Program-made: the position numbers and the translations under genes | Notes under the pieces: generated by a model | Seen by the model: only the letters and a program-made list of their open reading frames with translations | The model's database searches: none | What the model was told of the DNA's origin: nothing | Source of the DNA: a virus | IMG/VR virus record: IMGVR_UViG_3300028422_001962 | Coordinates: 9,413-73,412 of that record | Direction: 5' to 3' (one strand) | Length of the DNA: 64,000 bases | Part shown: piece after piece, positions 1-64,000 of the stretch | Position numbering within the stretch: position 1 is the first letter of the stretch | Layout of the letters: each line of letters opens with the position of its first letter

Positions 1-1578
1 GACTGTTCTGTCCCTGACTGCTTTCAAGGCCGCTTTGTCTATGTCCCACCAGAGCCGGACGATATTCGGGTTTGATGCCCGCCACGCCGTAACGAGCGGC
101 TGCAACTCATCTTCTGAAAGCCCCATCTCCAAAGCGCCCATCGCCTTGAGCGCGCCAACCGAGCCGCCGTAGCCGAGAGCAAGTTCCGCGATTTTGCCTT
201 TTTGCCGGAGTGGACTGCCTTTGGTGACTTCATCAATAGGGACGTGAAACATCTGACTTGCCGACGCCTCATAAATCTTGCCGTGGGTGGCAAAAACCTC
301 GTTGCGCCAACGCTCCCCAGCAAGCCAAGCGATGACGCGGGCTTCAATAGCTGAAAAATCAGCAACCACTAATTTCGTGCCGGGCTTCGGGATGAACGAC
401 GTGCGGATTAACTCCGACAACACTTCCGGCACGGAATCGTATAACATTTCCAAAGCGGTAAAATCGCCGCTACGCACCAAAGACCGTGCCTGCTCAAGGT
501 CGGGCAGATGGTTCTGCGGGAGGTTTTGCATTTGTATAAGCCGCCCAGCCCATCTGCCGGTGCGGTTGGCTCCGTAAAACTGGAACATTCCACGGGCGCG
601 CCCATCGGCGCAGACGGCATTCTCCATTGCCTGATACTTCTTGACCGAGGATTTCGCTAACTGCTGCCTAAGTGACAATGCCTTGCCGAGCGGTTCCGGG
701 GCTGTTTTTAATAATTCCGCAACCATCTTCTTGCCGAGGGTGTCTGTTTCAAGCCCGTTGTCGGAGAGCCATTGCTTCATCTGAACCACAGAGTTCGGAT
801 TTTCGAGTTCAGTGATTTCCTTCATGAGCCGTGTGAGTTCTGCCTTGGAGCGGGAATCGGCGGCGATAGCGTTTCTGACGAGTGTCATATCAACCAAAAC
901 GCCACGGTCGTTTATTTCCTGGTCGAGGGCATACTCATCCCAAAGGTTATCCGGCACGGGGAAATTAGCGAGCCGCTCCTGTATGGACATTTCGGCTTCC
1001 ACGTCACGGCGGTTATATGCAATAAACGACGCCCATTTTTCGGGAGCGTGTTCGGGGAGATTCCGTGTCCGCTGGCTGTTGGTGGCTGTGGCGGTACACG
1101 GCTTGCAGAAGTAGCGGATGAGTTCCTTGCCTTCAGTCAGCTTCTGCTTCTCCAAACCCAAGACCGCTCCCGCGCCTTCAAGGGAAAGGGGTAAGCCCAT
1201 ATACGCCGACCAGACCATGCTGCACCGCCACGATTCGGGATTCAGATATTTCGCCTTGCCGAGATGCTGGGACGAGAAGTGGTTGTCGGCAAAGGGGTGA
1301 AGCCTTATGCCCATACCTGATAAGAAGCGTGATAAGCAGACCCGCTCGAAGTTGGCGTTGAAAGCCCATTTCTGCACGGTGTCATCGGACAGGGCATCGA
1401 GGATATTTGCCGGAATACTCTCCCCATCGGCGAGAGAAATAACCTGAACCTTACCGCCGTCCACGGAGTAACCAAACAGCAGAATCTCAAAGTCCAGCGA
1501 CTCGGCGTATTTATATACGCCGCATTTACTGAGGTCGGTGCTGCTGTAGGTTTCAATATCAATGCTAAGTGTCTTCAT
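1..1578 (-). CDS. Phage-type family A DNA polymerase (3' end runs off the window)
   Basis: Absent from the ORF track; translated by hand from ATG 1578 (RBS GGAGGG): MKTLSIDIETYS (exonuclease DxE), GANRTGRWAGR..QNLP, motif A DFSAIEARV, motif B RQKGKIAELALGYG; in frame down to base 1. Confidence 0.93.
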   Translation of the reverse strand, partial: MKTLSIDIETYSSTDLSKCGVYKYAESLDFEILLFGYSVDGGKVQVISLADGESIPANILDALSDDTVQKWAFNANFERVCLSRFLSGMGIRLHPFADNHFSSQHLGKAKYLNPESWRCSMVWSAYMGLPLSLEGAGAVLGLEKQKLTEGKELIRYFCKPCTATATNSQRTRNLPEHAPEKWASFIAYNRRDVEAEMSIQERLANFPVPDNLWDEYALDQEINDRGVLVDMTLVRNAIAADSRSKAELTRLMKEITELENPNSVVQMKQWLSDNGLETDTLGKKMVAELLKTAPEPLGKALSLRQQLAKSSVKKYQAMENAVCADGRARGMFQFYGANRTGRWAGRLIQMQNLPQNHLPDLEQARSLVRSGDFTALEMLYDSVPEVLSELIRTSFIPKPGTKLVVADFSAIEARVIAWLAGERWRNEVFATHGKIYEASASQMFHVPIDEVTKGSPLRQKGKIAELALGYGGSVGALKAMGALEMGLSEDELQPLVTAWRASNPNIVRLWWDIDKAALKAVRDRTV

Positions 1579-1643
1579 AAGCCCTCCATAATACGGAAGG
1601 ACGGCAAGTTTCCTCACCGCCCTCCGCAGTCTGTGTAATCAGG

Positions 1644-2240
1644 TTAGCTGAGGAAGTCTTCATCGTCGTCGGTGGCGAAGTCGTCCTCGGCTCTGGGCTT
1701 CCCGCCGAGCGGATCGCCGTCGCGCAGCTTTTGAATGTTGTTCAGCCCGCAAGCGATACCCTTATTGCCGTTTGAGTTAAAAGCGTAAAAATTTACGCTG
1801 GCGCGGGCATAAACACCGCTATAAATCTCGGAGCGAACTGTGATGGGCTGCGGCTCCTGCTGGTTATCCACGATGCCCGGTGCTGTGCCGGAGTTGGCGT
1901 TCACGAAGTAGCTGTTCGCGTAGGCTTCGTCGTCAGGGCGTTCTGTGTCCCCGTCGCGCAGCGGGGTCTTGAGGACTGCGAGCGCAGGCACAGTCTTGCC
2001 GTTGCCTTTCAGTTTGGTCTCGCCCTCGCGGTATGCCGCCTCAATAGCAGCCTTAATCTTGGCGATGGTACGGGTGTCACTTTTCGGGATAATGAGGCTG
2101 ACTGAGTATTTCGGCGTGCCGCCGTTGATGGACTTCGGTTCCCACAGATTGGCGTAGGAGAGTCTTACTTCGCCCGTGATAACCTTTGTGGGGTTAGGGG
2201 CGGGATTCAGGTCTTTGCGGTTCATTGTCTGATTAGCCAT
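1644..2240 (-). CDS. DUF2815 family phage ssDNA-binding protein
   Basis: VRLSYANLWEP..PKYS, YSGVYARAS, GNKGIACGLNNIQK, acidic tail; usual position between DUF2800 and PolA. Confidence 0.9.
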   Translation of the reverse strand: MANQTMNRKDLNPAPNPTKVITGEVRLSYANLWEPKSINGGTPKYSVSLIIPKSDTRTIAKIKAAIEAAYREGETKLKGNGKTVPALAVLKTPLRDGDTERPDDEAYANSYFVNANSGTAPGIVDNQQEPQPITVRSEIYSGVYARASVNFYAFNSNGNKGIACGLNNIQKLRDGDPLGGKPRAEDDFATDDDEDFLS

Positions 2241-3366
2241 TGTCTTTTACCTCCATAAAATCGTCTTTAGCAGTATTGATTGCCGGACGTTTGTCGCCCT
2301 CCGGCACGAGCGTTGGCTTGCCTTGCGGCTTCTCGACCAGTCCGCCGAGTAATTCGGAGAATCGGGCTTTGCCGAGTGCCTTTTCCATTGCGGTGATGCC
2401 CATCACCTTGTGTTCGTAAGGGTCGTAACCCGCTGACTGTACCGTCTTTGCGACGGCGTCCTCGTTGGCATACCTGCGGTTGCTCTTGCCCTCGACAACC
2501 TTCCAACCGAACCACCGCTTACCGCCAAGAGCGGCTTGCAGGGCATAGTCCTTGATGTCGGAAGCCCAAGAGATAAGGGCGTCGATTTTGCCGAGGATGG
2601 ATTCAATTTCATCGTCCTCCAACAGGGGCGGGCGGTTGAATTCCAGTTTTGCGAGTTCCATATTCCGTTCGGCGCGTTTTCTGCATTCGTACTTCGCCTT
2701 GCAGAACTGGCACCAGTCGCCGCAGTTGTACTCGCCGCCGCCTGAGTAGGCGATTTCGGCGGTGGGTTTTAAGACTTCCTCCGCCCACTGGTACAGACTT
2801 TCTTTGAAAACCGTGTGAGTGCTGACGTTGTCACGACGGGGCTGATAGATGGTCATTGAGACCACATCGATGTCATAGATGCCGTCGAATAACTCCAGCG
2901 CGCCCAAGGCATACAGCTTCATTTGTGGGTTGTCGACTGCGTCGACGAGTACCCCTTGCCCGTGCTTGTAGTCAACTATGTGGAGCGTGCCGTCCGCAAT
3001 AATCACGCAGTCGCCGGTACCGAAGCCGCCCTCCACATATTTGGAGAAGTCGAGCCGCTGCTCTATAAGAACCACGGGATCGGCGCAGGTCTGCTTTGCC
3101 GTCTCCACCAGTTCAAGGATATAGGCGGCATAACCTGTGGCACATTCGTCCATCTCCTCTGAGTAGCGGGTCAGGATTGAGGACGGGTCTTTCGCCTTAA
3201 TGCCGAGCGCTGTTTTCAGCTTATACTCGCCAAGGGTATGGGCTTCTGTGCCTTCAACGGCATAGTCGCTGCCTTTATCCTCGTACTGCTCGCAGAGCCT
3301 TGCCGATGGAGGGCAATTTAACCACCTATGGCTTGAGGAAGCTGAGAGGAGAGCGTGTTTACCCAT
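2233..3366 (-). CDS. DUF2800 family PD-(D/E)XK (Cas4-like) exonuclease
   Basis: Likely start MGKHALLSASSSHRWLNCPPS at 3366; GTGD..IVDYKHG nuclease core; C-terminal Cys cluster CGDWCQFC..C. Confidence 0.9.
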   Translation of the reverse strand: MGKHALLSASSSHRWLNCPPSARLCEQYEDKGSDYAVEGTEAHTLGEYKLKTALGIKAKDPSSILTRYSEEMDECATGYAAYILELVETAKQTCADPVVLIEQRLDFSKYVEGGFGTGDCVIIADGTLHIVDYKHGQGVLVDAVDNPQMKLYALGALELFDGIYDIDVVSMTIYQPRRDNVSTHTVFKESLYQWAEEVLKPTAEIAYSGGGEYNCGDWCQFCKAKYECRKRAERNMELAKLEFNRPPLLEDDEIESILGKIDALISWASDIKDYALQAALGGKRWFGWKVVEGKSNRRYANEDAVAKTVQSAGYDPYEHKVMGITAMEKALGKARFSELLGGLVEKPQGKPTLVPEGDKRPAINTAKDDFMEVKDNG

Positions 3367-3718
3367 CTTCGCCCTCCCCAAGCCCGATGGTGGCGGCTTC
3401 CCCAAGCAGGGTCTCAAACTCCGCAGGGTTAATCTCCGAAAGCTTTGTCGCACCGTGCTTTAGGAGCAGTTCCCGCACATCGGCGGTGTGGCCGCTTCGG
3501 GATTTTTCTGCGAGAACTGCCCGCACCTGCTCCAGCGTGACAGGCTTTGTCTTTGCCTTGGCCTCGGATTTTGCAGATGGCGTCGACACTTTTGCCTCAG
3601 TGTCCGCATTACCGTTTCCGCTGAATAATGCCGTCAAGCTGTCAGCCACCGCAGTCAGCGACTGTGCGGCATTTCGCAACTCACCGATGCAGAGGTCGAG
3701 TTCACTCATCTTGCTCAT
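3359..3718 (-). CDS. Conserved small phage/ICE protein of the DUF2800 module
   Basis: C-terminal TLEQVRAVLAEKSRSG..HGATKLSEI; overlaps both neighbours. Confidence 0.75.
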   Translation of the reverse strand: MSKMSELDLCIGELRNAAQSLTAVADSLTALFSGNGNADTEAKVSTPSAKSEAKAKTKPVTLEQVRAVLAEKSRSGHTADVRELLLKHGATKLSEINPAEFETLLGEAATIGLGEGEDG

Positions 3719-3884
3719 CTTGGTTTCCTCCTTCCCCGGTTGTCTCGTCCCGCTTTTGAAGCGCGAGCAGCTTCTTGGCGAGGCGCTTGGACACGATGCT
3801 TATCGCCGTCAGGATACCTGCGAGTTCTTCGTTAAGGTCGTCGTCGCGCAAGTCTGTGTCCGTGTTTTTTGCCTTTGTTTCCAT
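3702..3884 (-). CDS. Hypothetical protein, first gene after the sigma-like gene
   Basis: GGAGG RBS; overlaps the next ORF. Confidence 0.65.
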   Translation of the reverse strand: METKAKNTDTDLRDDDLNEELAGILTAISIVSKRLAKKLLALQKRDETTGEGGNQDEQDE

Positions 3885-3916
3885 TGGTCTACCTCCGTTT
3901 CTGAGGGAGGTTTGCT

Positions 3917-3957
3917 CCCCTCACCATCCACAGGACAGCAAGGGGAGGTTTGGCAAC
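3917..3957 (-). promoter_or_regulatory. Putative promoter for the element-encoded sigma-like factor
   Basis: GGTTGCCAAA-N24-GTGAGGGG just after the sigma gene; a similar CAAA-N22/24-GTGR follows the other two sigma-like genes. Confidence 0.45.
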
Positions 3958-3975
3958 CGGGGATTGGGCGTTTTT

Positions 3976-4437
3976 TTATTTCACACCCATAATGCTGCGC
4001 AGTTTTTCAATGACCTTCTGTTTGCGTTTGCCTACCGCTTGATGCGAGATGCCGACTTCGGAGGCGTAGTCCCGTTCGGTGCGGTCGTTATAAAAGAGCG
4101 CACTGATGAGCGATCTTTCGTCCGGGTCTAAATCATCAAGGGCATCCACAAGCTGTTCGAGAAGCAGCTTGTCCGCCACCAGTTCTGCCAAATCCACTGA
4201 ATCGGCGACTTCGTAGCCTTCATCATTGAACTTGTCGAGGGAGAGGATGCTGCCCTCACGGGACTTTTCGCAGGTGCGGCAGTCCTTGGTGCAGCGGAAG
4301 CCGTTCTCATCACGGCATCTTTTAGCGCGTTCCTTGCGCTTGTGTTCCGCCCAGAGTGGGCGTTTGTAGGCTCTGTAAACTTCTTCCGTGACGGGGATTT
4401 GCTCGCTGTCAATTTCGATAAAGCATTGATTTTCCAT
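3976..4437 (-). CDS. Sigma-70 region 4 (ECF-like) regulator
   Basis: LDPDERSLISALFYNDRTERDYASEVGISHQAVGKRKQKVIEKLR HTH; N-terminal Cys cluster. Confidence 0.85.
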   Translation of the reverse strand: MENQCFIEIDSEQIPVTEEVYRAYKRPLWAEHKRKERAKRCRDENGFRCTKDCRTCEKSREGSILSLDKFNDEGYEVADSVDLAELVADKLLLEQLVDALDDLDPDERSLISALFYNDRTERDYASEVGISHQAVGKRKQKVIEKLRSIMGVK

Positions 4438-4567
4438 GTTCGACTCCTTAGAAATTTAGATTTTTGTTGCTCTCATGAGCAGTGAGAGCGGGTTAGTACG
4501 ACCACCAAAAAGGCGGCCGGGCGAGAGTGTACATTGGCACGGCGTGCCTCCTTGGGGTGGGGGAAAC

Positions 4568-4617
4568 AAAAAAACGACCGCGAGAACAGCCCCTTTGGGA
4601 CTGTCCGCACGGTCGTC
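4568..4617 (-). terminator. Intrinsic terminator/attenuator upstream of the sigma-like gene
   Basis: Minus strand GACGACCGTGCGGACAG...CTGTTCTCGCGGTCGTTTTTTTT. Confidence 0.7.
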
Positions 4618-4647
4618 TAAGCAATCTGGCGGTGAACTTTTTGATTT

Positions 4648-4845
4648 TTAGCTCAGCAGGCTATCCTGTGATGGAATCACGATGGCTTCAGGCGGGCTAT
4701 CTCCCGCTTTATACCTCAATGTACATCCTTCTTTTGGGAGAGGGGTCTGCCGGATGTTTTTGCCGTCAATTGTAGTAATTGTGTAGGTACAGACATCCAA
4801 TGTGCCGTACAGTTTGCCTTTCGGCGTTCGGATTTCTTTCGTCAT
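4648..4845 (-). CDS. Small hypothetical protein (MTKEIRTPKGKLYG...)
   Basis: AAAGGAAG RBS before ATG 4845. Confidence 0.6.
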   Translation of the reverse strand: MTKEIRTPKGKLYGTLDVCTYTITTIDGKNIRQTPLPKEGCTLRYKAGDSPPEAIVIPSQDSLLS

Positions 4846-4863
4846 AAACAACTTCCTTTCTAT

Positions 4864-4907
4864 AAAAACAGCCGGATGCATCACGATTAACTCGTAACAC
4901 ATCCGGC
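4864..4907 (-). terminator. Terminator-like hairpin after the Zn-ribbon gene
   Basis: GCCGGATGTGTTACGA...TCGTGATGCATCCGGC followed by TGTTTTT. Confidence 0.65.
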
Positions 4908-4948
4908 CATTTGGTCACTCACATTCGGTGCCGTTGCTCGGTATGGTT

Positions 4949-5104
4949 TTAAACTGCGTTCTTTTTGGGTGAAGAGTTCGAATTTCGCTCTATAGATACG
5001 ATGTTGCGGCAGTGAATACATTTGATTTTTATAGTCGTGCGCCCCTGCCATTCGAGGTCAAAAATTCGTTTTTTGCAGTTAGGACATTTGACCGTCTCTT
5101 GCAT
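4949..5104 (-). CDS. Small Com-like zinc-ribbon protein (51 aa)
   Basis: Below the ORF-track cut-off: MQETVKCPNCKKRIFDLEWQGRTTIKIKCIHCRNIVSIERNSNSSPKKNAV; two CxxC; RBS AAAGGAGG. Confidence 0.8.
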   Translation of the reverse strand: MQETVKCPNCKKRIFDLEWQGRTTIKIKCIHCRNIVSIERNSNSSPKKNAV

Positions 5105-5183
5105 ATTTACCTCCTTTCACGCAAAATAGCAAATTAGCTAATATGCGAAGTTATTAGCTAAAAAAATACAGTCTCCTTTGTTG

Positions 5184-5894
5184 TTATTCGCGCAAATAAT
5201 AGCCTCGCTCGCCGAGACGAATTTCTACGGACTGCTTAGAGACCTGAAAGAAGTTCGCTAAGCTGTTAACGACTGCACGATGCAGATACCACCCCCCGCA
5301 AGTGCCAGCTTTATGCGAATGCTCCTCAATATATCGAGTTGTCATTTCATCAAACTGTTCAGGCGGCATAAGGATGCGCGGAGCGATGCCTCTTGCCTGC
5401 CACTCCATCCAGTCCTCGTCAGACCAGTTCGCCTTGTTGGATTCATTATATGCCGCAAAATCACTTCGAATTTTTACCGTCGTTTTAGGGTCGACTACAG
5501 AAATTGCAATATGATAGTCGCGATGTTTATGCCAATGAAAAGCTTCGTGAGCGATTGTGTTGTTCTTACACCCCTCGTTGCGATTGGCGATGGTATCAGG
5601 GTCGATAATCATCGTTCCATACCGTGCTTTTACCATTTTGTACGAACCATCGTCTTTGTCATAAATCTCGGTCAGACCGCTTGTAAAACACATTTGACCG
5701 AGAACACTAAAATCCTCGGTTAGCCGTTTCTCGACAACGCGCAATCCCATGCGATGGCGGGCAACATACAGGATTGGCACCGCCATTGGGCGTATCAAAG
5801 CTTCCGGATAATACTTTTTCAGAAACTCCAAAGCTTCTTTATCAAATTCATCCCGACAGATGTGCGGAGCATTTGACGCAAGTAGCACAGACAT
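5184..5894 (-). CDS. ImmA/IrrE family metallopeptidase (anti-repressor)
   Basis: TIAHEAFHW (HExxH), EWQA..ILMP, C-terminal HTH; likely start MSVLL at 5894 with GGGAGG. Confidence 0.88.
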   Translation of the reverse strand: MSVLLASNAPHICRDEFDKEALEFLKKYYPEALIRPMAVPILYVARHRMGLRVVEKRLTEDFSVLGQMCFTSGLTEIYDKDDGSYKMVKARYGTMIIDPDTIANRNEGCKNNTIAHEAFHWHKHRDYHIAISVVDPKTTVKIRSDFAAYNESNKANWSDEDWMEWQARGIAPRILMPPEQFDEMTTRYIEEHSHKAGTCGGWYLHRAVVNSLANFFQVSKQSVEIRLGERGYYLRE

Positions 5895-5910
5895 ATAATC
5901 CCTCCCAAAC

Positions 5911-6303
5911 CTATGGTTGTTTATCTTCCTTACTGATGTCGTCAAGTACCTTTTTCCAAAAGTCGTCGCCAAGATTTTTCTCATTTGCACGGCGCAGAGC
6001 CTTTCGGACGTGGGGTAATTGTGTGGACATCAAATATTCGGGCAAATCAGGAGCCGCGGTATCCCTTTCTCGCCCCGCAAGGTCGAGCATCTCTTCTTTT
6101 TCATCGGGCGTAAGTTGTAAAACAACTGCAATTTTTTCGAGAATCTGCATTTCTGGCGGGTTTCGCCTGCCTTTGACGATATCCGATAGGTACGACGCCG
6201 TCATGCCCATTGCATCGGCAATGTCCTTTAGTTTGATATCTTCGCCACCGATGCCACGACCTTTTCTCTTGTTGTCGATATATGCGCCAAATTCTCCTGC
6301 CAT
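5911..6303 (-). CDS. XRE family HTH repressor
   Basis: LKDIADAMGMTASYLSDIVKGRRNPP; directly upstream of the ImmA gene. Confidence 0.9.
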   Translation of the reverse strand: MAGEFGAYIDNKRKGRGIGGEDIKLKDIADAMGMTASYLSDIVKGRRNPPEMQILEKIAVVLQLTPDEKEEMLDLAGRERDTAAPDLPEYLMSTQLPHVRKALRRANEKNLGDDFWKKVLDDISKEDKQP

Positions 6304-6342
6304 AGCCTTTCTCCTTTCCGCTTACGGCATCGTTGCCGTACA

Positions 6343-6399
6343 GCATATCAGCAAATTCGCTGATATGCGTATTATATCATGTGCTGAAAAAGATGTCAA
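6343..6399 (-). promoter_or_regulatory. Consensus sigma-A promoter and palindromic operator of the XRE-ImmA operon
   Basis: TTGACA-N17-TATAAT (6399-6371, minus); palindrome GCATATCAGC-N6-GCTGATATGC at 6343-6368; related site at ~5124-5147. Confidence 0.8.
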
Positions 6400-6755
6400 G
6401 TCATATTTTGATTGTACTCAATTGTAAAGTAAAAATCTATACCCACTAAAAATACAACAGTAAAAACACCTTTAAAAACAAACTTTCAGATATATCGCAT
6501 TTCACTTTACAAAAATATATTTATTCATGGGAAGAAAGACAATTTGGCTTTCTTCCCATATTAACAACAAAGCAGAAAACAGATGGCATGTCAAGGGCGA
6601 CGAAGTCGTATATTTACCCTTGATATGTCATTTGTTTTCTGCTACAAGACTTTCGAAAATTTGGTATAATAGTTTTTGAAGCAGTAAGCACTGCTTCACC
6701 ACAAGCGGTGCTTACTTTTGTGCTACAAGGTATTCCGTAAGAAAGGAATAATACC

Positions 6756-8045
6756 ATGTCTAATTATACCACATTTGATGAAAGAATGGAAATTGAAAAT
6801 ATGTTAGCCAAGAATTTTTCGTTTGGAGAAATGGCACGCTGGCTTAACAAAGACCGTTCTACAATTTCCAGAGAGGTCAAAAATCACTCTCTTACAGAGA
6901 AAACAGGTTATTCATCAATATCATTTAATTGTTGTAAAAATCGTTTAGATTGCGTAAAAATGCACGTCTGTAATATATGCAGCAGACAATCTGCTAAGAA
7001 TTGCCGTACTTGTAGCAAGTGCAATGATAACTGCTCAGATTTTGAGGAAGAAGTTTGTATTACAAGATTAAAACCGCCCTATGTTTGTAATGGTTGCGAT
7101 GAAAAAAGCCGCTGTACTCTTGTTAAAACTATGTATCGAGCCACTGATGCTCACAAATTGGCAAAGAGTAAAATATCACAGTCCAGGCGTGGAATATTGA
7201 CCACAGAACAAGAACTTAACCGACTAAATGAGCTTGTAACACCATTAATCTTGCAAGGTAACTCGCTGCATCAAATCTATGTAAACAATATCGATAGCTT
7301 AATGTGTAGTGAGAAAACCTTGTACAATTACATAGATAACTGTTTCTTTGACGCTCGCAATATTGATTTACCTCGTAAAGTGCGTTATCGTCCACGCAAA
7401 AAGAAACAAGAATTTAAGGTGGATAGAGGCTGTTATGTTAATCGCACATACGAATTGTATCAAAAGTATTTAGAAAATCACCCAAGCCAAAATCCAGTGC
7501 AAATGGATACTGTAATAGGCTCTATTGGTGGCAAAACCTTGCTAACTATACATTTCCCTAACACCAACTTTATGCTTGCGTTCTTGCGTAATAACAATAC
7601 TTCACAGTCGGTAATCGATGTTTTTGATTATTTGTACTCTAAACTTGGCAGAAAGCTGTTTGAAAAGGCATTTCCTGTTATTTTAACCGATAGAGGCTCT
7701 GAATTTTCAAATCCATCAGCAATAGAAAGAGATACCAGTGGTATTCACAGAACGAATGTATATTTCTGCGACCCTAATGCACCGTTTCAAAAAGGTGCAA
7801 TTGAGGTTAATCACGAGCTAATTCGTAGAATACTGCCAAAAGGCACTTCTTTTGACAACTTAACGCAATCACAGATTGATTTAATGATGTGCCATATCAA
7901 TTCTTACAGAAGAAAAAAGCTTGGTAACAAATCTCCATTTGAAGCTTTTGAGTTCTACTACGGCACTGAACTTTTCGATAAATTAGGCTACAACCCTATA
8001 CCTGCCAACAGCGTTATGTTGACGCCAAAACTATTTAAAAGATAA
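6756..8045 (+). CDS. IS30 family DDE transposase with Cys-rich insertion
   Basis: N-terminal HTH (STISREV), QMDTVIG, LTDRGSEF, QKGAIEVNHELIRRILPKG, INSYRRKKLG. Confidence 0.93.
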   Translation: MSNYTTFDERMEIENMLAKNFSFGEMARWLNKDRSTISREVKNHSLTEKTGYSSISFNCCKNRLDCVKMHVCNICSRQSAKNCRTCSKCNDNCSDFEEEVCITRLKPPYVCNGCDEKSRCTLVKTMYRATDAHKLAKSKISQSRRGILTTEQELNRLNELVTPLILQGNSLHQIYVNNIDSLMCSEKTLYNYIDNCFFDARNIDLPRKVRYRPRKKKQEFKVDRGCYVNRTYELYQKYLENHPSQNPVQMDTVIGSIGGKTLLTIHFPNTNFMLAFLRNNNTSQSVIDVFDYLYSKLGRKLFEKAFPVILTDRGSEFSNPSAIERDTSGIHRTNVYFCDPNAPFQKGAIEVNHELIRRILPKGTSFDNLTQSQIDLMMCHINSYRRKKLGNKSPFEAFEFYYGTELFDKLGYNPIPANSVMLTPKLFKR

Positions 8046-8187
8046 CTAAAAACAACGACGTGGGATACCTAATATTGTGGTGATTTAGGGGTAGATGTTT
8101 GGATTACAAAAAACTTTGCAATTTAGTCTATCTCTGTTTCAGTGCGTTGTTTTTTAATTTCCATAGGACAAAAAAGAAGTGCAAGTG

Positions 8188-8331
8188 TTGCGTTTTACTT
8201 GCTAATCGTGCGTTTCGTTTACAAAACTTGCATTTCACTTACAAATCGTGCATTTGAGATTACAAACTTGCATCTCATTTACAAATGTTGCGTTTCACTT
8301 TTCAAATGCGACATTTCGTTTTACAATTCAG
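8188..8331. repeat. Six degenerate 20-bp tandem units running into the right IR of the IS30
   Basis: Units start at 8188, 8208, 8228, 8248, 8268, 8288; consensus about KTGCRTTTCRYTTACAAA; one more copy at 6495-6514. Confidence 0.85.
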
Positions 8332-8414
8332 CATATTTTGATTGTACAACGTAGTAATTCAAAATATAATTCAATAGATAGCAACTAAAATTCATGACTT
8401 CTCAGCATTTACTC

Positions 8415-8443
8415 TTGCAATAATTTGTCGAAAGGGTTATAAT
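8415..8443 (+). promoter_or_regulatory. Sigma-A promoter of the defence operon
   Basis: TTGCAA-N17-TATAAT. Confidence 0.7.
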
Positions 8444-8491
8444 AAACAATAGACTTTTACACACTATGAAACCTGAAGGCGAGGTAATCAA

Positions 8492-8698
8492 ATGGCTATA
8501 AGTTATAAAAGGCTATGGAAACTCCTAATTGATCGTGACCTAAAAAAGAAAGACCTGCCATCTTTGGCAGGTATCAGTTCTGCATCGGTCACAAAATTAG
8601 GAAAAAATGAAAATGTAAATACAGAAATTCTTGAAAAAATATGCCGAGCGTTAGATTGTGACATCTCCGATATTATGGAGATGACTGAAGACCAATAA
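8492..8698 (+). CDS. Cro/C1-type HTH regulator
   Basis: ISYKRLWKLLID..LEKICRALDCDISDIME; similar to 25365-25577. Confidence 0.9.
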   Translation: MAISYKRLWKLLIDRDLKKKDLPSLAGISSASVTKLGKNENVNTEILEKICRALDCDISDIMEMTEDQ

Positions 8699-8712
8699 AG
8701 GAGCTACTTGCT

Positions 8713-11586
8713 ATGCCATATACAGCACATCAAATAAAGTTCTTTGCCGAACAGCTTATGCTGAAACGTCCTCAGCACTCAATTGACGGGCTTGCTTCTG
8801 CTATGTCAGGAGTGAAAGTGGATTTGAACCCGCACCAAGTAGACGCCGCTTTATTTGCTCTGCAGTCGCCACTGTCAAACGGAGTGTTACTTGCGGACGA
8901 AGTTGGGCTTGGGAAAACCATAGAAGCCGGTCTTGTTCTTGCTCAATGCTGGTCGGAGCGCAAGCGGAAAATCCTCTTGATTGTCACTGCCTCGCTCCGC
9001 ACACAATGGAGAGCTGAGCTGGAGGAGAAATTTTTTATTCGTTCTGAAATACTGGAATCAAAGAATTATAACAAGGCGAAGAAAGAGAACCCGTCTTGCA
9101 ACCCGTTTTTAGCGCAGGACGCAGTGGTGATTTGTTCATATAACTTTGCATCGACAAAGATGCAGGATGTTCGGTCGGTAGATTGGGACTTAGTTATTAT
9201 GGATGAGGCGCATAAGCTTCGCAACGTCTATAAGCGAAACAACGTGATGGGCAACAATCTGAAAATTGCTCTCCGTGGGCGGAAAAAACTGCTCCTCACG
9301 GCGACACCATTACAAAACAATTTGATGGAACTGTACGGCCTTGTCAGCATTATTGACGAGCAAGTTTTTGGCGACCCTGATATTTTTCGTGAAGTATATG
9401 TCAACGTGAGTAATATAGAGAGCCGCAACAGGAACCTAAAAGTACGCTTACAGAATTTTTGTAAAAGAACCCTACGCCGACAAGTGGCAGAATATGTGCC
9501 ATATACCAATCGAACGGCTATTTTACAGGAATATACACCAAGCCACGATGAGGAGCAACTGTACTCAGACGTATCTGATTATTTACAACGGGAACGACTT
9601 CACGCTTTTCCGCAAGGACAACGTCAACTCCTGATGTTAGTGGCGCGAAAATTGCTTGCATCATCTTCAATGGCAATTCACGGCACTCTGTCCACCATTA
9701 TTGACCGCCTGAACCTAAAACTAAGTGATTATCAAGCCCAGTTGAAACTGACAGACCTTGATGATTACGATGGCATTGAGGAGTTAATTGACGAGGAATC
9801 GAACGGTGCCGATAACGGTGCTGTGGATGAAATGGCGGCAGATTACGAAGGTATAAGGGCGGAAATTGAGGAACTGAAACAATACGCCGCTCTTGCCGAA
9901 AGAATTACAACCAACGCCAAGGGAGACAATCTTCTGACCGCTCTTAATCGCGGATTTGAAATGAATGAACGCCTTGGTGGTGCAAGAAAAGCAGTAATAT
10001 TTACTGAATCAAAGCGGACGCAGCAGTACCTTATGAATCTGCTTTCCCAAAATGGTTATGATGGACAGATTGTTTTTCTGGACGGATCAAATAACGACCC
10101 AGTATCTACTCGCGTTTATAAGGAATGGCGCGAGCGGCACGAAGACGACGGCAAAATTTCAGGCTCAACAGCAGCGGATAAAAAGTCGGCGATTGTTGAG
10201 GAATTCCGCGACCGCGCTTCAATTCTCATCGGAACAGAAGCTGCTGCCGAGGGAATCAACCTGCAATTTTGCAATATTGTTGTCAACTATGACTTACCGT
10301 GGAATCCTCAGCGCATAGAGCAGCGTATTGGCCGTTGCCACCGTTATGGGCAAAAGAATGATGTTATTGTCATCAACTTTTTAAATCGCGCCAACGCCGC
10401 CGATGAGAGGGTTTTTGAATTACTATCTCAGAAGTTTAGGCTGTTTGATGGTGTGTTCGGTTCGTCGGATGAAGTGCTTGGAGCCATTGAGGATGGCGTG
10501 GATTTTGAAAAGCGTATCCTTGATATTTACCAGTCTTGTCGTGAATCGGATGCAATCAGGGCGGCGTTTGATGCTCTGCAGGAGGAGCTATCCGAACAGA
10601 TAAGTGAAAACATTACTAAGGCGCGGCAGTCTATATTGGAAAATTTCGATGAGGATGTTTTCAAACATCTGAAAGACTGTCACGAGGGGACAAAAGCAGA
10701 ACTCGACAAGTTTTCCCGGTGGCTTTGTAACTTCTTTACTATGTGGGGAGCGGAACGGGTTGAGCCTCTCGACCAATGGCGCTTTGCTTACATAGAAAAT
10801 GGCGAGCGTAAGACTTATAACCTCCGTTGGAAAGACGCAGAAGCACTACATGATGAGTTTTTGCGCCGGGATGGTGAACTTTGCACCAAGTGGATTGCTG
10901 AAGCAATGAATACAAATGCGCCTCCCGTTGCCATACGGTTTAATCATTCAGACTTGCCACAGAAAGACCATATCAGCTTTTTGGACAGCCATCCTACTCT
11001 GAATAACGGCATCATCTCAATCGACAAGCTGACGCATAGGGGTATTGACAATGAGGAGCATCTGATTGTATCTGTTGTCACCAACGATGGTACACTCATT
11101 GATGGCGATGATGCAGGCAATATAATTGACCGTATTATGGAGCTACCGGCCGATATCGTCGGCGAGTGTTCGCCCGAATCGGAAACTCTTATCAGGCGGC
11201 GGCAGGAAGGTATTCAACGGCAAAAGGATGATATCGCCGAACGCAACAAGATGTATTTCTTGGAGCAGGTCGAAAAACTGGACGCTTTCAGTGAAGATTT
11301 AAAAGAAGGATTACAAAAGCAACTGAAAGCCCTGAAAAAGGAAATAGCAGAAAAACGTAAGGATTTTCGAACTTCAAAGGATATCTGCTCTCTTGATGAA
11401 ATGTTGGAGAAACGATCGGCGATTACCGCCTTAGAAGATAAGCGCAAAAAAATGGAGCGGGAAATAAGCCTCGAAGAAGATAGGATTACCCTTGAGAATG
11501 AGGCTTTACAGGAAGATATCCGCACCCGTTTAAACGGCGAAATCGAAACCGAAACGATAATGACTTTCTCGTTCGAGATAGTATAG
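8713..11586 (+). CDS. SNF2-family helicase/ATPase
   Basis: LADEVGLGKT, DEAH, TATP, EGINLQ, QRIGRCHR; C-terminal coiled coil. Confidence 0.92.
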   Translation: MPYTAHQIKFFAEQLMLKRPQHSIDGLASAMSGVKVDLNPHQVDAALFALQSPLSNGVLLADEVGLGKTIEAGLVLAQCWSERKRKILLIVTASLRTQWRAELEEKFFIRSEILESKNYNKAKKENPSCNPFLAQDAVVICSYNFASTKMQDVRSVDWDLVIMDEAHKLRNVYKRNNVMGNNLKIALRGRKKLLLTATPLQNNLMELYGLVSIIDEQVFGDPDIFREVYVNVSNIESRNRNLKVRLQNFCKRTLRRQVAEYVPYTNRTAILQEYTPSHDEEQLYSDVSDYLQRERLHAFPQGQRQLLMLVARKLLASSSMAIHGTLSTIIDRLNLKLSDYQAQLKLTDLDDYDGIEELIDEESNGADNGAVDEMAADYEGIRAEIEELKQYAALAERITTNAKGDNLLTALNRGFEMNERLGGARKAVIFTESKRTQQYLMNLLSQNGYDGQIVFLDGSNNDPVSTRVYKEWRERHEDDGKISGSTAADKKSAIVEEFRDRASILIGTEAAAEGINLQFCNIVVNYDLPWNPQRIEQRIGRCHRYGQKNDVIVINFLNRANAADERVFELLSQKFRLFDGVFGSSDEVLGAIEDGVDFEKRILDIYQSCRESDAIRAAFDALQEELSEQISENITKARQSILENFDEDVFKHLKDCHEGTKAELDKFSRWLCNFFTMWGAERVEPLDQWRFAYIENGERKTYNLRWKDAEALHDEFLRRDGELCTKWIAEAMNTNAPPVAIRFNHSDLPQKDHISFLDSHPTLNNGIISIDKLTHRGIDNEEHLIVSVVTNDGTLIDGDDAGNIIDRIMELPADIVGECSPESETLIRRRQEGIQRQKDDIAERNKMYFLEQVEKLDAFSEDLKEGLQKQLKALKKEIAEKRKDFRTSKDICSLDEMLEKRSAITALEDKRKKMEREISLEEDRITLENEALQEDIRTRLNGEIETETIMTFSFEIV

Positions 11587-11599
11587 GAGGATTTTATAT

Positions 11600-13180
11600 A
11601 TGCAGAAACTTGAGCTCACGTGGATTGGTAAGGGCGATGAGCCCGCTGTCGAACCACGTATACTGCTTCACGATGCTTCAAAGGATTACGGCGACCCCGC
11701 CGCTGATAATATGCTGATCCACGGTGATAACCTGCTCGCGCTGAAAGCCTTGGAGCAGGAATTCGCCGGGCAGGTGAAGTGCATCTATATTGATCCTCCA
11801 TATAACACGGGCAGCGCTTTTGAACATTACAACGACAACTTAGAACACTCCACCTGGCTATCGCTAATGGTTCCGCGCCTGCGTATCCTGCGTAATTTGT
11901 TGAGTGATGACGGTAGTATTTGGATTAGCATTGATGACGAAGAACGCGATTATCTCAAAGTGGTCTGCGATGAAATATTTGGCCGCAATTGCTTCGTGAG
12001 TGCAGTGTGTTGGCGCAATTCTGATAATAGTAACAATAATGCTTTAACATTTTCGATTGACCACAATTATATTTTAGTTTATGGTCGGAATCCCGGATGG
12101 AGGCCGAAGTTTCTTAATGATCCGAGTAAACGAACGCACTTTAAGAATCCCAACAATGACCCGCGGGGCCCATGGTTTGACGGAAATCCTGTTAATAATC
12201 CGGGATTGAGAGTAAATCTCCAGTACAACATCACCACTCCAAACGGGAAAATTATTAAGCACCCACCGAATGGCTGGCGTTGGTCATGGGAAACCATCCA
12301 AGAAAAGATGAAAACAGGTGAAATCCGATTTTCGGAGGATGAAACGCGACTAATAAGGCGAACTTATCTTAATGATATGGAAGGATTGCCACCGTCAACA
12401 TTATGGACGGATTTGGATACGACAGGGCATACTCGTAAAGCAAAATATGAATTAAAAAACTTATTCCCTGAGGTTCCGGTAACCAGCCTGTTCAGTACCC
12501 CGAAGCCAGAACTGTTAATCAATTATGTTCTACAACTGGCAACTAATTCCGGCGACCTCGTTCTTGACTCGTTCCTCGGCTCAGGCACAACCGCCGCAGT
12601 TGCTCACAAGATGGGACGGCGATATATCGGTATCGAACTAGGCGAGCATTGTTATACTCACTGCCTGCCCCGCTTGCAAAAAGTAGTGGACGGCGAACAA
12701 GGCGGCATTTCTAAAGCCGTAGACTGGCAAGGCGGTGGCGGTTTCAAGTTATACGAACTTGCATCCACGCTGATTGTGACGGACAAGCACGGCCAATCTG
12801 TCATTAACGACAAGTATAATGCGCAAATGCTCGTCGCCGCAATCGCCAAACTCAATGGCTACGATTATGCGCCTGATACCGATGTGTTCTGGAAACAGGG
12901 AAAAAGTCAGGCGGGCAGCTTCATCTTCGTCACAACCGAATACCTTACGGCGGCACAGCTTGACGATATCTCCCGCGACCTGCCGGAGTATGAACGTCTG
13001 CTTATTTGCGCCCCGGCATTTGATATTGGTCTTGGCAAACGCTACGAGAACATAAATGTCCGTAAAATTCCGCAGTCGGTTCTCGATAAGTGTGAGTATG
13101 GTGCGGACAACTACAACCTGAATATTGTAAATCCCCCCGAACTGGACGAAGACGAATGGGAGGACGGAGAAGATGCTTAG
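11600..13180 (+). CDS. mod: Type III RM methyltransferase (Mod)
   Basis: IHGDNL, catalytic DPPY, central variable region, DSFLGSGTT. Confidence 0.93.
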   Translation: MQKLELTWIGKGDEPAVEPRILLHDASKDYGDPAADNMLIHGDNLLALKALEQEFAGQVKCIYIDPPYNTGSAFEHYNDNLEHSTWLSLMVPRLRILRNLLSDDGSIWISIDDEERDYLKVVCDEIFGRNCFVSAVCWRNSDNSNNNALTFSIDHNYILVYGRNPGWRPKFLNDPSKRTHFKNPNNDPRGPWFDGNPVNNPGLRVNLQYNITTPNGKIIKHPPNGWRWSWETIQEKMKTGEIRFSEDETRLIRRTYLNDMEGLPPSTLWTDLDTTGHTRKAKYELKNLFPEVPVTSLFSTPKPELLINYVLQLATNSGDLVLDSFLGSGTTAAVAHKMGRRYIGIELGEHCYTHCLPRLQKVVDGEQGGISKAVDWQGGGGFKLYELASTLIVTDKHGQSVINDKYNAQMLVAAIAKLNGYDYAPDTDVFWKQGKSQAGSFIFVTTEYLTAAQLDDISRDLPEYERLLICAPAFDIGLGKRYENINVRKIPQSVLDKCEYGADNYNLNIVNPPELDEDEWEDGEDA

Positions 13181-15920
13181 AGAACCTTATTCGGCGAAAT
13201 CATACTCCTATAACTCAAAATACATTGACAATCGCCTTGCCCTCCGTCCCCCTCAGAAGGAGAGCTTGGAGCGGTTCGCGCGGATTGTGGATATACTCTC
13301 CCTCTCAAAAACACCGAACTTGGATGAGGAACTCATAAAAATCCGTGAACTGTTCCCAACACTCACCAGTTTTGAGCGGGACTTTCCGTCGGTATGCTTC
13401 GCCCTTGCCACGGGCATAGGCAAAACTCGATTGATGGGCGCAATGATTGCCTATCTGCACTACGAGAAAGGTGTCAATAATTATTTTGTGATGGCCCCCA
13501 ACCTCACGATTTATAAGAAGCTGAAAAACGACCTCGGTAACCCGAACAATGAAAAGTACGTGTTTCGAGGTTTAGATAAGTTCGTCAACGCGCCACGCAT
13601 TATCGATGGCGACAATTACGAAGAATTCCGTCAGATGTCGCTGTTTGAAGGCGGCGTTACCATCAACGTCTTTAACATCAGCAAACTGAACTCAGAGAGC
13701 GGACGGATGCGCCGCTTGCAGGAGGTTCTTGGGCAGTCTTATTTTTCGTATTTACAATCCTTGCCCGACCTCTGCATCTTTATGGACGAAAGCCACCACT
13801 ACCACGCCGACAGAGGGTTTGACACCATAAACGAGCTTCACCCAGTCCTTGGTGTGGAACTTACCGCAACACCACAAATTCAAAAAGGCGCACGGAAGAT
13901 CGATTTCAATAACGTGGTGTATGAATACTCTCTTGCTCATGCGCTGAACGACGGGCTTTACGTCAAAGTCCCCGCCGTATTCACTCGCCGGGATTTTCGC
14001 CATGAAGAATATACCCCGCAACAACTTGACCGCGAAAAACTCAACGACGGCATCCGTCTGCACGAAGAAACAAAAAGCAGACTGGATGTGTACGCTCGTA
14101 CCCACGGCAAGTCCATTGTTAAGCCGTTTGTGCTTGTTGTTGCCAAAGATACAACCCACTCTCGGGAAATACGCGAGTATCTCACTTCGGATGCTTTCTT
14201 TCATGGATATTACAAAGATAAGGTATTGGAAATCAACTCGGCACAGCGCGGCTCGGAAAAGGACGAGAACATAGAGCTGCTACTCTCGCTTGAGTTGACC
14301 ACCAATGTAATCGAAATCGTCATTCACGTCAATATGCTCAAGGAGGGCTGGGACGTGACGAACCTCTATACCATTATCCCTCTCCGCGCTTCGGCATCCG
14401 AAACACTCACGGAACAGACCATTGGGAGAGGTTTGCGTTTGCCTTATGGTCAGAGAGCAGGAGTGGATGAGGTTGACAGACTCTCTATCGTCAGTCACGA
14501 CCGTTATCAGGCGATTGTAGACCTTGCTAAAGACCCGAACTCACTTGTCCGTAAGATTTACTACATTGAGGAACAAGAACTTCCCGAAAGCGAAGACGGG
14601 CGCGAAACCGTACCTCTTCCGACAGTTTATGACGCGTTGACCTCCGGCGAGAGCTTCACACAACAGTTGGCGTTTACCCTGCGTGAAACGGCGACGGACG
14701 AATACAAAGCTGAAAAAACGCCCGACCAGACGATGCTTATCGCAAGCATTGTCCAAAGTATAACCGCTAAAACGGTGGTCGAGGTTAACAGGCAGGTTCG
14801 GAATATTAATGCCATTAATGATGAACAAACGCGCAAATGGGTGCATGGCAGTATTGTTACGCAAGCCATACAGCAACTTCCCGAATTTGGGCTAAAAGAA
14901 GAGGACTTAACAGCAGTTGTCACGAAAGCAATCGAAACTTGTGCCCAAGCCCTCACAGAAAACGTCATTCCGATACCGCAGTCAGTCGTTCAGCCCCATA
15001 CCGAAGTTAAGCGTGGATTTTATGACTTCACGCTTGATACGAGCCGTATGCGTTGGCATCCGTCCGACGACACACTCCTCGGCACGGAACTCATGGAGGG
15101 CGGCGAAACCTTTACGCTGGAAACAGGAACAGTTGCATTTGCAAAGATTGATACAGTGGAAAATGAGATTGTCCGACATATTATCGTCCATGATAACGTG
15201 GACTACGCAACTTGTTCAGACCTCATCTATTCACTTATCACAGATGCCAAGCGGCACTTTTTGTCGTACTTGAATGATGAGGAAACGGAAAAAGTCATGC
15301 GCGATCGGCAGCGCACCATCGCTGAAATCATCTACGCGCAGATGAACGAGCATTTTTATAAAGAGGAAGTCAGCTATAGGGCAGCCAATATGCGCCCATT
15401 CACAAGGATTGAACCGAGTTTCGGCGGCAAGTTTAAATCGGATGAGATATATGACTTGCGGACGCCTATGGCGGCATCTGATGTGAAGTCCAAGATATTC
15501 AGCGGATTTAAAAAAGCAGGTCATACGCTGTACAAATTCGACAGTGACACGGAGCGAACTTTTGCAGTCGTGCTGGAGAACGATAATGCCGTTCTTCGTT
15601 GGTTGCGTCCCGCGCCGCGTCAGTTTAACATCTACTGGGGACAAGGCGGCGCGAGCCGTTATGAGCCAGATTTCATTGTTGAGACCGCCGAAACAATTTA
15701 TATGTGCGAACCGAAAGCGAGCAACAAGATGCGAGATGCGGACGTGCTTGAAAAGCAGGAAGCCGCAGAAGAATACTGCCGCGCCGCCAGTGAATTCAAC
15801 ACCGAAAACGGCGGTAAACCGTGGAAGTATGTTCTTATTTCTCACGATGAAATCCGACCGCAGTCGAGTTTTACTTATCTCGCAAAACAAGCTTCGCACG
15901 AGCAGTTATCGATAGAGTAG
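13173..15920 (+). CDS. res: Type III RM endonuclease (Res)
   Basis: LATGIGKT, DESHH, EGWD, QTIGRGLR, C-terminal PDF..EPK nuclease; overlaps mod. Confidence 0.92.
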   Translation: MLREPYSAKSYSYNSKYIDNRLALRPPQKESLERFARIVDILSLSKTPNLDEELIKIRELFPTLTSFERDFPSVCFALATGIGKTRLMGAMIAYLHYEKGVNNYFVMAPNLTIYKKLKNDLGNPNNEKYVFRGLDKFVNAPRIIDGDNYEEFRQMSLFEGGVTINVFNISKLNSESGRMRRLQEVLGQSYFSYLQSLPDLCIFMDESHHYHADRGFDTINELHPVLGVELTATPQIQKGARKIDFNNVVYEYSLAHALNDGLYVKVPAVFTRRDFRHEEYTPQQLDREKLNDGIRLHEETKSRLDVYARTHGKSIVKPFVLVVAKDTTHSREIREYLTSDAFFHGYYKDKVLEINSAQRGSEKDENIELLLSLELTTNVIEIVIHVNMLKEGWDVTNLYTIIPLRASASETLTEQTIGRGLRLPYGQRAGVDEVDRLSIVSHDRYQAIVDLAKDPNSLVRKIYYIEEQELPESEDGRETVPLPTVYDALTSGESFTQQLAFTLRETATDEYKAEKTPDQTMLIASIVQSITAKTVVEVNRQVRNINAINDEQTRKWVHGSIVTQAIQQLPEFGLKEEDLTAVVTKAIETCAQALTENVIPIPQSVVQPHTEVKRGFYDFTLDTSRMRWHPSDDTLLGTELMEGGETFTLETGTVAFAKIDTVENEIVRHIIVHDNVDYATCSDLIYSLITDAKRHFLSYLNDEETEKVMRDRQRTIAEIIYAQMNEHFYKEEVSYRAANMRPFTRIEPSFGGKFKSDEIYDLRTPMAASDVKSKIFSGFKKAGHTLYKFDSDTERTFAVVLENDNAVLRWLRPAPRQFNIYWGQGGASRYEPDFIVETAETIYMCEPKASNKMRDADVLEKQEAAEEYCRAASEFNTENGGKPWKYVLISHDEIRPQSSFTYLAKQASHEQLSIE

Positions 15921-15945
15921 ACACTTCTAAGGAGGGAGTTGCCAC

Positions 15946-17088
15946 ATGAAATTTTTTCACTTATCCGACCTGCATCTCGGTAAGCGTGTCAACGAGTTTT
16001 CCATGCTGGAAGACCAGTGGGACATCCTGCAAAAAATTGTTGTGCTTGCCAAAGAGAATAAACCGCATGCCATCCTCATCGCAGGTGATGTCTACGATAA
16101 AGCTATGCCCATTGTAGAGGCCGTCCAACTATTGGATAGATTTCTTGTTTGGCTCAACGAACTGGGAATTGCGGTGTTTATAGTTTCCGGCAACCACGAC
16201 AATGCTGAGCGTGTGGCGTTCGGCGCGGAATTGTTGAAAAACAGTAACGTGCATATTGTGCAGTCGTATAATGGCAAAATGAATCCTATAACTCTCTCCG
16301 ACAGATATGGCGATATCAATATCTGGATGCTACCGTATCTCAAGCCGTCCCTGGTCCGCAAGCACTTTCCTGACAGGGATATAACTACATACTCGAACGC
16401 CGTATCCGCAGCTTTGAGCAATGCGAATCTTGACACTTCAGTAAGAAATGTGCTGATTGCCCACCAGTTTGTTACCGGGGCAGTTACAAGCGAATCTGAA
16501 GAAATCTCTGTCGGTGGTTCGGAGAATGTGGATGGCTCGGTTTTTGATGGGTTTGATTACGTTGCATTAGGGCATATTCACCGTCCACAGCAGATCGGTC
16601 GAGAAACCCTTCGATACAGCGGAACCCCGCTCAAATATTCGTTTTCGGAAGCAAGCCATACAAAATCTGTGACAGTCGTTGATATGGATGTCAAGGGCAA
16701 GATAAAAATCACTGAATTGCCGCTTGTACCGCTCCGTGATATGCGTGAAGTTCGCGGCACATACAACGAGATTATGAACCGTAACAGCTACCGGGGTACG
16801 AACACGGAGGACTATATCCATATTGTGTTGACAGATGAGCACGATGAGCCGGATGCGATGTCAAAACTGCGAAACGTCTACCCTAACCTGATGCGCTTGG
16901 AGTACGATAACAGACGAACACAGGCAGCGAGTTCTCTCGAAACGGTAGCGTCCACGGAAAAGAAAACGCCATCTCAGTTATTCGGGGAACTGTTCGAAAT
17001 GCAAAACGGACAGCCGATGAGTGAAGAGCAATCAAAATATGTAACAAGCCTATTCAACGAAATCTGGGAGGAGGTGTCGAACTCATGA
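15946..17088 (+). CDS. sbcD: SbcD/Mre11 nuclease
   Basis: SDLHLG, AGDVYD, GNHD, AHQFV, LGHIH, YSGTPLKYSFSE. Confidence 0.93.
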   Translation: MKFFHLSDLHLGKRVNEFSMLEDQWDILQKIVVLAKENKPHAILIAGDVYDKAMPIVEAVQLLDRFLVWLNELGIAVFIVSGNHDNAERVAFGAELLKNSNVHIVQSYNGKMNPITLSDRYGDINIWMLPYLKPSLVRKHFPDRDITTYSNAVSAALSNANLDTSVRNVLIAHQFVTGAVTSESEEISVGGSENVDGSVFDGFDYVALGHIHRPQQIGRETLRYSGTPLKYSFSEASHTKSVTVVDMDVKGKIKITELPLVPLRDMREVRGTYNEIMNRNSYRGTNTEDYIHIVLTDEHDEPDAMSKLRNVYPNLMRLEYDNRRTQAASSLETVASTEKKTPSQLFGELFEMQNGQPMSEEQSKYVTSLFNEIWEEVSNS

Positions 17089-19853
17089 GACCTCTCAAAC
17101 TGACCATGTCTGCCTTTGGCTGTTATGCAGACAAACAGACCGTTGATTTTCAAACGCTTGGCAATGAAGGGCTATACCTCATTACTGGTGATACTGGAGC
17201 GGGAAAAACAACCATATTCGATGCCATTACCTTCGCACTCTACGGGGAAACAAGCGGTGACAACAGGAAAGCAGAAATGCTGCGTAGCAAGTACGCACAA
17301 GAGAATGCAGAAACCTATGTTGAGCTTTCATTCCAATACCATGATAAGGTCTACCTTATCAAACGTAATCCGGCTTATGTGCGGGCAAAGCAACGTGGTG
17401 AAGGCACAACAGAGGAAAAGGCTGATGCCGAACTGCACCTACCAGACGACCGCATTGTGACGAAACTTAGAGAGGTCAACACCAAGGTCGAGGAAATACT
17501 CGGTATCAACCGTGAGCAGTTTGTCCAGATTGCGATGATAGCACAGGGTGAATTTCTGAAAGTCCTTCACGCCAGTACCGAAGACCGAATCGAGATATTC
17601 CGTAAGATTTTTTATACGGACGCCTACAAAACATTTCAAGACAGAGTTAAGAAGGACGCGAACGGACTCGTTGCAGAAATCAAAGAGCAACGGCGCGGTT
17701 ACGACTTTAGCCTCGGTAATGTTCAAGTAGATGCGAACGACGAAGAAAACACGCAAAAACTCTCCGATGCCAAGTCTGGGCTCTTATTGGCGGGTGATGT
17801 CATCGAATGGCTTACACTAATTATTTCTGCCGACGATGAAGCATTCTCCGCAAATGAGAAATTGTTGGAGAAAGTGGGCGTCAAACTGGCTGAAATAAAC
17901 CAGAGGGTCGGGCAAGCCGAGCAGGATAAGAAAGCGCGTGACGCTTTAAAAGCTGCGGAAGACCGTCTCCCTTCTGAAATGGCGGCTCAGAATGAAGCTG
18001 AATCCGTTTTAAACGCGGAAAAAGCTAAACAGCCTGAATACGAGTCCGTAAAAACTCAAATTTCTGAAATAGAGCGGTCGTTGACTAAATATCAGGAACT
18101 GCAAAATCTTATCGATTCGATAAAGTTAAACGAGGAAAAGTTATCTGTCGAAAAGCAAAATGCCGATAACTTACAAAAGAAACAAACCTCCGATACATCT
18201 GCGCTTAAGACCGCAAAAGAGGAACTCAAGTCTTTAGTGGATGCCGAAGTCATAGCCGAAACATTGCGTAGCCAACAAGGAAAGCTGACCACAAAGCAGA
18301 GCAGTATTGGTTCGTTAACCGCTTTGCTCGAAGGTTATAGCAGACTGCTTTCTGAACTCAAAGCGGCACAAGACGATTACACCGAAAAGTCTACAATTGC
18401 AAAGACTAAGCGGGATGGATATGAAACTCTTAACAAGGCGTATCTCGATGAGCAAGCGGGGATATTGGCAGTAGAACTGAAAGATGGACAACCCTGCCCA
18501 GTCTGCGGTTCTACCGAGCATCCTGATCCTGCGGTTTTATCTGTTAAGGCTCCTACAAAGGCGGAACTTGATAAGGCAAAGAAGGCCGCTGAGGCTGCAG
18601 AATCAGAAATGACTACTGCCAGTGGCTTGGCAAGCAACTTGAACGGGCAAAGCGGTACTAAGCGAGACGAAATCATAACCGCTGCAACGACGTTATTGGG
18701 AGAAATCTTGTTCGATAATATCCCGTCGGTTTTGGAGAGTGCGTTAACTGAGGTCAAAACAGGACTTGCGGAAGTCAATGAGAAACTCGCCGAGCAAGAG
18801 AAAAGAATAGCTCGAAAAAAGGAACTTGAAGAAGCGATACCTACTTCCGAGAGTAACCTTATTAAAGTCGGCGAGGCTCTTGGTAAGTCCAAAGAACAAG
18901 TCGCTGCACTGACCACGCAGATTGACGCCGACAGCAAAACAAGGGACAAGCAGGCAGCGGAACTCAAATTTAAGAATGAGGCAGATGCCAAAGCGGAAAT
19001 CACCGCTCTCAGCACCAAAAAGAAAGGCTACGAAGATGCCCTCCAAACCGTCCAGACCGCATATGATACAGCAAAAACGAAAGTGAACGGCACAGCAACG
19101 GAGATACAAACATTGCAAGCACAGCTTGGTGATTCACAACCTTTGGATTTGGATGCACTAAAACAAGAAAAAGGCACTATTGAAAGCACACAGCGTGGAT
19201 TGGGCGAAATCAACCGTGTTGTCGGCACACGAAAGTCTGTCAACCAAACTGCGTTGAACGACATTAACAAAACGGCTAAAGCCATCATGGAGCTCGAAGT
19301 TCGTTACAAGTGGTTGAAAGAAATTTCCGACACAGCAAACGGAGATATTAGCGGCAAAGAAAAAATCAAACTGGAAACCTATATCCAAGCAGCGTACTTC
19401 GACAGGATAATTGCGCGGGCAAATATTCGCCTTCTTCAGATGTCAAATAGCCAGTTCGAGTTAAAGCGGCGAGATGTAAGCGGCAAGCAGGGACAAAGCG
19501 GCTTAGACTTGAATGTCATTGACCACTACAATGGTACAGAACGCGATGCAAAAACGCTCTCAGGTGGTGAGTCGTTCATCGCCTCTCTGTCGCTTGCACT
19601 TGGTCTTTCGGATGAAATACAGAACAATGCTGGAGGCATACGTCTTGATTCGATGTTTGTTGATGAGGGCTTCGATTCATTAGATGATACGAAACTGTCA
19701 CAATCAATACAGGCGTTGATGAGTATATCGCAGACCAATCGCCTTGTTGGGATAATATCACATGTTACTGGGCTTGATGAAAAAATAGGTCGCAAAATCG
19801 TCGTGATCAAAGACCGTACGGGTGGTAGCAGAGCCGAAATACTGGTGGGATAA
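17085..19853 (+). CDS. sbcC: SbcC/Rad50 SMC-like ATPase
   Basis: GDTGAGKT, coiled coils, zinc hook CPVCGS, LSGGE, FVDEGF, IISH. Confidence 0.93.
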   Translation: MRPLKLTMSAFGCYADKQTVDFQTLGNEGLYLITGDTGAGKTTIFDAITFALYGETSGDNRKAEMLRSKYAQENAETYVELSFQYHDKVYLIKRNPAYVRAKQRGEGTTEEKADAELHLPDDRIVTKLREVNTKVEEILGINREQFVQIAMIAQGEFLKVLHASTEDRIEIFRKIFYTDAYKTFQDRVKKDANGLVAEIKEQRRGYDFSLGNVQVDANDEENTQKLSDAKSGLLLAGDVIEWLTLIISADDEAFSANEKLLEKVGVKLAEINQRVGQAEQDKKARDALKAAEDRLPSEMAAQNEAESVLNAEKAKQPEYESVKTQISEIERSLTKYQELQNLIDSIKLNEEKLSVEKQNADNLQKKQTSDTSALKTAKEELKSLVDAEVIAETLRSQQGKLTTKQSSIGSLTALLEGYSRLLSELKAAQDDYTEKSTIAKTKRDGYETLNKAYLDEQAGILAVELKDGQPCPVCGSTEHPDPAVLSVKAPTKAELDKAKKAAEAAESEMTTASGLASNLNGQSGTKRDEIITAATTLLGEILFDNIPSVLESALTEVKTGLAEVNEKLAEQEKRIARKKELEEAIPTSESNLIKVGEALGKSKEQVAALTTQIDADSKTRDKQAAELKFKNEADAKAEITALSTKKKGYEDALQTVQTAYDTAKTKVNGTATEIQTLQAQLGDSQPLDLDALKQEKGTIESTQRGLGEINRVVGTRKSVNQTALNDINKTAKAIMELEVRYKWLKEISDTANGDISGKEKIKLETYIQAAYFDRIIARANIRLLQMSNSQFELKRRDVSGKQGQSGLDLNVIDHYNGTERDAKTLSGGESFIASLSLALGLSDEIQNNAGGIRLDSMFVDEGFDSLDDTKLSQSIQALMSISQTNRLVGIISHVTGLDEKIGRKIVVIKDRTGGSRAEILVG

Positions 19854-19863
19854 GGAGATTTCT

Positions 19864-21189
19864 ATGTTTTACTGGAAAGGCAAGACTGAAAACAATCTGA
19901 CATTGACTGAAGAACTGCTTTCATGTGGCTCAATTAAATCAATTCAAATAGCCACAGCTTTTATCTCCGCCGAAGGTGTTGCAATTGTGCGTCAACTCCT
20001 GGAGAAGTATCAGCTTTCAAAGGAACGCATCTTGCTCTATTTATCCGAGCAATTCTCGTCCGACAAACCGGGGGATTTGCTTGAACAGTTATTTGAAATT
20101 AGCACTGTAAAGGTTTTGTTTGACCAGAGCTTTCACGCCAAGGTGTTCTTGCTTTCCGGAGTAGAAACCAAACTTATTTATGGCTCGTCGAATTTAACGG
20201 CGGGCGGTTTTACCCGAAACATGGAATTTGATTATATTGGAATACCCTCCAAAGAAGAATTAGAGAAAGTCCTTGAATTTTTCAGATATTGCGACAGGCT
20301 TTCAACTGCGGTCAGCAGTGAAGTGATAACTTACTATAAGGAACTGCAACCTGCACTTGATGAGTTAAATCAAACACAGTGGTTTCTAAAAAAACGTCTT
20401 ACTGGTTTTTCTAAAAAAGAAGATCCATTTCGTGAAGATGATTATGATTTGTCAGACAGCTACTTTTCTTTTGAGGACTACGAGACATTTTTTTCACGCA
20501 ACGCTCAAAGTAACGATGCCCAAATCCGCCACCGTAGATTAAGCGTTCAACAAAAAATGCTTGCTGTCCACCAAATGATATACCCTAAAATTAGAAGTCT
20601 TGGTATTGCACATCATAAACGAGAGAAAAATATCACTTCAACCGTCGAACCAAACATATATAACCACCATTCCGTGGGCTGGATTGGCGTTCGGTACGGG
20701 AAATTACCGCATGAGATTGACTGGCTTAACGCTGGACGCGAAAGTGATGACGATGCTTATGGCTTCCAAAAGCATGGTTGCTTACAATTCAGCATCAACA
20801 GTGGTGGGTTTGATATAAATCTGTTTTTAGCAGTTCGAAATGATGCGATAGACCGCATGAAACTCAGTGAGCATCAATTTAAAATGCTGTTTGAACAGCG
20901 CCCGCAGATTGAAACTGAAATGAGAAACCTTGTGGGACACGGCTTTGAATGGCGAATAGAAAATGGGGCAGAACCCTTTCGAGTTGATAACGACCCAGTC
21001 GAAAATTTCTGTGACTGGTTTAAGGTCAATGACTCGGATGGATACGAATCATATTTGATAAAATATTACGAGCCAGGCGATCCGATATTAAAAAGCAAAG
21101 AGAGCATTTCCGCTGAGGTTATTCGTGTCATGACGATGCTCCAACCACTATATGACACTATGGTATGGCGGCCGCTGAAAAAGTCGTAG
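19864..21189 (+). CDS. PLD-family (HKD) nuclease-domain protein with uncharacterised C-terminal domain
   Basis: ATAFIS, FHAKVFL, GSSNLT..GF..NME; ATG 19864 with AAGGAG. Confidence 0.8.
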   Translation: MFYWKGKTENNLTLTEELLSCGSIKSIQIATAFISAEGVAIVRQLLEKYQLSKERILLYLSEQFSSDKPGDLLEQLFEISTVKVLFDQSFHAKVFLLSGVETKLIYGSSNLTAGGFTRNMEFDYIGIPSKEELEKVLEFFRYCDRLSTAVSSEVITYYKELQPALDELNQTQWFLKKRLTGFSKKEDPFREDDYDLSDSYFSFEDYETFFSRNAQSNDAQIRHRRLSVQQKMLAVHQMIYPKIRSLGIAHHKREKNITSTVEPNIYNHHSVGWIGVRYGKLPHEIDWLNAGRESDDDAYGFQKHGCLQFSINSGGFDINLFLAVRNDAIDRMKLSEHQFKMLFEQRPQIETEMRNLVGHGFEWRIENGAEPFRVDNDPVENFCDWFKVNDSDGYESYLIKYYEPGDPILKSKESISAEVIRVMTMLQPLYDTMVWRPLKKS

Positions 21190-21342
21190 GAGAAAGAATC
21201 AAATACCAACATGCGGTAAAAGTATCAACCTATTTTTGTTGGATGGAAAACCGATGGGGTGCATTGCATGCACTCTTGTCATCTGGACTGGTGTAGTGTA
21301 TTGAATTGCATAGGAAACTGACGGACACTGCAGGTTCGGTGT

Positions 21343-21474
21343 TTGAAGATAAGGAGCAAGGTCTCACTCGAAGTGCAAGACGAAACCAATGACGGTTTCT
21401 CGCAGTAGGCTGTGCGGTCGGCGCCTGAAAACTGCCGGACGCTGCGGGTGCGTCAGAGCGGATTTGAGAAATTA
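21343..21474 (+). pseudogene. Degraded fragment resembling the C-terminus of DUF499 ATPases
   Basis: KVSLEVQDETNDGFSQ*AVRSAPENCRTLRVRQSGFEK with an in-frame stop; resemblance from memory. Confidence 0.45.
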
Positions 21475-21502
21475 AGCAATTGCAGTACAGGAGGAAAGTT
21501 CA

Positions 21503-24478
21503 ATGGAATTCAAAAAGGAAGCCATAGGCAATAACTACTTAGCTTATTTTCCCGTAGTTGATGAGTTTCCAAGTGCAGACGAAGTAGTCTGCACTTGGAA
21601 ACAAAACGTCTTTGATTATGTTGTCGAAACAGAATCGACTAAAGGTTTTCGCGCCGCGCAGTTAGGCGCAATTTTTGCGGTAAAATCCCATTGGACTATT
21701 TCCGAAGCCCCTGTAACTGTTGTTATGCCGACCGGTACAGGAAAAACAGAAACTATGTTTGCAACAATTGTGTCTGAATGCCGTAAACGCACACTTATCG
21801 TTGTTCCCAGTAATTTACTTCGCCAACAGACTGTAGAGAGATGCTTAAAGTTAGAAAGGCTGCGTGAGTTCAACGCAATAAGTGATAAATGCCTTAACCC
21901 AGTTATCGCTTGTCTCAATTCATCTCCGACGAATAAGAATGAACTAAAAAACATTATCGAGAGAAGTAATGTTATTATTTCGACAGCTTCGCTTCTAAGC
22001 GGTTTTACTGACGAATATTTTAATGTCTTGTCTGAACTCTGCGATACATTGATTGTTGACGAAGCGCATCATACTCCTGCAAAATCGTGGCATAGAACAA
22101 AGCTGAAGTTTGCTGGTAGGCTTTGCATCCAGTTTACAGCTACACCATTTCGAGATGATGGGCAAAAAATTGACGGCAAGATAATATATAACTTCCCATT
22201 GTCACTTGCCCAAAAACAAGGCTATTTCAAGCCAATTAACTTTTATCCGATTCTTGAGTTTGACTACGATAAAAAAGATTTAGCCATTGCTAATAAAGCT
22301 GTAGAAATTCTTGAAACTGATTTATCAAATGAATATCCCCATTTGCTCTTAGTTCGCGCGTCAACCAAAAAGCGAGCTGAAGAACTATATAATCTTTACT
22401 GTCAACATTTTGATAAGCACAGTCCAGTTCTTATCGTCAGTGGTCAAAAAGGAAATAAGCAGTCGATTGCCGATGCAAAAAGCGGAAAAGCAAAAATCAT
22501 TGTTTGCGTAGATATGTTTGGAGAGGGCATAGACATTCCTCAATTGAAGATTTGCGCCATTCATGACAAGTATAAATCAATTCCAATAACTATCCAGTTT
22601 ATCGGGCGTTTTGCACGCTCGCAAGGCAATCTTGGTAATGCTTCGGTCGTAGCTAATATTGCAGATGATGATATCGAAGATGCCTTGCAGGAATTGTATT
22701 CACAAGACGCGGATTGGAGCGAACTCCTAAAGAAAATTTCTGAAGATAAAATAAGCAAAGAGGAGCGGTTGCAAGAGTTAGTCAGAGACTTTACGGGAAA
22801 AGAAGAAATTCCTATTTCACAAATTCGACCCAAAGTCAGTATGTTTATGTATCATACTGACGACAAAAATTGGAATTGGGGGAACTGGGATTCAGTTTTC
22901 AATCCCGAACACAGTCATTGCTGTGTTAACCAAAAGGCTAAGATATTAATTATCACGGAACGCGATATAAGTTCTGTTGACTGGACAACCAGTAAAGACA
23001 TAGTTGACCTTACTTGGCAATTACACATTCTATACTGGAATGAAAAGAAGAAAGTCTTTTTCATCAACACTACCGACAAAGGATTAGCTGACCGTTTTGC
23101 CTCAGCAATATTTACTTCCAAGAAACGAAAAGCAGATGAAGATTTATTCAGATGCTTATCAGGTGTCAACCGACTAAAACTTGCAACCGTAGGTCTGAAG
23201 CCTAAGAACGGAGGGCATATCAGGTATCAAATGTATGCCGGTATCGATGTAGAAGCTGGACTCACTGAAGCACAAAAAGTGAATGTGAGAAAGTCAAATC
23301 TATTCGGTGTAGGGTATGAAGACGGCAAAGATATTAGTATTGGGTGTTCTTATAAAGGTACTGTTTGGGCAAAGTGGGTAGAGACATTGGATTACTGGAT
23401 TGAATGGTGTAATAAGGTGGCCGACAAAATTCTGGACAGCAGTATTAGCGTAGAGGAAATCTTAAAAGGCGCACTAATCCAAACCGTTGTCACGAGTCGA
23501 CCTGACGCAGTACCATATGGAATTGACTTCCCTATCGAATTATATTTGAGCAGCTCATATTACTTAAAAGCTGGGGTCATGGATGACTATCTGATAAACT
23601 TCGATATTGCATTAACAGTAGAAGATAACTCGTCACCACTAACCTTTTCGGTGTCAAATGGTCAAATGAGCGAGGAATTTACTCTTGAAGTGTCAGATAA
23701 ATATAGTGACGGTTTTATGGTGTCGCACAAAAGCGGGGATTTAATATTGGTAAGCGACAGGAAGAAGGAACGGTATTTATCGGAATATTTCTGCGAAAAC
23801 CCGCCTGAAATACGGTTTTGCGACCAGTCATCGCTTGATGGAAATCTATTAACGCGAGCAAAAATTCATGATACAAAATTTAGCAATGGCAACATCACTG
23901 TGCTTAACTGGGATGGGGTTGACATAAAGAAGGAATCACAATGGCAGACTGGCATAGGTGTAAAAGCAAATGATAGTATCCAATATAAAGTGATTTCTAT
24001 GCTGAAATCAACGAATAAATATGCCGTTATATTTGATGATGATGACAAGGGCGAAATCGCCGATGTTGTTGCAATAATTGAAGAGCCAACAGCAATCAGG
24101 TTTGAATTGTACCATTGCAAGTTTTCTGGCGGAGGTGAAGCAGGCTTCCGAGTTAAGGATTTGTATGAGGTTTGCGGACAAGCGGAGAAGTGTGTGAACT
24201 GGTATCCTCGCATAGACAAACTTATAGACAGGTTGATTGAGAGAGAAAGCAAACGACTGTCAAAGCCGCAAGGTACTCGCTTCGAAGTAGGTGATGGCAA
24301 GACACTTCAATCGCTCAAAAAGAAACTTAAATTTTTTAGACCTGAATTTAGTGTATACATTGTACAGCCGGGTGTTGACAGCAAAAGAATAACACAACCT
24401 ATGCACGATGTACTATGTAGTGCTTCATCTTATCTTAAAGAAACATATGCCATACAGTTGCAGCTGATTTGTTCTTGA
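21503..24478 (+). CDS. SF2 (ResIII-like) helicase fused to a C-terminal PD-(D/E)XK-like nuclease
   Basis: MPTGTGKT, DEAH, TATP, EGIDIP, QFIGRFAR; C-terminal DDDKGEIADVV..LYHCK. Confidence 0.82.
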   Translation: MEFKKEAIGNNYLAYFPVVDEFPSADEVVCTWKQNVFDYVVETESTKGFRAAQLGAIFAVKSHWTISEAPVTVVMPTGTGKTETMFATIVSECRKRTLIVVPSNLLRQQTVERCLKLERLREFNAISDKCLNPVIACLNSSPTNKNELKNIIERSNVIISTASLLSGFTDEYFNVLSELCDTLIVDEAHHTPAKSWHRTKLKFAGRLCIQFTATPFRDDGQKIDGKIIYNFPLSLAQKQGYFKPINFYPILEFDYDKKDLAIANKAVEILETDLSNEYPHLLLVRASTKKRAEELYNLYCQHFDKHSPVLIVSGQKGNKQSIADAKSGKAKIIVCVDMFGEGIDIPQLKICAIHDKYKSIPITIQFIGRFARSQGNLGNASVVANIADDDIEDALQELYSQDADWSELLKKISEDKISKEERLQELVRDFTGKEEIPISQIRPKVSMFMYHTDDKNWNWGNWDSVFNPEHSHCCVNQKAKILIITERDISSVDWTTSKDIVDLTWQLHILYWNEKKKVFFINTTDKGLADRFASAIFTSKKRKADEDLFRCLSGVNRLKLATVGLKPKNGGHIRYQMYAGIDVEAGLTEAQKVNVRKSNLFGVGYEDGKDISIGCSYKGTVWAKWVETLDYWIEWCNKVADKILDSSISVEEILKGALIQTVVTSRPDAVPYGIDFPIELYLSSSYYLKAGVMDDYLINFDIALTVEDNSSPLTFSVSNGQMSEEFTLEVSDKYSDGFMVSHKSGDLILVSDRKKERYLSEYFCENPPEIRFCDQSSLDGNLLTRAKIHDTKFSNGNITVLNWDGVDIKKESQWQTGIGVKANDSIQYKVISMLKSTNKYAVIFDDDDKGEIADVVAIIEEPTAIRFELYHCKFSGGGEAGFRVKDLYEVCGQAEKCVNWYPRIDKLIDRLIERESKRLSKPQGTRFEVGDGKTLQSLKKKLKFFRPEFSVYIVQPGVDSKRITQPMHDVLCSASSYLKETYAIQLQLICS

Positions 24479-24617
24479 TCGCTAAAATCAAAAGAACATC
24501 AGAATTTAGAAAATTCGCTGCGAAGGACAATCAGCGATAAGGGTGTCCAACTTTTAACGATTTGCATTCGGGTGGTGGATTTTATCAATATGGTAGGACA
24601 TGAACCTGTACGATATA

Positions 24618-24817
24618 ATTGACTTGTTTCCCAGAACGGATAAAAGCATAAAAGTTCAGTGGACATGTTTCCACGCACGGATAATGCCCATAAAAACCAC
24701 TATCGACATATTCCCACGAACAGAAAATCAGCAAAACACATACCAGACATCAATCTGATGCTATCGTTCCACGTTGAGACGGTCGTATTGATAACAAGGG
24801 TTAACAAGCAAGTGTAG
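24618..24817 (+). mobile_element. Element junction 1: att-like repeats plus displaced 3' tail of a rumA/rlmD-type gene
   Basis: Three (I/V)D(L/M/I)FPRT-like 21-mers, then CACATACCAGACATCAATCTGATGCTATCGTTC, then HVETVVLITRVNKQV* (24770-24817); homologous to 52082-52274. Confidence 0.8.
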
Positions 24818-24940
24818 TAAGAAGCCTGTAAACAAAGGCTTTCAAAGGTTTGAGAGTGAAAAATCGAAGTGATAAAAACGTGAAAATATCTGTTCGCGGG
24901 AACAAGTCCAAAGTCATGATTTTGAACGTGACAGAGCGAT

Positions 24941-25054
24941 TTAGATGTCGGTGCTTAGTGAGTGGTTGGGAATGGTGTGCAGCGCTACGCTGATGTCCTC
25001 GGCAAGCTGCTTTCTCTGCTTGCCTGTGATGTTGTAGGGTATTGTCATTTTCAT
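24941..25054 (-). pseudogene. Truncated N-terminus of a conserved mobile-element protein (MKMTIPYNITGKQRKQL...)
   Basis: GGAGG RBS; stops after 37 aa close to the junction. Confidence 0.45.
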
Positions 25055-25364
25055 GTAAAAATCCTCCGTTCTTTTAATCTTCTTAAAAGGCTGTCGCGTT
25101 TTGCGACTCCCTTTGCTCGATGGGCTGTACCAATGGACGCTGAACACTTCGTTCACCGTTCCGGTCAGCCCGGTTCCTTCTTTTCGGTATGTGTATATTC
25201 GCTCTGAATGCACAGAATAGCAAGTCATTTTCGAGAGATGTATCAGAAAATTAAAAGTTTTCCGCAGGACATTTTCTTATAATGTGCGAAACAGTATTGT
25301 ATTTTGAGATATTTTGTGCTATTATATAGTTTAGATTATTGTGTATTAAGGCTGGAGGCGTAAT

Positions 25365-25577
25365 ATGGCTACCTCATATAACAAGCTATGGAAACTGCTC
25401 GTAGACAAGAAAATGAGCAAGGCCGACTTGCGAAAAGCCTCCGGTGTGTCTCCTAACACGATGACAAAACTGCGCCGGGACGAGCCGGTCATGCTGAGTG
25501 TGCTGGACAAGATATGTAAAACGTTGGATGCCAATTATGGGGACATCGTTGACTATGTGCCGGATGATACTTTTTAA
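25365..25577 (+). CDS. Cro/C1-type HTH regulator
   Basis: TSYNKLWKLLVDKKMSKADLR..VLDKICKTL. Confidence 0.9.
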   Translation: MATSYNKLWKLLVDKKMSKADLRKASGVSPNTMTKLRRDEPVMLSVLDKICKTLDANYGDIVDYVPDDTF

Positions 25578-25660
25578 TGTTACTATGAGGAATGAAAATA
25601 AAACTTCTTACGTATCAAGCTTGTTCAAATATAAGAATTAATTGATGGGAGTGATAATTT

Positions 25661-26833
25661 ATGGCGCAACTTGCCGAAATCATCAAGTATGAAGGAGATA
25701 ATTCTACCTTCATATGGAAGCATCCTTGTGAGGACTTCAACACAACTACACAGTTGATTGTTCATGAGTCGCAGGAAGCGATATTCTTTATGAACGGTCA
25801 GGCGTTAGATTTGTTTGGAGCGGGTCGGTACACGCTCGAAACCGAAAATATCCCGCTCATCAAGAAGTTTCTCAACAAACCGACAGGCGACAAAACGCCG
25901 TTTCATTGCGAAGTCTATTTCATCAATAAGACCGAGCAGATGGCGATTCGCTGGGGAACCGACAGCAAGGTGCAGTATGTAGAACCTACATATAAATTCC
26001 CGCTTTCCATTGGTGCAAGCGGTGAAATGGCTCTTTCTGTTGACGATTCGCGAAAACTACTCGTCAGACTCGTTGGCACGGAGCGTGTTTTGGAACAACC
26101 AAAGCTGGTGGCTTTCTTCCGGGCTTTCCTGATGACGAAGGTAAAAACCTACATTGCACAAACAATGAAAGCCAGTGCTATCAATATATTTGAGATTGAC
26201 GAGCATCTAGAGAGCTTCTCCACGGAAATCAGGGAACGCCTGATTAAAGACTTCTCGGATTACGGTGTTGCACTGAAACGCTTCTTCGTCACCACGATTG
26301 TGAAGCCGGACGGTGACCCTACATATGAGAAGTTCAAGGATTTGCATTACAGGCAATACGCCGATGTTGCTGAAGCCCAACTTCAACAGAGAGTAGGCAT
26401 CATCGAACAGCAAACCGAAGCCCAGCGTATGGTGATTGAGGCTCAGGGAATCGCACAAAAGCGAACTACCGAAGGTTACTCCTACCAGCAAGAGCGTGGA
26501 TTCGATGTTGCTGAAAAGGTTGCCGCAAACGAAGGTGCTGGGAACTTCAGCAGTGCAGGAATCGGATTAGGCATGATGGCTGGAATCGGTGGTGCGGTCG
26601 GCGGCGCAGTAAGTGGCACCTTCAATGAAGCATTCGCTTCGATTGGAACGCCGAACGCTTCCGCTCCTAATCGGTTCTGTGACGCTTGTGGTGAGGAAAT
26701 CACCCCCGGCGCGGCATTCTGCGATAATTGCGGAACTCAGCTAAGTTTACCTGATGTGTGCAATAAATGCGGGTTCAAGTTCATCAAGCCCGGCAAATTC
26801 TGCCCTAAATGCGGCACAAAGAGGGAGGGATAA
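25661..26833 (+). CDS. SPFH/Band-7-like protein with C-terminal double zinc ribbon
   Basis: LIVHESQEAIFF..GRYTLET, Gly-rich linker, four CxxC (CDAC, CDNC, CNKC, CPKC). Confidence 0.85.
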   Translation: MAQLAEIIKYEGDNSTFIWKHPCEDFNTTTQLIVHESQEAIFFMNGQALDLFGAGRYTLETENIPLIKKFLNKPTGDKTPFHCEVYFINKTEQMAIRWGTDSKVQYVEPTYKFPLSIGASGEMALSVDDSRKLLVRLVGTERVLEQPKLVAFFRAFLMTKVKTYIAQTMKASAINIFEIDEHLESFSTEIRERLIKDFSDYGVALKRFFVTTIVKPDGDPTYEKFKDLHYRQYADVAEAQLQQRVGIIEQQTEAQRMVIEAQGIAQKRTTEGYSYQQERGFDVAEKVAANEGAGNFSSAGIGLGMMAGIGGAVGGAVSGTFNEAFASIGTPNASAPNRFCDACGEEITPGAAFCDNCGTQLSLPDVCNKCGFKFIKPGKFCPKCGTKREG

Positions 26834-26836
26834 AGA

Positions 26837-27511
26837 ATGTCGAAGAATAAAAAGTTAGGGTACATAGTATTAGCCATATCGTTTGTCCTTTTCAATGTTA
26901 TCGCGTTCGCAGTTCCGACAGACAAGACTTCCGCATTTTGGATCGCGTATGCCTTTACAGTAATCGCTTTTTCGGCACAGATATTTATATGGAATCTGGC
27001 ATTCAGCAAGGCTGGAACACTCAAAAGTAAATTCTTAGGGTTACCAATAATCCATGTTGGTATTGTTTATCTGATAATCCAGCTAGTCGCATTCGGTGTA
27101 TTCTTAGCTCTTCCGTGGATTGCAAACTGGATTTCGATAATCAGTTGTGCCGTTATTCTCGGAGGTTCTGGAATTTGCTTGATAACTTCAGAGGTTGGGA
27201 GAGAAGAAATTGCACGGGTAGAAGAAAAGGTTCAGCGCAAGATTTCAGCAATCAAGGGCTTGCAAGCTGATGTTGAATTGATTGCCGAGACGCAATCAGA
27301 TGCCGCCGCAAAAGAGGCTCTCGAAGCCCTCGCGGATAAACTTAAATACAGTGATCCGATGAGCGACGATTCACTGGTTCCTATTGAAGATAATATTAGC
27401 GCAAAAATAACCTCTCTGAAAACTCAGCCAACAGCCGACATTTTGAACTCGGTTAAGCAAATAGAAATGTTGCTGTTGGAACGAAATAATAAATCAAAGC
27501 TATTGAAATAG
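26837..27511 (+). CDS. Membrane protein (about 4 TM) with soluble helical C-terminus
   Basis: Four hydrophobic stretches in the first ~120 aa; LKYSDPMS. Confidence 0.8.
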   Translation: MSKNKKLGYIVLAISFVLFNVIAFAVPTDKTSAFWIAYAFTVIAFSAQIFIWNLAFSKAGTLKSKFLGLPIIHVGIVYLIIQLVAFGVFLALPWIANWISIISCAVILGGSGICLITSEVGREEIARVEEKVQRKISAIKGLQADVELIAETQSDAAAKEALEALADKLKYSDPMSDDSLVPIEDNISAKITSLKTQPTADILNSVKQIEMLLLERNNKSKLLK

Positions 27512-27523
27512 GAGGGAATAACT

Positions 27524-28816
27524 ATGGCGGCACTTGTTTGCGATATTTGTGGAGGCAAATTGACAATGGGTTCCGGCGGCATCGCGGTTTGCGATAGCTG
27601 TGGGATGGAGCACACTAAAGAACGTATGCAGGAGAAAGTTCAAGAGATAAAAGGTACTGTCCGTATAGATAACTCTCATATGACTGACAGCTGGATGAAA
27701 ATGGGTCATGCTGCGGCATCTGCGGGCAACCATAAAGAAGCATATGAATATTTCACTAAGGTAATAGAAGTTGATTCGGAAAATTGGCGTGCTATATATG
27801 AGAAAGGTAAAGCGGGTGCTTGGCAGTCTACGCTCGGCAACTTGCGAACCTCTGAAATTTACCAAGGCATTACATTGGCTCTTGAAATTATAAATCGCTC
27901 CAATTTGACAGAAGCCGAAGTTGTTGACTTAAAGAATGAGTTTGCCGTTGCTCTATTTAATATTAACAACGCCATTACAGATTTAATGGAACAAAATCTA
28001 TCCGAGTTAAATGATAAATATTTTGATTCGCATTGGGATCAAATGTGGAATACAAGACAGCGTTACCTCACAAATGTAGAGCAGTTGGAAGATGCATTAA
28101 GTTTGATTAGTGACTTAGAAGATGATTTGTCAAAAGGGAATGTTATCGAATTTAAGAAGAGAATGTGTGCAGACTTAAAAAACGCCTGCGAATCAATTCA
28201 ATATTGGACGGATTACTCAGAATCGTCGTTAGGCTACTTGGGCTTCTCAGCATCCGAAAAACAAATATATTTGGATAAATTTTGGAGTCTGGCAGATGAT
28301 ATTCGGTTAGTTGAGCCAGATTATGCCACAACGAAATACAGTCAACCGGATCCGTTTAATGCGGGATATGAATCTAACCGTGCGGATAGAATTATGCAAT
28401 ATTGGCAGAAGCAAGATGATGAAAGGCGATTGAAGAAAAAGAGAGAAGCACAAGAAAAACGATTCACAGAATACTGGAATGCACACCCAGAAGAAAAGGC
28501 AATGCTTGAAGCTGAAGCTCAAAGCCTTACCCAACAGATAGTCGTACTTAACACGGAAATCAACAACGTTCCCGGGAAAGCGGAAATTACGAATATACAG
28601 GGCAGAATAAGCAAACTAAAGACCGACAAGGACGCTCTGAGTATCTTCAAAGGCAAAGAGAAGAAAGCTATTCAGGAGCAAATCGATGCTGCTACTTCGG
28701 AACTTAATGGTGTGCAGTCACGCCGCAATGCCGCTATCGAGGATATAAATCGGAAAATTGCTCCTTTGGAAAAGCGCAAAGTGGCAATTGCGGAAGAGTT
28801 TACCAAAGATAGATGA
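27524..28816 (+). CDS. Zinc-ribbon + TPR + coiled-coil protein
   Basis: CDICGG..CDSCG; TPR-like AYEYFTKVIEVDSENWRAIYEKG; C-terminal coiled coil. Confidence 0.75.
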   Translation: MAALVCDICGGKLTMGSGGIAVCDSCGMEHTKERMQEKVQEIKGTVRIDNSHMTDSWMKMGHAAASAGNHKEAYEYFTKVIEVDSENWRAIYEKGKAGAWQSTLGNLRTSEIYQGITLALEIINRSNLTEAEVVDLKNEFAVALFNINNAITDLMEQNLSELNDKYFDSHWDQMWNTRQRYLTNVEQLEDALSLISDLEDDLSKGNVIEFKKRMCADLKNACESIQYWTDYSESSLGYLGFSASEKQIYLDKFWSLADDIRLVEPDYATTKYSQPDPFNAGYESNRADRIMQYWQKQDDERRLKKKREAQEKRFTEYWNAHPEEKAMLEAEAQSLTQQIVVLNTEINNVPGKAEITNIQGRISKLKTDKDALSIFKGKEKKAIQEQIDAATSELNGVQSRRNAAIEDINRKIAPLEKRKVAIAEEFTKDR

Positions 28817-28892
28817 ATATGAGACAGCGTGTATAGATTTATATAAAAACGTACTCCGCGCTGTACTGATTTTTTTGAAAGGAGAGGTGTTT

Positions 28893-30404
28893 ATGCAAAG
28901 GTCTCTGCTTGTCGGCAACGGACTCGACATTCAGCTTGGCGGGAATGATTTCTTGAACAAGTGGATTCTTGTTCGTCTATTAGCTGACGTAAAATCAGGA
29001 AAATACGATGAACTGTTCAGAGACAAAGAAAGCACATCTCCTTCGATATCTGGCGACGAACTTGTGGCTCTTTTCATGGAAATGCCATCACTAGCAAATA
29101 AAGCCCGTAGGTGTGGCTTTGATTCTTTAATAGATGCTGCCAAAGAGTCAGAAATTGTGGCTGCTTTAGTAGATTTTAAAGCAAAGTACACATGGGATGT
29201 AACAAGTCCGGAACAAATCGGCTTAGAAGATTGGCTGCTTTTGTTGCGCCTATTCTTGCAGGAACAAGCTGATTTGTTACCGCTATTTGGCTCTATGAAA
29301 CAAGGGTTTGAACGAGTTATCCTTGATAGTATCTACTGTAATGGTATGATTCAGCAAATTCATAAAAATGCCTGTAAAAAAGCAAAAGAATTTTTTTGTG
29401 GATTCGATTCACTGTTTACACTGAACTATGATAACAATCTCGAAAAACTCTCTGGGAAGCCAGTTTATCATTTGCATGGTGATTTTGAAACGGTGGCTTT
29501 GAGCGAGAACCCTAATACTGCATATGGCTTTTTAAGAAAACAGAGGGGCGAAACCGTCTACTTCCCGCCAAATTTCCAGCATTGTAATTGTAATACGATA
29601 CTCGATTACAGCGGAGATAATAAGTATAAACTTGCTGCGGCTCTTTCTTCTGCGATACCAGAATTCGAAAAGCTGAAGTCGCTATATGATAACGACGGGG
29701 GCGAATTTAATAATTCCCTGTCAGAGTTTCCTCCTGAACAGCAGGAAATCATTATGGTTGGTATGGAGCAAAATTTACCGCTTGGCTACAACTATCATTT
29801 CAATGATTTGGAGATGCTTGCGGGTGAACTGACAATTATCGGCATAGCTCCCCAGAACGATCGACATCTGTTCGAGTTGATAAATAGAAGCAATCTCAAT
29901 AAGGTTTTGTTTTATCATTTATTCCCCCCGGATGACGAACCTGCTCCGGTATTGCCAATTTGCAAACCTTACGAAGTCAAGAATGTCAGTAATCTTTGGG
30001 CGGATATCAAATTGCAGAAACCGATGTATCTGAGTGCAACTGGTAAAGATTTCTACTTTAAATCAATAAATAATAGAGCGGAGACGCAAAAGTTCGTGGA
30101 TGTTTTTAATGCGTTTGAGACGGCTGCAAACGCAATAAGCATTGCGGATCTCTTAGAACAGCTTAAATCCATACCTAAGGAAACAGAAAAATCGATTATT
30201 AACATGATGAAAGCTGAAATTCAAAAGGGTAAATACCACACATCACCAGAAACAGCAGAGGCACAATATAAACAGTTTCGAGGATTTGGAAGGACGCTTG
30301 TTACCTCTTCGTTAAGCCCGCAAACCCTGTATTTCTTATATATCTCTAATATTCGGAATAACAAGGCAAAAGCAACTATAAAGCGCAAAAAGAAAAAGAA
30401 ATAA
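28893..30404 (+). CDS. AbiH/SIR2-like fold protein, putative defence effector
   Basis: LLVGNGLDI, FTLNYD, VYHLHG, TIIG..ND; ATG 28893 with strong RBS. Confidence 0.65.
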   Translation: MQRSLLVGNGLDIQLGGNDFLNKWILVRLLADVKSGKYDELFRDKESTSPSISGDELVALFMEMPSLANKARRCGFDSLIDAAKESEIVAALVDFKAKYTWDVTSPEQIGLEDWLLLLRLFLQEQADLLPLFGSMKQGFERVILDSIYCNGMIQQIHKNACKKAKEFFCGFDSLFTLNYDNNLEKLSGKPVYHLHGDFETVALSENPNTAYGFLRKQRGETVYFPPNFQHCNCNTILDYSGDNKYKLAAALSSAIPEFEKLKSLYDNDGGEFNNSLSEFPPEQQEIIMVGMEQNLPLGYNYHFNDLEMLAGELTIIGIAPQNDRHLFELINRSNLNKVLFYHLFPPDDEPAPVLPICKPYEVKNVSNLWADIKLQKPMYLSATGKDFYFKSINNRAETQKFVDVFNAFETAANAISIADLLEQLKSIPKETEKSIINMMKAEIQKGKYHTSPETAEAQYKQFRGFGRTLVTSSLSPQTLYFLYISNIRNNKAKATIKRKKKKK

Positions 30405-30629
30405 TATTTTAGCTATTTGGGGCGGTTTTTGTACTTCCTCCGGCGAAGAGCCTGTACTGAACCATTTAAAGCAGAGTGTGGTTGTAGAAGGTATAGCAAC
30501 CATAAAAAATATCCGGTAACAAAGTGAATCCTGCCAACAGCATTGCCAGAGTATTCTTGTAAATCTTTGTAGCGTGTAGTCGCATGACATCACATAAATT
30601 TAAACACCAACTAAACACCAAAGGCTTCG

Positions 30630-31082
30630 TTACAGTGCCGAAAAGTCCCGTAGTATGGGGATTTCTGCTGTATCGAAGTCTTTTTTCTCGTAGAAAACGG
30701 GTATGCTCTTTTCCTTAAGCTGCCGGATGTATTTCAGGCAATCCAGGGTATTGCGGGCAAACCTGCTGATGGATTTTGTAATGACCATGTCGATGCTGCC
30801 CGCCATGCACTCATCGATCATTCGGTTGAATTCTTCACGCTTCTTTGTATTTGTACCTGAGATGCCGTCATCTGCATAAATTCCTGCCAGTGTCCAATCC
30901 GGATGGCCGTTGATGTAAGCTGTGTAATGCTCAATCTGCGCATCGTAGCTGGTAGCTTGTTCATCACTGTCGGTTGAAACCCTACAGTAGGCAGCAACAC
31001 GGAGTTTTGGCTTTTCTTCATCACTATCTTTTCGGATATGCTTCCTTGCTGGAAGCACCGTAACAGTTCTATTTGTTGCCAA
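30630..31082 (-). pseudogene. Truncated large serine recombinase (catalytic domain only)
   Basis: [23 protein letters not shown]; similarity to 60715-62340 stops after VFYEK, followed by an unrelated 16-aa tail. Confidence 0.85.
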
Positions 31083-31296
31083 TTGTTTACACCTCGCTTT
31101 CTATTAGGCTATCATCTGCTGCGCAGCTCCGTGGACTTGTCTGTGCCTTATACATTCGTTTCACCTCCTTGGAAGGAGCGCTTGTCGTTTTGCTCTTTCC
31201 ACTACCCAATGGAGGTGAAAATGCTGTTTGAACGAAAATCGAGAAAAGTTTTTCTCCGGCCCCCTAAAAAGGCAGCCGGAGAATGATGGTGCGGTA

Positions 31297-31818
31297 TCAG
31301 ATGTAGTCGTGCAGGAGCTCTCGCAAAGTGTCAAATGCTTTTTTCTTTTTGTAGTTGATAGTGGATTGCTGAGAAATGCCCATGATGGCAGCTATCTCTC
31401 GTTCCGTCTTATCCTGAAGCAAAAGTTCACAGATGCGGCGACCATCAGGGTCGAGCTTGTCCAGCTTGCATAGAAGGGCGTCCAGTAGTTCGCGCTCTTC
31501 CAAAACTGACTGAGCGCTGGGAGAATCGTCTGGTAAGTCATCGAGCCAGCTTTTTTCGTTACCATCCTCGTCCGAAACGGTGTAGTCAAGGGAAAGCTCA
31601 TCCCCACCTTTGCGAAAACGGCAGGTGCAGCAGTCCATGTCGCAGAGATAGCGCTTGCTTGCAGGGCAGACACAGCGGCCATGTTCTTGTTGCCTACGAC
31701 GATAGGCATTGATGTCACGGTAATAGTTGTCATAGTCGATTTTGCTGATAGACACCCATTGGTGCAGGTCTTTGAGGTAGATTGCGCGTTCGGTGGGTTG
31801 ATTGTCTTGGGTTTTCAT
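31297..31818 (-). CDS. Sigma-70 region 4 (ECF-like) regulator
   Basis: Cys-rich N-terminal part; TEREIAAIMGISQQSTINYKKKK HTH; similar to 3976-4437. Confidence 0.82.
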   Translation of the reverse strand: MKTQDNQPTERAIYLKDLHQWVSISKIDYDNYYRDINAYRRRQQEHGRCVCPASKRYLCDMDCCTCRFRKGGDELSLDYTVSDEDGNEKSWLDDLPDDSPSAQSVLEERELLDALLCKLDKLDPDGRRICELLLQDKTEREIAAIMGISQQSTINYKKKKAFDTLRELLHDYI

Positions 31819-31902
31819 TTAGATTTCCTCCTGTGATTTGAATTGCGTGAGCAATCGCAGGGAGGAAACATGTTGAAAAATGTAAAATTTACCATTATGT
31901 CA

Positions 31903-31931
31903 TTGAATTTCGGTTTACTACGTGATATAAT
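31903..31931 (+). promoter_or_regulatory. Sigma-A promoter of the cargo operon
   Basis: TTGAAT-N17-TATAAT preceded by TG. Confidence 0.6.
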
Positions 31932-32122
31932 GGTTTAGTTGGGTTTGGTGGGAGTTACGAAAGTAAGTAACCTGCACCGGCTTTGCTGTATCCAGAAGCA
32001 ATAAAAAATGCCCCTGCGATTTCTCACAAGGACATGAAATTGTTCGCCGAGTTCGCCAGCCATACTTCGTTTGGTTGCTTGGAGTTCGCCGAGTTAGTTT
32101 TTTTGAAATATGGTGAAAATCT

Positions 32123-33055
32123 ATGACAAACACTTTAAAACAGCGCCTTTGCGGCGGTACTTTTTTCACATTATTTTTACGCGCCAGAAAGCCCTTGCGT
32201 GGAGCAAATGAATATTATGCAGGGACTCCAGAGCCATATTCCGAACCCATAGCTCTGTTTGCCTTATCTAAGGTGATAGTTCCTGATTGGAAGAGCATAT
32301 TTGTATACGCCGATAGCACAGTTAGTGGTAATACTTCGGAATATAAGACCTGTAACAATGAAGGCGGCTCAATATACCCTTTTGGTGATGGTGCAGCGCT
32401 GACTGCATTCAATGCACGAATCAAAGAAAACTATCCTTCTGTATTAGCCGAAATGTGCAAGGTTATAGGCTTGCTCGTTGACACCGGCAGCATGAGAAAA
32501 GATGAGCGCTTTGTTAAAGAGCTTTTAGCCTTGATTGCAGTCGATGATTCCATCGGGGATAGTCAACCTTTCTTTGCTCTGGAAAGCGGCGATACTATAA
32601 CAAAATCCGATCTCCTCAAAGCAACAGGTGTTTGCTTACAATCATTTTTATTAGGTGTTTGGCATTTCGCAGTAACCCGTTCGGAAAAGAACACTTTTGG
32701 TAAGGAAACAATCGATCTATGGTGTCCTTCAACCGGGGGTGGAAAGCGCGAATACAAAGGTAACCTTGCAAACCTCATAACAAGGAATATCACGCTAACC
32801 TATCGTGAACCATTTGAGGAAAGTGCAGATTCCGAAATTGTTGATGAGCCCTTGGTGGATGAGCCTATGACAAGTGATGAACCTCATAGCGAGGAACAAT
32901 CGACAGAAAAAGAACCTGCCGCATCCAATTTGACGCAGCAGGTTATAAACAACAATCCGACATTCTTCAATTTCAACATATCAGGCAATAACAACAGCTT
33001 CTATAACAGGGTAGATACAGTAAATATTAAGAACGGAGGGCAAAAAGATGAGTGA
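32123..33055 (+). CDS. Hypothetical protein
   Basis: 310-aa ORF, acidic linker, Asn-rich tail; overlaps the next gene. Confidence 0.75.
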   Translation: MTNTLKQRLCGGTFFTLFLRARKPLRGANEYYAGTPEPYSEPIALFALSKVIVPDWKSIFVYADSTVSGNTSEYKTCNNEGGSIYPFGDGAALTAFNARIKENYPSVLAEMCKVIGLLVDTGSMRKDERFVKELLALIAVDDSIGDSQPFFALESGDTITKSDLLKATGVCLQSFLLGVWHFAVTRSEKNTFGKETIDLWCPSTGGGKREYKGNLANLITRNITLTYREPFEESADSEIVDEPLVDEPMTSDEPHSEEQSTEKEPAASNLTQQVINNNPTFFNFNISGNNNSFYNRVDTVNIKNGGQKDE

Positions 33056-33674
33056 GAAACTTCAGCCGATCTCATCGGCCTTCCTTCCGTCGAACGGCGC
33101 ATCGGCTAATATAACTCTACCCGGCGACGGGAACACATTGATTGCCCAGGCCAATGTGGTAAACATGAAAAGCGTGTACATTCCTGTTGTTCAGGCAAAC
33201 GGTGTAACACTTCCGACAAGACGGACTGTGAATGAGGATTATTATAATCTTTTCGTTATTGGCGATGAAACATTTACTGGAGGATATTTTATCGTACCGA
33301 AGAAGTGTGCATTAACTGAAAGCATAGCGCCAGAATTGAAAGCCTTGTATGCTAAGCTCGATATGAATGCCATTGCAGCAATCAAAACTTTCCCAGCCAT
33401 ATTCGCAAGCAAAAATCATCAGTATTGTTGTGCGGGAGTGAATCAAGAGGCATACCTCGGATTTGTAAATGATATAAGCATTCAGGACAACGGTATTAAG
33501 GTTTCTTTTCATCTACTGTATGCAATTCCCCAGAGAAGATTGAATGAACTTGCTTGTGAGATTTCTATTGACTGTGCTTCAGCGTTCAACGAATTCGACA
33601 ATACGCATTGGACAATTAAGCGGATAAACATTATAGAAAAACTGCGTAAAGCAGGCATAGACACACTCCTTTAA
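33048..33674 (+). CDS. Hypothetical protein (..NTHWTIKRINI..)
   Basis: 208-aa ORF with GGAGG RBS, coupled to the upstream gene. Confidence 0.75.
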   Translation: MSEKLQPISSAFLPSNGASANITLPGDGNTLIAQANVVNMKSVYIPVVQANGVTLPTRRTVNEDYYNLFVIGDETFTGGYFIVPKKCALTESIAPELKALYAKLDMNAIAAIKTFPAIFASKNHQYCCAGVNQEAYLGFVNDISIQDNGIKVSFHLLYAIPQRRLNELACEISIDCASAFNEFDNTHWTIKRINIIEKLRKAGIDTLL

Positions 33675-33722
33675 GATAAATAGCCGCACAGAAACTCGAT
33701 ATACACATTATGGAGGTTCAAT

Positions 33723-33923
33723 ATGAGTAACGAGAAAGAAAACAGTGTTCCTGAAAAATGGGTAAACCTTGAGGATGTTGCAGAACATCTCAGCGTTAGC
33801 AAGGACACCGTCCGCACATGGATGCGGGAAGGTAAACTCCCCATTAACAAAGCTGGGAAGAGATACAAGTTCAAAATTTCCGAAGTTGATGAATGGGTAC
33901 GAAAAGGAAAAATCAAAGATTAA
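33723..33923 (+). CDS. Excisionase-like HTH protein
   Basis: LEDVAEHLSVSKDTVRTW..GKLP..YKFKISEVDEW. Confidence 0.88.
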   Translation: MSNEKENSVPEKWVNLEDVAEHLSVSKDTVRTWMREGKLPINKAGKRYKFKISEVDEWVRKGKIKD

Positions 33924-33980
33924 TAGGCAATAAATGATATTTCGTAAATACCGACCAATCTCGGTGGAAGGAGAAAAATT

Positions 33981-36257
33981 ATGACGCCAAAAATGTCATC
34001 CGCAATCAAAAAAATAACGCTCAATACCCCCACCTTCAACGGAGACGTGGTTGAGCCGACATTTATTAATTTCTTTTACGGCAGAAACGGCGCTGGCAAA
34101 TCCACGATAGCACAGGCTATCGGCGCAAATACCGGCCTACTTTGGCAGGACGGCAAGTCAGCGGCGGATTATGATATTTTGGTTTATGACCAAGACTTCA
34201 TCAACAACAACCTGCAGAATTACGGGAACCTCGCAGGCGTGTTTACTGTATGTGATACAAATATCGAAATTCAAAAACAGGTGGAACAGAAAACGGCTGA
34301 AAGAGCCTCATTTGATGAGCAGTACCGTACTCTTACCACTGCAGCGGGAAGCAAACAGGATGCTATGACCGCCTCTTTGAGCACTTTTCAGAATGCTTGT
34401 TGGGAAAAGTCGAAGTCGATTCGGGACGCATTCGATGAGGCGATGAAGGGCAAAAAGCGAATTAACTTGTTCGCAGAATCTGTTTTATCCGTTCCGACAC
34501 CCGCTGAGCATGACTTAGCCGCGCTGAAAAAAATGTACGATATTGCATTCGATACTTCAGCAACAGTATATAAGCTCTTTTCCAGAGCTGGCAGCTCCAC
34601 CACATATGGAAAGTTACCCGGAAAAGACCTCATGGATAAAGCCATTGTAGGTAGTAGTGAGTCAACATTCACGGCATTTATGAAGGCCCTTCATGCAACC
34701 GACTGGGTACGGCAAGGACACGATCACTATGTGGCTGGAGCCGACGGAAAATGTCCGTTCTGCCAGCAGAAACTACCGGCGGGTTTTGATGATGAAATTG
34801 CGGCTTGTTTTGATGCACAGTACCAGCAAGACATTGACGATATTACGGAATTTCAAGCTACATATTCACGTGAGACGGGTGCCATTTTAGACACGCTCCA
34901 AACAAACCTGCAGGATGTGCTTGCTACCGTAGATTTGGTGGAATACAAGGATAAAATTGCACTATTAAAAAGCAGTATCGAAATCAACAAGCAGCGCATC
35001 TCCGGTAAAGTTAAGGAACCCACCTCTATCGTGGCGCTTGAGGATACGGATTCACTGCTCATAGAAATAGGCACTCTCATTGATGATATCAACCGCCAGA
35101 TCAAGGCCAACAACGATGTCGTAAATGACAAGAAGGCGAAAAAGGCAGCTTGTGTCAATCAGGTGTGGGAGCATCTTGCTTTCATGTTGAGCCGTGATGT
35201 CGCTACTTATAAGGCTGAACAGGCAAAGCTAAAAAAAGAAGCTGATGACCTGACAGCCAAAGCGACTGCTGCACGTCGCGCTTTTAATGCCGCAACGGGC
35301 GATATTGCCGAACTTAACAAACAGGTAGTCAATACCCAAGCAGCTATTGCCAGCATAAACGCTTTACTAAAAGACTCCGGATTTCAAGGCTTCAGCCTCC
35401 GTGAGAAGACGGGAGTTCCGAATGTGTATGAGGTTGTACGTGAAGACGGAAGCATTGCGGTAAAGTTGAGTGAAGGTGAGCGTAATTTTATTGCATTTTT
35501 GTACTTCTACAACCTTGTTCGTGGCAGCCATAGCAGCGAAGAAGTAAAGGACAAAATCGTGGTTATCGACGACCCGGTTTCCAGTATGGACAGCAACACA
35601 CTGTTTATTGTTAGTGCTATCATTCGAGAAATGGTCGAAGTTTGCTATAACAACACCGACTATCGCGACAACACGGTTCAGGGCGACTACATCAAACAGA
35701 TATTCATTCTGACGCACAATGTGTATTTTCATAGGGAGATTACCTATCGGCAGGTCAGTCGCTACAAGAGCGTGTCATTTTACATGATACATAAAACAGA
35801 CAACGTGTCGACAGTCAAGCTCTGTGACAAAGAGAGTGAAGGATGTCCGACTGAAAAAGAAAATTACAACCCGGTTCAAAACTCATATGCGGCTCTGTGG
35901 GATGAATTCAGAGTATTGAAGTCCACAATACCGCTGCTCAATGTAATACGGCGTATTTTGGAGTATTATTTTCTGCAGCTTTGCGGATACGAGGGAACGG
36001 ACATCCGTAAGGTTGTTTTGGAAAAGAACAAAGATAAATTTGTCACCCCGGTGGAAGGCGGTCAGCCGGATTATGAGAAATACCAGCTGGCTTCGTCGAT
36101 GCTGACATATATCAATAACCCGCAGGGTATCAGCGATGGTTTGAACTATGTCGAAGATTGCGTCGATGCCGGGCAATACAAAACAGTTTTCAAGCTTATC
36201 TTTGATTCGCTTGGACAGATACAGCATTACAATATGATGATGGGGCAAGAGGCATAA
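33981..36257 (+). CDS. RloC-like (AAA_13) ABC ATPase with zinc hook
   Basis: GRNGAGKS, CPFCQQ, LSEGE, VIDDPVSS, LTHN; next to type I RM. Confidence 0.85.
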   Translation: MTPKMSSAIKKITLNTPTFNGDVVEPTFINFFYGRNGAGKSTIAQAIGANTGLLWQDGKSAADYDILVYDQDFINNNLQNYGNLAGVFTVCDTNIEIQKQVEQKTAERASFDEQYRTLTTAAGSKQDAMTASLSTFQNACWEKSKSIRDAFDEAMKGKKRINLFAESVLSVPTPAEHDLAALKKMYDIAFDTSATVYKLFSRAGSSTTYGKLPGKDLMDKAIVGSSESTFTAFMKALHATDWVRQGHDHYVAGADGKCPFCQQKLPAGFDDEIAACFDAQYQQDIDDITEFQATYSRETGAILDTLQTNLQDVLATVDLVEYKDKIALLKSSIEINKQRISGKVKEPTSIVALEDTDSLLIEIGTLIDDINRQIKANNDVVNDKKAKKAACVNQVWEHLAFMLSRDVATYKAEQAKLKKEADDLTAKATAARRAFNAATGDIAELNKQVVNTQAAIASINALLKDSGFQGFSLREKTGVPNVYEVVREDGSIAVKLSEGERNFIAFLYFYNLVRGSHSSEEVKDKIVVIDDPVSSMDSNTLFIVSAIIREMVEVCYNNTDYRDNTVQGDYIKQIFILTHNVYFHREITYRQVSRYKSVSFYMIHKTDNVSTVKLCDKESEGCPTEKENYNPVQNSYAALWDEFRVLKSTIPLLNVIRRILEYYFLQLCGYEGTDIRKVVLEKNKDKFVTPVEGGQPDYEKYQLASSMLTYINNPQGISDGLNYVEDCVDAGQYKTVFKLIFDSLGQIQHYNMMMGQEA

Positions 36258-36325
36258 GCCCCTCTCATGGGACAGCCAATGGCGTAGAATGATAACGGGC
36301 AAAAAGCCTGAGTGGAGGAAATTTT

Positions 36326-38431
36326 ATGGTTGATAAGCAAATAATAGATGCAATGTGGGATGATTCCCCCATTGATGTGTCTACAGAGGTAAACTTTATC
36401 TGGTCGATCGCAAACAAGCTGCGCGGTCCGTACCAGAGCGATAAATATAAGGATGTCATCATACCGATGACCGTCATCCGCCGTTTTGAGTGCGCTCTTG
36501 CACCTACCAAAAAGGCGGTCGTTGATCAGTTTAATGCCAATCCGAGCTATCCGCCGAAAGCGATGTATCGCATCTCCGGCTTTCAGTTCTACAATACCAG
36601 CGGTTATGATCTCGCTGAGCTGGTGAACGATGCCGACCACATTGCCGCCAATTTCAAAAGCTATATTCAGGGCTTTTCACCTAATGTGCAGGAAATTCTG
36701 CTGTCAGCCGAAAAGGGTCTGGATTTCTATAAGCAAATCGACAAGATGGATAAAAACAATCGCTTGCTCAGTGTTGTCAAGGCGTTTTCAGAACTCGACT
36801 TGAACCCTCGTACCATCGACAACGTGAAAATGGGATACATATTCGAGGAGCTCATACGTAAATTCTCTGAAAATGCCGAGGCTGGCGACCACTACACGGG
36901 CAGAGATATCATTAAGACGATGGTCAATATTCTGCTGGCAGAGGGCTGCGACGACATTTTTGATGATGGCAAGGTTATCACGATACTCGACCAAGCCTGC
37001 GGCACAGGCGGTATGCTTTCTACTGGCTATAACTTCATTAAACGTTATAACCCCTCTGCCGACGTCCGGCTTTTTGGGCAGGAAATCAACCCGGAATCTT
37101 ATGCGATGTGCCTTTCCGAAATGCTCATTAAAGGTCAGAACTCCGAGAACATCTGTTATCAAGACACCATGAAAGCCGACTGCTTCAAGGGAACAGCGAT
37201 GCGTTTCGTGCTCGAAAATCCGCCGTTCGGTACTGCGTGGGGTGGCAAGGACGCTGCCGAGGGCGTTGAAACTGCAGTAAATGATGAATTCAAGAAGGGC
37301 TATGACGGACGCTGGGGTGCGGGGCTTCCCGGTTCCGGTGATATGCAGATGCTGTTTTTACAGTCTGCAATTGACAAAATGGACAAGCATAACGGACGCG
37401 CTGCCATCATTCAAAACGGCAGTCCTCTGTTTTCCGGTGGCACTGCTTCTGGCGAGAGCCAGATCCGCCGCTGGCTACTGCAAAGCGACCTGATTGAAGC
37501 AATAATTGCGCTGCCGACAGATCTTTTTTACAATACCGGCATCGCTACATATATTTGGGTGTTATCGAAAAATAAGCGCGCCGAGCGCAAGGGTAAAATT
37601 CAGCTCATTGACGCTTCCAGCATTTTTCATAAGCTCCGTAAAGCTCTGGGGAACAAGAAAAACGAGATTGCCCCGGAAGACCGCTCCGACATTACACGGT
37701 TGTATGCGGACTTCAAAGAAAACGAGCTATGCAAAATCTATAACAACGAAGAATTCATTTATCGAGAGTATACCGTGATGCAACCGCTCCAACGTAGCTA
37801 TGCCATCACTGAAGAACGCATCCAGCAGATGCTTTCAAAAGGCGCACTCAGTTCTTTATATGACGAGGGCAAAGTCAGCGAACTGGAAAATTCCGAAGAA
37901 GAGCTGTCCGGCAAGGACGTAAAGAAGTTGGAGAACTATCAGAACAACAAGCCTGTGTTTGATAGCATAGTTGCCGCACTGGAAGCCGCCGTTTCTGAGG
38001 AAGTCTACCTTTCCCCGGCTGCGTTTCTGCCTGAGGTAACAAAGGTACTGTCTTCCGCAACTGCAGACAAGAAGCTAATTGAGAAAATTGCGGACGGTCT
38101 TTCCGTCATGGATAAGAACGCTGAAATTCAGCGTGACAGGAAGGGCGAAATCATCTATGACAAGGAATCGAAGGATACCGAAATTGTAAAATATGAGGAG
38201 GACATTGACACCTATATGGCGCGTGAAGTCCTGCCGCACATCCCCGATGCGAAAGCATTCTTCGAGGAAGATTTGAGCAAGAAAAAGCCGGTCATCAAGA
38301 CCGGTGCGGAGATTCCATTTACCCGCTATTTTTACAAATATCAGCAGCCTACCCCCAGTGAAGAGCTGGAGGAACGCTTTACTACGCTTGAGCAATCAAT
38401 CAATGAGCGCGTAGCAAAGCTGTTCGATTAA
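36326..38431 (+). CDS. hsdM: Type I RM methyltransferase
   Basis: FIWSIANKLRG, DQACGTGGML, NPPF, FYNTGI. Confidence 0.93.
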   Translation: MVDKQIIDAMWDDSPIDVSTEVNFIWSIANKLRGPYQSDKYKDVIIPMTVIRRFECALAPTKKAVVDQFNANPSYPPKAMYRISGFQFYNTSGYDLAELVNDADHIAANFKSYIQGFSPNVQEILLSAEKGLDFYKQIDKMDKNNRLLSVVKAFSELDLNPRTIDNVKMGYIFEELIRKFSENAEAGDHYTGRDIIKTMVNILLAEGCDDIFDDGKVITILDQACGTGGMLSTGYNFIKRYNPSADVRLFGQEINPESYAMCLSEMLIKGQNSENICYQDTMKADCFKGTAMRFVLENPPFGTAWGGKDAAEGVETAVNDEFKKGYDGRWGAGLPGSGDMQMLFLQSAIDKMDKHNGRAAIIQNGSPLFSGGTASGESQIRRWLLQSDLIEAIIALPTDLFYNTGIATYIWVLSKNKRAERKGKIQLIDASSIFHKLRKALGNKKNEIAPEDRSDITRLYADFKENELCKIYNNEEFIYREYTVMQPLQRSYAITEERIQQMLSKGALSSLYDEGKVSELENSEEELSGKDVKKLENYQNNKPVFDSIVAALEAAVSEEVYLSPAAFLPEVTKVLSSATADKKLIEKIADGLSVMDKNAEIQRDRKGEIIYDKESKDTEIVKYEEDIDTYMAREVLPHIPDAKAFFEEDLSKKKPVIKTGAEIPFTRYFYKYQQPTPSEELEERFTTLEQSINERVAKLFD

Positions 38432-38443
38432 GGCGGTGATTTT

Positions 38444-39742
38444 ATGAGAGAGATGAAAGACAGCGGCATACAATGGCTCAAAGAAATACCATCAAGCTGG
38501 AAACTTAAAAAAATTAAATACACATTGAAAGAGCGTATAGAAAAAAATAATCCTATAAGAACATCTGATATTTTGTCTCTTACTGCGAAGCAGGGTGTCA
38601 TTCCTTATGACGAAAAAGAAGGTGGCGGTAATAAGCCAAAAGAGGATGTGAGCGCATATAGATTGGCATATCCTGGTGATATAGTGATGAACAGCATGAA
38701 CATTCTTTCTGGTTCGGTGGGATTGTCGCGTTATTTCGGATGTGTAAGTCCGGTATACTATATGCTCAGACCGTATAGCAATGAAGACGACGTACGCTAT
38801 TTTAACTATATTTTTCAGACTACCGTTTTTCAAAAAAGTTTATTTGGTCTCGGCAACGGTATTCTCATAAAAGAGTCTGGCAACGGTAAGTTAAACACGA
38901 TTCGTATGCGAATACCGATGGACAAGTTCGGCAATTTAGTTATTCCAATAGCAACAGCACAAGAACAACGAATTATTGCCGACATCCTCGATAACAAATG
39001 CTCCGAAATAGACAGCCTTGTCGCGGATATCCAATCACAGATTGACACCTTGGAACAATATAAGCGGTCGGTCATCACTGAGGCGGTCACAAAAGGCTTG
39101 AACCCGGATGCCGAGATGAAAGACAGTGGGATTGAATATGTAGGAACGATACCCGCACATTGGGATAAACATCCGCTATATTGCTATTTTGTAGAGAGGA
39201 AAAACAAAAACAGTCTTGGCAAAGAAGAAAACCTGCTATCTTTGAGCTATGGTCGCGTTATACAAAAAGATATCAACTCAAATGGCGGTTTACTTCCGGA
39301 AAGTTTTAATACCTATAACATTGTTGAAACCAACGATATCATTATCCGCCCAACTGACCTGCAAAATGATAAACGCAGTCTGCGTACCGGACTGGTAAAG
39401 GAACACGGTATTATTACATCTGCATATATAGCTTTAAAAGCAAAGGCAAACCTGATTTCCGGGTATTACCACTACCTGCTTCATGCGTTCGATGTTATGA
39501 AAGTGTTTTATAACATGGGTAACGGTGTGCGTCAGGGATTGAATTTCTCTGAATTTTCTCGTTTGATGGTTTTTTACCCTCCGTATGAGGAGCAAAAAGC
39601 AATCACTTCATATCTTGACAAAAAGTGCTCTGATATAGATTCTGTGATTGCCGATAAGCAGTCACAACTTGCATCCATTGATGAATACAAAAAATCTCTC
39701 ATCTACGAGTATGTCACAGGTAAAAAGGAGGTCACCGCATGA
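38444..39742 (+). CDS. hsdS: Type I RM specificity subunit
   Basis: Repeated MKDSGI..IP..W conserved regions around two TRDs. Confidence 0.92.
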   Translation: MREMKDSGIQWLKEIPSSWKLKKIKYTLKERIEKNNPIRTSDILSLTAKQGVIPYDEKEGGGNKPKEDVSAYRLAYPGDIVMNSMNILSGSVGLSRYFGCVSPVYYMLRPYSNEDDVRYFNYIFQTTVFQKSLFGLGNGILIKESGNGKLNTIRMRIPMDKFGNLVIPIATAQEQRIIADILDNKCSEIDSLVADIQSQIDTLEQYKRSVITEAVTKGLNPDAEMKDSGIEYVGTIPAHWDKHPLYCYFVERKNKNSLGKEENLLSLSYGRVIQKDINSNGGLLPESFNTYNIVETNDIIIRPTDLQNDKRSLRTGLVKEHGIITSAYIALKAKANLISGYYHYLLHAFDVMKVFYNMGNGVRQGLNFSEFSRLMVFYPPYEEQKAITSYLDKKCSDIDSVIADKQSQLASIDEYKKSLIYEYVTGKKEVTA

Positions 39743-40140
39743 AAGTTGAATTTGCTGATTGTGAATTAGGGATTGGTGTTGCGTTATATGTCTCTGGTAC
39801 CGAATTTTTGAAAGCCGATAAGTCAAAAGATGAATTTTGTAGTCTTGCTGCAGCAACAGATGCTTTTTATAATCAACAAGGACTTGACTACCATATTGGC
39901 TCAACAGACTATGATACGGTAAAACAATGGGTCAAAGCATCCGGCGCAGTAATATTCGCTATTGAATCAGACCGTTATGGACACAGAAAGTGGTATGAAA
40001 TTTATGTGTCTACAGATAATCGCTACACCAGAATTATCTGGTCTGATGATGGCAGAGAGTATTATTCAAAAGATAGCTCAGATTTGAAAAAGACTCCGAC
40101 TAATACTACAACAAGGCAGAAAGGAGGTCGTGACGTATGA
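39739..40140 (+). CDS. Hypothetical protein between hsdS and hsdR
   Basis: 4-nt overlaps with both neighbours; AAGGAGG RBS. Confidence 0.7.
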   Translation: MKVEFADCELGIGVALYVSGTEFLKADKSKDEFCSLAAATDAFYNQQGLDYHIGSTDYDTVKQWVKASGAVIFAIESDRYGHRKWYEIYVSTDNRYTRIIWSDDGREYYSKDSSDLKKTPTNTTTRQKGGRDV

Positions 40141-43106
40141 ATAATATTCTTTCAGAAAAAGAATATCAGAAGTTTATAATGGAGCGTTTGGAACAAGACA
40201 ACGGATATGTCATCCGTAAGGCTACCAGTTACGACCGCTTGTTTTCCATCGACCGTGAGCTGCTGTTTAAATTTCTGAACGATACGCAGGGCGCAACAAT
40301 GGCGGCACTGCGAAAAATTTATAAAGACGATTTGGAAGAAACCATTGTCAGCTTCATTAACGCCGAGACAACAAAAACTCGCGGCAGTCTCTTGGACATA
40401 CTGAAACATGGGATTGAAATCTCAAGCATGAAGCTGGAGCTGATGTATACCAAACCGGCTACCACCTTCAACAAGGAGCTTCTTGCAAACTATGAAAAAA
40501 ACATCTTCTCAGTCATGGAGGAGGTCTGGGCAAGCGACAATGAACGGGTCGATTTGGTCATCTTCCTGAACGGTCTAACCATCATGTCCTTTGAGCTGAA
40601 GTGCAATGTTGCCGGGCAGTCCTATCAGGATGCGATTTATCAGTACCGCTGTGAGCGCAATCCGAAGACGCGTCTGTTCCTGTTTAAGGCAGGATGCCTG
40701 GTCAACTTTGCGATGGATCTTGAAGAGGTCTATATGACCACGAAGCTGTCCGGTGACTCTACTTTCTTTCTGCCGTTCAATATTGGCAACGGAGAAGGCG
40801 TCAACGCTGGAGCGGGCAATCCCACCTTTAAGGACAAGTACAGCGTGTCCTATATGTGGGAGGACATTCTCACAAAGGATACCGTGCTGGGCCTCATCAG
40901 CAAGTTCATTTTTGTTGAGACAAAGGAAATAGAGGACGAGTTTACAGGTAAGATCAAAAAGACCGAAAGCATAATTTTCCCACGTTACCACCAGTTGGAC
41001 GTTATCCGCAAGTTATTGGGCGACGTCCGCGAAAATAGAACTGCTCAGAATTATCTGATTCAGCACAGCGCAGGTTCCGGTAAAACGAATTCTATCGCTT
41101 GGCTGGCCCACCGGCTCACGTCACTACATGACGAAGACGATAAAATCATCTTTGATAATGTGGTCATCATCACCGACCGCGTGGTTGTCGACCGTCAACT
41201 TCAGAAGGCCATCATGGGTATGGAGCACAAGACAGGACTTATCCGAGTGATGGACGACAAGTGCAACTCCGCCGACCTTGCAATCGCCCTCAAAGGCAAC
41301 ACAAAGATCATTGCAACCACGATTCAGAAATTTCCGTATATCGTGGACAGCGTCGTGGGTTTGAAAACGAAACGCTTCGCGGTCATTATCGATGAGGCGC
41401 ATTCATCTACTGCCGGGAAGGACATGGCGGCGGTCACACAGTCTTTGGGTACCGGTGAGCAGGATTACACGGATGTGCAGGACATCATTGCCGACGAGAT
41501 TGCCCGCAATGGCAAGCAGGTTAATGTGTCGATGTTTGCGTTTACTGCAACACCGAAGCCGACCACCCTTCAGCTTTTCGGGATGTTGAATACCAAGGGA
41601 CAGCGCGAGGCGTTCCACGTTTACTCTATGAAGCAAGCCATTGAAGAGGGCTTCATTCTTGATGTGCTGCAAAACTACACAACTTACGATACCTTCTATC
41701 AGATAAATAAAGAAATCGAGGACGACCCCCGCTGTAAGACTTCGGACGCCAAGCGGCAGATTGCCCGCTTCGTGGAACTGCACGAAACGAACATCTCGCA
41801 GCGTATTGAAGTCATCGTGGAGCATTTCCGAACTTCCGTTATGGCGGAGCTTGGCGGTATGGCAAAAGCAATGGTGATTACAGCTTCCCGGCAGGGTGCT
41901 GTAAAATACCGTCAGGCTTTCGAGGACTTTATTACGAAAAAGGGCTACAAGGATATTCGCGCTTTGGTGGCCTTCTCTGGCAAGGTGAAACTGCCGGATA
42001 ACGACACAGCCGAATATACCGAAGCCTCCATGAATGGTTTCTCTGAAGAGCAGCTCACGAAGGAATTTGAAAAGGACGATTATCAAGTCCTGCTTGTGGC
42101 AAATAAATATCAGACGGGATTCGACCAGCCGAAGTTGTGCGCTATGTATGTTATGAAAAAGCTGAAAGGTGTTACAGCCGTGCAGACGCTGTCCCGTTTG
42201 AACCGGATATTCCCGCCGTTTGAAAAGCACACATTCGTGTTGGACTTTGTGAACGACTATGCGGATATTACTGCTGCCTTTGCGCCGTATTACACGACAA
42301 CATTACTGTCGAATTCAGTTACACCCACGGCAATTTATGATCTTGAAGCTAATATCGACTCCTATACCGTTCTTGATCCGGATGATATTGAGAAGGCGAA
42401 CGACCTGCTCTACAGCGACAACATTACGTCGAAGGACAAGCAGAAACTGACCTTCTATTTCAAAAAGGCGAAAAATCTGATTGAAAATTACGATGTGACC
42501 AAGCAGCAGGAAATCGTAGCTCTCATGCGCCACTTCGTTCGTTTTTATGAGTTTCTGCTCCAAGTTTCCTGTTTTGAGGATGTAGACCTACACAAGAAGT
42601 ACAATTTCATTACTTACTTGCTTTCTTACATCAACATCAAGCATCCAGGCGGCGGCTATAACCTTGACGGAAAAATCAAGGCAACCAATTTCGTCCAGAA
42701 AAAGGACGAGGAGCATAATAAATCTGATCTTGTCGCTCAACCGGTTATGAAACTGCCGACGGCCGAGAGCTTTGGCTTGACCGAAGCCAAGGAAGAAAAG
42801 CTTTCCCAAATTATCGCGGAAATCAATAGTCGCACAGGGAAAGCCTATGATAATGATGTTGCGGTAAAAGCAATGCTGCAAATCCGGGACCTATTGCTAA
42901 AATCGGACAAGCTGAAAACCAGCGCCCGGAACAACACCGTCAAAGATTTTGAGTTTTCCTATTTTGACGATATTGACGATGCCCTGATTGAGGGACTTTC
43001 GCAGAATCAGGACTTTTTCTCGATGCTTTTGAGCAACGAGGAAATAAAGCGGCAGGTGCTTGGCATATTCACCGACGAAATATACGCAAGCCTGCGTAAA
43101 GCATAA
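40137..43106 (+). CDS. hsdR: Type I RM restriction subunit
   Basis: VDLV..ELK, HSAGSGKT, DEAH, TATP, TGFD, QTLSRLNR. Confidence 0.93.
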   Translation: MNNILSEKEYQKFIMERLEQDNGYVIRKATSYDRLFSIDRELLFKFLNDTQGATMAALRKIYKDDLEETIVSFINAETTKTRGSLLDILKHGIEISSMKLELMYTKPATTFNKELLANYEKNIFSVMEEVWASDNERVDLVIFLNGLTIMSFELKCNVAGQSYQDAIYQYRCERNPKTRLFLFKAGCLVNFAMDLEEVYMTTKLSGDSTFFLPFNIGNGEGVNAGAGNPTFKDKYSVSYMWEDILTKDTVLGLISKFIFVETKEIEDEFTGKIKKTESIIFPRYHQLDVIRKLLGDVRENRTAQNYLIQHSAGSGKTNSIAWLAHRLTSLHDEDDKIIFDNVVIITDRVVVDRQLQKAIMGMEHKTGLIRVMDDKCNSADLAIALKGNTKIIATTIQKFPYIVDSVVGLKTKRFAVIIDEAHSSTAGKDMAAVTQSLGTGEQDYTDVQDIIADEIARNGKQVNVSMFAFTATPKPTTLQLFGMLNTKGQREAFHVYSMKQAIEEGFILDVLQNYTTYDTFYQINKEIEDDPRCKTSDAKRQIARFVELHETNISQRIEVIVEHFRTSVMAELGGMAKAMVITASRQGAVKYRQAFEDFITKKGYKDIRALVAFSGKVKLPDNDTAEYTEASMNGFSEEQLTKEFEKDDYQVLLVANKYQTGFDQPKLCAMYVMKKLKGVTAVQTLSRLNRIFPPFEKHTFVLDFVNDYADITAAFAPYYTTTLLSNSVTPTAIYDLEANIDSYTVLDPDDIEKANDLLYSDNITSKDKQKLTFYFKKAKNLIENYDVTKQQEIVALMRHFVRFYEFLLQVSCFEDVDLHKKYNFITYLLSYINIKHPGGGYNLDGKIKATNFVQKKDEEHNKSDLVAQPVMKLPTAESFGLTEAKEEKLSQIIAEINSRTGKAYDNDVAVKAMLQIRDLLLKSDKLKTSARNNTVKDFEFSYFDDIDDALIEGLSQNQDFFSMLLSNEEIKRQVLGIFTDEIYASLRKA

Positions 43107-43117
43107 GGAGGGGTATC

Positions 43118-45949
43118 ATGTTTGAAAAATTTCGTTTGCAGGACGCGCTTGTAAAATACAAGCAGAATTTCGTTTCTACCCAATGGGGAAACGAGAAATA
43201 CAAGTGGGAAGCAGTTAAGTTCTTTCAGGACAATTGGGATGTCAATGCAGCGAATTTTGCCTCAATGCTGACTCTCTCCCTCTCGAAAACATATAATCTG
43301 CTCGCGTCTATGAACAACTTTCCAGCGCGAATGATTGAGAAATTTGCGGAAACGGCTCCCGAAGAAGTGCGGGCGATGTTCATTGCCCTGTTCGATGAAA
43401 GCAAGGATGTCGTTACCAGAATTACAGATTTTAAAGACCAGTCATCCATTCTCCTCGAAAAGTATGGCAACGGAGCGGGACAGCATTATCAGTACGAAAA
43501 TGCCGTCAGCACCTACTTATGGCTGCGTTATCCCGACAAATATTACATTTATAAATACGGCGAGATAAAAACCGCCGCAGATGAACTCGGCAGTGATTAT
43601 CGATTCAAGAAAGGCGCATATGCGGACAATCTGCGCAATTTCTATAGCTTTTATGATGAGCTGTGTGCGGAAATCAAGAAGGATGAAGAACTCGTAAGTC
43701 TGCTCAAATCCCAGCTTACGGACGATTGCTATCCAGACCCGGAATACAGAACGCTTACAATCGATGTCGGCTTTTACATCAGCCGCTACTTTTCGCAGAA
43801 GGAATCCGTAGCCACTGACGACTGGTTTCCGACAGATTACACGCCTAACATTTCTGTCGATGAGTGGGTAGAACTTCTTAATGATCCCGATGTATTTACG
43901 ACTGGAAGCCTTGAAATCATGAAGCGCATGAAGGACTACGGCGGGCAGGCTACTTGTACTCAGCTCTCCATCAAATACGGTGAAACGAAGAATTTCTACA
44001 ATAGTGGTTCTTCTGCTTTGGCGCGTCGTATTGCTGAAAAAACCGGCTGCCCTGTAATGGATAGAGATGAAGAAAACTCCCGCTGGTGGCCGATTCTGTA
44101 TTTTGGACGCAATGCGGGTAAAGATGACTCTGGCAGCTATACATGGAAACTACGAGATGAGTTATCGGCCGCAATTGATAAAGTCGATATGTCTGAGGTT
44201 TCGCTTTATGCTGATGCGACTCCTTCAATTTGGAAAATAAGCCATGGAACCGAAAGCACCGGCATTTCAGATGAAAACAAGCAGATATTTATGGATCGCG
44301 GCGTTATTGTGGTACATAGTACAACCAAGGCAAAAGCCACGTCAAAAGTGTCCCAGGGTGAGTCATTTACCTATTCCATGAAAATGGGCGATTATTTTTA
44401 CTTGTGCTATGGCAGCAGAATTCAACTTTTAGGGCAAATCACAAGCAACGATGCTGTGGAAAATCCAGAAATGAAGGATGGCTGGTATGAACGTCCATAC
44501 CGAGTTGTCGCCATGCCGAAAATCAATGATTCCTATGATGGTGTAAAAAAGTGGTGGACGCCTAATGATAACTCCACTTGCATAAAGGTTGATGACAAGC
44601 CATTGTTTGAGGAATTAATTCTCAAACCGTATTTTGGCTTGACGGTTGTACAGCTTCTTGGCGATACCAATGAGCAGCACGGCTATTGGTGGTTAAATGC
44701 AAATCCGAAAATTTGGAGTTTTTCGGACATTGCTGTCGGAGAAGTTCAGTCATATACACTTTATAATGATAATGGCAACAAACGCCGCATTTTTCAAAAT
44801 TTCTTAGATGCAAAAGCCGGTGATATGATAATCGGCTATGAATCGAACCCTGTTAAACAGATTGTTGCGATTGGCAAGGTCAGTGCGGAACAAGATGGTG
44901 AAAAAATTTATTTTGAAAAAATCGAGGGGCTTTCCTCGCCGATTGATTATCAAACGCTGAAAAGCTGTTCCGAGCTGGAAAGAATGGAATATTTCAGCAA
45001 TCCGCAAGGCAGCTTATTTAAGCTGACAAAGGGCGAGTACGATTTTATCGTCGATATGATTCGAGATGAAAACCCACTTGCTCAAGAAGAAAAAGCAGAA
45101 GAGTACGACAAGGCGGACTTTCTTAATGAGGTTTACATGACAGAGAGCCGCTACGATATGCTTCTTTCTGTCCTGAAAAACAAAAAGAACATCATTCTGC
45201 AGGGCGCACCCGGTGTCGGGAAAACTTTTGCAGCAAAGCGCCTTGCATACTCGATGATCGGAGAAATGGACGAAAACCGAATTGAATTCGTTCAGTTCCA
45301 CCAGAATTACTCTTACGAAGATTTCATGATGGGCTATAAACCTGTGAATGATGGTTTTGAGTTGAAATACGGTATCTTTTATCGTTTTTGCCAAAAAGCT
45401 GCAAACCAGCCGGACAAAGATTTCTTCTTTATCATTGATGAAATCAATCGGGGTAATATGAGTAAAATCTTCGGTGAGCTACTCATGTTGATTGAGCGCG
45501 ATTACCGTGGTACGAAGACAACACTCGCCTATAACGGCTTGGCATTCACGGTACCCAAGAACATATATATCATCGGTATGATGAATACCGCCGACCGCAG
45601 TCTTGCCATGATTGATTATGCGCTTCGCCGCCGCTTCAGCTTCTTTGAGATCGAACCGGGCTTTGATTCCGATGGCTTTGTAAAATATCAAAACGCCTTG
45701 AACAATGAAACATTTAATGAGCTTATTAATAAGGTACAAGAACTTAACAAGGAAATCTCACTTGATAAATCTTTAGGAAAAGGGTTCTGTATTGGACACA
45801 GTTATTTCTGCGGACAAGTTACCTGCTCGGACGAATGGATGCATTCCATTGTTGACTATGATATTCTGCCGATGCTGAGTGAGTATTGGTTTGACGATAG
45901 CGGAAAGCTACAGCGTTGGGAGAACATTTTGCGTGGTGTATTCCAATGA
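43118..45949 (+). CDS. mcrB: McrB family AAA+ GTPase with extended multi-domain N-terminus (EVE-like domain)
   Basis: GAPGVGKT, QFHQNYSYEDF, DEINR, MNTAD, ALRRRF; YWWLNANPKIW..GDMIIGY. Confidence 0.9.
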   Translation: MFEKFRLQDALVKYKQNFVSTQWGNEKYKWEAVKFFQDNWDVNAANFASMLTLSLSKTYNLLASMNNFPARMIEKFAETAPEEVRAMFIALFDESKDVVTRITDFKDQSSILLEKYGNGAGQHYQYENAVSTYLWLRYPDKYYIYKYGEIKTAADELGSDYRFKKGAYADNLRNFYSFYDELCAEIKKDEELVSLLKSQLTDDCYPDPEYRTLTIDVGFYISRYFSQKESVATDDWFPTDYTPNISVDEWVELLNDPDVFTTGSLEIMKRMKDYGGQATCTQLSIKYGETKNFYNSGSSALARRIAEKTGCPVMDRDEENSRWWPILYFGRNAGKDDSGSYTWKLRDELSAAIDKVDMSEVSLYADATPSIWKISHGTESTGISDENKQIFMDRGVIVVHSTTKAKATSKVSQGESFTYSMKMGDYFYLCYGSRIQLLGQITSNDAVENPEMKDGWYERPYRVVAMPKINDSYDGVKKWWTPNDNSTCIKVDDKPLFEELILKPYFGLTVVQLLGDTNEQHGYWWLNANPKIWSFSDIAVGEVQSYTLYNDNGNKRRIFQNFLDAKAGDMIIGYESNPVKQIVAIGKVSAEQDGEKIYFEKIEGLSSPIDYQTLKSCSELERMEYFSNPQGSLFKLTKGEYDFIVDMIRDENPLAQEEKAEEYDKADFLNEVYMTESRYDMLLSVLKNKKNIILQGAPGVGKTFAAKRLAYSMIGEMDENRIEFVQFHQNYSYEDFMMGYKPVNDGFELKYGIFYRFCQKAANQPDKDFFFIIDEINRGNMSKIFGELLMLIERDYRGTKTTLAYNGLAFTVPKNIYIIGMMNTADRSLAMIDYALRRRFSFFEIEPGFDSDGFVKYQNALNNETFNELINKVQELNKEISLDKSLGKGFCIGHSYFCGQVTCSDEWMHSIVDYDILPMLSEYWFDDSGKLQRWENILRGVFQ

Positions 45950-47010
45950 TTAAGAACAAGAGCATTTTCATAAAAAACATATATTATATGCTTTCCTATG
46001 CCTTTACGACATTGAATCAATCTAATTTTGAAGATGTGGCGACTGAGGAATTTGAGAATATGCATAACCTCTTTGCCGCAATTCTCGCAAAAGGCATCGG
46101 CCAACAGTTGAAGCAGGGTTTGTATCGCGAGTATTTGAACAAAAGAGAAAATATGGCGGTCATGCGTGGAAAAATCGATATGTCTGGAACTATCAAAAAC
46201 AAGATTGCACGGCAGCAAATTCTTTCTTGCGATTATGATGATCTGTCGGAAAACAATCTCCTAAATCAAATCCTGAAGACCACAGTTATGATTTTGCTCC
46301 GTCTGTCAAAAGTCAATACCGAGTATAAAGACGCGCTCAAAAAAGAAATGCTATTTTTCTCAAATGTTGATACCATCGAACCGGCATCAATCCGATGGTC
46401 GTCAATTCGTTTCCAGCGAAATAATCAGACTTATCGTATGCTCGTCAGTATCTGCCAGCTTATTCTGGAAGGAATGCTTTTGACAACGGAACAAGGCGAA
46501 TACAAGCTGGCTTCTTTTGTTGACGAGCAGAGAATGTGCCGTTTATATGAGAAGTTTATATTGGAATACTACAGCAAGAAGTTTCCTGCATTGAGTGTGA
46601 GTGCATCGCAGATTCCGTGGGCCTTGGATGACGGCATTGGAACGATGCTCCCCACAATGCAGAGTGATATTACACTTTCTCACGGAAACGAAGTGCTTAT
46701 TATTGATGCAAAGTATTATTCTCATACCACGCAGGCGCAATATGATGTACATACGCTTCATTCCGGCAACCTGTATCAGATATTTACCTATGTAAAGAAC
46801 AGAGACTCCGAATTTGGAGAGAAACCACATAAGGTATCAGGAATGCTTCTGTATGCCAAAACCGATGAAACAATACAGCCAGACAATGAATATCGGATGA
46901 GTGGTAACAAAATCAGCGTAAGGACACTCGACTTGAATTGCGAGTTTCCTGTAATCGCTGCACAGCTAAATAGCATCGCTAAGAGTCATTTTGGTGAGAT
47001 CATTGCGTAA
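45946..47010 (+). CDS. mcrC: McrC restriction nuclease subunit
   Basis: IKNIYYMLSYA, SDI..IIDAKYY, NLYQIFTY; ATGA overlap with mcrB. Confidence 0.92.
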   Translation: MIKNKSIFIKNIYYMLSYAFTTLNQSNFEDVATEEFENMHNLFAAILAKGIGQQLKQGLYREYLNKRENMAVMRGKIDMSGTIKNKIARQQILSCDYDDLSENNLLNQILKTTVMILLRLSKVNTEYKDALKKEMLFFSNVDTIEPASIRWSSIRFQRNNQTYRMLVSICQLILEGMLLTTEQGEYKLASFVDEQRMCRLYEKFILEYYSKKFPALSVSASQIPWALDDGIGTMLPTMQSDITLSHGNEVLIIDAKYYSHTTQAQYDVHTLHSGNLYQIFTYVKNRDSEFGEKPHKVSGMLLYAKTDETIQPDNEYRMSGNKISVRTLDLNCEFPVIAAQLNSIAKSHFGEIIA

Positions 47011-47035
47011 TCTTTAACCCGGGAGGAGGTGCATT

Positions 47036-48070
47036 ATGCCCTTTACTATCGTCCGGCAGGACATCACAAAAATGAAAGTTGACGCCATTGTCAATGCCGC
47101 CAACACCGATCTGCAAATGGGCGGTGGGGTTTGCGGAGCTATATTCAAAGCTGCGGGAGTACTTGAACTCCAAGCCGCCTGTGATAAACTCGCTCCGATA
47201 AAGACGGGCGAGGCAATTATTACTCCAGGCTTCAATCTCTCAGCTAAGTTTGTTATCCATGCGGTGGGTCCGGTTTATCGGCATTGGAGCAAAGAGCAGA
47301 ACGAGCAGCACCTTCACGCTGCCTATACGAACTCGCTGAAAAGAGCTGTTGAAAACAAGTGTGAAAGCATAGCATTTCCTTTGATTTCAAGTGGTATCTA
47401 TGGCTATCCAAAAGACGAGGCACTTAAAGTGGCTACCTCAGCGATTCAAGATTTCCTCAAAGATTACGATCTTGAGGTGACCATTGTGGTGTTTGACAAG
47501 TCAGCATTCACCATCAGCCGCGAACTACTCGGAGAAGTCGAAAGCTACATTGATGAGCATTATATCGAAACACACCAAATAAAGCGGCGACAACTGCTTG
47601 ATATAGAGCGGGAAGCCTTTTACGAAGCTGACAAAGATGTTAGTAAATATAACAAGCCTCTTTTTGAAGAAATGCTCGCTCCGTCTGTTGGTGCGCCCGC
47701 TCCACTTGATGATTTGGTCGGCAATCTGGACGAGCCGTTCTCCGCGACACTCCTGCGGCTGATTGACGCCAAGGAAAAGACGGATGTGGAAGTTTACAAA
47801 CGTGCAAATCTTGACCGAAAGCTGTTCTCCAAGATACGGAGCAACAAAGGCTATACGCCGAGTAAGCGCACTGCCCTTGCTCTTGCCGTGGCGCTGGAAT
47901 TGTCACTCAGCGAAACTGATGACCTCTTGGAGCGGGCAGGATATGCACTTTCCCATGCAGCCAAGTTCGATGTAATCGTGGAATATTTCATCACTAACGG
48001 TAAATATGACGTTTTCGAGATAAATGAAGTGCTGTTTGAGTACGACCAGCCGCTGTTGGGAGGGTGTTGA
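47036..48070 (+). CDS. Macro domain protein with C-terminal HTH-like domain
   Basis: DITK..DAIVNAAN..GGGVCGAI, HAVGP, PLISSGIYG; YKRANLDRKLFSKIRS. Confidence 0.88.
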   Translation: MPFTIVRQDITKMKVDAIVNAANTDLQMGGGVCGAIFKAAGVLELQAACDKLAPIKTGEAIITPGFNLSAKFVIHAVGPVYRHWSKEQNEQHLHAAYTNSLKRAVENKCESIAFPLISSGIYGYPKDEALKVATSAIQDFLKDYDLEVTIVVFDKSAFTISRELLGEVESYIDEHYIETHQIKRRQLLDIEREAFYEADKDVSKYNKPLFEEMLAPSVGAPAPLDDLVGNLDEPFSATLLRLIDAKEKTDVEVYKRANLDRKLFSKIRSNKGYTPSKRTALALAVALELSLSETDDLLERAGYALSHAAKFDVIVEYFITNGKYDVFEINEVLFEYDQPLLGGC

Positions 48071-49380
48071 TTGTGGATTATTTTCTGATTATAGCATTGC
48101 CAATAATAGCACTCGCTCAAATTGCCGGAGGGGTAGTTTTTTTGTGTAAAAAAACAAATTCCAACGATAACAACGCCATAAGCACAGAACAGTCCGATTC
48201 AACTAACTCGGAGGTACTTATGCCAGTAGGATGTGTTAAGGGCTACGAAATAACTATACCAATTGAACTTCTGCCTGCGACAACCCAGATTGAGGATAAG
48301 AGCCTGTTTGAAATTACTGACCACACGGTCATTTCTCGAATTTCTGGACTAATACCTTTTACATTGCAAAATGGGACAAGGATAATGGCAAACAATGCTC
48401 TCAACCCACTAAAAGGTACAGAGTTAGTAAAAATGGATATTCCATTTTCACAACTCACGAAGTCGAAAGACATGGCAGGTGCTGCAAGAGGTTATGTTCA
48501 CGGAGGTAAGGGCGTAGCGGCACAAGCAAATTTAACTAAAGTTGACATGACCAAAGTCACAAAAGCGACTGCTGTCGCTAACGGAGTGGCGAATGTGATG
48601 AATGTTGGCTCTTTAGTCGTCGGACAGTATTATATGTCCGAGATAAGTTCCAAGTTAGAAACTATGACAAAGAGCATAGATAAAATCAGCGATTTTCAAG
48701 ACAGGGAGTTTAAGAGTCGGATATTATCGGTGATTACTCTTGTTGGAGAAATTTCTCAATTCAGCTCTGAAATAATGGAAGACGATGAGCAGCGAACACT
48801 TAAACTTTCAGCTTTAGAAAACTTAAAAGCTACTGCTACCGAACTGCTGGGGCAAGTAAACATTACAATATCTGGAATCACTCAGAAAAGCCCTAATCCT
48901 AATTATGAAGATTATCAGTACAAAGTTGGAGATCTCAAAGTTTTAGTTGAGTATCAAAACATATTAGTTGCTGTTCTCGCGGAAATTAGCAAGTTGACGT
49001 ATTTGTTAGGTAAAGGGGCAATTTCGACTGAACGCAGCTATGCCATATACAGTAAGTATTTGGAACAAGCCAAACAAACTCGAACCCTTCTTGGACAATG
49101 GCACGATAAGCAAGTTACGGCACTGCATATTGATTTAAACAAAGAGCGCATTTCCAAAGCGGGGTTTGAAGCTATTATTTCGGCTCCACTGGGCTTGATA
49201 GATGATAAATTTAAGTTTAAGGCCTTAAAACAAAGCCTTGTTTACGAGATAAGCACCCAAGCTAACCAAAGTCTCGAAAGTCCAGATGAACCAAAACGTA
49301 TCTACGATGAAGATGTAGAAATCATCATAAAGGACGGCAAATATTATTATCTACACGAATCACTGGAAACGGATGAATAA
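48064..49380 (+). CDS. Hypothetical helical protein (start uncertain)
   Basis: 438-aa ORF; SLVVGQYYMSEISSKL segment followed by long helices. Confidence 0.7.
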   Translation: MLIVDYFLIIALPIIALAQIAGGVVFLCKKTNSNDNNAISTEQSDSTNSEVLMPVGCVKGYEITIPIELLPATTQIEDKSLFEITDHTVISRISGLIPFTLQNGTRIMANNALNPLKGTELVKMDIPFSQLTKSKDMAGAARGYVHGGKGVAAQANLTKVDMTKVTKATAVANGVANVMNVGSLVVGQYYMSEISSKLETMTKSIDKISDFQDREFKSRILSVITLVGEISQFSSEIMEDDEQRTLKLSALENLKATATELLGQVNITISGITQKSPNPNYEDYQYKVGDLKVLVEYQNILVAVLAEISKLTYLLGKGAISTERSYAIYSKYLEQAKQTRTLLGQWHDKQVTALHIDLNKERISKAGFEAIISAPLGLIDDKFKFKALKQSLVYEISTQANQSLESPDEPKRIYDEDVEIIIKDGKYYYLHESLETDE

Positions 49381-49478
49381 CAATTTCGTAAGCTGTTAAT
49401 GTCGTTTCGGAAGCGACCTCTCGCCCCTCGCCAAGTAGTATTCTAAGGTTACAATAAAAATCTTAGGAGGCTACGGAA

Positions 49479-50132
49479 ATGAAAAAAGGATTAACGGAAT
49501 TAGTATTTATACTCGACAAAAGCGGATCGATGGGTGGATTAGAAACCGATACTATAGGTGGCTACAATACTATGCTTAAGAAGCAGCAGACGGTCGATGG
49601 CGAATGCCATATCACAACGGTGCTTTTTGATAACAACTACGAGCTACTCCACGACCGTATAGATATCAAGGCGGTCAGCCCAATCACCGAAAAGGAGTAC
49701 CAAGTCGGCGGATCAACTGCGCTTCTTGACGCAATTGGGAGGACGATACACAAAATCGGCAATGCCCAGCAGCACACCGCCGACGATTACCGTGCAGAAA
49801 AGGTCATGTTCGTCATCATCACCGACGGCGAGGAGAACAGCAGCCGCGAGTACAGCTCGGACAAAGTCAAGGCGCAGATTGAGCGGCAGAAGGCAAAATA
49901 CGGTTGGGAGTTTATCTTCCTTGGCGCGAATATTGACGCTGTGCAGACAGCTTCGCGCTTCGGCATAGCACCCGACCGCGCTCAGAATTATCACGCTGAC
50001 AGCGAGGGCGTGGAACTCAACTTCCGTGTAATGAGCGAGGCTGTCGCCACCTTCCGAGAATGCGCCGCCATGCCGGAGGGTTGGAATGACGAGATACAGA
50101 AGGACTATAAACGACGCGGCAGCAAGCGTTAA
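49479..50132 (+). CDS. von Willebrand factor A domain protein
   Basis: MIDAS DKSGS, TALLDA, ITDGEEN. Confidence 0.9.
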   Translation: MKKGLTELVFILDKSGSMGGLETDTIGGYNTMLKKQQTVDGECHITTVLFDNNYELLHDRIDIKAVSPITEKEYQVGGSTALLDAIGRTIHKIGNAQQHTADDYRAEKVMFVIITDGEENSSREYSSDKVKAQIERQKAKYGWEFIFLGANIDAVQTASRFGIAPDRAQNYHADSEGVELNFRVMSEAVATFRECAAMPEGWNDEIQKDYKRRGSKR

Positions 50133-50169
50133 TAAGAGATGATCGTAGCCTACTGCGTAAGGAGAAAAT

Positions 50170-51930
50170 ATGAGTATTATAAAACATAATTTATTGCCCA
50201 AGCAAAAGTCGCGTAAAAACCATCTTGAAGTTGAGGTAGATTTATATCCTTACGCATCAGAGCTATATGACGAATTGAATTCTTTGGGAATAATTCAAAG
50301 AATGAAAGAAATACCCCAGTTGGGAGTTATCAAGGTTCCGAAAAAGCTTGAAAAAAGCAGATACGATTATGTAATGCTGCAATTGTACTTGCATCAGCTT
50401 ATTAAAAATAAATTACAGAGTCAGTTAAGACTGACATATAACAATCCGGTAAAATCTTATGAATTCAGGCCTGATTACCATTACAATACAAAAGAAGACA
50501 AGCCAACTATCGGTGATGTCCTTCAGCTACTTACAATCGTGTATAACATCGGCCATTTTTATAATACATTTACATCCTCACGAGCAGTCACAATGATGGC
50601 CACCGAAGATGATACATTTAAGAAAATGATTGTATCTGCTTCGACTGACAATAAATATGCACCTGTTGTAAATAAGCTACTTACAGACAATGATTATCAA
50701 CACTTTCACCTGATAAATTCTATTTTGATTTTGGAGCATTGCGACCAAGCTAAACAATCAGTAATACTGGCAAAGGAAATATTATATGCATACATAAACG
50801 AGAAGAGTTTACCCACTGAGAGTAAACTCGCATATGCATTTTCAGTTTTTAGAAATGTCCGCACCGTATCCTATATGGCGTATGATTTACAAATTGCCAA
50901 CACACCGCTTACTATAGATTTGTGTAATCAAGACGCCGTTCTGGTTTTGCTCAGGGAATTATTGTCAGAATATAACAATAGCAGGTCTTCATCCAGACTT
51001 ATCGAATCAGTTAGCAAATTGCTGGATGATACGGTGTATAACGAAAACTCAAATGCTATCTGCTATTATAAAATATCAAGGAAAATCGTTTCATTCCTTC
51101 AAAGGAAAGAGTACTTCGAGGAAAGAAAATATTTCGATGATTTTTTTCTCAATAGAACGAGTTTATTAAATTGTTCCTATTCACACAATAGAGATTACGT
51201 ACAAGAGGCAATATTAAAGATTACTTTTCAACGAAGTGAAAGACATATATCTGAGGATACTTTTTTCACACTTGAACGCATTAATAATACTCGTGTTGGG
51301 TATTATGATCGACATACTGGTGAGCAAACGATACTGGTTTCTCTTAAAAAACATTGCGCTTCAAAGACTGCTGCTGCTCTTCATGTATTAAGAACCGTAG
51401 TAGGTGCTCTGAGAAAAATTGAAGGTATCGCGCCAAATGATATCCGTTTTTTGCTATGCGTTAAATTCTTCTTGTTCTATTTATTTAACGAAAATCCTGT
51501 TTTGATTAAGCCAACAATCGATGAACACACCTGCGTTATATGTACAAGAGGAAAAAACAGTCGAATAACTGAAGTCAAAAAACTTCTCAATGATGGGTGT
51601 GGAAATCCAGATCAAAATCATGAAGCGGCATTTATGGTTAATTGCTTAGAAGAAGATAAGCTGAATGATACTACAATATGTGTCCCCGCAAGTATAGTAG
51701 TTTATCAAAAAGATGCCGTTGGCCGAAAACTCTGTGAATTTGATGGAATCGTTATACGTCCTATGCGAAAGCAGAAACAAGTATTATTTCTTGAAGCTAA
51801 AAACACTACAGATAAGCCTTCACTTGCAAAAAATTGCTTAATCGAAAAATTAGATAAATTGTCATTTTCATATTCAGCAACTGATATCCAGACAGTTAAT
51901 TATGATGCAGAATTAGAAGTTACAATCTAA
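50170..51930 (+). CDS. Degenerate HD-domain protein fused to a C-terminal PD-(D/E)XK nuclease
   Basis: QRMKEIPQLG..SRYDY, YNIGH, VSYMAYD match HD motifs without the metal ligands; C-terminal EFDG..LEAK. Confidence 0.65.
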   Translation: MSIIKHNLLPKQKSRKNHLEVEVDLYPYASELYDELNSLGIIQRMKEIPQLGVIKVPKKLEKSRYDYVMLQLYLHQLIKNKLQSQLRLTYNNPVKSYEFRPDYHYNTKEDKPTIGDVLQLLTIVYNIGHFYNTFTSSRAVTMMATEDDTFKKMIVSASTDNKYAPVVNKLLTDNDYQHFHLINSILILEHCDQAKQSVILAKEILYAYINEKSLPTESKLAYAFSVFRNVRTVSYMAYDLQIANTPLTIDLCNQDAVLVLLRELLSEYNNSRSSSRLIESVSKLLDDTVYNENSNAICYYKISRKIVSFLQRKEYFEERKYFDDFFLNRTSLLNCSYSHNRDYVQEAILKITFQRSERHISEDTFFTLERINNTRVGYYDRHTGEQTILVSLKKHCASKTAAALHVLRTVVGALRKIEGIAPNDIRFLLCVKFFLFYLFNENPVLIKPTIDEHTCVICTRGKNSRITEVKKLLNDGCGNPDQNHEAAFMVNCLEEDKLNDTTICVPASIVVYQKDAVGRKLCEFDGIVIRPMRKQKQVLFLEAKNTTDKPSLAKNCLIEKLDKLSFSYSATDIQTVNYDAELEVTI

Positions 51931-51958
51931 AAATATGCTTTATTATATTGAGAACCCT

Positions 51959-52012
51959 CGCTAACGATTTATACTTGCGCTAACGAAACCTAAACCTGCG
52001 CTAACGATTTAT
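51959..52012. repeat. Three short direct repeats CGCTAACGA
   Basis: Copies at 51959, 51978 and 51999. Confidence 0.7.
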
Positions 52013-52081
52013 CCGGCAAATGAACACTGTATCAAAATTATCAGCCTTTGCCAACGGAGGCGGCGAGACTCTAACCCTATT

Positions 52082-52274
52082 ATTGACTTGTTTCCGAGAA
52101 CGGATTAAAACAAAATAAAAGTGTGGATATATTTCCACGAACGGAGATTATCCCAAAAACCATCATCGACCTATTCCCGAGAACGATAAATCAGCAAACC
52201 ACATACCAGACATCAATATGATGCTATCGTTCCATGTGGAGAGTGTTGTATTGATAACAAGAAAAGATAGGTAA
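52082..52274 (+). mobile_element. Element junction 2: att-like repeats plus displaced 3' tail of a rumA/rlmD-type gene
   Basis: IDLFPRT/VDIFPRT/IDLFPRT-like 21-mers, the conserved end sequence, then HVESVVLITRKDR* (52233-52274). Confidence 0.8.
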
Positions 52275-52498
52275 ATGTTTAGAAAGCCTTGAAATAAAGG
52301 GGTTTCGAGGATAGGGTAGAAACTCTGGCTCTCGGATTTTTTTGCTGCCACCTCCTCCATCTCACCAAGCCATAGGAAAGTTAAGTAGCAAATATAATAT
52401 ATATTTATATAGCAAAGAGAAAAATATATATTATACATTGAAATGTTTATACAAATTTGATATACTTAATTCAAACCAATAACAGGGGAGTAAGGACG

Positions 52499-53467
52499 AT
52501 GGAAAAGAACAGCAGGCTTTTATGCCTTCTGCAGTTATTGCAAAGAGAAACTGATGAGGAGCATATGCTGACAACTTCGCAGCTCATAGCAAAACTTGCT
52601 GAGCTTGATATTTCATCCCATCGTGAAACAATAGCCTCGGATATTAAGCTGCTCCAAAATGCCGGTTATGATATTATCTGTAATAAAAGCACACAAAATA
52701 AATACTTTCTTGCAAGCCGTGAATTTGAACCAGTGGAACTTAAAATGCTTGCCGATGCGGTTAATGCGGCACAGTTTATTTCAGCAGATAAATCTAAACA
52801 GCTCATAGATAAGCTTTTTTCATCTGTAAGTAAATATCTAGAGGAACAGCTTAAATGTTCTGTAAATTCTGCGAACCTCAACAAGCATAACGGAAATTCA
52901 TGCATATATTGTGCAGACCTAATAAACACCGCAATTGCTCAGGGTGTTAAGATAAAATTTCAATATTATGAGTATACGGCAAAAAAAGAAAAAGTGCTGA
53001 AGCATAATGGCTTCACATATACAGTTAGTCCATATGCGACAGTATGGAATGATGACCGCTATTATCTTGTCGGATATTGTGAAAAGCATAAAGATATTAC
53101 TGTTTTCAGAATTGACAGAATAACGAATATAGCGCTCACTAAGAATATCTCAAAGCCTTGTCCAGAAGATTTCTGCCTCAAGGCTTTCCTTTCACAGACA
53201 TTTAAAATGTTTCATGGTGAGCTTTCTGAAGTGAATCTTAAATGTCATAGTAAGCATATGAAGGCAATTGTAGATAAGTTCGGGGATAATGTTAAAACAG
53301 AAATAATTGATAAAAACTATTTTTCTGCAAAGGTTAACGTTGAACTCAGTCCAACGTTTTATAGCTGGATTTTTCAGTTCAAGGGAGAACTTGGCATACA
53401 ATCACCACAAAAAGCAATTGACGAATTTGTGCAAATGATAGAAAGCGTTAAACAGGTGTCGGAATAA
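52499..53467 (+). CDS. WYL domain transcriptional regulator (wHTH-WYL-WCX)
   Basis: N-terminal HTH; VSPY..DRYYLVG..FRIDRI. Confidence 0.9.
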   Translation: MEKNSRLLCLLQLLQRETDEEHMLTTSQLIAKLAELDISSHRETIASDIKLLQNAGYDIICNKSTQNKYFLASREFEPVELKMLADAVNAAQFISADKSKQLIDKLFSSVSKYLEEQLKCSVNSANLNKHNGNSCIYCADLINTAIAQGVKIKFQYYEYTAKKEKVLKHNGFTYTVSPYATVWNDDRYYLVGYCEKHKDITVFRIDRITNIALTKNISKPCPEDFCLKAFLSQTFKMFHGELSEVNLKCHSKHMKAIVDKFGDNVKTEIIDKNYFSAKVNVELSPTFYSWIFQFKGELGIQSPQKAIDEFVQMIESVKQVSE

Positions 53468-53490
53468 TCCGTCACCTGATTTTTTGTCTA

Positions 53491-53547
53491 TTGACGTAGG
53501 AACGTTTGTTTGATAATATATAAGCAGACGTTCACAGTAATGAGAAC
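53491..53547 (+). promoter_or_regulatory. Sigma-A promoter with SOS-box-like spacer and downstream operator
   Basis: TTGACG-N17-TAATAT; GAAC-GTTT-GTTT in the spacer; GTTC-N10-GAAC at 53530-53547, repeated at 54704-54721. Confidence 0.6.
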
Positions 53548-53573
53548 ATAGCTCAAAGAAAGGGGTTAGCTAA

Positions 53574-53948
53574 ATGACTTTCGGCGAATACATAAAAGAA
53601 AAACGTCTGGAAAAAGGCATTACACTGCGAGGTTTTGCAGAAATGATCGACATATCTCCAGTGTATATGTGCAACCTTGAAAAAGGCAGACGTGCGGCAC
53701 CTAGTGAAGTTGTGCTGGAAAGCATATCATCAAAACTTATGCTCAGCAAAGAAGAAAAAGATATGCTTTATGATCTTGCATCAAAGGAACAAACTGCTAA
53801 AAATCCTGTTCCGAAAGACCTTAATGGATTTCTTAAGGACAATAGAGTTATCGTTTCAGCACTCAGAACTGCAAAAGATCTTGACGCAACAGACGAGGAG
53901 TGGCAAGAGTTTATTGACAAACTTAAAAACAGTCGTGAAAATCAATAG
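53574..53948 (+). CDS. XRE family HTH repressor
   Basis: TLRGFAEMIDISPVYMCNLEKGRRAAP; similar to 5911-6303. Confidence 0.9.
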   Translation: MTFGEYIKEKRLEKGITLRGFAEMIDISPVYMCNLEKGRRAAPSEVVLESISSKLMLSKEEKDMLYDLASKEQTAKNPVPKDLNGFLKDNRVIVSALRTAKDLDATDEEWQEFIDKLKNSRENQ

Positions 53949-53966
53949 AAAGGACAAGCAAAATAT

Positions 53967-54569
53967 ATGGGAGATATCTGTTATAGAAAAAGCACATTGG
54001 ATTTAATAGCAAATAAATTACTAAAGAATTATCAGCATGGTAAATTTCTATATGGTGATCCACAGTCTGTTCCGATAGAACAGATAATAGAGCTTGAATA
54101 CGGACTTAATATTGAATATGTCTGCCTTAGAAAAAATGGAACTGTTCTCGGACAAACTGTGTTTGAAAACTGCTTTGTGCCTTTTTATGATAGTGACAAT
54201 GAGCAGTACAGTATTATGGAAGTTCAGTCAGGAACGATACTCGTTGATATTTCTCTACTTGAGGACGAAAACAGCGGTAGGCTGAGATATACTCTTGCAC
54301 ATGAACTCGCACATTGGCTTATTCATCAGAAAATATATGAAAATTCACAGCAGTCAGCGGCTAAAGTTGATGGAAATATTGACTGTCAAACCGAATGGCA
54401 GGCTGATACTCTCGCTGCTTCAATTCTTATGCCGAGAATGCAGATTAAAAAAGCCTTCTACAAGACTTTAAATTTATCTGCAAAAGGAAAAATATCATAT
54501 ATGGCAGAGCTTTTCGATGTTTCAAAGCAAGCAATGTCAATTTGCCTTAAAACACACAACATGATATAG
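53967..54569 (+). CDS. ImmA/IrrE family metallopeptidase
   Basis: RYTLAHELAHW, EWQAD..ILMP, FDVSKQAM. Confidence 0.88.
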   Translation: MGDICYRKSTLDLIANKLLKNYQHGKFLYGDPQSVPIEQIIELEYGLNIEYVCLRKNGTVLGQTVFENCFVPFYDSDNEQYSIMEVQSGTILVDISLLEDENSGRLRYTLAHELAHWLIHQKIYENSQQSAAKVDGNIDCQTEWQADTLAASILMPRMQIKKAFYKTLNLSAKGKISYMAELFDVSKQAMSICLKTHNMI

Positions 54570-54738
54570 CTGTAAACAAATACTAATTTTCTTTTAAAGT
54601 ATAGACAAAAAAACTTGCACAGATCCATTAAGCAAAGGCTTTACACAGATTTCTTATATACTTTATTGGCGGAAATTAGTATCGGCTATTTTTTAACCGT
54701 GGTGTTCCCTAAATTGAGAACAGAAAGGACAAAACATA

Positions 54739-54942
54739 ATGGTGAATACGAATTCTCAAAGGTACGAGATGGAAAAACATAAAATTATACAACAACTTAG
54801 ATGTCCTATATGCCATGCACGGCTGGCAGATCAGAAAAAATGGTGCAGTCACAGAATAATTGCTACTGACGCCGACAAAGGTGATTTCGTTACCAAATGT
54901 CCAAAGTGCAAAAATGTAATTGGATTATCTGCGGAACATTAA
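54739..54942 (+). CDS. Small zinc-ribbon protein (Com-like)
   Basis: LRCPICHARLAD..KCPKCK; same position as 4949-5104 in the other cascade. Confidence 0.72.
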   Translation: MVNTNSQRYEMEKHKIIQQLRCPICHARLADQKKWCSHRIIATDADKGDFVTKCPKCKNVIGLSAEH

Positions 54943-55054
54943 AATTTAATATGTAATTCAGTTTACTAGTACAGAGCATCATCCACCCATCAGTGAATAT
55001 GGGTTTTGGATTGCAACAGCGTTTTGCAGTCTTAATATTGGGAACAGTATGAAT

Positions 55055-55161
55055 GAGGTAGAAGCCTGACAGTAGCTTTTAAAGCTATGTCGGATTTCTG
55101 CCTCTTTTTATGTCCTTACGGCTTTAGAAGCATAATTTTCTAAAGAAATAAGGACTTTTTT
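55055..55161 (+). terminator. Two tandem terminator-like hairpins in the sigma-gene leader
   Basis: GAGGTAGAA..TTCTGCCTC-TTTTT and GTCCTTA..TAAGGAC-TTTTTT. Confidence 0.65.
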
Positions 55162-55255
55162 ATGCTTAATTTTAAATGGCTGTGCTTTCTAGCCAAGTAT
55201 CCATAGCCTTTGTTTTGATTTTACCACAAACAAAAATCAAAACGGAGGAAAGAAA

Positions 55256-55762
55256 ATGGATAAAAAATATGAGAGGTTTGACCTCAGAATTGAATACAAA
55301 AGCTTTGTCGGTGATAAGCCGATTGTTATAATTTCAAATTTACCGCTTTCTCAGCTAATTGCCGAGTATCCCGAATTAAATGCAAGTCAATTTCAGCTTT
55401 ACACACCTGCAGAGTGGAATGAAGTAAAGTCGGTTTTCACTGCATCTTGGAATAACAATATGAAATACAAAATGCGTGATATTCGCCATGCTGATATGGA
55501 CGGATATCTTGAAGGCGATACCGAGCAGATAATTAAAAATATTGAAACCTCTACCGTGGAGGATAAGGCACTTGCAAATTTTGATAAAGAATCACTTTTG
55601 TCAGCTTTGGAATGTCTTAACGAAAATCAGAAAAGACGTATCACTCTGTATTATTTTCATGATCTTACATATCGGCAGATAGCTGAAATTGATAGTGTTT
55701 CAGACAAGTCAGTTCGGGAATCAATTTCTGGTGCAATAAAAAAATTGAAAAAACTTTTATAA
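55256..55762 (+). CDS. Sigma-70 region 4 (ECF-like) regulator
   Basis: LNENQKRRITLYYFHDLTYRQIAEIDSVSDKSVRESISGAIKKLKK. Confidence 0.85.
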   Translation: MDKKYERFDLRIEYKSFVGDKPIVIISNLPLSQLIAEYPELNASQFQLYTPAEWNEVKSVFTASWNNNMKYKMRDIRHADMDGYLEGDTEQIIKNIETSTVEDKALANFDKESLLSALECLNENQKRRITLYYFHDLTYRQIAEIDSVSDKSVRESISGAIKKLKKLL

Positions 55763-55809
55763 ATACCCCTCTCAAACAGCCTCTCTCTGTTAGTAAAAGT
55801 GAAAGGGTA

Positions 55810-56186
55810 AAAAAGAACCCTTTCAAAAGTCCCACGAAGTGAGACTATGGTAACTTTAAAACTGAATAACAGCATCAGAAATACGTTAATCTCACAGCCG
55901 GTATAAAATCTCGGCAGCCACCGAAGAATTACGCTTGCGATAAATTTTTCTTCAGCCTTTGAATAGCTTTCAAAGTCGGCGATGAAATGTGAGAGGATAA
56001 TGATACTTCCGCCCAGCCACAGAATCAACCAATGGGGGCGGCTCTGGGAGAACCTCAGAGAGATGAGAAGTCTATGAGATAAAAAAGCTATTTATCGTTT
56101 CTGATGTTCCGCCGTAACGGATGTTGAGGACAAATATTACGGTGGCAAAACGAAATTATCAGGCAGGCTCTGTCCTGCCTGTTTTT
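55810..56186 (+). ncRNA. Candidate large structured non-coding RNA (boundaries approximate)
   Basis: No credible ORF; several long-range complementary segments; ends in terminator CAGGCAGG-N6-CCTGCCTG-TTTTT. Confidence 0.55.
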
Positions 56187-56212
56187 ACATAAAAACAGAA
56201 AGAGGAAGATAA

Positions 56213-56386
56213 ATGGGTAATAAAAATACAAATTTAAATCACAACGGCATCACTGTTAATGCTGAGTCAGTAAAAATTCCTACAAATCATAAGTGCTATA
56301 AATGCATCTGGGCAAACACAGAATCCGGGCGGATATTTTGTTTCAGAAAACCATGCGTGAGGGAGGCAAAGAAAAATGGTAATTAA
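56213..56386 (+). CDS. Small Cys-rich protein (57 aa)
   Basis: MGNKNTNL..HKCYKCIWANTESGRIFCFRKPCVREAKKNGN; RBS AGAGGA; overlaps the mazF-like start. Confidence 0.6.
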   Translation: MGNKNTNLNHNGITVNAESVKIPTNHKCYKCIWANTESGRIFCFRKPCVREAKKNGN

Positions 56387-56717
56387 ACGCGGAGATATAT
56401 TTTATGCAGATCTAAACCCTGTTTTCGGTTCAGAGCAAGGCGGATATCGTCCTGTTCTTGTAATTCAAAATGACATAGGCAATCAGCACAGTCCTACAGT
56501 TATTGTTGTTCCGATTTCATCAGTCGGCAAGAAAGCCTATCTGCCTGTGCATATAAATATTTCAGATACCAAACTTTTGCCGAAGGACTCAGTTATTCTT
56601 CTGGAACAGATACGAACACTGGATAAAAAGAGGCTAAGTGAATATGTTGGTTCATTTGAATGCGAAATGATGCAGAGGATTGATAGGGCTATAAAAATAA
56701 GTGTGGGGGTAACGTGA
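56376..56717 (+). CDS. mazF: PemK/MazF family endoribonuclease
   Basis: RGDIFYADLNP..GSEQGGYRPVLVIQNDIGN..SPTVIV, LEQIRTLDK. Confidence 0.9.
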   Translation: MVIKRGDIFYADLNPVFGSEQGGYRPVLVIQNDIGNQHSPTVIVVPISSVGKKAYLPVHINISDTKLLPKDSVILLEQIRTLDKKRLSEYVGSFECEMMQRIDRAIKISVGVT

Positions 56718-56828
56718 ACTGCTTTCACGTATAAAAATTGATTTTTTGTACTTAAGTACAAAATTTTGCTTACACAAAATCATCAATTTTTCAATAGGCA
56801 AGAATTCATAAAATGAAGGGAGATATTT

Positions 56829-56990
56829 ATGATTAGATATGGACAGGCGGAATATGCAATATTTATCATGAAACAGGTTACCGAAAAGCTGAGAAATCAG
56901 AATATTATCACAGAAGAGCAGTACAGACAACTTACAGCTAAAAATCAGGATGATTGTTATAATCAGTTCTGCACAGCGAATGCCGCTTAA
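56829..56990 (+). CDS. Small SHOCT-like protein (53 aa)
   Basis: MIRYGQAEY..KLRNQNIITEEQYRQL; AAGGGAG RBS; precedes the recombinase cluster. Confidence 0.55.
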   Translation: MIRYGQAEYAIFIMKQVTEKLRNQNIITEEQYRQLTAKNQDDCYNQFCTANAA

Positions 56991-57060
56991 TTTTGTTGGC
57001 TTTGGTGATAGCTATTCAATAAAAACTATGGTAATGTATGTAGTAAAAAAAGTGGGGTGA

Positions 57061-57169
57061 AAGTTTGAAAGATAAATCTTCCAAACCACGAGTTTTGTGC
57101 CTTTGAAGAATTAATTCTTCAATTTCCAATGCACCCTTCGGGTTCATCGGAAACCGTCACAAAACATCG
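57061..57169. repeat. 109-nt multi-hairpin element, copy 1
   Basis: 9 substitutions relative to 60598-60706 by manual alignment; directly before the RBS of recombinase 1. Confidence 0.9.
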
Positions 57170-57187
57170 CAAATAGTTAGAAAGGGA

Positions 57188-58735
57188 ATGGTTATAAACA
57201 TGAGCAATGTTACAGTTATTCAGCCAACAATATCAGATGAAAAAACAAAGATCCGCGTTGCTGCATATTGTCGCGTAAGTTCTGATTCAGCTGACCAGAT
57301 AAATTCATTTATGGCACAGGTCACATTCTATGAAAATTTTCTTTCAGACAGCACAACACAACAATTTGTCGGAATTTATGCTGATGAGGGTATTACCGGC
57401 ACAAGAATTGACAAGCGTGATGAATTTAAAAGGCTTATGCATGACTGCCGCAGAGGAAAAATCGATAGGATTATTACAAAATCCATATCCCGTTTTTCAA
57501 GAAATACAAAAGATTGCCTGACTTCAGTGCGAGAGCTCAAGGAGTTGGGTATTTCAGTTTTGTTCGAAAAAGAAGACATTGATACAGCAAATATGACAGA
57601 TGAAATGATGATAACTCTTATGGGCGGTCTTGCACAGGAAGAATCGGTGTCAATTTCTAATAATGTTCGGTGGGGAATACGTAAACAAATGCAGAATGGA
57701 ACATTTATAGCGTCCTCTGTTCCATATGGGTATAGACTCATTGATAAAAAGCTTATTGTTGTAAAATCAGAGGCGGAAGTTGTTAGAAAGATATTTCAGA
57801 TGTACCTTGAAGGCAATGGCATAAATACAATTGCAGCTGAGTTACGCTCATTAGGCTTGGAAAGAGAAAATTCTGAATGGGGTAAAAATGCGGTAAGATA
57901 TATTCTTTCAAATGAAAAATATATCGGTGAATCAACATTTCAGAAATGGTATATGACATCAACCTTGCCTTATAGGTGCAAAGAAAACAAGGGCGAACTC
58001 GACAAATATAACGTAACGGATCACCATGAGCGGATTATTTCAAAAGAAGTTTTTCAATCGGTGCAAAAACTTATTAAAAAGAGGGGAGAAGTAAAAGTCG
58101 GAAATACATATTCTCAGTGCCCACTTTCGGGTAAAATATATTGCGGAGAATGTGGTACATTGTTTAAATTCAAGCAACGCAGAACCTATGGATGCTGGGT
58201 GTGCAGACGACATGATGAAAGTGCAGAGAACTGCTCTGCAAAACAAATTTCGGAATTGGATGTTTATAACACTTTCGTATGCCTTTACAATAAGCTGAAA
58301 CAGAATTACAAGCAAATTCTTCTGCCACTGCGGTCACAGCTACAGGAGCTTAACCTGAAGAAATTCAGCGGAAACAATAATGTGCTTGATATTCATAAGG
58401 AAATCGCTCAGTTTAAAGAACAGACTCATGTGCTTGCAAGGCTTAAAACAAAAGGATTTCTTGATGATGTAAAATATTACGAACAGACAAATGAGATTAC
58501 TTCAAAGATAAATAAGCTTCAGCAAAAACTTCGTCAGCTGACTCAAAGCGATGATGAGGACGATATTATTGAACAGATTTCATTGCTGATATCAATTCTT
58601 GAAAAAGATAATAATATGCTTACGGAATTTGATGATAATATCTTTGAAAGCGTGGTTGAGAAAATTATTGTCAAATCGCAGACAGAACTTGAATTTCAGC
58701 TTATCGGCGGAATGAAATTTAAAGAAAAATGTTGA
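57188..58735 (+). CDS. Large serine recombinase 1 (start may be 57200)
   Basis: AAYCRVSS, KSISRFSRN, PYGY recombinase domain, CGECG zinc ribbon, coiled coil. Confidence 0.93.
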   Translation: MVINMSNVTVIQPTISDEKTKIRVAAYCRVSSDSADQINSFMAQVTFYENFLSDSTTQQFVGIYADEGITGTRIDKRDEFKRLMHDCRRGKIDRIITKSISRFSRNTKDCLTSVRELKELGISVLFEKEDIDTANMTDEMMITLMGGLAQEESVSISNNVRWGIRKQMQNGTFIASSVPYGYRLIDKKLIVVKSEAEVVRKIFQMYLEGNGINTIAAELRSLGLERENSEWGKNAVRYILSNEKYIGESTFQKWYMTSTLPYRCKENKGELDKYNVTDHHERIISKEVFQSVQKLIKKRGEVKVGNTYSQCPLSGKIYCGECGTLFKFKQRRTYGCWVCRRHDESAENCSAKQISELDVYNTFVCLYNKLKQNYKQILLPLRSQLQELNLKKFSGNNNVLDIHKEIAQFKEQTHVLARLKTKGFLDDVKYYEQTNEITSKINKLQQKLRQLTQSDDEDDIIEQISLLISILEKDNNMLTEFDDNIFESVVEKIIVKSQTELEFQLIGGMKFKEKC

Positions 58736-58780
58736 GAAATCGTGTTGATTGTGGTATAATAAATGAAAGGTGGTGCTGAT

Positions 58781-59614
58781 ATGGCAAAGTTTAAAGACAC
58801 AATTTCTGCAAATGGTAATGAAATAGCTATTATTTCAGATGGAATTGATAATGACTATATCTCTCTTACGGATATAGCAAGATATAAAAGTGCTGAACCA
58901 AAGGATGTAATAAAAAATTGGATGCGTTCAAAATCCACAATTGAATTTTTGGGGTTATGGGAAAAACTCAATAATCCTAATTTTAAAGGGGTCGAATTCG
59001 ACTCCTTTAAAAATGAAGCAGGTGCAAATGCTTTTACTATGTCTCCACAGAAATGGATCGAAAGCACAGATGCTATTGGGGTAATTTCCAAGTCTGGCAG
59101 AAATGGCGGAACTTTTGCTCATAAAGATATCGCATTTGAATTTGCTTCATGGGTATCAGCTGAATTTAAGCTGTATATTATCAAGGACTATCAAAGGCTG
59201 AAAGCTGATGAAAGCAACCGTTTGTCTTTGGATTGGAATGTTAAGCGAACGCTTGCCAAAATAAATTATAAAATACATACAGATGCAATTAAAGAGAACA
59301 TTATTCCAAAGTGTGTTACTGAACAGCAGAAAAAATATTCATATGCATCGGAAGCGGATATATTGAATGTCGCATTGTTTGGCATGACAGCGACAGAATG
59401 GAAAAAGTCAAATAGTGAACTAAAGGGTAATATCCGTGATTATGCAACTGTTCAGCAACTTGTAGTGCTGACTAATCTGGAAAGCTTGAATGCTGAATAC
59501 ATACGTCAATGTTTATCGCCAAATGAAAGACTTATGAAACTCAATGAAGCGGCAATTAATCAAATGAAGTCGCTGTCGGGTAATTTTAGCGTAAACAGAC
59601 TTGAGAGTAAATAG
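58781..59614 (+). CDS. KilA-N domain DNA-binding protein
   Basis: DYISLTDIAR, NWMR, GRNGGTFAHKDIAFEFASW; own TATAAT upstream and terminator at ~59617-59657. Confidence 0.88.
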   Translation: MAKFKDTISANGNEIAIISDGIDNDYISLTDIARYKSAEPKDVIKNWMRSKSTIEFLGLWEKLNNPNFKGVEFDSFKNEAGANAFTMSPQKWIESTDAIGVISKSGRNGGTFAHKDIAFEFASWVSAEFKLYIIKDYQRLKADESNRLSLDWNVKRTLAKINYKIHTDAIKENIIPKCVTEQQKKYSYASEADILNVALFGMTATEWKKSNSELKGNIRDYATVQQLVVLTNLESLNAEYIRQCLSPNERLMKLNEAAINQMKSLSGNFSVNRLESK

Positions 59615-59724
59615 AGAAAAATGTGCTTTGTGAACAATTCACAAGGCGCATTTTTTGTGACTTTAGTAATAGATATTCCGTACGGAATGTGGTATTGTTG
59701 TAATGAAAATTAGGAGGCGATAAA

Positions 59725-60612
59725 ATGAAGAAAAACAGAATCCTTCCCTTCGGCTACTGCATGCAAAACGGGGAAATCATTCCACAGCCTAAAGAAAGTG
59801 AAGCTGTCAAGCAGATTTTTATTTCTTACATAAACGGCGAATCTTTAAGCAATATCGCAGATATGATGACAGCTAATAATATTTCTTATCATGAATGCTC
59901 TGAAAAGTGGAACAAGAATATGATTAATCGTATACTTGAAAATGAAAAATATCTCGGTAATGATGAATACTTACCGATTATCTCACAGGAAGACTTTACA
60001 CTTGCCAATGCCAAAAAACAAAAAAAATCCACTAAAGTATGTGTTATTTCTGATGAACTGAATATAATCCGTGAAAGAACTTTTTGCAAGGAATGCGGAA
60101 AACGCTTAATTCGTATTGGAGGTAATAACCGTTCTGAAAAATGGGACTGCAGAAATGCAGAATGTTCAAGGCTGGGATTTCGATTAACTGACAATATACT
60201 TATTGGATCAGTGCTTAATGTACTAAATGCTGTAATTGCAAATCCAAAGCTACTAATTGCTCCACAGACTGAAAATACATATCAGCCGGATATGACGATA
60301 ACACGTCAGATAAATGAAATAGACAGGCTAATGGAAAATCCGGGTGTAAATTATGAAAGTGCAAAAGCTGAAATTGTAAAGCTTGCAGAGTTAAAATATA
60401 ACTGCTGTAATTATGATGACAGTCCACAGAAAACAGAACAGTTACTGTCTTTGATTTCTGAAAGAGAACAACTTAATACGCTTGATATTGACTTATATAA
60501 ATCCACAGTTTCACGGATTTATATAAGTCATTTTAATTTTATAGAGGTTGAATTTATAAACGGAAAAGTAATAAAAACTATTTTTGAAAGTGGTAATAAG
60601 TTTGAAAGATAA
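59725..60612 (+). CDS. Serine-recombinase family protein lacking the catalytic domain
   Basis: Starts at PFGY; ILENEKYLG; CKECG..C..C ribbon; no YxRVS motif. Confidence 0.85.
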   Translation: MKKNRILPFGYCMQNGEIIPQPKESEAVKQIFISYINGESLSNIADMMTANNISYHECSEKWNKNMINRILENEKYLGNDEYLPIISQEDFTLANAKKQKKSTKVCVISDELNIIRERTFCKECGKRLIRIGGNNRSEKWDCRNAECSRLGFRLTDNILIGSVLNVLNAVIANPKLLIAPQTENTYQPDMTITRQINEIDRLMENPGVNYESAKAEIVKLAELKYNCCNYDDSPQKTEQLLSLISEREQLNTLDIDLYKSTVSRIYISHFNFIEVEFINGKVIKTIFESGNKFER

Positions 60613-60706
60613 ATCTTTCAAACTACGAGTTTTATGCCTTTGAGGAATTAATTCCTCAATTTCCGATGTACCCTTTGGGTTCATCAGAAACCGTCACAAA
60701 ACATCG
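60598..60706. repeat. 109-nt multi-hairpin element, copy 2
   Basis: Overlaps the stop codon of recombinase 2 and abuts the RBS of recombinase 3. Confidence 0.9.
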
Positions 60707-60714
60707 AGAAAGGA

Positions 60715-62340
60715 ATGGTTATATTAATGACAGCTCAGAATGTTAAAATAATTCCCGCAACAACGAAAACAGCAGAAGGCAGAAATAAGTACCATCAGCT
60801 TAGTGTTGCTGCTTACTGCCGAGTTTCTACCGAACAGGAAGAACAGCAAAACAGCTACCAAGTTCAGATTGCATATTACACTGATAAAATCAATTCAAAT
60901 AAGGAATGGTCACTTGCCGGAATTTTTGCTGATGAGGGCATTTCGGGAACACAGGCAAAGAAACGTCCAGAATTTCTTCGAATGATTAGGCTGTGTGAAA
61001 AAGGGAAAATTGACCTTGTGCTTTCAAAATCAATTTCAAGATTTGCACGAAATACTGTTGACTGTCTTGAATATGTAAGAAGGCTCAAAGAAAAAGGTAT
61101 TGGGGTTATTTTTGAAAAGGAAAATATCAATACTCTCACTATGACCAGTGAATTTATGATTGCTTTATACGGAAGCTTTGCACAGGCAGAAAGCGAATCA
61201 ATCAGCAAAAATGTTACCTGGGGCAAGCAAAAAGCTTATGCTGATGGGAAAGTTGCTTTTCAGTATAAACATTTACTGGGTTATAAAAAAGGCTCTGACG
61301 GAAATCCGGAAATTGTTCCCGAAGAAGCTGAAACTGTTAAAATGATATTTGAAATGTTCCTTGACGGATTGAGCTATGTGGATATTTGTGACAGGCTGAA
61401 TGCTCTTGAAAGAAAAACTGCCCATGGCAATACTGAATGGCACAGGGACTGTATCGGTAATATTCTAAAAAATGAAAAGTACGTTGGCGATGCGTTATTG
61501 CAAAAAACTTTCACAGTTGATTGCATAACAAAAAAGGTACAGAAAAATAACGGGGAACGTCCTATGTACCTAGTTTCAAATCATCATGAGGCAATAATTG
61601 ACCGAGATATGTTCAATCGTGTTCAGCAAGAGCTTGCAAGGCGAGTTTCTAAGCGTAAAACTTCTGATAAAACTATAACCCAGCAAGGCAAATATTCAAG
61701 CAAATACGCACTTTCCGAACTTCTTATATGTGGTAACTGCGGTTCACCATATCGCAGAGCAGTATGGACTTCAAGAGGGAAACGGCAAGTTGTATGGCGG
61801 TGCATAAGCCGACTTGAACACGGGAAAAAATACTGTACTCTATCACCGACAATGCACGAGGAAAAGCTTCAGACTGCGATTTTACAAGCGGTAAATGAAT
61901 ACCTTGGCTGTCGTGATGAAATTGCTAAAATACTGAAAGCCAATATTGGTACTGTACTTGAATGTCAGGGGCAAGAGAAAATATTGTTTCTTGAAAAACG
62001 GCTTGGTGAACTTGATAATGCAAGAAATGATATAATTGCACTGATTGCATCTGGTGGCTGTGATGAAGAAAAAATGGACACGGAATTTGCAAAACTTTAT
62101 ACAGAGGAACATGCTATAAATGAGCAGTTATTAGAACTGAAGGGAAAAATCAAATTATCGGCAGATACTAAAAATAAGATAGATACTGCAATGAATATGA
62201 TTGAGAATGAAAAATTCGAACTTGAGTTTTTCGATAATGTCATTATCCGCAAGCTGATTGAATGTATAAAAGTCCTTAACAAAACGGAGATCCTTATAAT
62301 CTTCAAGGGCGGAGTTGAGGTTAAGGCAGAGATTGAATAA
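60715..62340 (+). CDS. Large serine recombinase 3 (start may be 60727)
   Basis: [35 protein letters not shown], coiled coil. Confidence 0.93.
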   Translation: MVILMTAQNVKIIPATTKTAEGRNKYHQLSVAAYCRVSTEQEEQQNSYQVQIAYYTDKINSNKEWSLAGIFADEGISGTQAKKRPEFLRMIRLCEKGKIDLVLSKSISRFARNTVDCLEYVRRLKEKGIGVIFEKENINTLTMTSEFMIALYGSFAQAESESISKNVTWGKQKAYADGKVAFQYKHLLGYKKGSDGNPEIVPEEAETVKMIFEMFLDGLSYVDICDRLNALERKTAHGNTEWHRDCIGNILKNEKYVGDALLQKTFTVDCITKKVQKNNGERPMYLVSNHHEAIIDRDMFNRVQQELARRVSKRKTSDKTITQQGKYSSKYALSELLICGNCGSPYRRAVWTSRGKRQVVWRCISRLEHGKKYCTLSPTMHEEKLQTAILQAVNEYLGCRDEIAKILKANIGTVLECQGQEKILFLEKRLGELDNARNDIIALIASGGCDEEKMDTEFAKLYTEEHAINEQLLELKGKIKLSADTKNKIDTAMNMIENEKFELEFFDNVIIRKLIECIKVLNKTEILIIFKGGVEVKAEIE

Positions 62341-62407
62341 TAATAAATAGCTTTACGGTCTGCAGAAAGTGCAGATCGTTTTTTATTGCAGGAGGTGATG
62401 AATTTAT

Positions 62408-63481
62408 ATGCCAAATAATTATGACGGTATCAAAACACAGAAGTTCGGTATTGAGGTTGAAATGACAGGTATAACCCGTGGAAAAGCTGCAAAGGTTGTT
62501 GCACAATTTTTTAATACCGAGGCTGAGCATTTCGGTGGGAGCTATGATATGTACAGAATTACAGACTCACAGGGCAGAACATGGAAAATCATGTCCGATG
62601 CAAGTATTCGCTGTACGAAAAAAGACGGCACTTCCGCAACAAAAATGTATTCGGTAGAATTCGTAACTCCTGTATGCCAATATGATGATATTGAGGATAT
62701 TCAGCAGATTATTCGTGATTTGCGTACAGCCGGCGGTATCTGCAACGACTCAACAGGTATTCATATCCACATAAATGCTGAGCCTTATGATGCGAAAACA
62801 CTCCGAAATCTTGTTAACATTATTTCAAGCAAGGAAAATATGATTTACCGAGCCTTACAAGTTGATTATGGTCGGCAAAACTACTGCAAAAAGGTGGACA
62901 GGGATTTTCTTGAAAGGATTAATAAAGAAAAGCCCTCCACTATGGAGAAACTGAAAAATTTGTGGTATAACGGTCATGATGGTTCGGGTGTTCATTACCA
63001 CAATTCAAGGTATCATCTGCTAAATTTGCATTCTGTCTTTTCAAAAGGAACAGTTGAAATTCGTGCATTCAACAGCACTCTTCATGCCGGAGTTTTACGC
63101 TCATACTTAATTCTCTGTCTTGCGATAAGCAATCAGGCTTTACAGCAAAAATCTGCTCAGTGTCGGGAAACACTGAGCAGTAATGAAAAATACACGTTTC
63201 GAACATGGCTTTTGCGACTTGGATTGATTGGTGATGAGTTCAAGAACTGCAGAAGTCATTTACTTTCCCATCTTGACGGCTGTATTGCATGGAAAAATCC
63301 AGAGGATGCTATTGCTCAGCGTGAAAGGTTAAAACAAGAGCGTATTACCCAGCAGGGGCAAAATGTCGAGCCTGTGTCGGCTTCTCAGGAAGAATCCGTG
63401 ATAACACCCGATGAAAATGAAACTGCCGTTGTAAGCGGATTTGAGGAAGAAAATGAAGAAAGCTTTGAAATGAGTATGTAA
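62408..63481 (+). CDS. Amidoligase_2 (COOH-NH2 ligase) family protein
   Basis: FGIEVE, DASI, VEFVTP, GIHIH, TVEIRAF. Confidence 0.88.
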   Translation: MPNNYDGIKTQKFGIEVEMTGITRGKAAKVVAQFFNTEAEHFGGSYDMYRITDSQGRTWKIMSDASIRCTKKDGTSATKMYSVEFVTPVCQYDDIEDIQQIIRDLRTAGGICNDSTGIHIHINAEPYDAKTLRNLVNIISSKENMIYRALQVDYGRQNYCKKVDRDFLERINKEKPSTMEKLKNLWYNGHDGSGVHYHNSRYHLLNLHSVFSKGTVEIRAFNSTLHAGVLRSYLILCLAISNQALQQKSAQCRETLSSNEKYTFRTWLLRLGLIGDEFKNCRSHLLSHLDGCIAWKNPEDAIAQRERLKQERITQQGQNVEPVSASQEESVITPDENETAVVSGFEEENEESFEMSM

Positions 63482-63484
63482 AGT

Positions 63485-64000
63485 ATGAAAAACAAAAACT
63501 TCGAATATAGGAAGGACGATTACAAAATGAAAAATAAAACGCTATATATTGCCTATGGCAGTAACATCAATCTTGAACAAATGGCATGCCGATGTCCCAC
63601 AGCCACAAAGTTCGGATCTGGGACAATTTCAGATTATGAGTTGCAGTTCCGTCGGGTTGCTACAATTGAACCAAAGGTGAATTCAGAAGTTCCAGTTTTG
63701 TTGTGGGAGCTTGAACCAAGCGATGAAAAAAGCCTTGACAGATACGAGGGATATCCTAATTTTTATCGCAAAGAATATTTTGAGCTGGAGATTGATGGCG
63801 AAACCCGTGAGGCAATGGCTTACGTTATGAATGGCGGACAAATTAATGTTCCTTCAGAAGCTTACTACAATGGTATTGAAAAAGGATATATTGATAATGG
63901 GCTTGACATCGCTTATCTTGAAAAAGCTTTGGAACAGGCATATCAGACGGTTCAGGAATTTCAAAATTGTGAAGAAGGTTTTCAATTTGAGTTTGAGTAA
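63485..64000 (+). CDS. Gamma-glutamylcyclotransferase family protein (start may be 63527)
   Basis: YIAYGSN, LDRYEGYP..Y; stop at 64000. Confidence 0.88.
   Translation: MKNKNFEYRKDDYKMKNKTLYIAYGSNINLEQMACRCPTATKFGSGTISDYELQFRRVATIEPKVNSEVPVLLWELEPSDEKSLDRYEGYPNFYRKEYFELEIDGETREAMAYVMNGGQINVPSEAYYNGIEKGYIDNGLDIAYLEKALEQAYQTVQEFQNCEEGFQFEFE

Follow-up and report, generated by a model that had tools for sequence, protein, structure and literature searches.

An intact SbcCD nuclease of chromosomal type inside a mobile SNF2-associated type III restriction-modification operon

Type III restriction-modification systems with a helicase-like ATPase encoded 5′ of mod have been reported as Eco86II and BspHIV (Murray et al. 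2021, PMC8259958) and as EcoR22I, in which the ATPase is a drmD-related SNF2 protein (Silas et al., bioRxiv 10.1101/2023.04.06.535777). In the passages of these papers that concern the enzymes, the purified enzyme lacked the ATPase (PMC8259958) and restriction was obtained with mod and res alone (bioRxiv 10.1101/2023.04.06.535777). Here we analyse an operon of this kind in a 64,000-nucleotide stretch of viral DNA (the window), in which seven co-oriented ORFs are separated by intergenic gaps of 14, 13, -8, 25, -4 and 10 nt. An earlier note had described them as a candidate extended type III defence system behind one promoter. The ORF list confirmed the seven same-strand genes with their coordinates and gaps, and the gene identities proposed there match the Pfam, PADLOC and NCBIfam domain calls. 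Taking anatomy and history jointly, the locus is very probably a mobile defence operon in three layers (a SNF2-Mod-Res core, an SbcD-SbcC pair and a cargo slot) and not one seven-part system.

The operon's first gene (8492..8698, + strand) encodes a 68-aa Cro/C1-type HTH protein (Pfam HTH_26, 69.9 bits) that is the probable operon controller; copies 72-99% identical precede SNF2 in related loci, and an HTH gene stands in front of SNF2 on a Salmonella plasmid as well. It is followed by a SNF2-family ATPase with a DrmD-like motor (8713..11586, +; Pfam SNF2-rel_dom, 120 bits, and Helicase_C; PADLOC DrmD PDLC02619, 673 bits). Against NCBIfam DISARM_DrmD_b this protein scores 678 bits, below the cut-off of 950, with a match that covers only model positions 23-656 of 868 (the motor part). 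The domain assignments leave out the C-terminal ~290 aa, and the closest solved protein is RapA. The relatives examined in E. coli and Salmonella carry no annotation beyond 'SNF2-related protein'. The type III Mod (11600..13180, +) is a beta-class amino-methyltransferase (N6_N4_Mtase; PADLOC MTase_III, 552 bits) with DPPY at 65 preceding FxGSG at 325. Its central region (residues ~115-300), with 13-37% identity among ten cassette Mods versus 76-95% in the flanks, is the hypervariable target-recognition domain. The type III Res (13173..15920, +) combines an SF2 ATPase with a C-terminal PD-(D/E)xK nuclease (ResIII; PADLOC REase_III, 561 bits); EcoP15I Res is its only solved match, and TGIGKT, DESHH and the nuclease motif YEPDF...CEPK are invariant in nine sequences. 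Of the 51 Res-anchored loci whose upstream sequence reached 3 kb or more, 48 had SNF2, down to 42% Res identity, and the SNF2-Mod-Res trio was also encountered on a Salmonella plasmid and in an E. coli chromosome. With its DrmD-like SNF2 gene placed 5′ of mod, HTH-SNF2-Mod-Res belongs to a widespread variant of type III restriction-modification that is already in print (Eco86II/BspHIV in 2021, EcoR22I in 2023).

Directly behind this core lie the two genes of an SbcCD complex. SbcD (15946..17088, +) is an intact Mre11-type nuclease (Metallophos and SbcD_C; NCBIfam TIGR00619 sbcd, 164.8 bits against a cut-off of 77.65). SbcC (17085..19853, +), whose start overlaps the sbcD stop by 4 nt, is an intact Rad50-type ABC ATPase with a CxxC zinc hook (Pfam AAA_23 and SbcC_Walker_B); its scores against NCBIfam sbcc (252 bits) and sbcc_Staph (315 bits) are both under cut-off. 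The SbcD motifs DLH, GDxYD, GNHD and GHxH were found in 13/13 cassette copies, Walker A, CPVC, LSGGE and DEGF in all 12 full-length copies of SbcC, and no cassette-specific indels in either protein relative to chromosomal relatives. Ka/Ks is 0.065-0.13 where Ks is unsaturated and, judged from sequence, the cassette SbcDC is under purifying selection and functional; one copy of sbcC, in locus L023, is interrupted in frame by a stop at codon 103. Outside the cassettes, the nearest SbcCD genes lie on chromosomes among housekeeping neighbours, and the pair is best classed as an ordinary SbcCD of the Clostridia chromosomal type. No SbcD other than the cassette gene passes the TIGR00619 cut-off in the window's genome, and the same holds for 4 of 5 other host genomes; among 31 genomes (G000 and 30 relatives) five have an SbcD above this cut-off, that of G000 being the cassette copy. 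The cassette SbcCD is the sole canonical copy in most of its hosts.

The distribution of the pair is narrow. SbcD-SbcC was found in 4 of the 50 Res-anchored loci with at least 1.2 kb of downstream sequence, plus one partial instance, and was absent from 46. Where SbcD is at least 69% identical, all eight such loci have Mod-Res-SbcD-SbcC in that order. On the Res tree one 15-row clade (SH-aLRT 100) comprises all 14 SbcDC loci together with L024, which has lost SbcDC, so that the pair stands directly 3′ of Res in 14/15 loci of the clade. SbcD and SbcC identities fall in step with Res (Res at 97, 88 and 78% corresponding to SbcD at 91, 78 and 69%), and a single cassette clade was not rejected by the AU test (p 0.2). 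Since SbcDC is confined to a single Res clade, the sequences fit one capture of SbcDC after res, which nearly the whole clade has kept. The arrangement is more than chance, because the Mod-Res-SbcD-SbcC order recurs in 13 other loci and the 'has SbcDC' label changes only twice on the Res tree, versus a shuffled mean of 13.1 (0/500 shuffles as low, a figure inflated by near-copies). SbcDC stayed in place through at least six changes of occupant in the slot behind it. Between the window and locus L002, Ks drops from 1.19 for SNF2 to 0.24 for PLD, so that parts of the operon have separate recent histories. Taken together, a restriction operon of the reported kind appears to have taken an intact, housekeeping-type repair nuclease into its middle and kept it.

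Homology between cassette loci ends at the sbcC stop codon, and six different occupants fill the slot behind it in 13 loci. In the window this slot holds a 441-aa PLD-family (HKD) nuclease (19864..21189, +). The ORF is listed from a GTG at 19822; the ATG at 19864, the start given in the earlier note, is preferable because it is preceded by AAGGAG at 19852-19857, which overlaps the sbcC stop, and because three homologues start at a matching MFYW/MYYW. The PLD assignment is borderline in Pfam (PLDc_2, 26.9 bits, cut-off 27) and is backed by a predicted fold, the N-terminal domain of an AF2 model (pLDDT 67) matching SauUSI, Zucchini, NgoAVII, Nuc and BfiI; no domain is assigned to the C-terminal half. 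Of the 13 cassette loci that extend beyond sbcC, only three (the window, L002 and L023) have the gene, and L006 retains 65 nt of it; the gene also stands alone in a prophage and occurs in 3/401 genomes of the phylum, the window's own included. The PLD nuclease is swappable cargo, not part of a seven-gene machine. In sister clades of similar divergence, Gabija, QatA, PDC-M46 and DUF4357 lie directly after res. A decayed 5′ remnant (33-40 codons) of a DUF4357/PDC-S14-type gene follows PLD in the window (21203..21334, +; 54-67% identity over 28-40 residues in tblastn with the L002, L029 and L041 proteins), and homology between the window and L002 stops at about 21310. The 991-aa SF2 helicase that lies after a 313-nt spacer (21503..24478, +; Pfam ResIII/DEAD/Helicase_C) is absent from all other cassette loci and is a separate cassette, outside the operon.

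The candidate promoter of the operon is a sigma-70-like TTGCAA-17-TATAAT (8415..8443, +), a 10/12 consensus match only, 49 nt 5′ of the HTH start. The claim of one promoter stands to the extent of this match; the region contains 34 promoter-like sites versus 29.9 +/- 5.9 in shuffled sequence, some of them inside the operon. A single transcript for the operon is plausible. Further upstream, about four tandem 20-nt units (TTACAAAACTTGCATTTCAC-like; 8188..8300; Tandem Repeats Finder, period 20 and 40) separate the promoter from an IS30-family transposase gene (6756..8045, +; NCBIfam transpos_IS30, 107 bits, cut-off 80), and may represent an IS end or an operator. The IS30 element is an insertion between a regulator pair and the operon, outside the system. 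Its transposase had no tblastn match among 98 loci, and a DNA contig of run X3 diverges from the window upstream of 8332. Divergent from the operon is a gene for an M78 (ImmA/IrrE, CapP-like) peptidase (5184..5990, -; Pfam Peptidase_M78, 31 bits; PADLOC capP, E 2.8e-8), a probable regulator whose true start probably lies downstream of the listed GTG; upstream of the cassette, its relatives are full-length or nearly so in 11 loci and in L003 reduced to a piece of 41 residues. A 130-aa XRE-type HTH protein encoded upstream of the M78 gene (5911..6303, -) is a CapH/ImmR-like partner (PADLOC HTH_VI, E 2e-6; capH, E 2e-4, weak), and its L005 homologue carries Pfam HTH_3. Replication genes of the mobile element (polA, SSB, DUF2800) occupy 1-3453.

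The more ambitious proposal, that the seven genes together constitute a single extended, DISARM-like type III machine, with DrmD represented by SNF2, DrmC by PLD, and SbcCD among the integral subunits, is very improbable and is largely refuted by gene distribution. It has in its favour that the genes are closely spaced and in part overlapping, that the DrmD models are those nearest to SNF2, and that PLD, found after sbcC in members of three subclades and as the L006 remnant, may be early. Against it, PLD is missing from 10/13 cassette loci with sequence after sbcC and rare in the phylum, and the SNF2 score of 678 against the DrmD_b cut-off of 950 concerns the motor part only. The PLD-DrmC match is weak (E 9.2e-5, 20 bits), and neither DrmA nor DrmB was found among the 15 proteins scanned (5184-30404), the sole DrmA match falling in the downstream helicase, where it covers 52 residues at 20 bits. 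The note had itself named independent assortment of the sbcCD and PLD genes as telling against unity, and much of this was found: 46/50 SNF2-Mod-Res loci lack SbcCD, its nearest non-cassette relatives are chromosomal, and PLD is in 3/13 loci and alone in a prophage. What survives of the 'extended type III system' is a defence cassette built on type III restriction and carried by a mobile island, in which SNF2 belongs with Mod-Res (48/51 loci) and, within one clade, sbcDC moves together with them; the single seven-gene machine does not.

For SbcCD, we tentatively favour a role in processing the DNA ends made by restriction, a possible rather than a probable function. The variable recognition domain of Mod would define an asymmetric site at which Mod methylates one strand, and Mod-Res would cut incoming DNA that lacks this methylation once two sites have communicated in an ATP-dependent manner. 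SbcCD, made from the same transcript, would bind the ends of the cut, protein-occupied ends included, and would nick and resect them, so that a single cut open to repair would become permanent loss of the invader; phage ends capped by a hairpin or by protein may be direct substrates too. The cassette would bring its own end-processing nuclease into hosts mostly without canonical sbcCD, and the PLD nuclease would act independently. In the parts of the cited papers that bear on these steps, blocked ends and hairpins are substrates for cleavage by SbcCD (PMC6265447), the hairpin ends of phage N15 depend on TelN for protection from SbcCD (PMC12624138), and the turnover of type III enzymes after cleavage is inefficient, the cut DNA acting as a product inhibitor (PMC3413136). 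Several observations speak against end processing. SbcD and SbcC have no clade-specific indel that would mark a new interface, the nuclease motif of Res itself is intact, and the SNF2-Mod-Res trio works without SbcCD, as the 46/50 loci without SbcD indicate. The post-res position is a hotspot of known type for stand-alone defence genes, and SbcDC may be another independent passenger there. The loss in L024, the sbcC stop in L023 and the window-L002 fall in Ks also speak against end processing.

That SbcDC is such a passenger, destroying for example phage or plasmid DNA whose ends are palindromic, folded into hairpins or capped by protein, with no need of the type III enzyme, is in our judgement unlikely. 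It would suit a complex that is self-sufficient and without special features in its cassette version, sitting after res, where related operons carry recognised stand-alone defence genes (Gabija, OLD, QatA or GmrSD in the same slot), as they also do between SNF2 and mod. The need of one phage for a special protein that guards its hairpin ends against SbcCD (PMC12624138), and the argument in the Lamassu literature, in the passage concerned, that Lamassu descends from SbcCD (PMC12663957), are consistent with a defensive capacity of this kind. However, other cargo turns over between close relatives, whereas SbcDC persisted to 78% Res identity as the gene behind it changed six times, and unmodified SbcCD is not listed as a PADLOC defence system (best matches LmuB, 65 bits, for SbcC and an unnamed effector, 28 bits, for SbcD). 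Somewhat less doubtful is a function as repair cargo for host or element, acting on hairpins, broken forks or self-inflicted type III breaks on entry into an unmethylated genome, and kept since most hosts lack sbcCD. The housekeeping chromosomal sbcDC of Clostridia as closest relatives, the unmodified proteins, the cassette SbcD as the sole canonical one in 5/6 host genomes examined, and an element with its own polA, SSB and DUF2800 all agree with it. Yet sbcDC lies inside a restriction operon, after res and before further defence cargo, 12 kb from the replication module, and was not seen in 46 other SNF2-Mod-Res loci that would face an equal establishment problem.

The locus shares with Eco86II, BspHIV and EcoR22I, as far as the published descriptions liken them, the ATPase-mod-res order, a beta-class Mod, a Res with SF2 motifs and a C-terminal PD-(D/E)xK domain, an ATPase without a nuclease motif, and a mobile, widespread occurrence; it differs in that sbcDC is fixed after res in one clade, and the passages of both papers on these systems mention neither SbcCD nor post-res genes. 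We found no published description of SbcCD inside a type III operon. As in Class 1 DISARM (DrmD, DrmMI, DrmA, DrmB, DrmC), a SNF2 motor, whose domain scores best against DrmD models, stands beside an adenine/cytosine amino-methyltransferase, and a PLD-family protein lies at the end; unlike it, the window has a type III Res, no DrmA/DrmB, and a 441-aa PLD protein that is weakly DrmC-like and not conserved with the operon. With Lamassu (LmuA/B/C), the proposed SbcCD descendant, it has in common a Rad50-type CxxC ATPase in a defence context and weak LmuB matches (65 bits), but SbcD here has the full Mre11 nuclease and C-terminal domain, SbcC is full length and there is no LmuA-type effector; a Lamassu identity was ruled out in favour of plain SbcCD. 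The SbcCD/Mre11-Rad50 DNA-end repair nuclease (E. coli SbcCD; the chromosomal sbcDC of Clostridia such as L008, L011 and L016) has the same two genes, order and stop/start overlap, and the cassette pair matches it in all nuclease, ATPase and zinc-hook motifs and in length (380 and 922 aa), with no indels. Identity to the chromosomal copies is 53-64% for SbcD and 35-57% for SbcC. Unlike them, the cassette SbcCD is embedded in a restriction operon of a mobile island and spans several phyla by record labels; some of the host labels derive from metagenome bins and may be wrong. Finally, like defence operons that nest passenger genes, this operon has fixed insertion slots, both between its core genes and behind them, that carry a variety of defence genes; it differs from them in that its passenger is a housekeeping-type repair complex, kept far longer than its neighbours.

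Seven plus-strand genes follow one another from 8492: HTH (8492-8698), SNF2 (8713-11586), mod (11600-13180), res (13173-15920), sbcD (15946-17088), sbcC (17085-19853) and a PLD-family gene, for which the ATG at 19864 is a sensible choice of start since an AAGGAG lies at 19852-19857, overlapping the sbcC stop codon, and homologues begin at the same residues. These ORFs and the gaps between them (14, 13, -8, 25, -4 and 10 nt) are as the earlier note gave them, and Pfam, PADLOC and NCBIfam concur with its gene names. Of its wider interpretation, an extended type III defence operon with DISARM-like parts, the type III core with SNF2 is borne out; membership of DISARM and a place for the PLD gene in the system are not. 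A promoter-like TTGCAA-17-TATAAT is located upstream of HTH at 8415-8443. Since promoter-like sites are no commoner in the region than in shuffled sequence (34 versus 29.9 ± 5.9) and several of them fall within the genes themselves, a single promoter driving all the genes is only plausible. Five short contigs (169-270 nt) from the metatranscriptome run X18 match SNF2, res, sbcC (two contigs) and PLD in part and without a difference, and relatives are present in two runs guessed to be RNA, one 1385-nt contig crossing the sbcD-sbcC junction at ~93% identity. As such libraries can contain DNA and the contigs show no transcript, they weigh neither for nor against co-transcription. In the DNA run X3 the region is covered piecewise at no less than 99% identity, and this coverage takes in the DNA between the end of PLD and the beginning of the helicase gene.

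The mod and res genes are those of a type III system, with mod directly 5′ of res and overlapping it by 8 nt. Mod is a beta-class amino-methyltransferase: in the window's protein and nine relatives DPPY (position 65) precedes FxGSG (position 325), which is the beta-class order (DPPY/F before the AdoMet motif FxGxG) as defined in a passage of PMC8259958, and it scores 552 bits against the PADLOC model MTase_III. Its central region (~115-300) is only 13-37% identical among ten cassette members, with flanks at 76-95%, and this hypervariable centre reads as the signature of swapped target-recognition domains. In Res, the TGIGKT and DESHH motifs and the C-terminal nuclease motif YEPDF...CEPK are invariant in nine sequences; the protein scores 561 bits against PADLOC REase_III, and its only solved structural match is EcoP15I Res (E 1.3e-6).

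SNF2 is separated from mod by 13 nt, and its product matches helicase families only, with no nuclease motif found by Pfam, PADLOC or NCBIfam. A metagenome scan with an alignment of nine Res proteins as query returned 80 loci with Res identities from 97% to 42%; in a tblastn matrix, 51 of these have at least 3 kb of upstream DNA, and all but three (L047, L069 and L082) carry SNF2 5′ of mod, giving 48 with the gene. A Salmonella IncFIB plasmid shares the layout (HTH-SNF2-[IS256, Abi]-MTase-helicase), and the one E. coli locus examined reads SNF2-[AAA ATPase, S8 peptidase]-MTase-helicase. Of 5426 complete E. coli genomes, 258 contain DNA relatives of SNF2, annotated as 'SNF2-related protein', that align with part of the gene at 60-80% identity. 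SNF2-Mod-Res forms a unit, in an arrangement that has already been published.

The earlier note had counted SNF2 and PLD as DISARM components. Among the 15 proteins encoded at 5184-30404, PADLOC gave no match to DrmB, and DrmA was matched only by the SNF2 motor domain (135 bits) and by a 20-bit stretch of the 991-aa helicase. The motor domain scores far higher against DrmD (673 bits), and against the NCBIfam equivalog model DISARM_DrmD_b SNF2 reaches 678 bits over positions 23-656 of 868, below the cut-off of 950. Since the likeness to DrmD is confined to the motor part and neither DrmA nor DrmB was found among these 15 proteins, the cassette is not a DISARM system.

DNA homology among the cassette loci ends at ~19840, the end of sbcC; it extends further in L002 (to 21310), L023 and L006 (the first 65 nt of the PLD gene). 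Leaving out L015 and L021, whose sequence ends too early, the occupants of the position after sbcC are the PLD gene (window, L002, L023), a 166-aa ORF with GmrSD (L001), a 170-aa ORF with an ABC ATPase (L020, L034), an Mrr-type PDC-S02 gene with OLD (L003), a Schlafen/AlbA_2 protein (L004), a DUF4357 protein (L005, L007, L022) and a PLD stump with a PDC-M30A-like gene (L006). Of 401 genomes of the phylum, 3 gave a match to the PLD protein, namely the window's own and two others with partial matches. A full-length relative (46% identity) is encoded on a viral contig, where its neighbours are serine recombinases and an HNH gene and sbcDC is missing. This co-occurrence pattern speaks against PLD as a fixed part of the operon. 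The AlphaFold model of the protein, built with four sequences, is moderate (pLDDT 67.1, pTM 0.47). In Foldseek its N-terminal domain matches SauUSI (E 1.9e-6), Zucchini (1.2e-4), NgoAVII (5.6e-4), Nuc (3.9e-3) and BfiI (4.2e-3), each over ~140-160 residues; H91, K93 and G107-S108-S109-N110 are invariant in four homologues, and the Pfam PLDc_2 score is at the cut-off. The protein is thus predicted to carry a single HKD-type PLD fold domain, its N-terminal domain being modelled with a fold like that of the nucleases Nuc, BfiI, NgoAVII and SauUSI and its C-terminal half being unassigned.

DUF4357 orthologues (PADLOC PDC-S14) are found directly after res in L029 and L041 and after PLD in L002, and in the window a DUF4357 gene stump of 33-40 codons (21203-21334) follows PLD; SbcDC, with or without PLD, therefore lies before older cargo. 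The 313-nt spacer behind PLD, which holds this stump, was considered as a structured RNA or retron and has no Rfam match. In sister clades the position directly after res is taken by Gabija (L030), QatA (L031), the candidate two-gene system PDC-M46A/B (L036, 12969-15436; L037, 11831-14298) and others. Since the PDC-M46B protein is a short LmuB-like SMC ATPase, the same slot also hosts a different Rad50-like module. Between SNF2 and mod, related loci carry OLD, RhuM, Abi_C, SIR2, a U49 peptidase or a second Mod. The pattern is one of nested cargo, a term applied to Hma in a section heading of PMC11232893. Downstream of res in L043 (13893-17123) we also observed a 1076-aa protein with a weak match to eukaryotic-type RdRP (Pfam PF05183, E 1.1e-7).

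The SbcD of the cassette exceeds the TIGR00619 cut-off (164.8 versus 77.65 bits) and scores 82.8 bits against Pfam SbcD_C. Its four phosphoesterase motifs, which we take to be those of Mre11, are kept in all 13 cassette copies, and Walker A, CxxC, LSGGE and DEGF, at 35, 471, 825 and 860 in the window's SbcC, are kept in all 12 full-length SbcC copies. This SbcC stays below the curated cut-off of every NCBIfam model (sbcc, 252 bits, cut-off 478; sbcc_Staph, 315 bits, cut-off 920), and its chromosomal relatives in Clostridia are of the same short type of 917-923 aa. Both cassette proteins equal their chromosomal relatives in length, and no cassette-specific indels that might mark a new interface were found in comparison with them. 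SbcDC is under purifying selection: where Ks is unsaturated, Ka/Ks is 0.065-0.068 for sbcD and 0.09-0.13 for sbcC, beside 0.04-0.05 for res and SNF2 and 0.16 for PLD. The one exception is sbcC of L023, in which codon 103 is an in-frame stop. When the window is compared with L002, Ks declines along the operon from 1.19 to 0.24, which indicates that related cassettes recombine.

In the window's genome the cassette SbcD alone exceeds the TIGR00619 cut-off, the second match reaching 54.7 bits. The same is true of four of the five other cassette-bearing genomes; in G004 another copy scores 134 bits. When the genome G000 and 30 relatives were surveyed, SbcD scored above the cut-off in 5 of the 31, that of G000 being the cassette copy; most of the relatives have only a phosphoesterase of ~420-430 aa (in G000, C421:19766-20077) that scores 43-60 bits over the first ~100 positions of the SbcD model. 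This host protein may be a divergent end-processing nuclease that replaces canonical SbcD.

A scan anchored on SbcD, with one genome per species, returned 18 loci. All eight with SbcD at least 69% identical (L001-L007, L015) have the window's order, Mod-Res-SbcD-SbcC; seven of them carry a full SNF2, and L007 retains its last 154 residues only, beside serine-recombinase genes. Nine loci with SbcD 53-64% identical carry sbcDC without type III genes, and in L008, L011, L014 and L016 the neighbours are housekeeping genes (acetate kinase, mraW, Mur ligase, EF-P, tyrosyl-tRNA synthetase, tryptophan synthase). L018 has only a 104-residue SbcD fragment adjoining an ISL3 transposase gene. Among the chromosomal loci, L010 (777-6210) has sbcDC near Wadjet-like jetC/jetD with one opposite-strand gene between, and in L012 (6901-7842) and L016 (8951-9979), from Oscillospirales-type genomes, genes for WYL-domain regulators lie directly 5′ of sbcD, where they may exert damage-responsive control.

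The Res-anchored scan gave 50 loci with no less than 1.2 kb of downstream DNA, and 4 of them (L020, L022, L023, L034) have SbcD behind res; L021 has it too, as a partial gene at the contig end. In a Res tree of 68 sequences, one 15-member clade (SH-aLRT 100) comprises all 14 SbcDC loci and L024, where the gene after res is an integrase gene of opposite orientation and there is no SbcDC; one gain and one loss would be the simplest account. Many loci are near-copies, leaving about seven distinct cassette lineages: the window; L001/L003/L020/L034; L002; L004; L005/L006/L007/L021/L022; L015; and L023. In the SbcD tree, chromosomal Gracilibacteraceae genes (L008, L009) fall inside or next to the cassette group. 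A single cassette clade, placed against housekeeping sbcCD as had been suggested earlier as a check, is not rejected by the AU test (p 0.2), and the SbcC tree is consistent with one origin. By record titles the hosts are Bacillota, Synergistota, Caldisericota, Actinomycetota and one archaeal bin, some of these labels probably being binning errors. Searched in distant mode with res+sbcD DNA, annotated phage and plasmid collections yielded no record matching the junction; 24 plasmids matched the res part only, and three unannotated gut phage records matched short stretches of sbcD. The anatomy described here and this history, in which SbcDC was captured once and then kept, are very probable. Among the top-ranked full-text literature matches we found no description of SbcCD within a type III or SNF2 operon, and as far as these searches show a fixed SbcDC insert is undescribed.

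The window, a defence island carried by an integrated mobile element, is of low GC (0.35-0.48) beside a flank of GC 0.55 with phage-like replication genes (family A polymerase, Enc34-type SSB, DUF2800). The source genome is a metagenome bin (91% complete, 497 contigs), and a search for a tRNA integration site found no tRNA anywhere in the window. Upstream of the operon and divergently transcribed from it, on the minus strand, are genes for a 130-aa XRE-type HTH protein (5911-6303, weak capH match) and an M78 peptidase (5184-5990, weak capP match). In 11 loci, two of which (L028, L041) lack SbcDC, a relative of the M78 gene precedes the cassette, and a 41-residue piece of it remains in L003. 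The pair is a candidate DNA-damage-responsive switch for the operon; a plus-strand ORF overlapping it (5774-6427) is probably spurious. Between pair and operon lie an IS30-family transposase gene (6756-8045) and then about four 20-nt tandem repeats (8188-8300). Since the transposase is missing from all related loci examined and a DNA contig of run X3 departs from the window upstream of 8332, IS30 is a recent insertion.

Downstream of the operon, the 991-aa SF2 helicase (21503-24478; ResIII/DEAD/Helicase_C, with a C-terminal part of ~600 aa without a family match) occurs in none of the other cassette loci. It is accompanied by an SPFH/zinc-ribbon gene and by genes running in one direction from 33981 to 47010, namely a PDC-S06 ABC ATPase (716 bits), type I R-M (hsdM, hsdS, a 133-aa ORF, hsdR) and an EVE-domain McrB-like AAA_5 protein with McrC. 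At 47036-49380 there are genes for a 344-aa macro-domain protein and a 438-aa protein without assignment; the recurrence of an equivalent pair (350 and 442 aa) behind the GmrSD gene of L001 (16405-18779) suggests a two-gene mobile cassette. Further along are a WYL regulator, a second HTH/M78 pair and three serine recombinases. The sole Rfam match in the window, a pemK RNA motif (55997-56077, 60 bits), sits between a gene for a sigma-70 region-4 protein and serine-recombinase genes.

From what is established for type III systems, Mod would set specificity and shield host DNA, methylating a single strand of an asymmetric site, and Mod-Res would cut unmethylated DNA after ATP-dependent communication between two sites in inverse orientation. 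Co-expressed SbcCD could then clear and resect the cut ends, making restriction irreversible in hosts without an SbcCD of their own. Such a role is conceivable because SbcCD cleaves blocked ends and hairpins (PMC6265447) and type III enzymes show poor turnover and product inhibition by cut DNA (PMC3413136). SbcCD is also a danger to phage genomes: the hairpin ends of phage N15 have to be guarded against it by TelN (PMC12624138). In favour of SbcDC as more than a chance passenger is its persistence: Res diverged to 78% identity and Ks reached saturation, and SbcDC was kept, yet at least six changes befell the gene directly behind it. Against a coupling to restriction stand the lack of any new interface feature in SbcD or SbcC, the nuclease that Res retains, the working of SNF2-Mod-Res elsewhere without SbcCD, the general use of the slot for cargo, and one loss (L024) and one nonsense allele (L023) within the clade. 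On balance, action of SbcCD downstream of restriction is possible, with the scales tipping slightly the other way. A larger claim, that the clade is an early stage from repair to immunity in which intact SbcCD serves a mobile SNF2-type III system as fixed effector arm, destroying invader DNA from a single restriction cut or from a hairpin- or protein-capped end, must be considered rather doubtful.

If SbcCD does work with Res, this would be a restriction system with its own end processor, as opposed to reliance on host RecBCD/AddAB or SbcCD, and a housekeeping Mre11-Rad50-type complex would have been taken, still intact, into a mobile immune operon. If it is independent of Res, the locus shows how SNF2-type III operons acquire nested cargo, and that cargo slots can bring a repair complex into lineages without one.

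Among known systems, AsaH-IetAS was considered and, from the portion of the preprint consulted (bioRxiv 10.64898/2025.12.08.692795), has no bearing on SbcCD. The SNF2-Mod-Res module is itself already reported: by layout it is likened to the Eco86II/BspHIV/EcoR22I type, which has in common with the window an SF2 helicase-like ATPase without a nuclease motif 5′ of mod. In a passage of Murray et al. (PMC8259958), the extra ATPase is dispensable for methylation and missing from the partly purified enzyme; the term 'SNF2' has no occurrence in a large 2025 review of R-M systems. The core is a further member of this reported, mechanistically unexplained class. For SbcDC the comparison is with Lamassu, to whose immunity SbcCD-type machinery is argued to be ancestral in part of a 2025 study (PMC12663957). 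Recruitment of an intact Mre11-Rad50-type complex is the step which that study puts at Lamassu's origin, and if the clade does represent an early stage of this kind, the proposed exaptation from SbcCD to Lamassu would become experimentally approachable.

Follow-up and report, generated by a model that had tools for sequence, protein, structure and literature searches.

The 3' end of rumA attracts several families of mobile elements. The vanG elements, ICE-r, streptococcal ICEs and the elements of the Dehalobacter rumA hotspot are described as inserting near this 3' end with a very short crossover and as stacking in tandem, and each new rumA ICE gives an open reading frame that is fused to the 5' part of rumA (PMC4120198, PMC4701971, PMC11578063). 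As far as their main descriptions go, these reports agree with the initial annotation of the sequence analysed here, in which rumA was named as a target of serine recombinases, and stacking at this gene is itself already known (PMC4120198, PMC11578063). In rumA ICEs of the ICE-r and vanG type, a single recombinase gene is described at the right end, attR lies in or beside this gene and the C-terminus of RumA is altered. Streptococcal ICE triplets consist of three adjacent homologous recombinase genes (external, middle and internal) in one orientation relative to the target, with cargo between the triplet and the end; the targets described for them are mutT, traG and hsdM (PMC4701971).

A functional likeness exists to SCC, where the paired large serine recombinases CcrA and CcrB use a different rRNA methyltransferase gene, rlmH instead of rumA, and preserve its 3' end. 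SCC forms composite islands in which some members lack recombinases and a site is repeated at every junction; there, a junction repeat is one integration-site sequence rather than a phased triplet in a single arm. For CcrAB, recombination of attP x attP and relaxed site pairing have been reported, and canonical serine integrases are described as being satisfied with sites of 40-50 bp, without auxiliary DNA (PMC3783163). The canonical enzymes, such as those of LI/A118, phiC31 and Bxb1, are composed of Resolvase, Recombinase and zinc-ribbon domains and use a core of ~50 bp with imperfect inverted half-sites. Phased sites flanking a core are found in lambda-like tyrosine integrase systems and as sites II and III of Tn3/gamma-delta res. 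Those of lambda are shared differently among attP, attL and attR and are unlike the lambda core sites, and the accessory sites of res are full dimer sites.

We analysed a stretch of 64,000 nt (the window), which is part of contig C317 of a 497-contig genome bin (3.5 Mb). Its elements and their relatives share with the known rumA elements the insertion near the rumA 3' end, the very short crossover, the stacking and the fused open reading frame. Unlike in rumA ICEs, a recombinase triplet lies 1.3-5 kb inside the left end and faces rumA, the right ends consist of cargo followed by repeats, the restored rumA tail is almost canonical, and a phased triple repeat lies in the right arm; the published descriptions of rumA ICEs do not mention such a repeat (their supplements may differ). 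The triplet has the gene arrangement of the streptococcal ones; its target is rumA, and its middle member (143 aa) is non-catalytic, lacking the catalytic and the zinc-ribbon domains. The large recombinases and the core resemble those of the canonical phage integrases, whereas the conserved region extends over ~150 nt of right arm and ~140 nt of left arm and includes four extra half-site-like motifs.

Stacked elements and their junctions

The window appears to consist of mobile elements that were inserted successively at the 3' end of a rumA-family (uracil-5) rRNA methyltransferase gene. The first, E1, is present with its prophage-like right part and defence cargo (1-24777, plus strand; Pfam, PADLOC); its left end lies beyond the contig start, and a VapE-like primase is encoded upstream of the window on the contig. 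The prophage genes recognized by Pfam are those for PolA, an Enc34-type SSB, a DUF2800 nuclease, sigma and an M78 peptidase. The defence cargo, within 8713-24478, comprises a DrmD-like SNF2 helicase, a type III methyltransferase and restriction enzyme, an SbcD-like nuclease with an SMC/LmuB-like ATPase, a PLD-domain protein and a 991-aa helicase.

E2 is a 27.5-kb decayed defence island (24772-52240, plus strand; Pfam, PADLOC) in which Pfam detects neither an intact recombinase nor phage genes. Its cargo includes an SPFH protein and, at 33981-49380, a PDC-S06 (AAA_13) ATPase, a type I RM system (HsdM, HsdS, HsdR), McrB with an EVE domain together with McrC, a VWA protein, and a weakly DarG-like macro-domain protein whose 438-aa partner belongs to no known family. 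Small HTH genes are found near the left end of E2 (25365-25577). A remnant on the minus strand (30630-31082) encodes the first ~138 aa of the family's external large serine recombinase, with the Resolvase domain only; it is 80% identical to residues 6-143 of LSR_E, the external recombinase on contig C418 of the bin, and 95% identical to the orthologue of locus L033.

The third element, E3, begins after a truncated left end at 52.33 kb and is oriented opposite to the others. Its distantly related recombinase triplet (57188-62340, plus strand; Pfam) is 40-43% identical to that of C418 and is interrupted by a KilA-N gene, the order being LSR (57188-58735), KilA-N (58763-59614), a recombinase-domain-only middle member of 295 aa (59725-60612) and LSR (60715-62340). 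An amidoligase gene follows the triplet (region 57188-63481). A k-mer comparison gave no convincing matching repeat architecture for E3, no ends and no target of this element were found, and host-type genes are found again from ~C317:73.4 kb, about 10 kb further along.

Both junctions of E2 are marked by short repeats, as the initial annotation had reported. Three direct 21-mers precede junction 1 (GAC at 24621, 24662 and 24705; spacings of 41 and 43 nt) and three precede junction 2 (GAC at 52085, 52126 and 52168; 41 and 42 nt), and an inverted 21-mer is located at 24891-24911. All 7 copies translate as (I/V/L)D(L/M/I)FPRT, and the arrays do not keep one frame (GAC modulo 3 is 0, 2, 0 at junction 1 and 2, 1, 1 at junction 2). 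A degenerate D-x-F-P-R-T pattern has exactly 7 matches in the window versus 0 in 100 dinucleotide-preserving shuffles, and the two arrays can be aligned as homologous over their full length. Scored with a weight matrix (PWM) for the extended motif of 26 nt, arm repeats 1 to 3 of E1 on the plus strand reach 36.5 bits (24618-24643, containing the 21-mer 24618-24638), 31.7 bits (24659-24684) and 36.7 bits (24702-24727), those of E2 on the same strand 34.9 bits (52082-52107), 22.9 bits (52123-52148) and 29.9 bits (52165-52190), and the inverted repeat in the left (P') arm of E2 30.4 bits (24886-24911, minus strand). Rfam and consensus-site scans of the array revealed no known RNA family and no promoter or terminator consensus; the sole Rfam match (20.5 bits, chance level) lies outside the array.

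Arm repeat 3 of E1 stands 41 nt before the core P half-site (24746-24771, plus strand), as it does in at least 76 of 80 relatives. This half-site scores -57 bits against the arm-repeat matrix and begins with GACATCAAT, to which ATTGAT(G/A)(T/A)C in the tail forms an imperfect inverted repeat. It is followed by the strand-exchange window CGTTGA (24772-24777, plus strand), which falls in the His-Val-Glu codons and is defined by junction comparisons, and a reading of the sequence identifies a putative replacement C-terminus of rumA, HVETVVLITRVNKQV plus stop codon (24770-24817, plus strand), brought by the left end of E2. The same type of tail unit also directly follows intact host rumA at 8 loci and on C418. 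Past its stop codon lies a hairpin, AGCCT...AGGCT (24822-24842, plus strand), whose conservation emerges from left-end and junction comparison and which a consensus scan did not score as a terminator. At junction 2, alignment places the core P half-site of E2 with its crossover window (52235-52240) at 52209-52240 and a rumA-like tail with a truncated family left end at 52233-52330 (both plus strand), of which the tail, HVESVVLITRKDR plus stop codon, takes up 52233-52274. There the hairpin is retained, and the inverted repeat and all DNA beyond are replaced; the alignment with three other junctions loses its match at ~52330, and a pattern scan of the window finds no inverted copy at this junction. 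Each of the two tails begins 47 nt past the third 21-mer, which agrees with the rumA-like tails first noticed after the arrays.

The same arrangement is found on two more contigs of the bin, C418 and C362. On C418, an intact rumA-family 3' end (PF05958 match at C418:61469-61690) reads AVDMFPRTTHVECVVLMSRAKE up to the stop codon, with the junction following VDMFPRTT; an inverted copy is found ~100 nt on, and beyond it lie 56 kb of prophage, after which a triple array and a pseudo-tail precede a second inverted copy. C362 has a divergent two-copy array followed by the contig end, and its spacings of 39 and ~30 nt indicate looser phasing. In a Pfam-based search for rumA 3' ends in 40 genomes, the native rumA of the bin was found uninterrupted on contig C157 (G000:C157:2138-2674) with the tail HHIETIVSLCR before the stop codon; native rumA in the bin's taxonomic family ends ...FPQTHH(L/I/M)E.... 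The double 21-mer was found in 0 of the 39 other genomes of this family. Since a family-type rumA is intact on C157 and none of these relatives has the double 21-mer, C317, C418 and C362 may stem from a different organism represented in the bin (6.5% contamination); alternatively, the rumA of C418 may be a paralogue.

Position of the crossover and composition of the left ends

The 21-mers had been regarded as copies of the integration-site sequence, situated at the element ends. This is only partly the case: the arrays do belong to the right ends but lie inside them, ~65-70 nt to the left of the crossover, and the inverted copy belongs to the next element, ~115-140 nt inward from its left end. 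Comparison of junctions puts the exchange in the His-Val-Glu codons (24772-24777 and 52235-52240), which rules out a crossover at the 21-mers. By the same comparisons, the 21-mer of rumA is to be viewed as attB's left arm.

With a pattern on the conserved left end we collected 32 loci, whose genomes are very diverse and mostly of anaerobic Firmicutes type, and in these loci the unit of HVE tail, stop codon, hairpin, inverted repeat and left end is nearly invariant. What lies upstream of it varies: an intact host rumA with one DMFPxT arm (8/32 loci), motif arrays (4/32, and also L029, with two copies further upstream), unrelated right ends which still keep the HVE codons (9/32), the 3' end of a group II intron inside the tail (4/32) or other DNA without HVE codons (2/32); the remaining 4/32 have too little upstream sequence to be classified. 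Thus, in 21 of the 32 loci, those that keep the HVE codons, the DNA differs upstream of CAYGT. From the other side, diverse host-like tails start directly after ...GTNGA in 44 of 70 array-bearing right ends. Moreover, contigs with the E2 left end from four other sequencing studies diverge just before 24769-24772; what they have there instead is one of two distinct host rumA arms, a right end of another type, or unrelated DNA. Left-end, right-end and contig breakpoints therefore converge within CGTTGA (24772-24777). Identity switches within CAYGTNGA in many genomes and runs, as in a conservative insertion with a very short shared crossover. Either GT or GA, both of which are invariant, is likely to be the central dinucleotide of CGTTGA, and GA is described as the target of the vanG and ICE-r elements in rumA (PMC4120198). 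A search of Logan contigs for excision products recovered breakpoints and no circular junction, a result in which contigs cannot show absence.

The position of the inverted copy is less constant than that of the direct copies: among 26 tandem junctions that have one, it ranges from +112 to +254 relative to CAYGT, and it is +137/138 in 15 of the 26. Just inside it, most left ends of the family carry a second, unrelated triple repeat, (A/T)TTAGAT in a unit of ~16 nt repeated in 30-nt steps (+42, +72 and +101/102 from the left-end motif in L018-L049). It is present at C418:61276-61336, E2 keeps one copy only (24930-24945), and it is probably a binding site of another protein. At L035, L039, L044 and L045, the 3' end of the group II intron (domain V/VI-like) is joined inside the rumA-tail mimic. 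The joining point is the same across several unrelated genomes, and a loose end at position 24795 of the window was seen in run X8, which suggests intron homing into the conserved attachment sequence. L029 has an insertion of ~230 nt between tail and hairpin, with short repeats of its own (ATGACAC / GCGTCAT type).

Conservation of the repeats and their relation to the rumA arm

A pattern on the core half-site matched 93 metagenome and 6 viral stretches, from which, together with this bin, we obtained 80 distinct right ends with at least 160 nt of upstream sequence. Having been collected via this pattern, they represent one lineage and are not independent. By the weight matrix, 64 of the 80 right ends contain three copies, 12 contain a pair and the last 4 a single copy. 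Counted from the core half-site, the nearest copy stands at -41 and the next at -83/-84, and the outermost is found at -114/-115 in 44 cases and at -124/-125 in 20, so that the spacings are 41, 42-43 and then 31 or 41 nt, and the two length classes are 10 nt, about one helical turn, apart. With these spacings, the three direct copies come to lie roughly on one helix face. The initial annotation had expected number and spacing to vary if the arrays were mere scars; the fixed, phased spacings and the predominance of three copies indicate that they are not. Conservation sets in within ~5 nt of copy 1, and the 60-mers upstream of it fall into 46-49 clusters among 59 sequences, which marks copy 1 as the apparent outer edge of the conserved right end. 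Between copy 3 and the core half-site, conservation comes close to that of the motif (1.23 vs 1.38 bits), and near this anchor it could in part be hitch-hiking on the search pattern.

The motif measures 26 nt, T.GAC.T.TTCCC..GAAC.GA.AA. Among 189 copies, 185-188 agree at positions such as G0, A1, T4, T6, T7, C9, C10, A15 and C16, and 167-181 at T-2, G13, G18 and A19, which the seed pattern did not require; invariant positions with up to 1.95 bits stand beside positions with 0.2-0.6 bits. To measure how this information is distributed over codon positions, copy 3 was taken at a fixed offset in all 80 sequences, with no motif requirement. Third positions of the rumA codons carry 0.95 bits, compared with 1.38 for first and 1.69 for second positions (permutation p = 0.004). 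The variable positions of the motif are thus mainly third codon positions of rumA, in agreement with the wobble pattern proposed initially. A coding constraint behind this period of three is ruled out, since the frames differ between copies and since TGC, TGT or TGA replaces the Arg codon in 22 of the 80 third copies.

We then ran the weight matrix over the complete 3.5-Mb bin, where array copies reach 23-37 bits and inverted copies 29-30 bits; inverted copies elsewhere have a median of 20.7 bits (23 distinct left ends). No site of at least 20 bits exists in the bin outside these junctions. The rumA arm of C418 scores 17 bits and that of the native, uninterrupted rumA on C157 9.7 bits. The eight rumA arms that were actually used as targets range from -15 to +24 bits. 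Recognition of the rumA arm may therefore be of little importance, since strongly deviating arms, such as those of L033 (-15 bits) and L048 (-11 bits), are still in use. The core P and P' half-sites, at -57 and -59 bits, do not resemble the arm repeats by this matrix. Sequence comparison thus separates two classes of sites, the core half-sites (GACATCAAT / ATTGATGTC) and an arm class made up of the repeats, the inverted copy and the less well matching rumA arm. The best copy is identical to the resident rumA arm at 19 of 21 positions. The view that the repeats are wobble-variant copies of the target holds in so far as the motif is related to the rumA site; it does not hold further, as the repeats have a 26-nt consensus of their own, with conserved bases that the targets lack. 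In the excised circle, all four arm copies would point toward the crossover. The length of the motif matches the 25-mer half-site in the structure of the LI integrase, as that structure is described (PMC3783163).

Recombinases and the possible function of the repeats

The complete element on C418 has tail, holin and amidase genes, followed by genes for LSR_I (520 aa), a 143-aa protein and LSR_E (527 aa). The three recombinase-type genes all point toward rumA, and their order is the same in L018, L033 and the IMG/VR provirus G040. Resolvase, Recombinase and zinc-ribbon domains are present in the 520- and 527-aa proteins and in those encoded at 57188-58735 and 60715-62340 of the window. The 143-aa protein shows a weak match to the Recombinase domain (24.2 bits) and has no Resolvase domain and no zinc ribbon; the family does encode a non-catalytic protein with a recombinase domain, as had been suspected. 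It has 1643 homologue clusters at 90% identity, the best 120 of which are 137-161 aa long, and its fold model is poor (mean pLDDT 51.5). Homologues that are 76-82% identical and labelled 'recombinase' occur in Dehalococcoides (P0037, P0039, P0050), and the family thus reaches beyond Firmicutes.

Orthologues of the external recombinase (72-88% identity) are encoded 1.3-5 kb inside 12 of the 32 left ends, all from other genomes, and the 143-aa gene is seen in 3 of these 12, where the loci often end too early to show it. None of the 24 PF00589 matches in the bin, indicative of tyrosine recombinases, lies on C317, C418 or C362. The E3 triplet belongs to a different, opposite-oriented element. At three loci, the right end of the neighbouring rumA element contains one recombinase gene only, and the 21-mer array is found in 0 of these 3. 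Right ends of single-recombinase rumA elements at L021, L022 and L034 have a direct repeat of their own, ATAGCCTA, at positions -15 and -109 to -121 relative to the HVE codons, and repeated motifs in the right arm may therefore be more general.

We propose that insertion would be carried out by the two large serine recombinases together with the 143-aa domain-only protein. The left end of each element would bring a new rumA tail, which would keep the gene whole. The elements stack at rumA because the junction keeps a rumA arm and a rumA-like tail and would thus remain a usable target. The repeats themselves we consider, at about even chances, to be arm-type accessory binding sites of the attP region. 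They would be bound by a subunit that reads the rumA arm, either one of the recombinases or the domain-only protein, the latter being a candidate for the arm-site binder, and the bound sites would build a higher-order complex on attP, attL and attR. Such sites could solve a problem of discrimination: after integration, attL would be similar to attB and attR similar to attP, so that the types of half-sites alone could not separate products from substrates. The arm sites would tell them apart, since attP would have them in both arms, attR would have the triple array, attL the inverted copy and attB none, and their distribution would set directionality in a manner like that of the arm sites of lambda integrase. 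It is possible, if doubtful, that paralogous subunits realize a heterobivalent, lambda-like logic, in which one class reads the core and the other the rumA arm and the four arm sites, and in which the distribution of arm sites sets the direction without a conventional directionality factor. The likeness to lambda is functional only; the enzyme class differs, as there is no tyrosine recombinase on C317, C418 and C362, and whereas lambda arm sites are unlike its core sites, the arm motif here resembles one arm of the target.

Other readings of the repeats have to be weighed against these data. Phased direct repeats beside a core are typical of excisionases and Cox-type factors, and another element-encoded DNA-binding protein, either an excisionase-like directionality factor or a regulator, might bind them, the likeness to rumA being a leftover of a captured target. 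The second triple repeat of the left arm, which makes further proteins in this region probable, and the small HTH genes near the left end fit such a protein. We nevertheless think it unlikely, since the motif is asymmetric and with 26 nt has the size of a serine-integrase half-site, since every copy keeps the polarity of a half-site toward the crossover, and since the invariant positions of the target arm recur in the motif; moreover, the directionality factors known for serine integrases work, to our knowledge, via the integrase and not via DNA. Three direct repeats and one inverted repeat with A-rich spacers also recall the iterons of replication origins or cosB-type packaging sites, and the elements are phage-like. 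That the repeats serve such another process and resemble rumA by chance is extremely improbable, given the 19 of 21 identities between the best copy and the resident rumA arm, the always fixed distance from the attachment core and the persistence of the repeats in E2, which has no phage genes.

The repeats could also have no function at all and be fossils of a captured rumA arm, duplicated in tandem and passively inherited in a lineage that spread recently. Shared ancestry is indeed to be expected of right ends that were retrieved via one conserved core half-site, and even the decayed E2 still has its array. Passive inheritance is quite unlikely, as neutral-looking positions are near saturation while their neighbours are invariant in 185-188 of 189 copies, conservation starts sharply at copy 1 beside unrelated cargo, the length variants differ by 10 nt and the extended consensus is also preserved on the opposite arm, in the inverted copy. 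A last possibility is that the copies are spare docking sites suited to rumA variants in other hosts, or, as the initial annotation had considered, mimics which soak up the recombinases of competitors. Many different elements do compete for the rumA site, as described also for other rumA elements (PMC11578063). This reading is very unlikely, since the copies are without the crossover sequence CAYGTNGA that every junction keeps and are thus not complete sites, since they share one consensus, the variable codon encoding Q, W, N, Y, R or H in hosts and being NGA/NGC in the repeats, and since an element inserted at a repeat was found in 0 of the 80 right ends; nothing specific speaks for the mimic variant.

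The interpretation as arm-type accessory sites bears on how serine integrases are viewed. Conserved, phased repeats outside the core suggest a departure from the rule that a site of 40-50 bp suffices. We found no description of repeated half-site-like motifs in the attP arm of a serine integrase in the literature, where supplements may hold further details on att sites. As far as we found, the phased arm repeats would therefore be a variant of serine-integrase attachment site that has not been described before. Genome engineers value large serine integrases highly, since two short sites, with no accessory DNA, are believed to be sufficient for them. If our interpretation is true, an abundant natural family would add a layer of control to serine integrases, which could act on direction, choice of partner or the mobilization of recombinase-less islands, and would allow a direct test of such control. 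The same family builds stacks of defence islands at rumA in many anaerobic Firmicutes, and a motif that tolerates wobble would be a way for an element to target a protein-coding site across distant hosts.

Follow-up and report, generated by a model that had tools for sequence, protein, structure and literature searches.

Among the closest described systems are the REP2 (CREN) repeats of Neisseria and the inverted-repeat (IR) repeats of Borrelia plasmids, which in the account of Delihas (2011, PMC3184786), as far as it describes them, are 120 to 150 bp long, occur in tens of copies, have no terminal inverted repeats and form stem-loops from internal inverted repeats near the 5' end; REP2 is also reported there to carry a promoter. 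The same source, in its general description, characterizes bacterial MITEs and REPs as small, non-coding, multi-copy and hairpin-forming sequences that are polymorphic, amplified and co-transcribed with their neighbours (PMC3184786). The repeat of Clostridia and their phages that we describe here resembles REP2, as outlined in that account, in that its internal inverted repeats form stem-loops, it lacks terminal inverted repeats and it sits immediately 5' of ORFs, at starts provided with a ribosome-binding site (RBS) and an ATG. It differs in being modular, with 0 to 3 nested hairpins, in occurring in Clostridia and phages, in ending 2 nt before the native ATG and in having no promoter-like site in either of the two copies analysed in detail. 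MITEs and REP/REPIN elements, of which Correia, ERIC, RUP, BOX and the RAYT-mobilised REPs are examples, share with our repeat the properties generally ascribed to them, since it is small, non-coding, present in many copies, hairpin-forming and polymorphic between relatives. Unlike them, it shows no terminal inverted repeats, no evident target duplication and no partner insertion sequence among 12 Y1-transposase loci, and it keeps a fixed orientation and a fixed distance to the start codon.

Two further systems are relevant. Elements of the IS200/IS605 type carry hairpins at or near their ends, have no inverted termini, cause no duplication and insert in one orientation 3' of a short word that resembles their own 3' end. 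Our repeat is similar in having AA or ATAA on both sides, but it opens directly with its left hairpin, has a weakly defined target word, and matched the ends of none of 12 Y1 transposase loci. The SAS/ESAS sequences of cluster K mycobacteriophages are conserved sequences just 5' of many phage gene starts with an upstream inverted repeat; to our knowledge these motifs are short and restricted to a single cluster of phages. In contrast, the Clostridia repeat is an insertion of 45 to 240 nt with presence/absence polymorphism, and is found in bacteria too. Neither window copy, nor copies from eight further loci, matched any Rfam 15 family at E values up to 1, and literature searches returned no paper on it, so the family is apparently undescribed.

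The window, the whole 64,000-nt stretch of viral DNA that was analysed, contains two copies of the repeat, each located between the old Shine-Dalgarno (SD) sequence with its spacer and the ATG of a large serine recombinase gene. The features are as follows.

57049-57062, + strand: native SD-like run of recombinase 1 with its A-rich spacer, both displaced; matches the orthologue layout in L230 and L231
57063-57197, + strand: repeat copy 1 (hairpin 1, three-way junction, linker, own SD and tail); covariance model 66.6 bits, E 1.5e-12
57063-57086, no strand assigned: hairpin 1 of copy 1, in which the + strand has a single A.C mismatch
57089-57169, no strand assigned: three-way junction of copy 1, an outer stem around two hairpins
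57180-57197, + strand: element-borne SD and tail of copy 1 (GAAAGGGAATGGTTATAA); in-frame ATG at 57188
57200-58735, + strand: large serine recombinase 1; ORF open from 57188, orthologue N-termini align from the ATG at 57200
59725-60612, + strand: Recombinase-domain-only (non-catalytic) ORF; last four sense codons and stop inside copy 2
60586-60599, + strand: native SD of recombinase 2 (GAAAGTGG) with its spacer TAATAA, both displaced; aligns with orthologues L151 and L152 and lies within the empty-site contig
60600-60724, + strand: repeat copy 2; covariance model 67.4 bits, E 1e-12
60600-60623, no strand assigned: hairpin 1 of copy 2; loop TAA at 60610-60612
60626-60706, no strand assigned: three-way junction of copy 2, an outer stem around two hairpins
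60708-60724, + strand: element-borne SD and tail of copy 2 (GAAAGGAATGGTTATAT); in-frame ATG at 60715
60727-62340, + strand: large serine recombinase 2; ORF open from 60715

A preliminary description of this DNA had reported a 109-nt element before two divergent catalytic recombinase genes, with nine differences between the copies, and the repeat search and a scripted count agreed with it. The segments 57061-57169 and 60598-60706 form a two-copy direct repeat family (92% identical, spacing 3537), all nine differences are transitions, and the downstream proteins, both with Resolvase, Recombinase and Zn_ribbon_recom domains, are 31% identical (173 of 552). The flanks were also as described, namely AAAGTGG on the 5' side of both copies and GAAAGG(G)AATGGTTATA followed by ATG on the 3' side. 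From the alignments and the layout, the native starts are probably the ATGs at 57200 for recombinase 1 and 60727 for recombinase 2. The stop codon of the Recombinase-domain-only ORF is the TAA in the hairpin-1 loop of copy 2. Hairpin 1 was not matched in any of 100 shuffles, which excludes chance. No third copy was found in the window using the hairpin pattern with up to three mismatches, the tail pattern or the covariance model, and the rest of the 3.5-Mb assembly held no further copy. Among 86 middle regions from the family, those of the two window copies were each other's only relatives (91% over 80 nt), their next-best matches being 16-nt words only. As part of the mobile-repeat reading set out below, the two are probably sister copies of one private subfamily, recently acquired by both catalytic recombinase genes.

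Both copies have as their minimum-free-energy (MFE) structure the fold proposed at the outset, in which hairpin 1 is followed by an outer stem around two hairpins, and the compensatory A-T/G-C change was located at 57107/60644 (A/G) with 57118/60655 (T/C). Covariation across the family supports this structure: 90.0% of the cells in the covariance-model alignment pair, where shuffles give 71.2% and slid controls 34-58%, and both-sided changes occur at 30 of the 35 pairs of the model. A hand-given structure and the covariance model were used here; MAFFT with RNAalifold on 18 copies recovered hairpin 1 alone because the variable hairpins misalign. The strong covariation of the inner hairpins shows selection on structure, which is equally compatible with a functional RNA. 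The + strands of copies 1 and 2 fold with -34.7 and -36.0 kcal/mol (z -2.1 and -3.7) and the - strands with -45.8 and -44.6 kcal/mol (z -5.4 and -6.1). With the folds read by eye, at least five of the seven one-sided changes between the window copies give A.C on the + strand, equivalent to G.U on the - strand, and the remainder lie in loops or internal loops. Together with the roughly 10 kcal/mol better fold of the - strand, these A.C-type changes hint at a strand-specific role.

Comparison across genomes revealed a modular unit: a 24-nt hairpin 1, a variable and optional outer stem with 0 to 3 hairpins, and a tail of consensus GAAAGGAATGGTCATAA, consisting of an own SD and a fixed spacer, followed by two bases and the native ATG. 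The ends, GTTTG at the start of the hairpin and GGTCATAA at the other side, are not complementary, confirming that terminal inverted repeats are absent, and a consensus scan found no sigma-70-like promoter site inside either window copy. The orientation relative to the downstream gene was always sense. Among the matches listed, the tail was followed by a start codon in 92 of 117 non-redundant instances, with a gap of 2 nt in 79 of the 92; under stricter rules, again among the matches listed, the gap was 2 nt in 59 of 83 and never 5 or 8 nt. The gene at locus L031 has no second ATG, and its start must be that of the element. Where units are arranged head to tail, the tail is followed by two bases and then by the TTG of hairpin 1. 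In one carrier genome (G044), 17 tails lacked a good hairpin 1; judged by eye, eight had a decayed hairpin, four a middle without a hairpin and five only linker and tail, and all 17 had an ATG at the tail or within two bases of it. Old copies shed their hairpins and retain the tail, which would act as a working RBS. We rejected the idea that the hairpin-1 TTG begins a leader peptide or an in-frame coding insertion, since the phase was uniform over the three frames (28/31/33), the frame was open in only 9 of 92 copies, and the putative upstream ORF stopped inside the element in 57 of 92.

Hairpin 1 was present in at least 119 stretches of Clostridia genome contigs and in seven viral contigs; as the loci were gathered with that exact pattern, part of its identity between genomes follows from the search itself. 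The carriers are mostly labelled Oscillospiraceae, Ruminococcaceae or just Clostridia, and include the cultured Acetanaerobacterium elongatum (locus L090). The preliminary description had suggested a genome-wide count of copies, and five carrier genomes contained many scattered ones, with 16-46 strand-hits each (about 8-25 sites), where a reversed control gave none, and 18-44 tails each. One genome (G041) had at least nine further copies that were 88-92% identical, which points to amplification within the genome; among 30 of its relatives, none matched the element part of the query. Carriage is patchy: hairpin 1 occurred in one of 200 other genomes sampled from the class of one carrier, in none of 400 from the class of the window genome and in none of 39 genomes of its family. 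A BLAST search of the element against phage and plasmid collections gave no match, nor did the 3'-stem 20-mer in viral contigs, and scans of a metagenome contig collection for the copy 2 left flank and for a window-specific junction 26-mer were negative. The proteins encoded downstream (n = 85) are unrelated. They hit 111 Pfam families, the commonest among the matches listed being ABC_tran with four members, and the genes include many housekeeping and phage genes.

Orthologous loci provided a second line of comparison. The orthologues of recombinase 2 (71-75% amino acid identity) and recombinase 1 (58%) have a plain SD, spacer and ATG: L230 and L231 show an SD, seven bases and the ATG where copy 1 would be, and L151 and L152 show GAAAGGAAG, a spacer and the ATG. 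Hairpin 1 was found at none of 82 loci of recombinase relatives, eight relatives lacked the element at the uvrC start, and among 80 tail-protein loci only the query's own carried it. In a related metagenome contig from run X3, 60599 is followed after a single letter by 60726; this contig represents the empty site of copy 2 and sets its exact boundaries (60600-60725 skipped). Those of copy 1 were set by analogy with copy 2 and with the head-to-tail copies. For one phage carrier gene the best relative was 61% identical, too distant for exact boundaries. Since the element stands before many unrelated genes and is absent from the recombinase orthologues, it is not a recombinase-specific RNA or a guide of the bridge-RNA kind, and neither a cis-regulatory RNA dedicated to the catalytic subunits nor a recombinase-associated RNA, both suggested in the preliminary description, is supported. 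Unrelated contexts and element-free orthologues had been named there as the marks of a generic repeat, and both were observed. Its third suggestion, a REP/MITE-like element inserting at ribosome-binding sites, held up in a refined form in which terminal inverted repeats are absent and the element brings its own SD.

The target site is less sharply defined. The X3 empty site shows no clear target duplication. Most copies have AA on both flanks, extending in some to ATAA, and no copy-specific agreement was visible by eye. The left flanks were slightly more similar to their own tails (5.40) than to other tails (5.14; permutation p 0.008), a difference driven by about four copies, and a long target duplication of the ribosome-binding site, to which these few copies weakly point, was set aside. 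A joint between the two direct copies of the window, as expected for a recombination product, was absent from the contigs of four runs. A short DNA target would by itself hardly explain a landing point exactly 2 nt 5' of the ATG.

Candidate mobilising enzymes were sought in the carriers. Four of the five carrier genomes encode Y1 transposases, none of the 12 Y1_Tnp loci had a hairpin or tail nearby, and the fifth genome (G044, which may be incomplete) gave no Y1 match; a partner of the IS200/IS605 or REP/REPIN-RAYT type was rejected on these grounds. An Ssn-like GIY-YIG partner was likewise rejected, the matches being one uvrC-sized ORF per genome (612-658 aa) and, in a single genome of the five, three ORFs of 227-299 aa. 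No autonomous element sharing the ends was found among the Y1 and GIY-YIG candidates.

Several other explanations were considered. The repeat might be a cis-acting translational leader on the + strand mRNA, with hairpin 1 and the junction bound by a shared factor or acting as an SD-free/SD-sequestering switch, and with a regulon that includes both recombinases. Its fixed position and orientation relative to start codons and its covarying structure would suit such a role, as would the CUUUC/GAAAG words, present in every hairpin and by sequence able to pair with the SD (RNAalifold pairs CCUUU with AAAGG), and the exact inverted complement of the tail found internally in one subfamily. We nevertheless consider it unlikely: the downstream genes have no common function, orthologues and sister species lack the element, its carriage between species is patchy, the old copies lose what would be the regulatory hairpins and keep the tail, and no Rfam family matches. 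Furthermore, G.U (G.T) is barely favoured over A.C (108 versus 75) at the paired columns of the model-fitted alignment, unlike typical RNA.

This same excess, small as it is, leans against a reading in which the - strand is the functional one, either as an antisense RNA over the carriers' ribosome-binding sites or as a folded single strand recognised in transposition. The - strand folds better in both window copies and in 62 of the 86 middle regions, its MFE folds hold 187 G.U pairs compared with 86 on the + strand, and a strand-neutral mismatch test counted 13 A.C against 5 G.T on the + strand. That test fell short of significance (p 0.096), and its copies are non-independent; in addition, no promoter-like site was found on the - strand inside or beside either copy and no contig of RNA run X18 covered either one, and we regard this reading as improbable. 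It is very improbable that the neighbouring serine recombinases bind or cross over at the palindromes. Hairpin 1 does resemble an att site, being an inverted repeat of 12 bp centred on AA, and lies beside both recombinase genes, but the same palindrome precedes more than 100 unrelated genes in genomes, is missing from the 82 related recombinase loci, and has an empty-site relative.

With a probability of about 0.8, we interpret the repeat as a non-autonomous, gene-less, modular mobile element that replaces ribosome-binding sites in Clostridia and in their phages and islands. A unit would land in sense orientation two bases ahead of a gene's ATG, 3' of the gene's own SD and spacer, and the gene would then be translated from the RBS of the element. 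The hairpins would serve propagation of the element and not control of the recombinases, probably as folded single-stranded DNA moved by a putative enzyme acting in trans, and the family would spread in this way within some Clostridia genomes, their phages and islands. Target choice by mimicry is a more speculative idea that we hold only tentatively: the layout at head-to-tail junctions is that of a native SD, spacer, two bases and ATG, which makes it conceivable that the element recognises ribosome-binding sites as such, by homology or through a structure-specific single-strand enzyme, and swaps in a standard start region.

The mobile-repeat reading removes a tempting but wrong lead, namely that large serine recombinases have here an RNA that guides or regulates them. 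In its place is a family that would rewrite translation start regions; expression of the carrier genes would depend on the sequence of the repeat. Gene callers will misplace starts because of the four extra in-frame codons, and upstream ORFs acquire new ends from stop codons in the hairpins. Why units land at exactly this distance from the ATG, two bases, is a clear mechanistic question on target choice. If mimicry proves to be true, it would allow the element to land safely within operons and phage genomes, and in a bolder version the hairpins may in addition tune the translation of all carrier genes, those of both recombinase subunits among them.

A single long direct repeat is present in the window, with 109-nt copies at 57061-57169 and 60598-60706, spaced by 3537 nt. 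The copies are 92% identical and, by script count, all 9 differences are transitions. Both precede genes for large serine recombinases with Resolvase, Recombinase and Zn_ribbon_recom domains, and the two recombinases are 31% identical to each other. Each copy folds into a 24-nt hairpin (hairpin 1) followed by an outer stem around two hairpins, and a compensatory A-T to G-C change (57107/57118 versus 60644/60655) is found in the first inner hairpin. AAAGTGG precedes both copies, and on the 3' side each is followed by GAAAGG(G)AATGGTTATA, 2-3 bases and ATG. A KilA-N gene and a Recombinase-domain-only gene are situated between the recombinases; neither is preceded by a copy in pattern and covariance-model scans of the window, and no further copies were found in the assembly containing it. 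The preliminary description was thus accurate as to the copies and their divergent genes, the fold with its compensatory change, the flanking motifs and the absence before the non-catalytic (Recombinase-domain-only) gene.

Its proposals of a cis-regulatory RNA dedicated to the catalytic subunits, or of a recombinase-associated RNA, are refuted by the distribution of the element. The hairpin-1 word was found in 7 IMG/VR contigs and, among species-representative genomes, in at least 119 stretches; 85 downstream proteins matched 111 Pfam families, the largest with no more than 4 members. Downstream genes include those for formate-tetrahydrofolate ligase, NrdD, GcpE, IlvD, AsnA, PlsX, exonuclease VII, alanine dehydrogenase, Lgt and phage tail proteins. 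Conversely, the closest relatives of recombinase 2 (71-75% amino acid identity) and recombinase 1 (58%) have a plain Shine-Dalgarno (SD) sequence, approximately 7 bases and ATG, and hairpin 1 was found at none of 82 recombinase-relative loci at any position. The carriers among the matches listed are, as labelled, nearly all Clostridia (Oscillospiraceae, Ruminococcaceae, Acutalibacteraceae and some Lachnospiraceae), with one isolate, Acetanaerobacterium elongatum. One locus (contig JAVBUB010000221.1) belongs to a MAG labelled Paludibacteraceae (Bacteroidota), the other labelled carriers being Clostridia or Bacillota; this label may reflect mis-binning or transfer.

The copies are built to one plan. 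An SD-like run rich in purines and a short A-rich stretch lead into hairpin 1, followed by an outer stem around 0-3 hairpins of highly variable sequence (the middle region), then GAAAGGAA, at times with an extra hairpin, then the tail ATGGTCATAA, 2 bases and a start codon that opens a long ORF. Tail and start codon were present in 92 of 117 non-redundant instances, with a gap of 2 nt in 79 of the 92. When the tail was allowed no more than 2 mismatches and the ORF had to reach 70 aa, the gap was exactly 2 nt in 59 of 83 and 5 or 8 nt in none.

The element behaves like a mobile insertion. In five carrier genomes there were approximately 8-25 hairpin-1 sites per genome (0 for the reversed control) and 18-44 tails. 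Of 200 other genomes sampled in the class of one carrier, 1 had hairpin 1; none of 400 sampled in the class of the window genome had it, nor did any of 39 genomes of the latter's family. One carrier, G041, has at least 9 further copies that are 88-92% identical to the copy preceding uvrC; the element part of that uvrC query was matched in none of 30 G041 relatives, and eight relatives lacked the element at uvrC. Among homologous phage tail-protein loci, it was present in 1 of 80, the query's own contig. Some subfamilies are common to different species at 92-100% identity, and among 86 middle regions the sole relative of each window copy is the other. Scattered copies and empty orthologous sites support the remaining earlier proposal, a REP/MITE-like repeat that inserts at ribosome-binding sites.

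An empty site was also found for copy 2. A 1549-nt contig of wastewater run X3, approximately 89-91% identical to the window, covers 60051-60599 and, after a single letter, resumes at 60726, so that 126 nt are missing. This junction is the empty site. It places the insert at 60600 to approximately 60724, with TAATAA on its left and two bases and ATG on its right. Over 56800-58731, copy 1 included, another X3 contig matches the window without a difference. The X3 contigs over 59405-61000 are approximately 10% divergent and without copy 2, and at 59710-59724 the window sequence is replaced by 119 letters. This pattern reflects a mosaic relative of the island, or else two related islands.

In recombinase-2 orthologues the GAAAG of the SD lies 11 nt before ATG, and the window has this distance between the same GAAAG and the TTG of hairpin 1. 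The kept spacing indicates that the native SD and spacer stayed in place and that the element now parts them from the ATG. Alignment of the orthologue N-termini begins at the second ATG (57200, 60727), and both recombinase ORFs open from an in-frame tail ATG 12 nt upstream of it; at locus L031 the second ATG is absent and the element's ATG is the sole possible gene start. Two of the three reading frames are closed by stop codons in hairpin 1, and the Recombinase-domain-only ORF now ends at a TAA in the hairpin-1 loop. In-frame coding insertion was rejected, the phase from TTG to gene start being 28/31/33 across the three frames. Inspected by eye, 17 tails without a good hairpin 1 in carrier genome G044 comprised 8 with a decayed hairpin, 4 without a hairpin 1 but with the middle kept and 5 with only linker and tail, and all had ATG at the tail or within two bases. 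Such decay would be expected if selection keeps the tail as a ribosome-binding site and the remainder is dispensable to the host. One subfamily in carrier G042 (loci such as L034, L061, L076, L086, L091) precedes ordinary genes, for example a sugar kinase; approximately 46 nt upstream of the tail it has the tail's exact reverse complement, and in the predicted fold SD and ATG are hidden within a helix of 17-19 bp.

MAFFT with RNAalifold did not resolve the variable part, and a covariance model was built from 11 copies with the structure supplied by hand. It gave 124 matches in the window and 99 loci, those in the window being the two copies only. The fold covaries: standard pairs filled 90.0% of cells versus 71.2% in shuffles (none of 500 reached 90.0%) and 34-58% with slid partners, 30 of 35 pairs had changes on both sides, and the covariation score was 0.307 versus 0.096 shuffled and at most 0.054 slid, all figures being biased towards the model to which the alignment was fitted. 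Inner hairpins of different subfamilies have no common sequence, and pairing is still kept. The - strand folds better than the + strand in both window copies and in 62 of 86 middle regions, with 187 G.U pairs in its minimum free energy folds versus 86. Two tallies speak against a clear strand signal. In a strand-neutral one, single mismatches within Watson-Crick helices came to A.C 13, G.T 5 and other 28 on the + strand (p 0.096); the model-fitted alignment gave Watson-Crick 3061, G.T 108, A.C 75 and other 279. In a working RNA, G.U is normally far above A.C. The near balance of G.T and A.C fits palindromes selected as DNA, or copies in decay. No Rfam family matched the window copies or those in further loci, and neither window copy contained promoter-like or terminator-like sites.

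Neither terminal inverted repeats nor a clear target duplication were found. In 84-86 of 92 copies hairpin 1 is preceded by AA, the tail likewise ends in AA, and an SD-like G peak is seen 6-7 nt left of hairpin 1. Head-to-tail copies adjoin directly, tail to hairpin. One tandem pair (L144:1868-2110) has a variant second hairpin 1 with a compensatory change on both arms. Left flank and own tail have private variants in common in a few copies (L074, L140, L070, L085), and the overall excess similarity between them is small. Element ends were not present at Y1 transposase loci in carrier genomes, and four of the five carriers had no small GIY-YIG gene. We favor single-strand, hairpin-dependent transposition by an enzyme that would act in trans; alternatively, the element may be copied between start regions, guided by homology.

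The island around the copies also encodes a sigma-70 region-4 protein and an amidoligase, together with the following features.

33981-53467, upstream of the recombinases: defence island with an AAA_13 protein, type I restriction HsdM/HsdS/HsdR, an AAA_5+EVE protein with McrBC component, a Macro-domain protein and a WYL-domain regulator
48064-49380 and 50170-51930, in the defence island: two large ORFs without Pfam match
55997-56077, + strand: pemK RNA motif (RF02913, 60 bits, E 6e-9)
56376-56717, approximately 300 nt downstream of the pemK RNA motif: PemK/MazF-type toxin gene

A weaker dinG RNA match, below its own threshold, overlaps the pemK RNA motif. Over the KilA-N gene (58915-59337) contig depth sums of the sequencing runs rise sharply, up to 67 in RNA run X18, with many loose ends; this domain segment is probably common to other abundant elements. 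Because the host's lineage otherwise lacks the repeat, a Clostridia lineage carrying the family is the probable source of the island or of its repeat copies, or else the contig was mis-binned.

The nearest published kind are the Neisseria REP2 (CREN) and Borrelia IR repeats, which are 120-150 bp long, have internal stem-loops and no inverted termini, carry a ribosome-binding site and ATG directly before ORFs, and move by a mechanism described there as unknown (PMC3184786). The Clostridia element has other hosts and another sequence, its nested hairpins are modular, and it lacks a promoter. Literature searches turned up no published description of the Clostridia repeat family. The element is an apparently undescribed family among the known small mobile start-site repeats.
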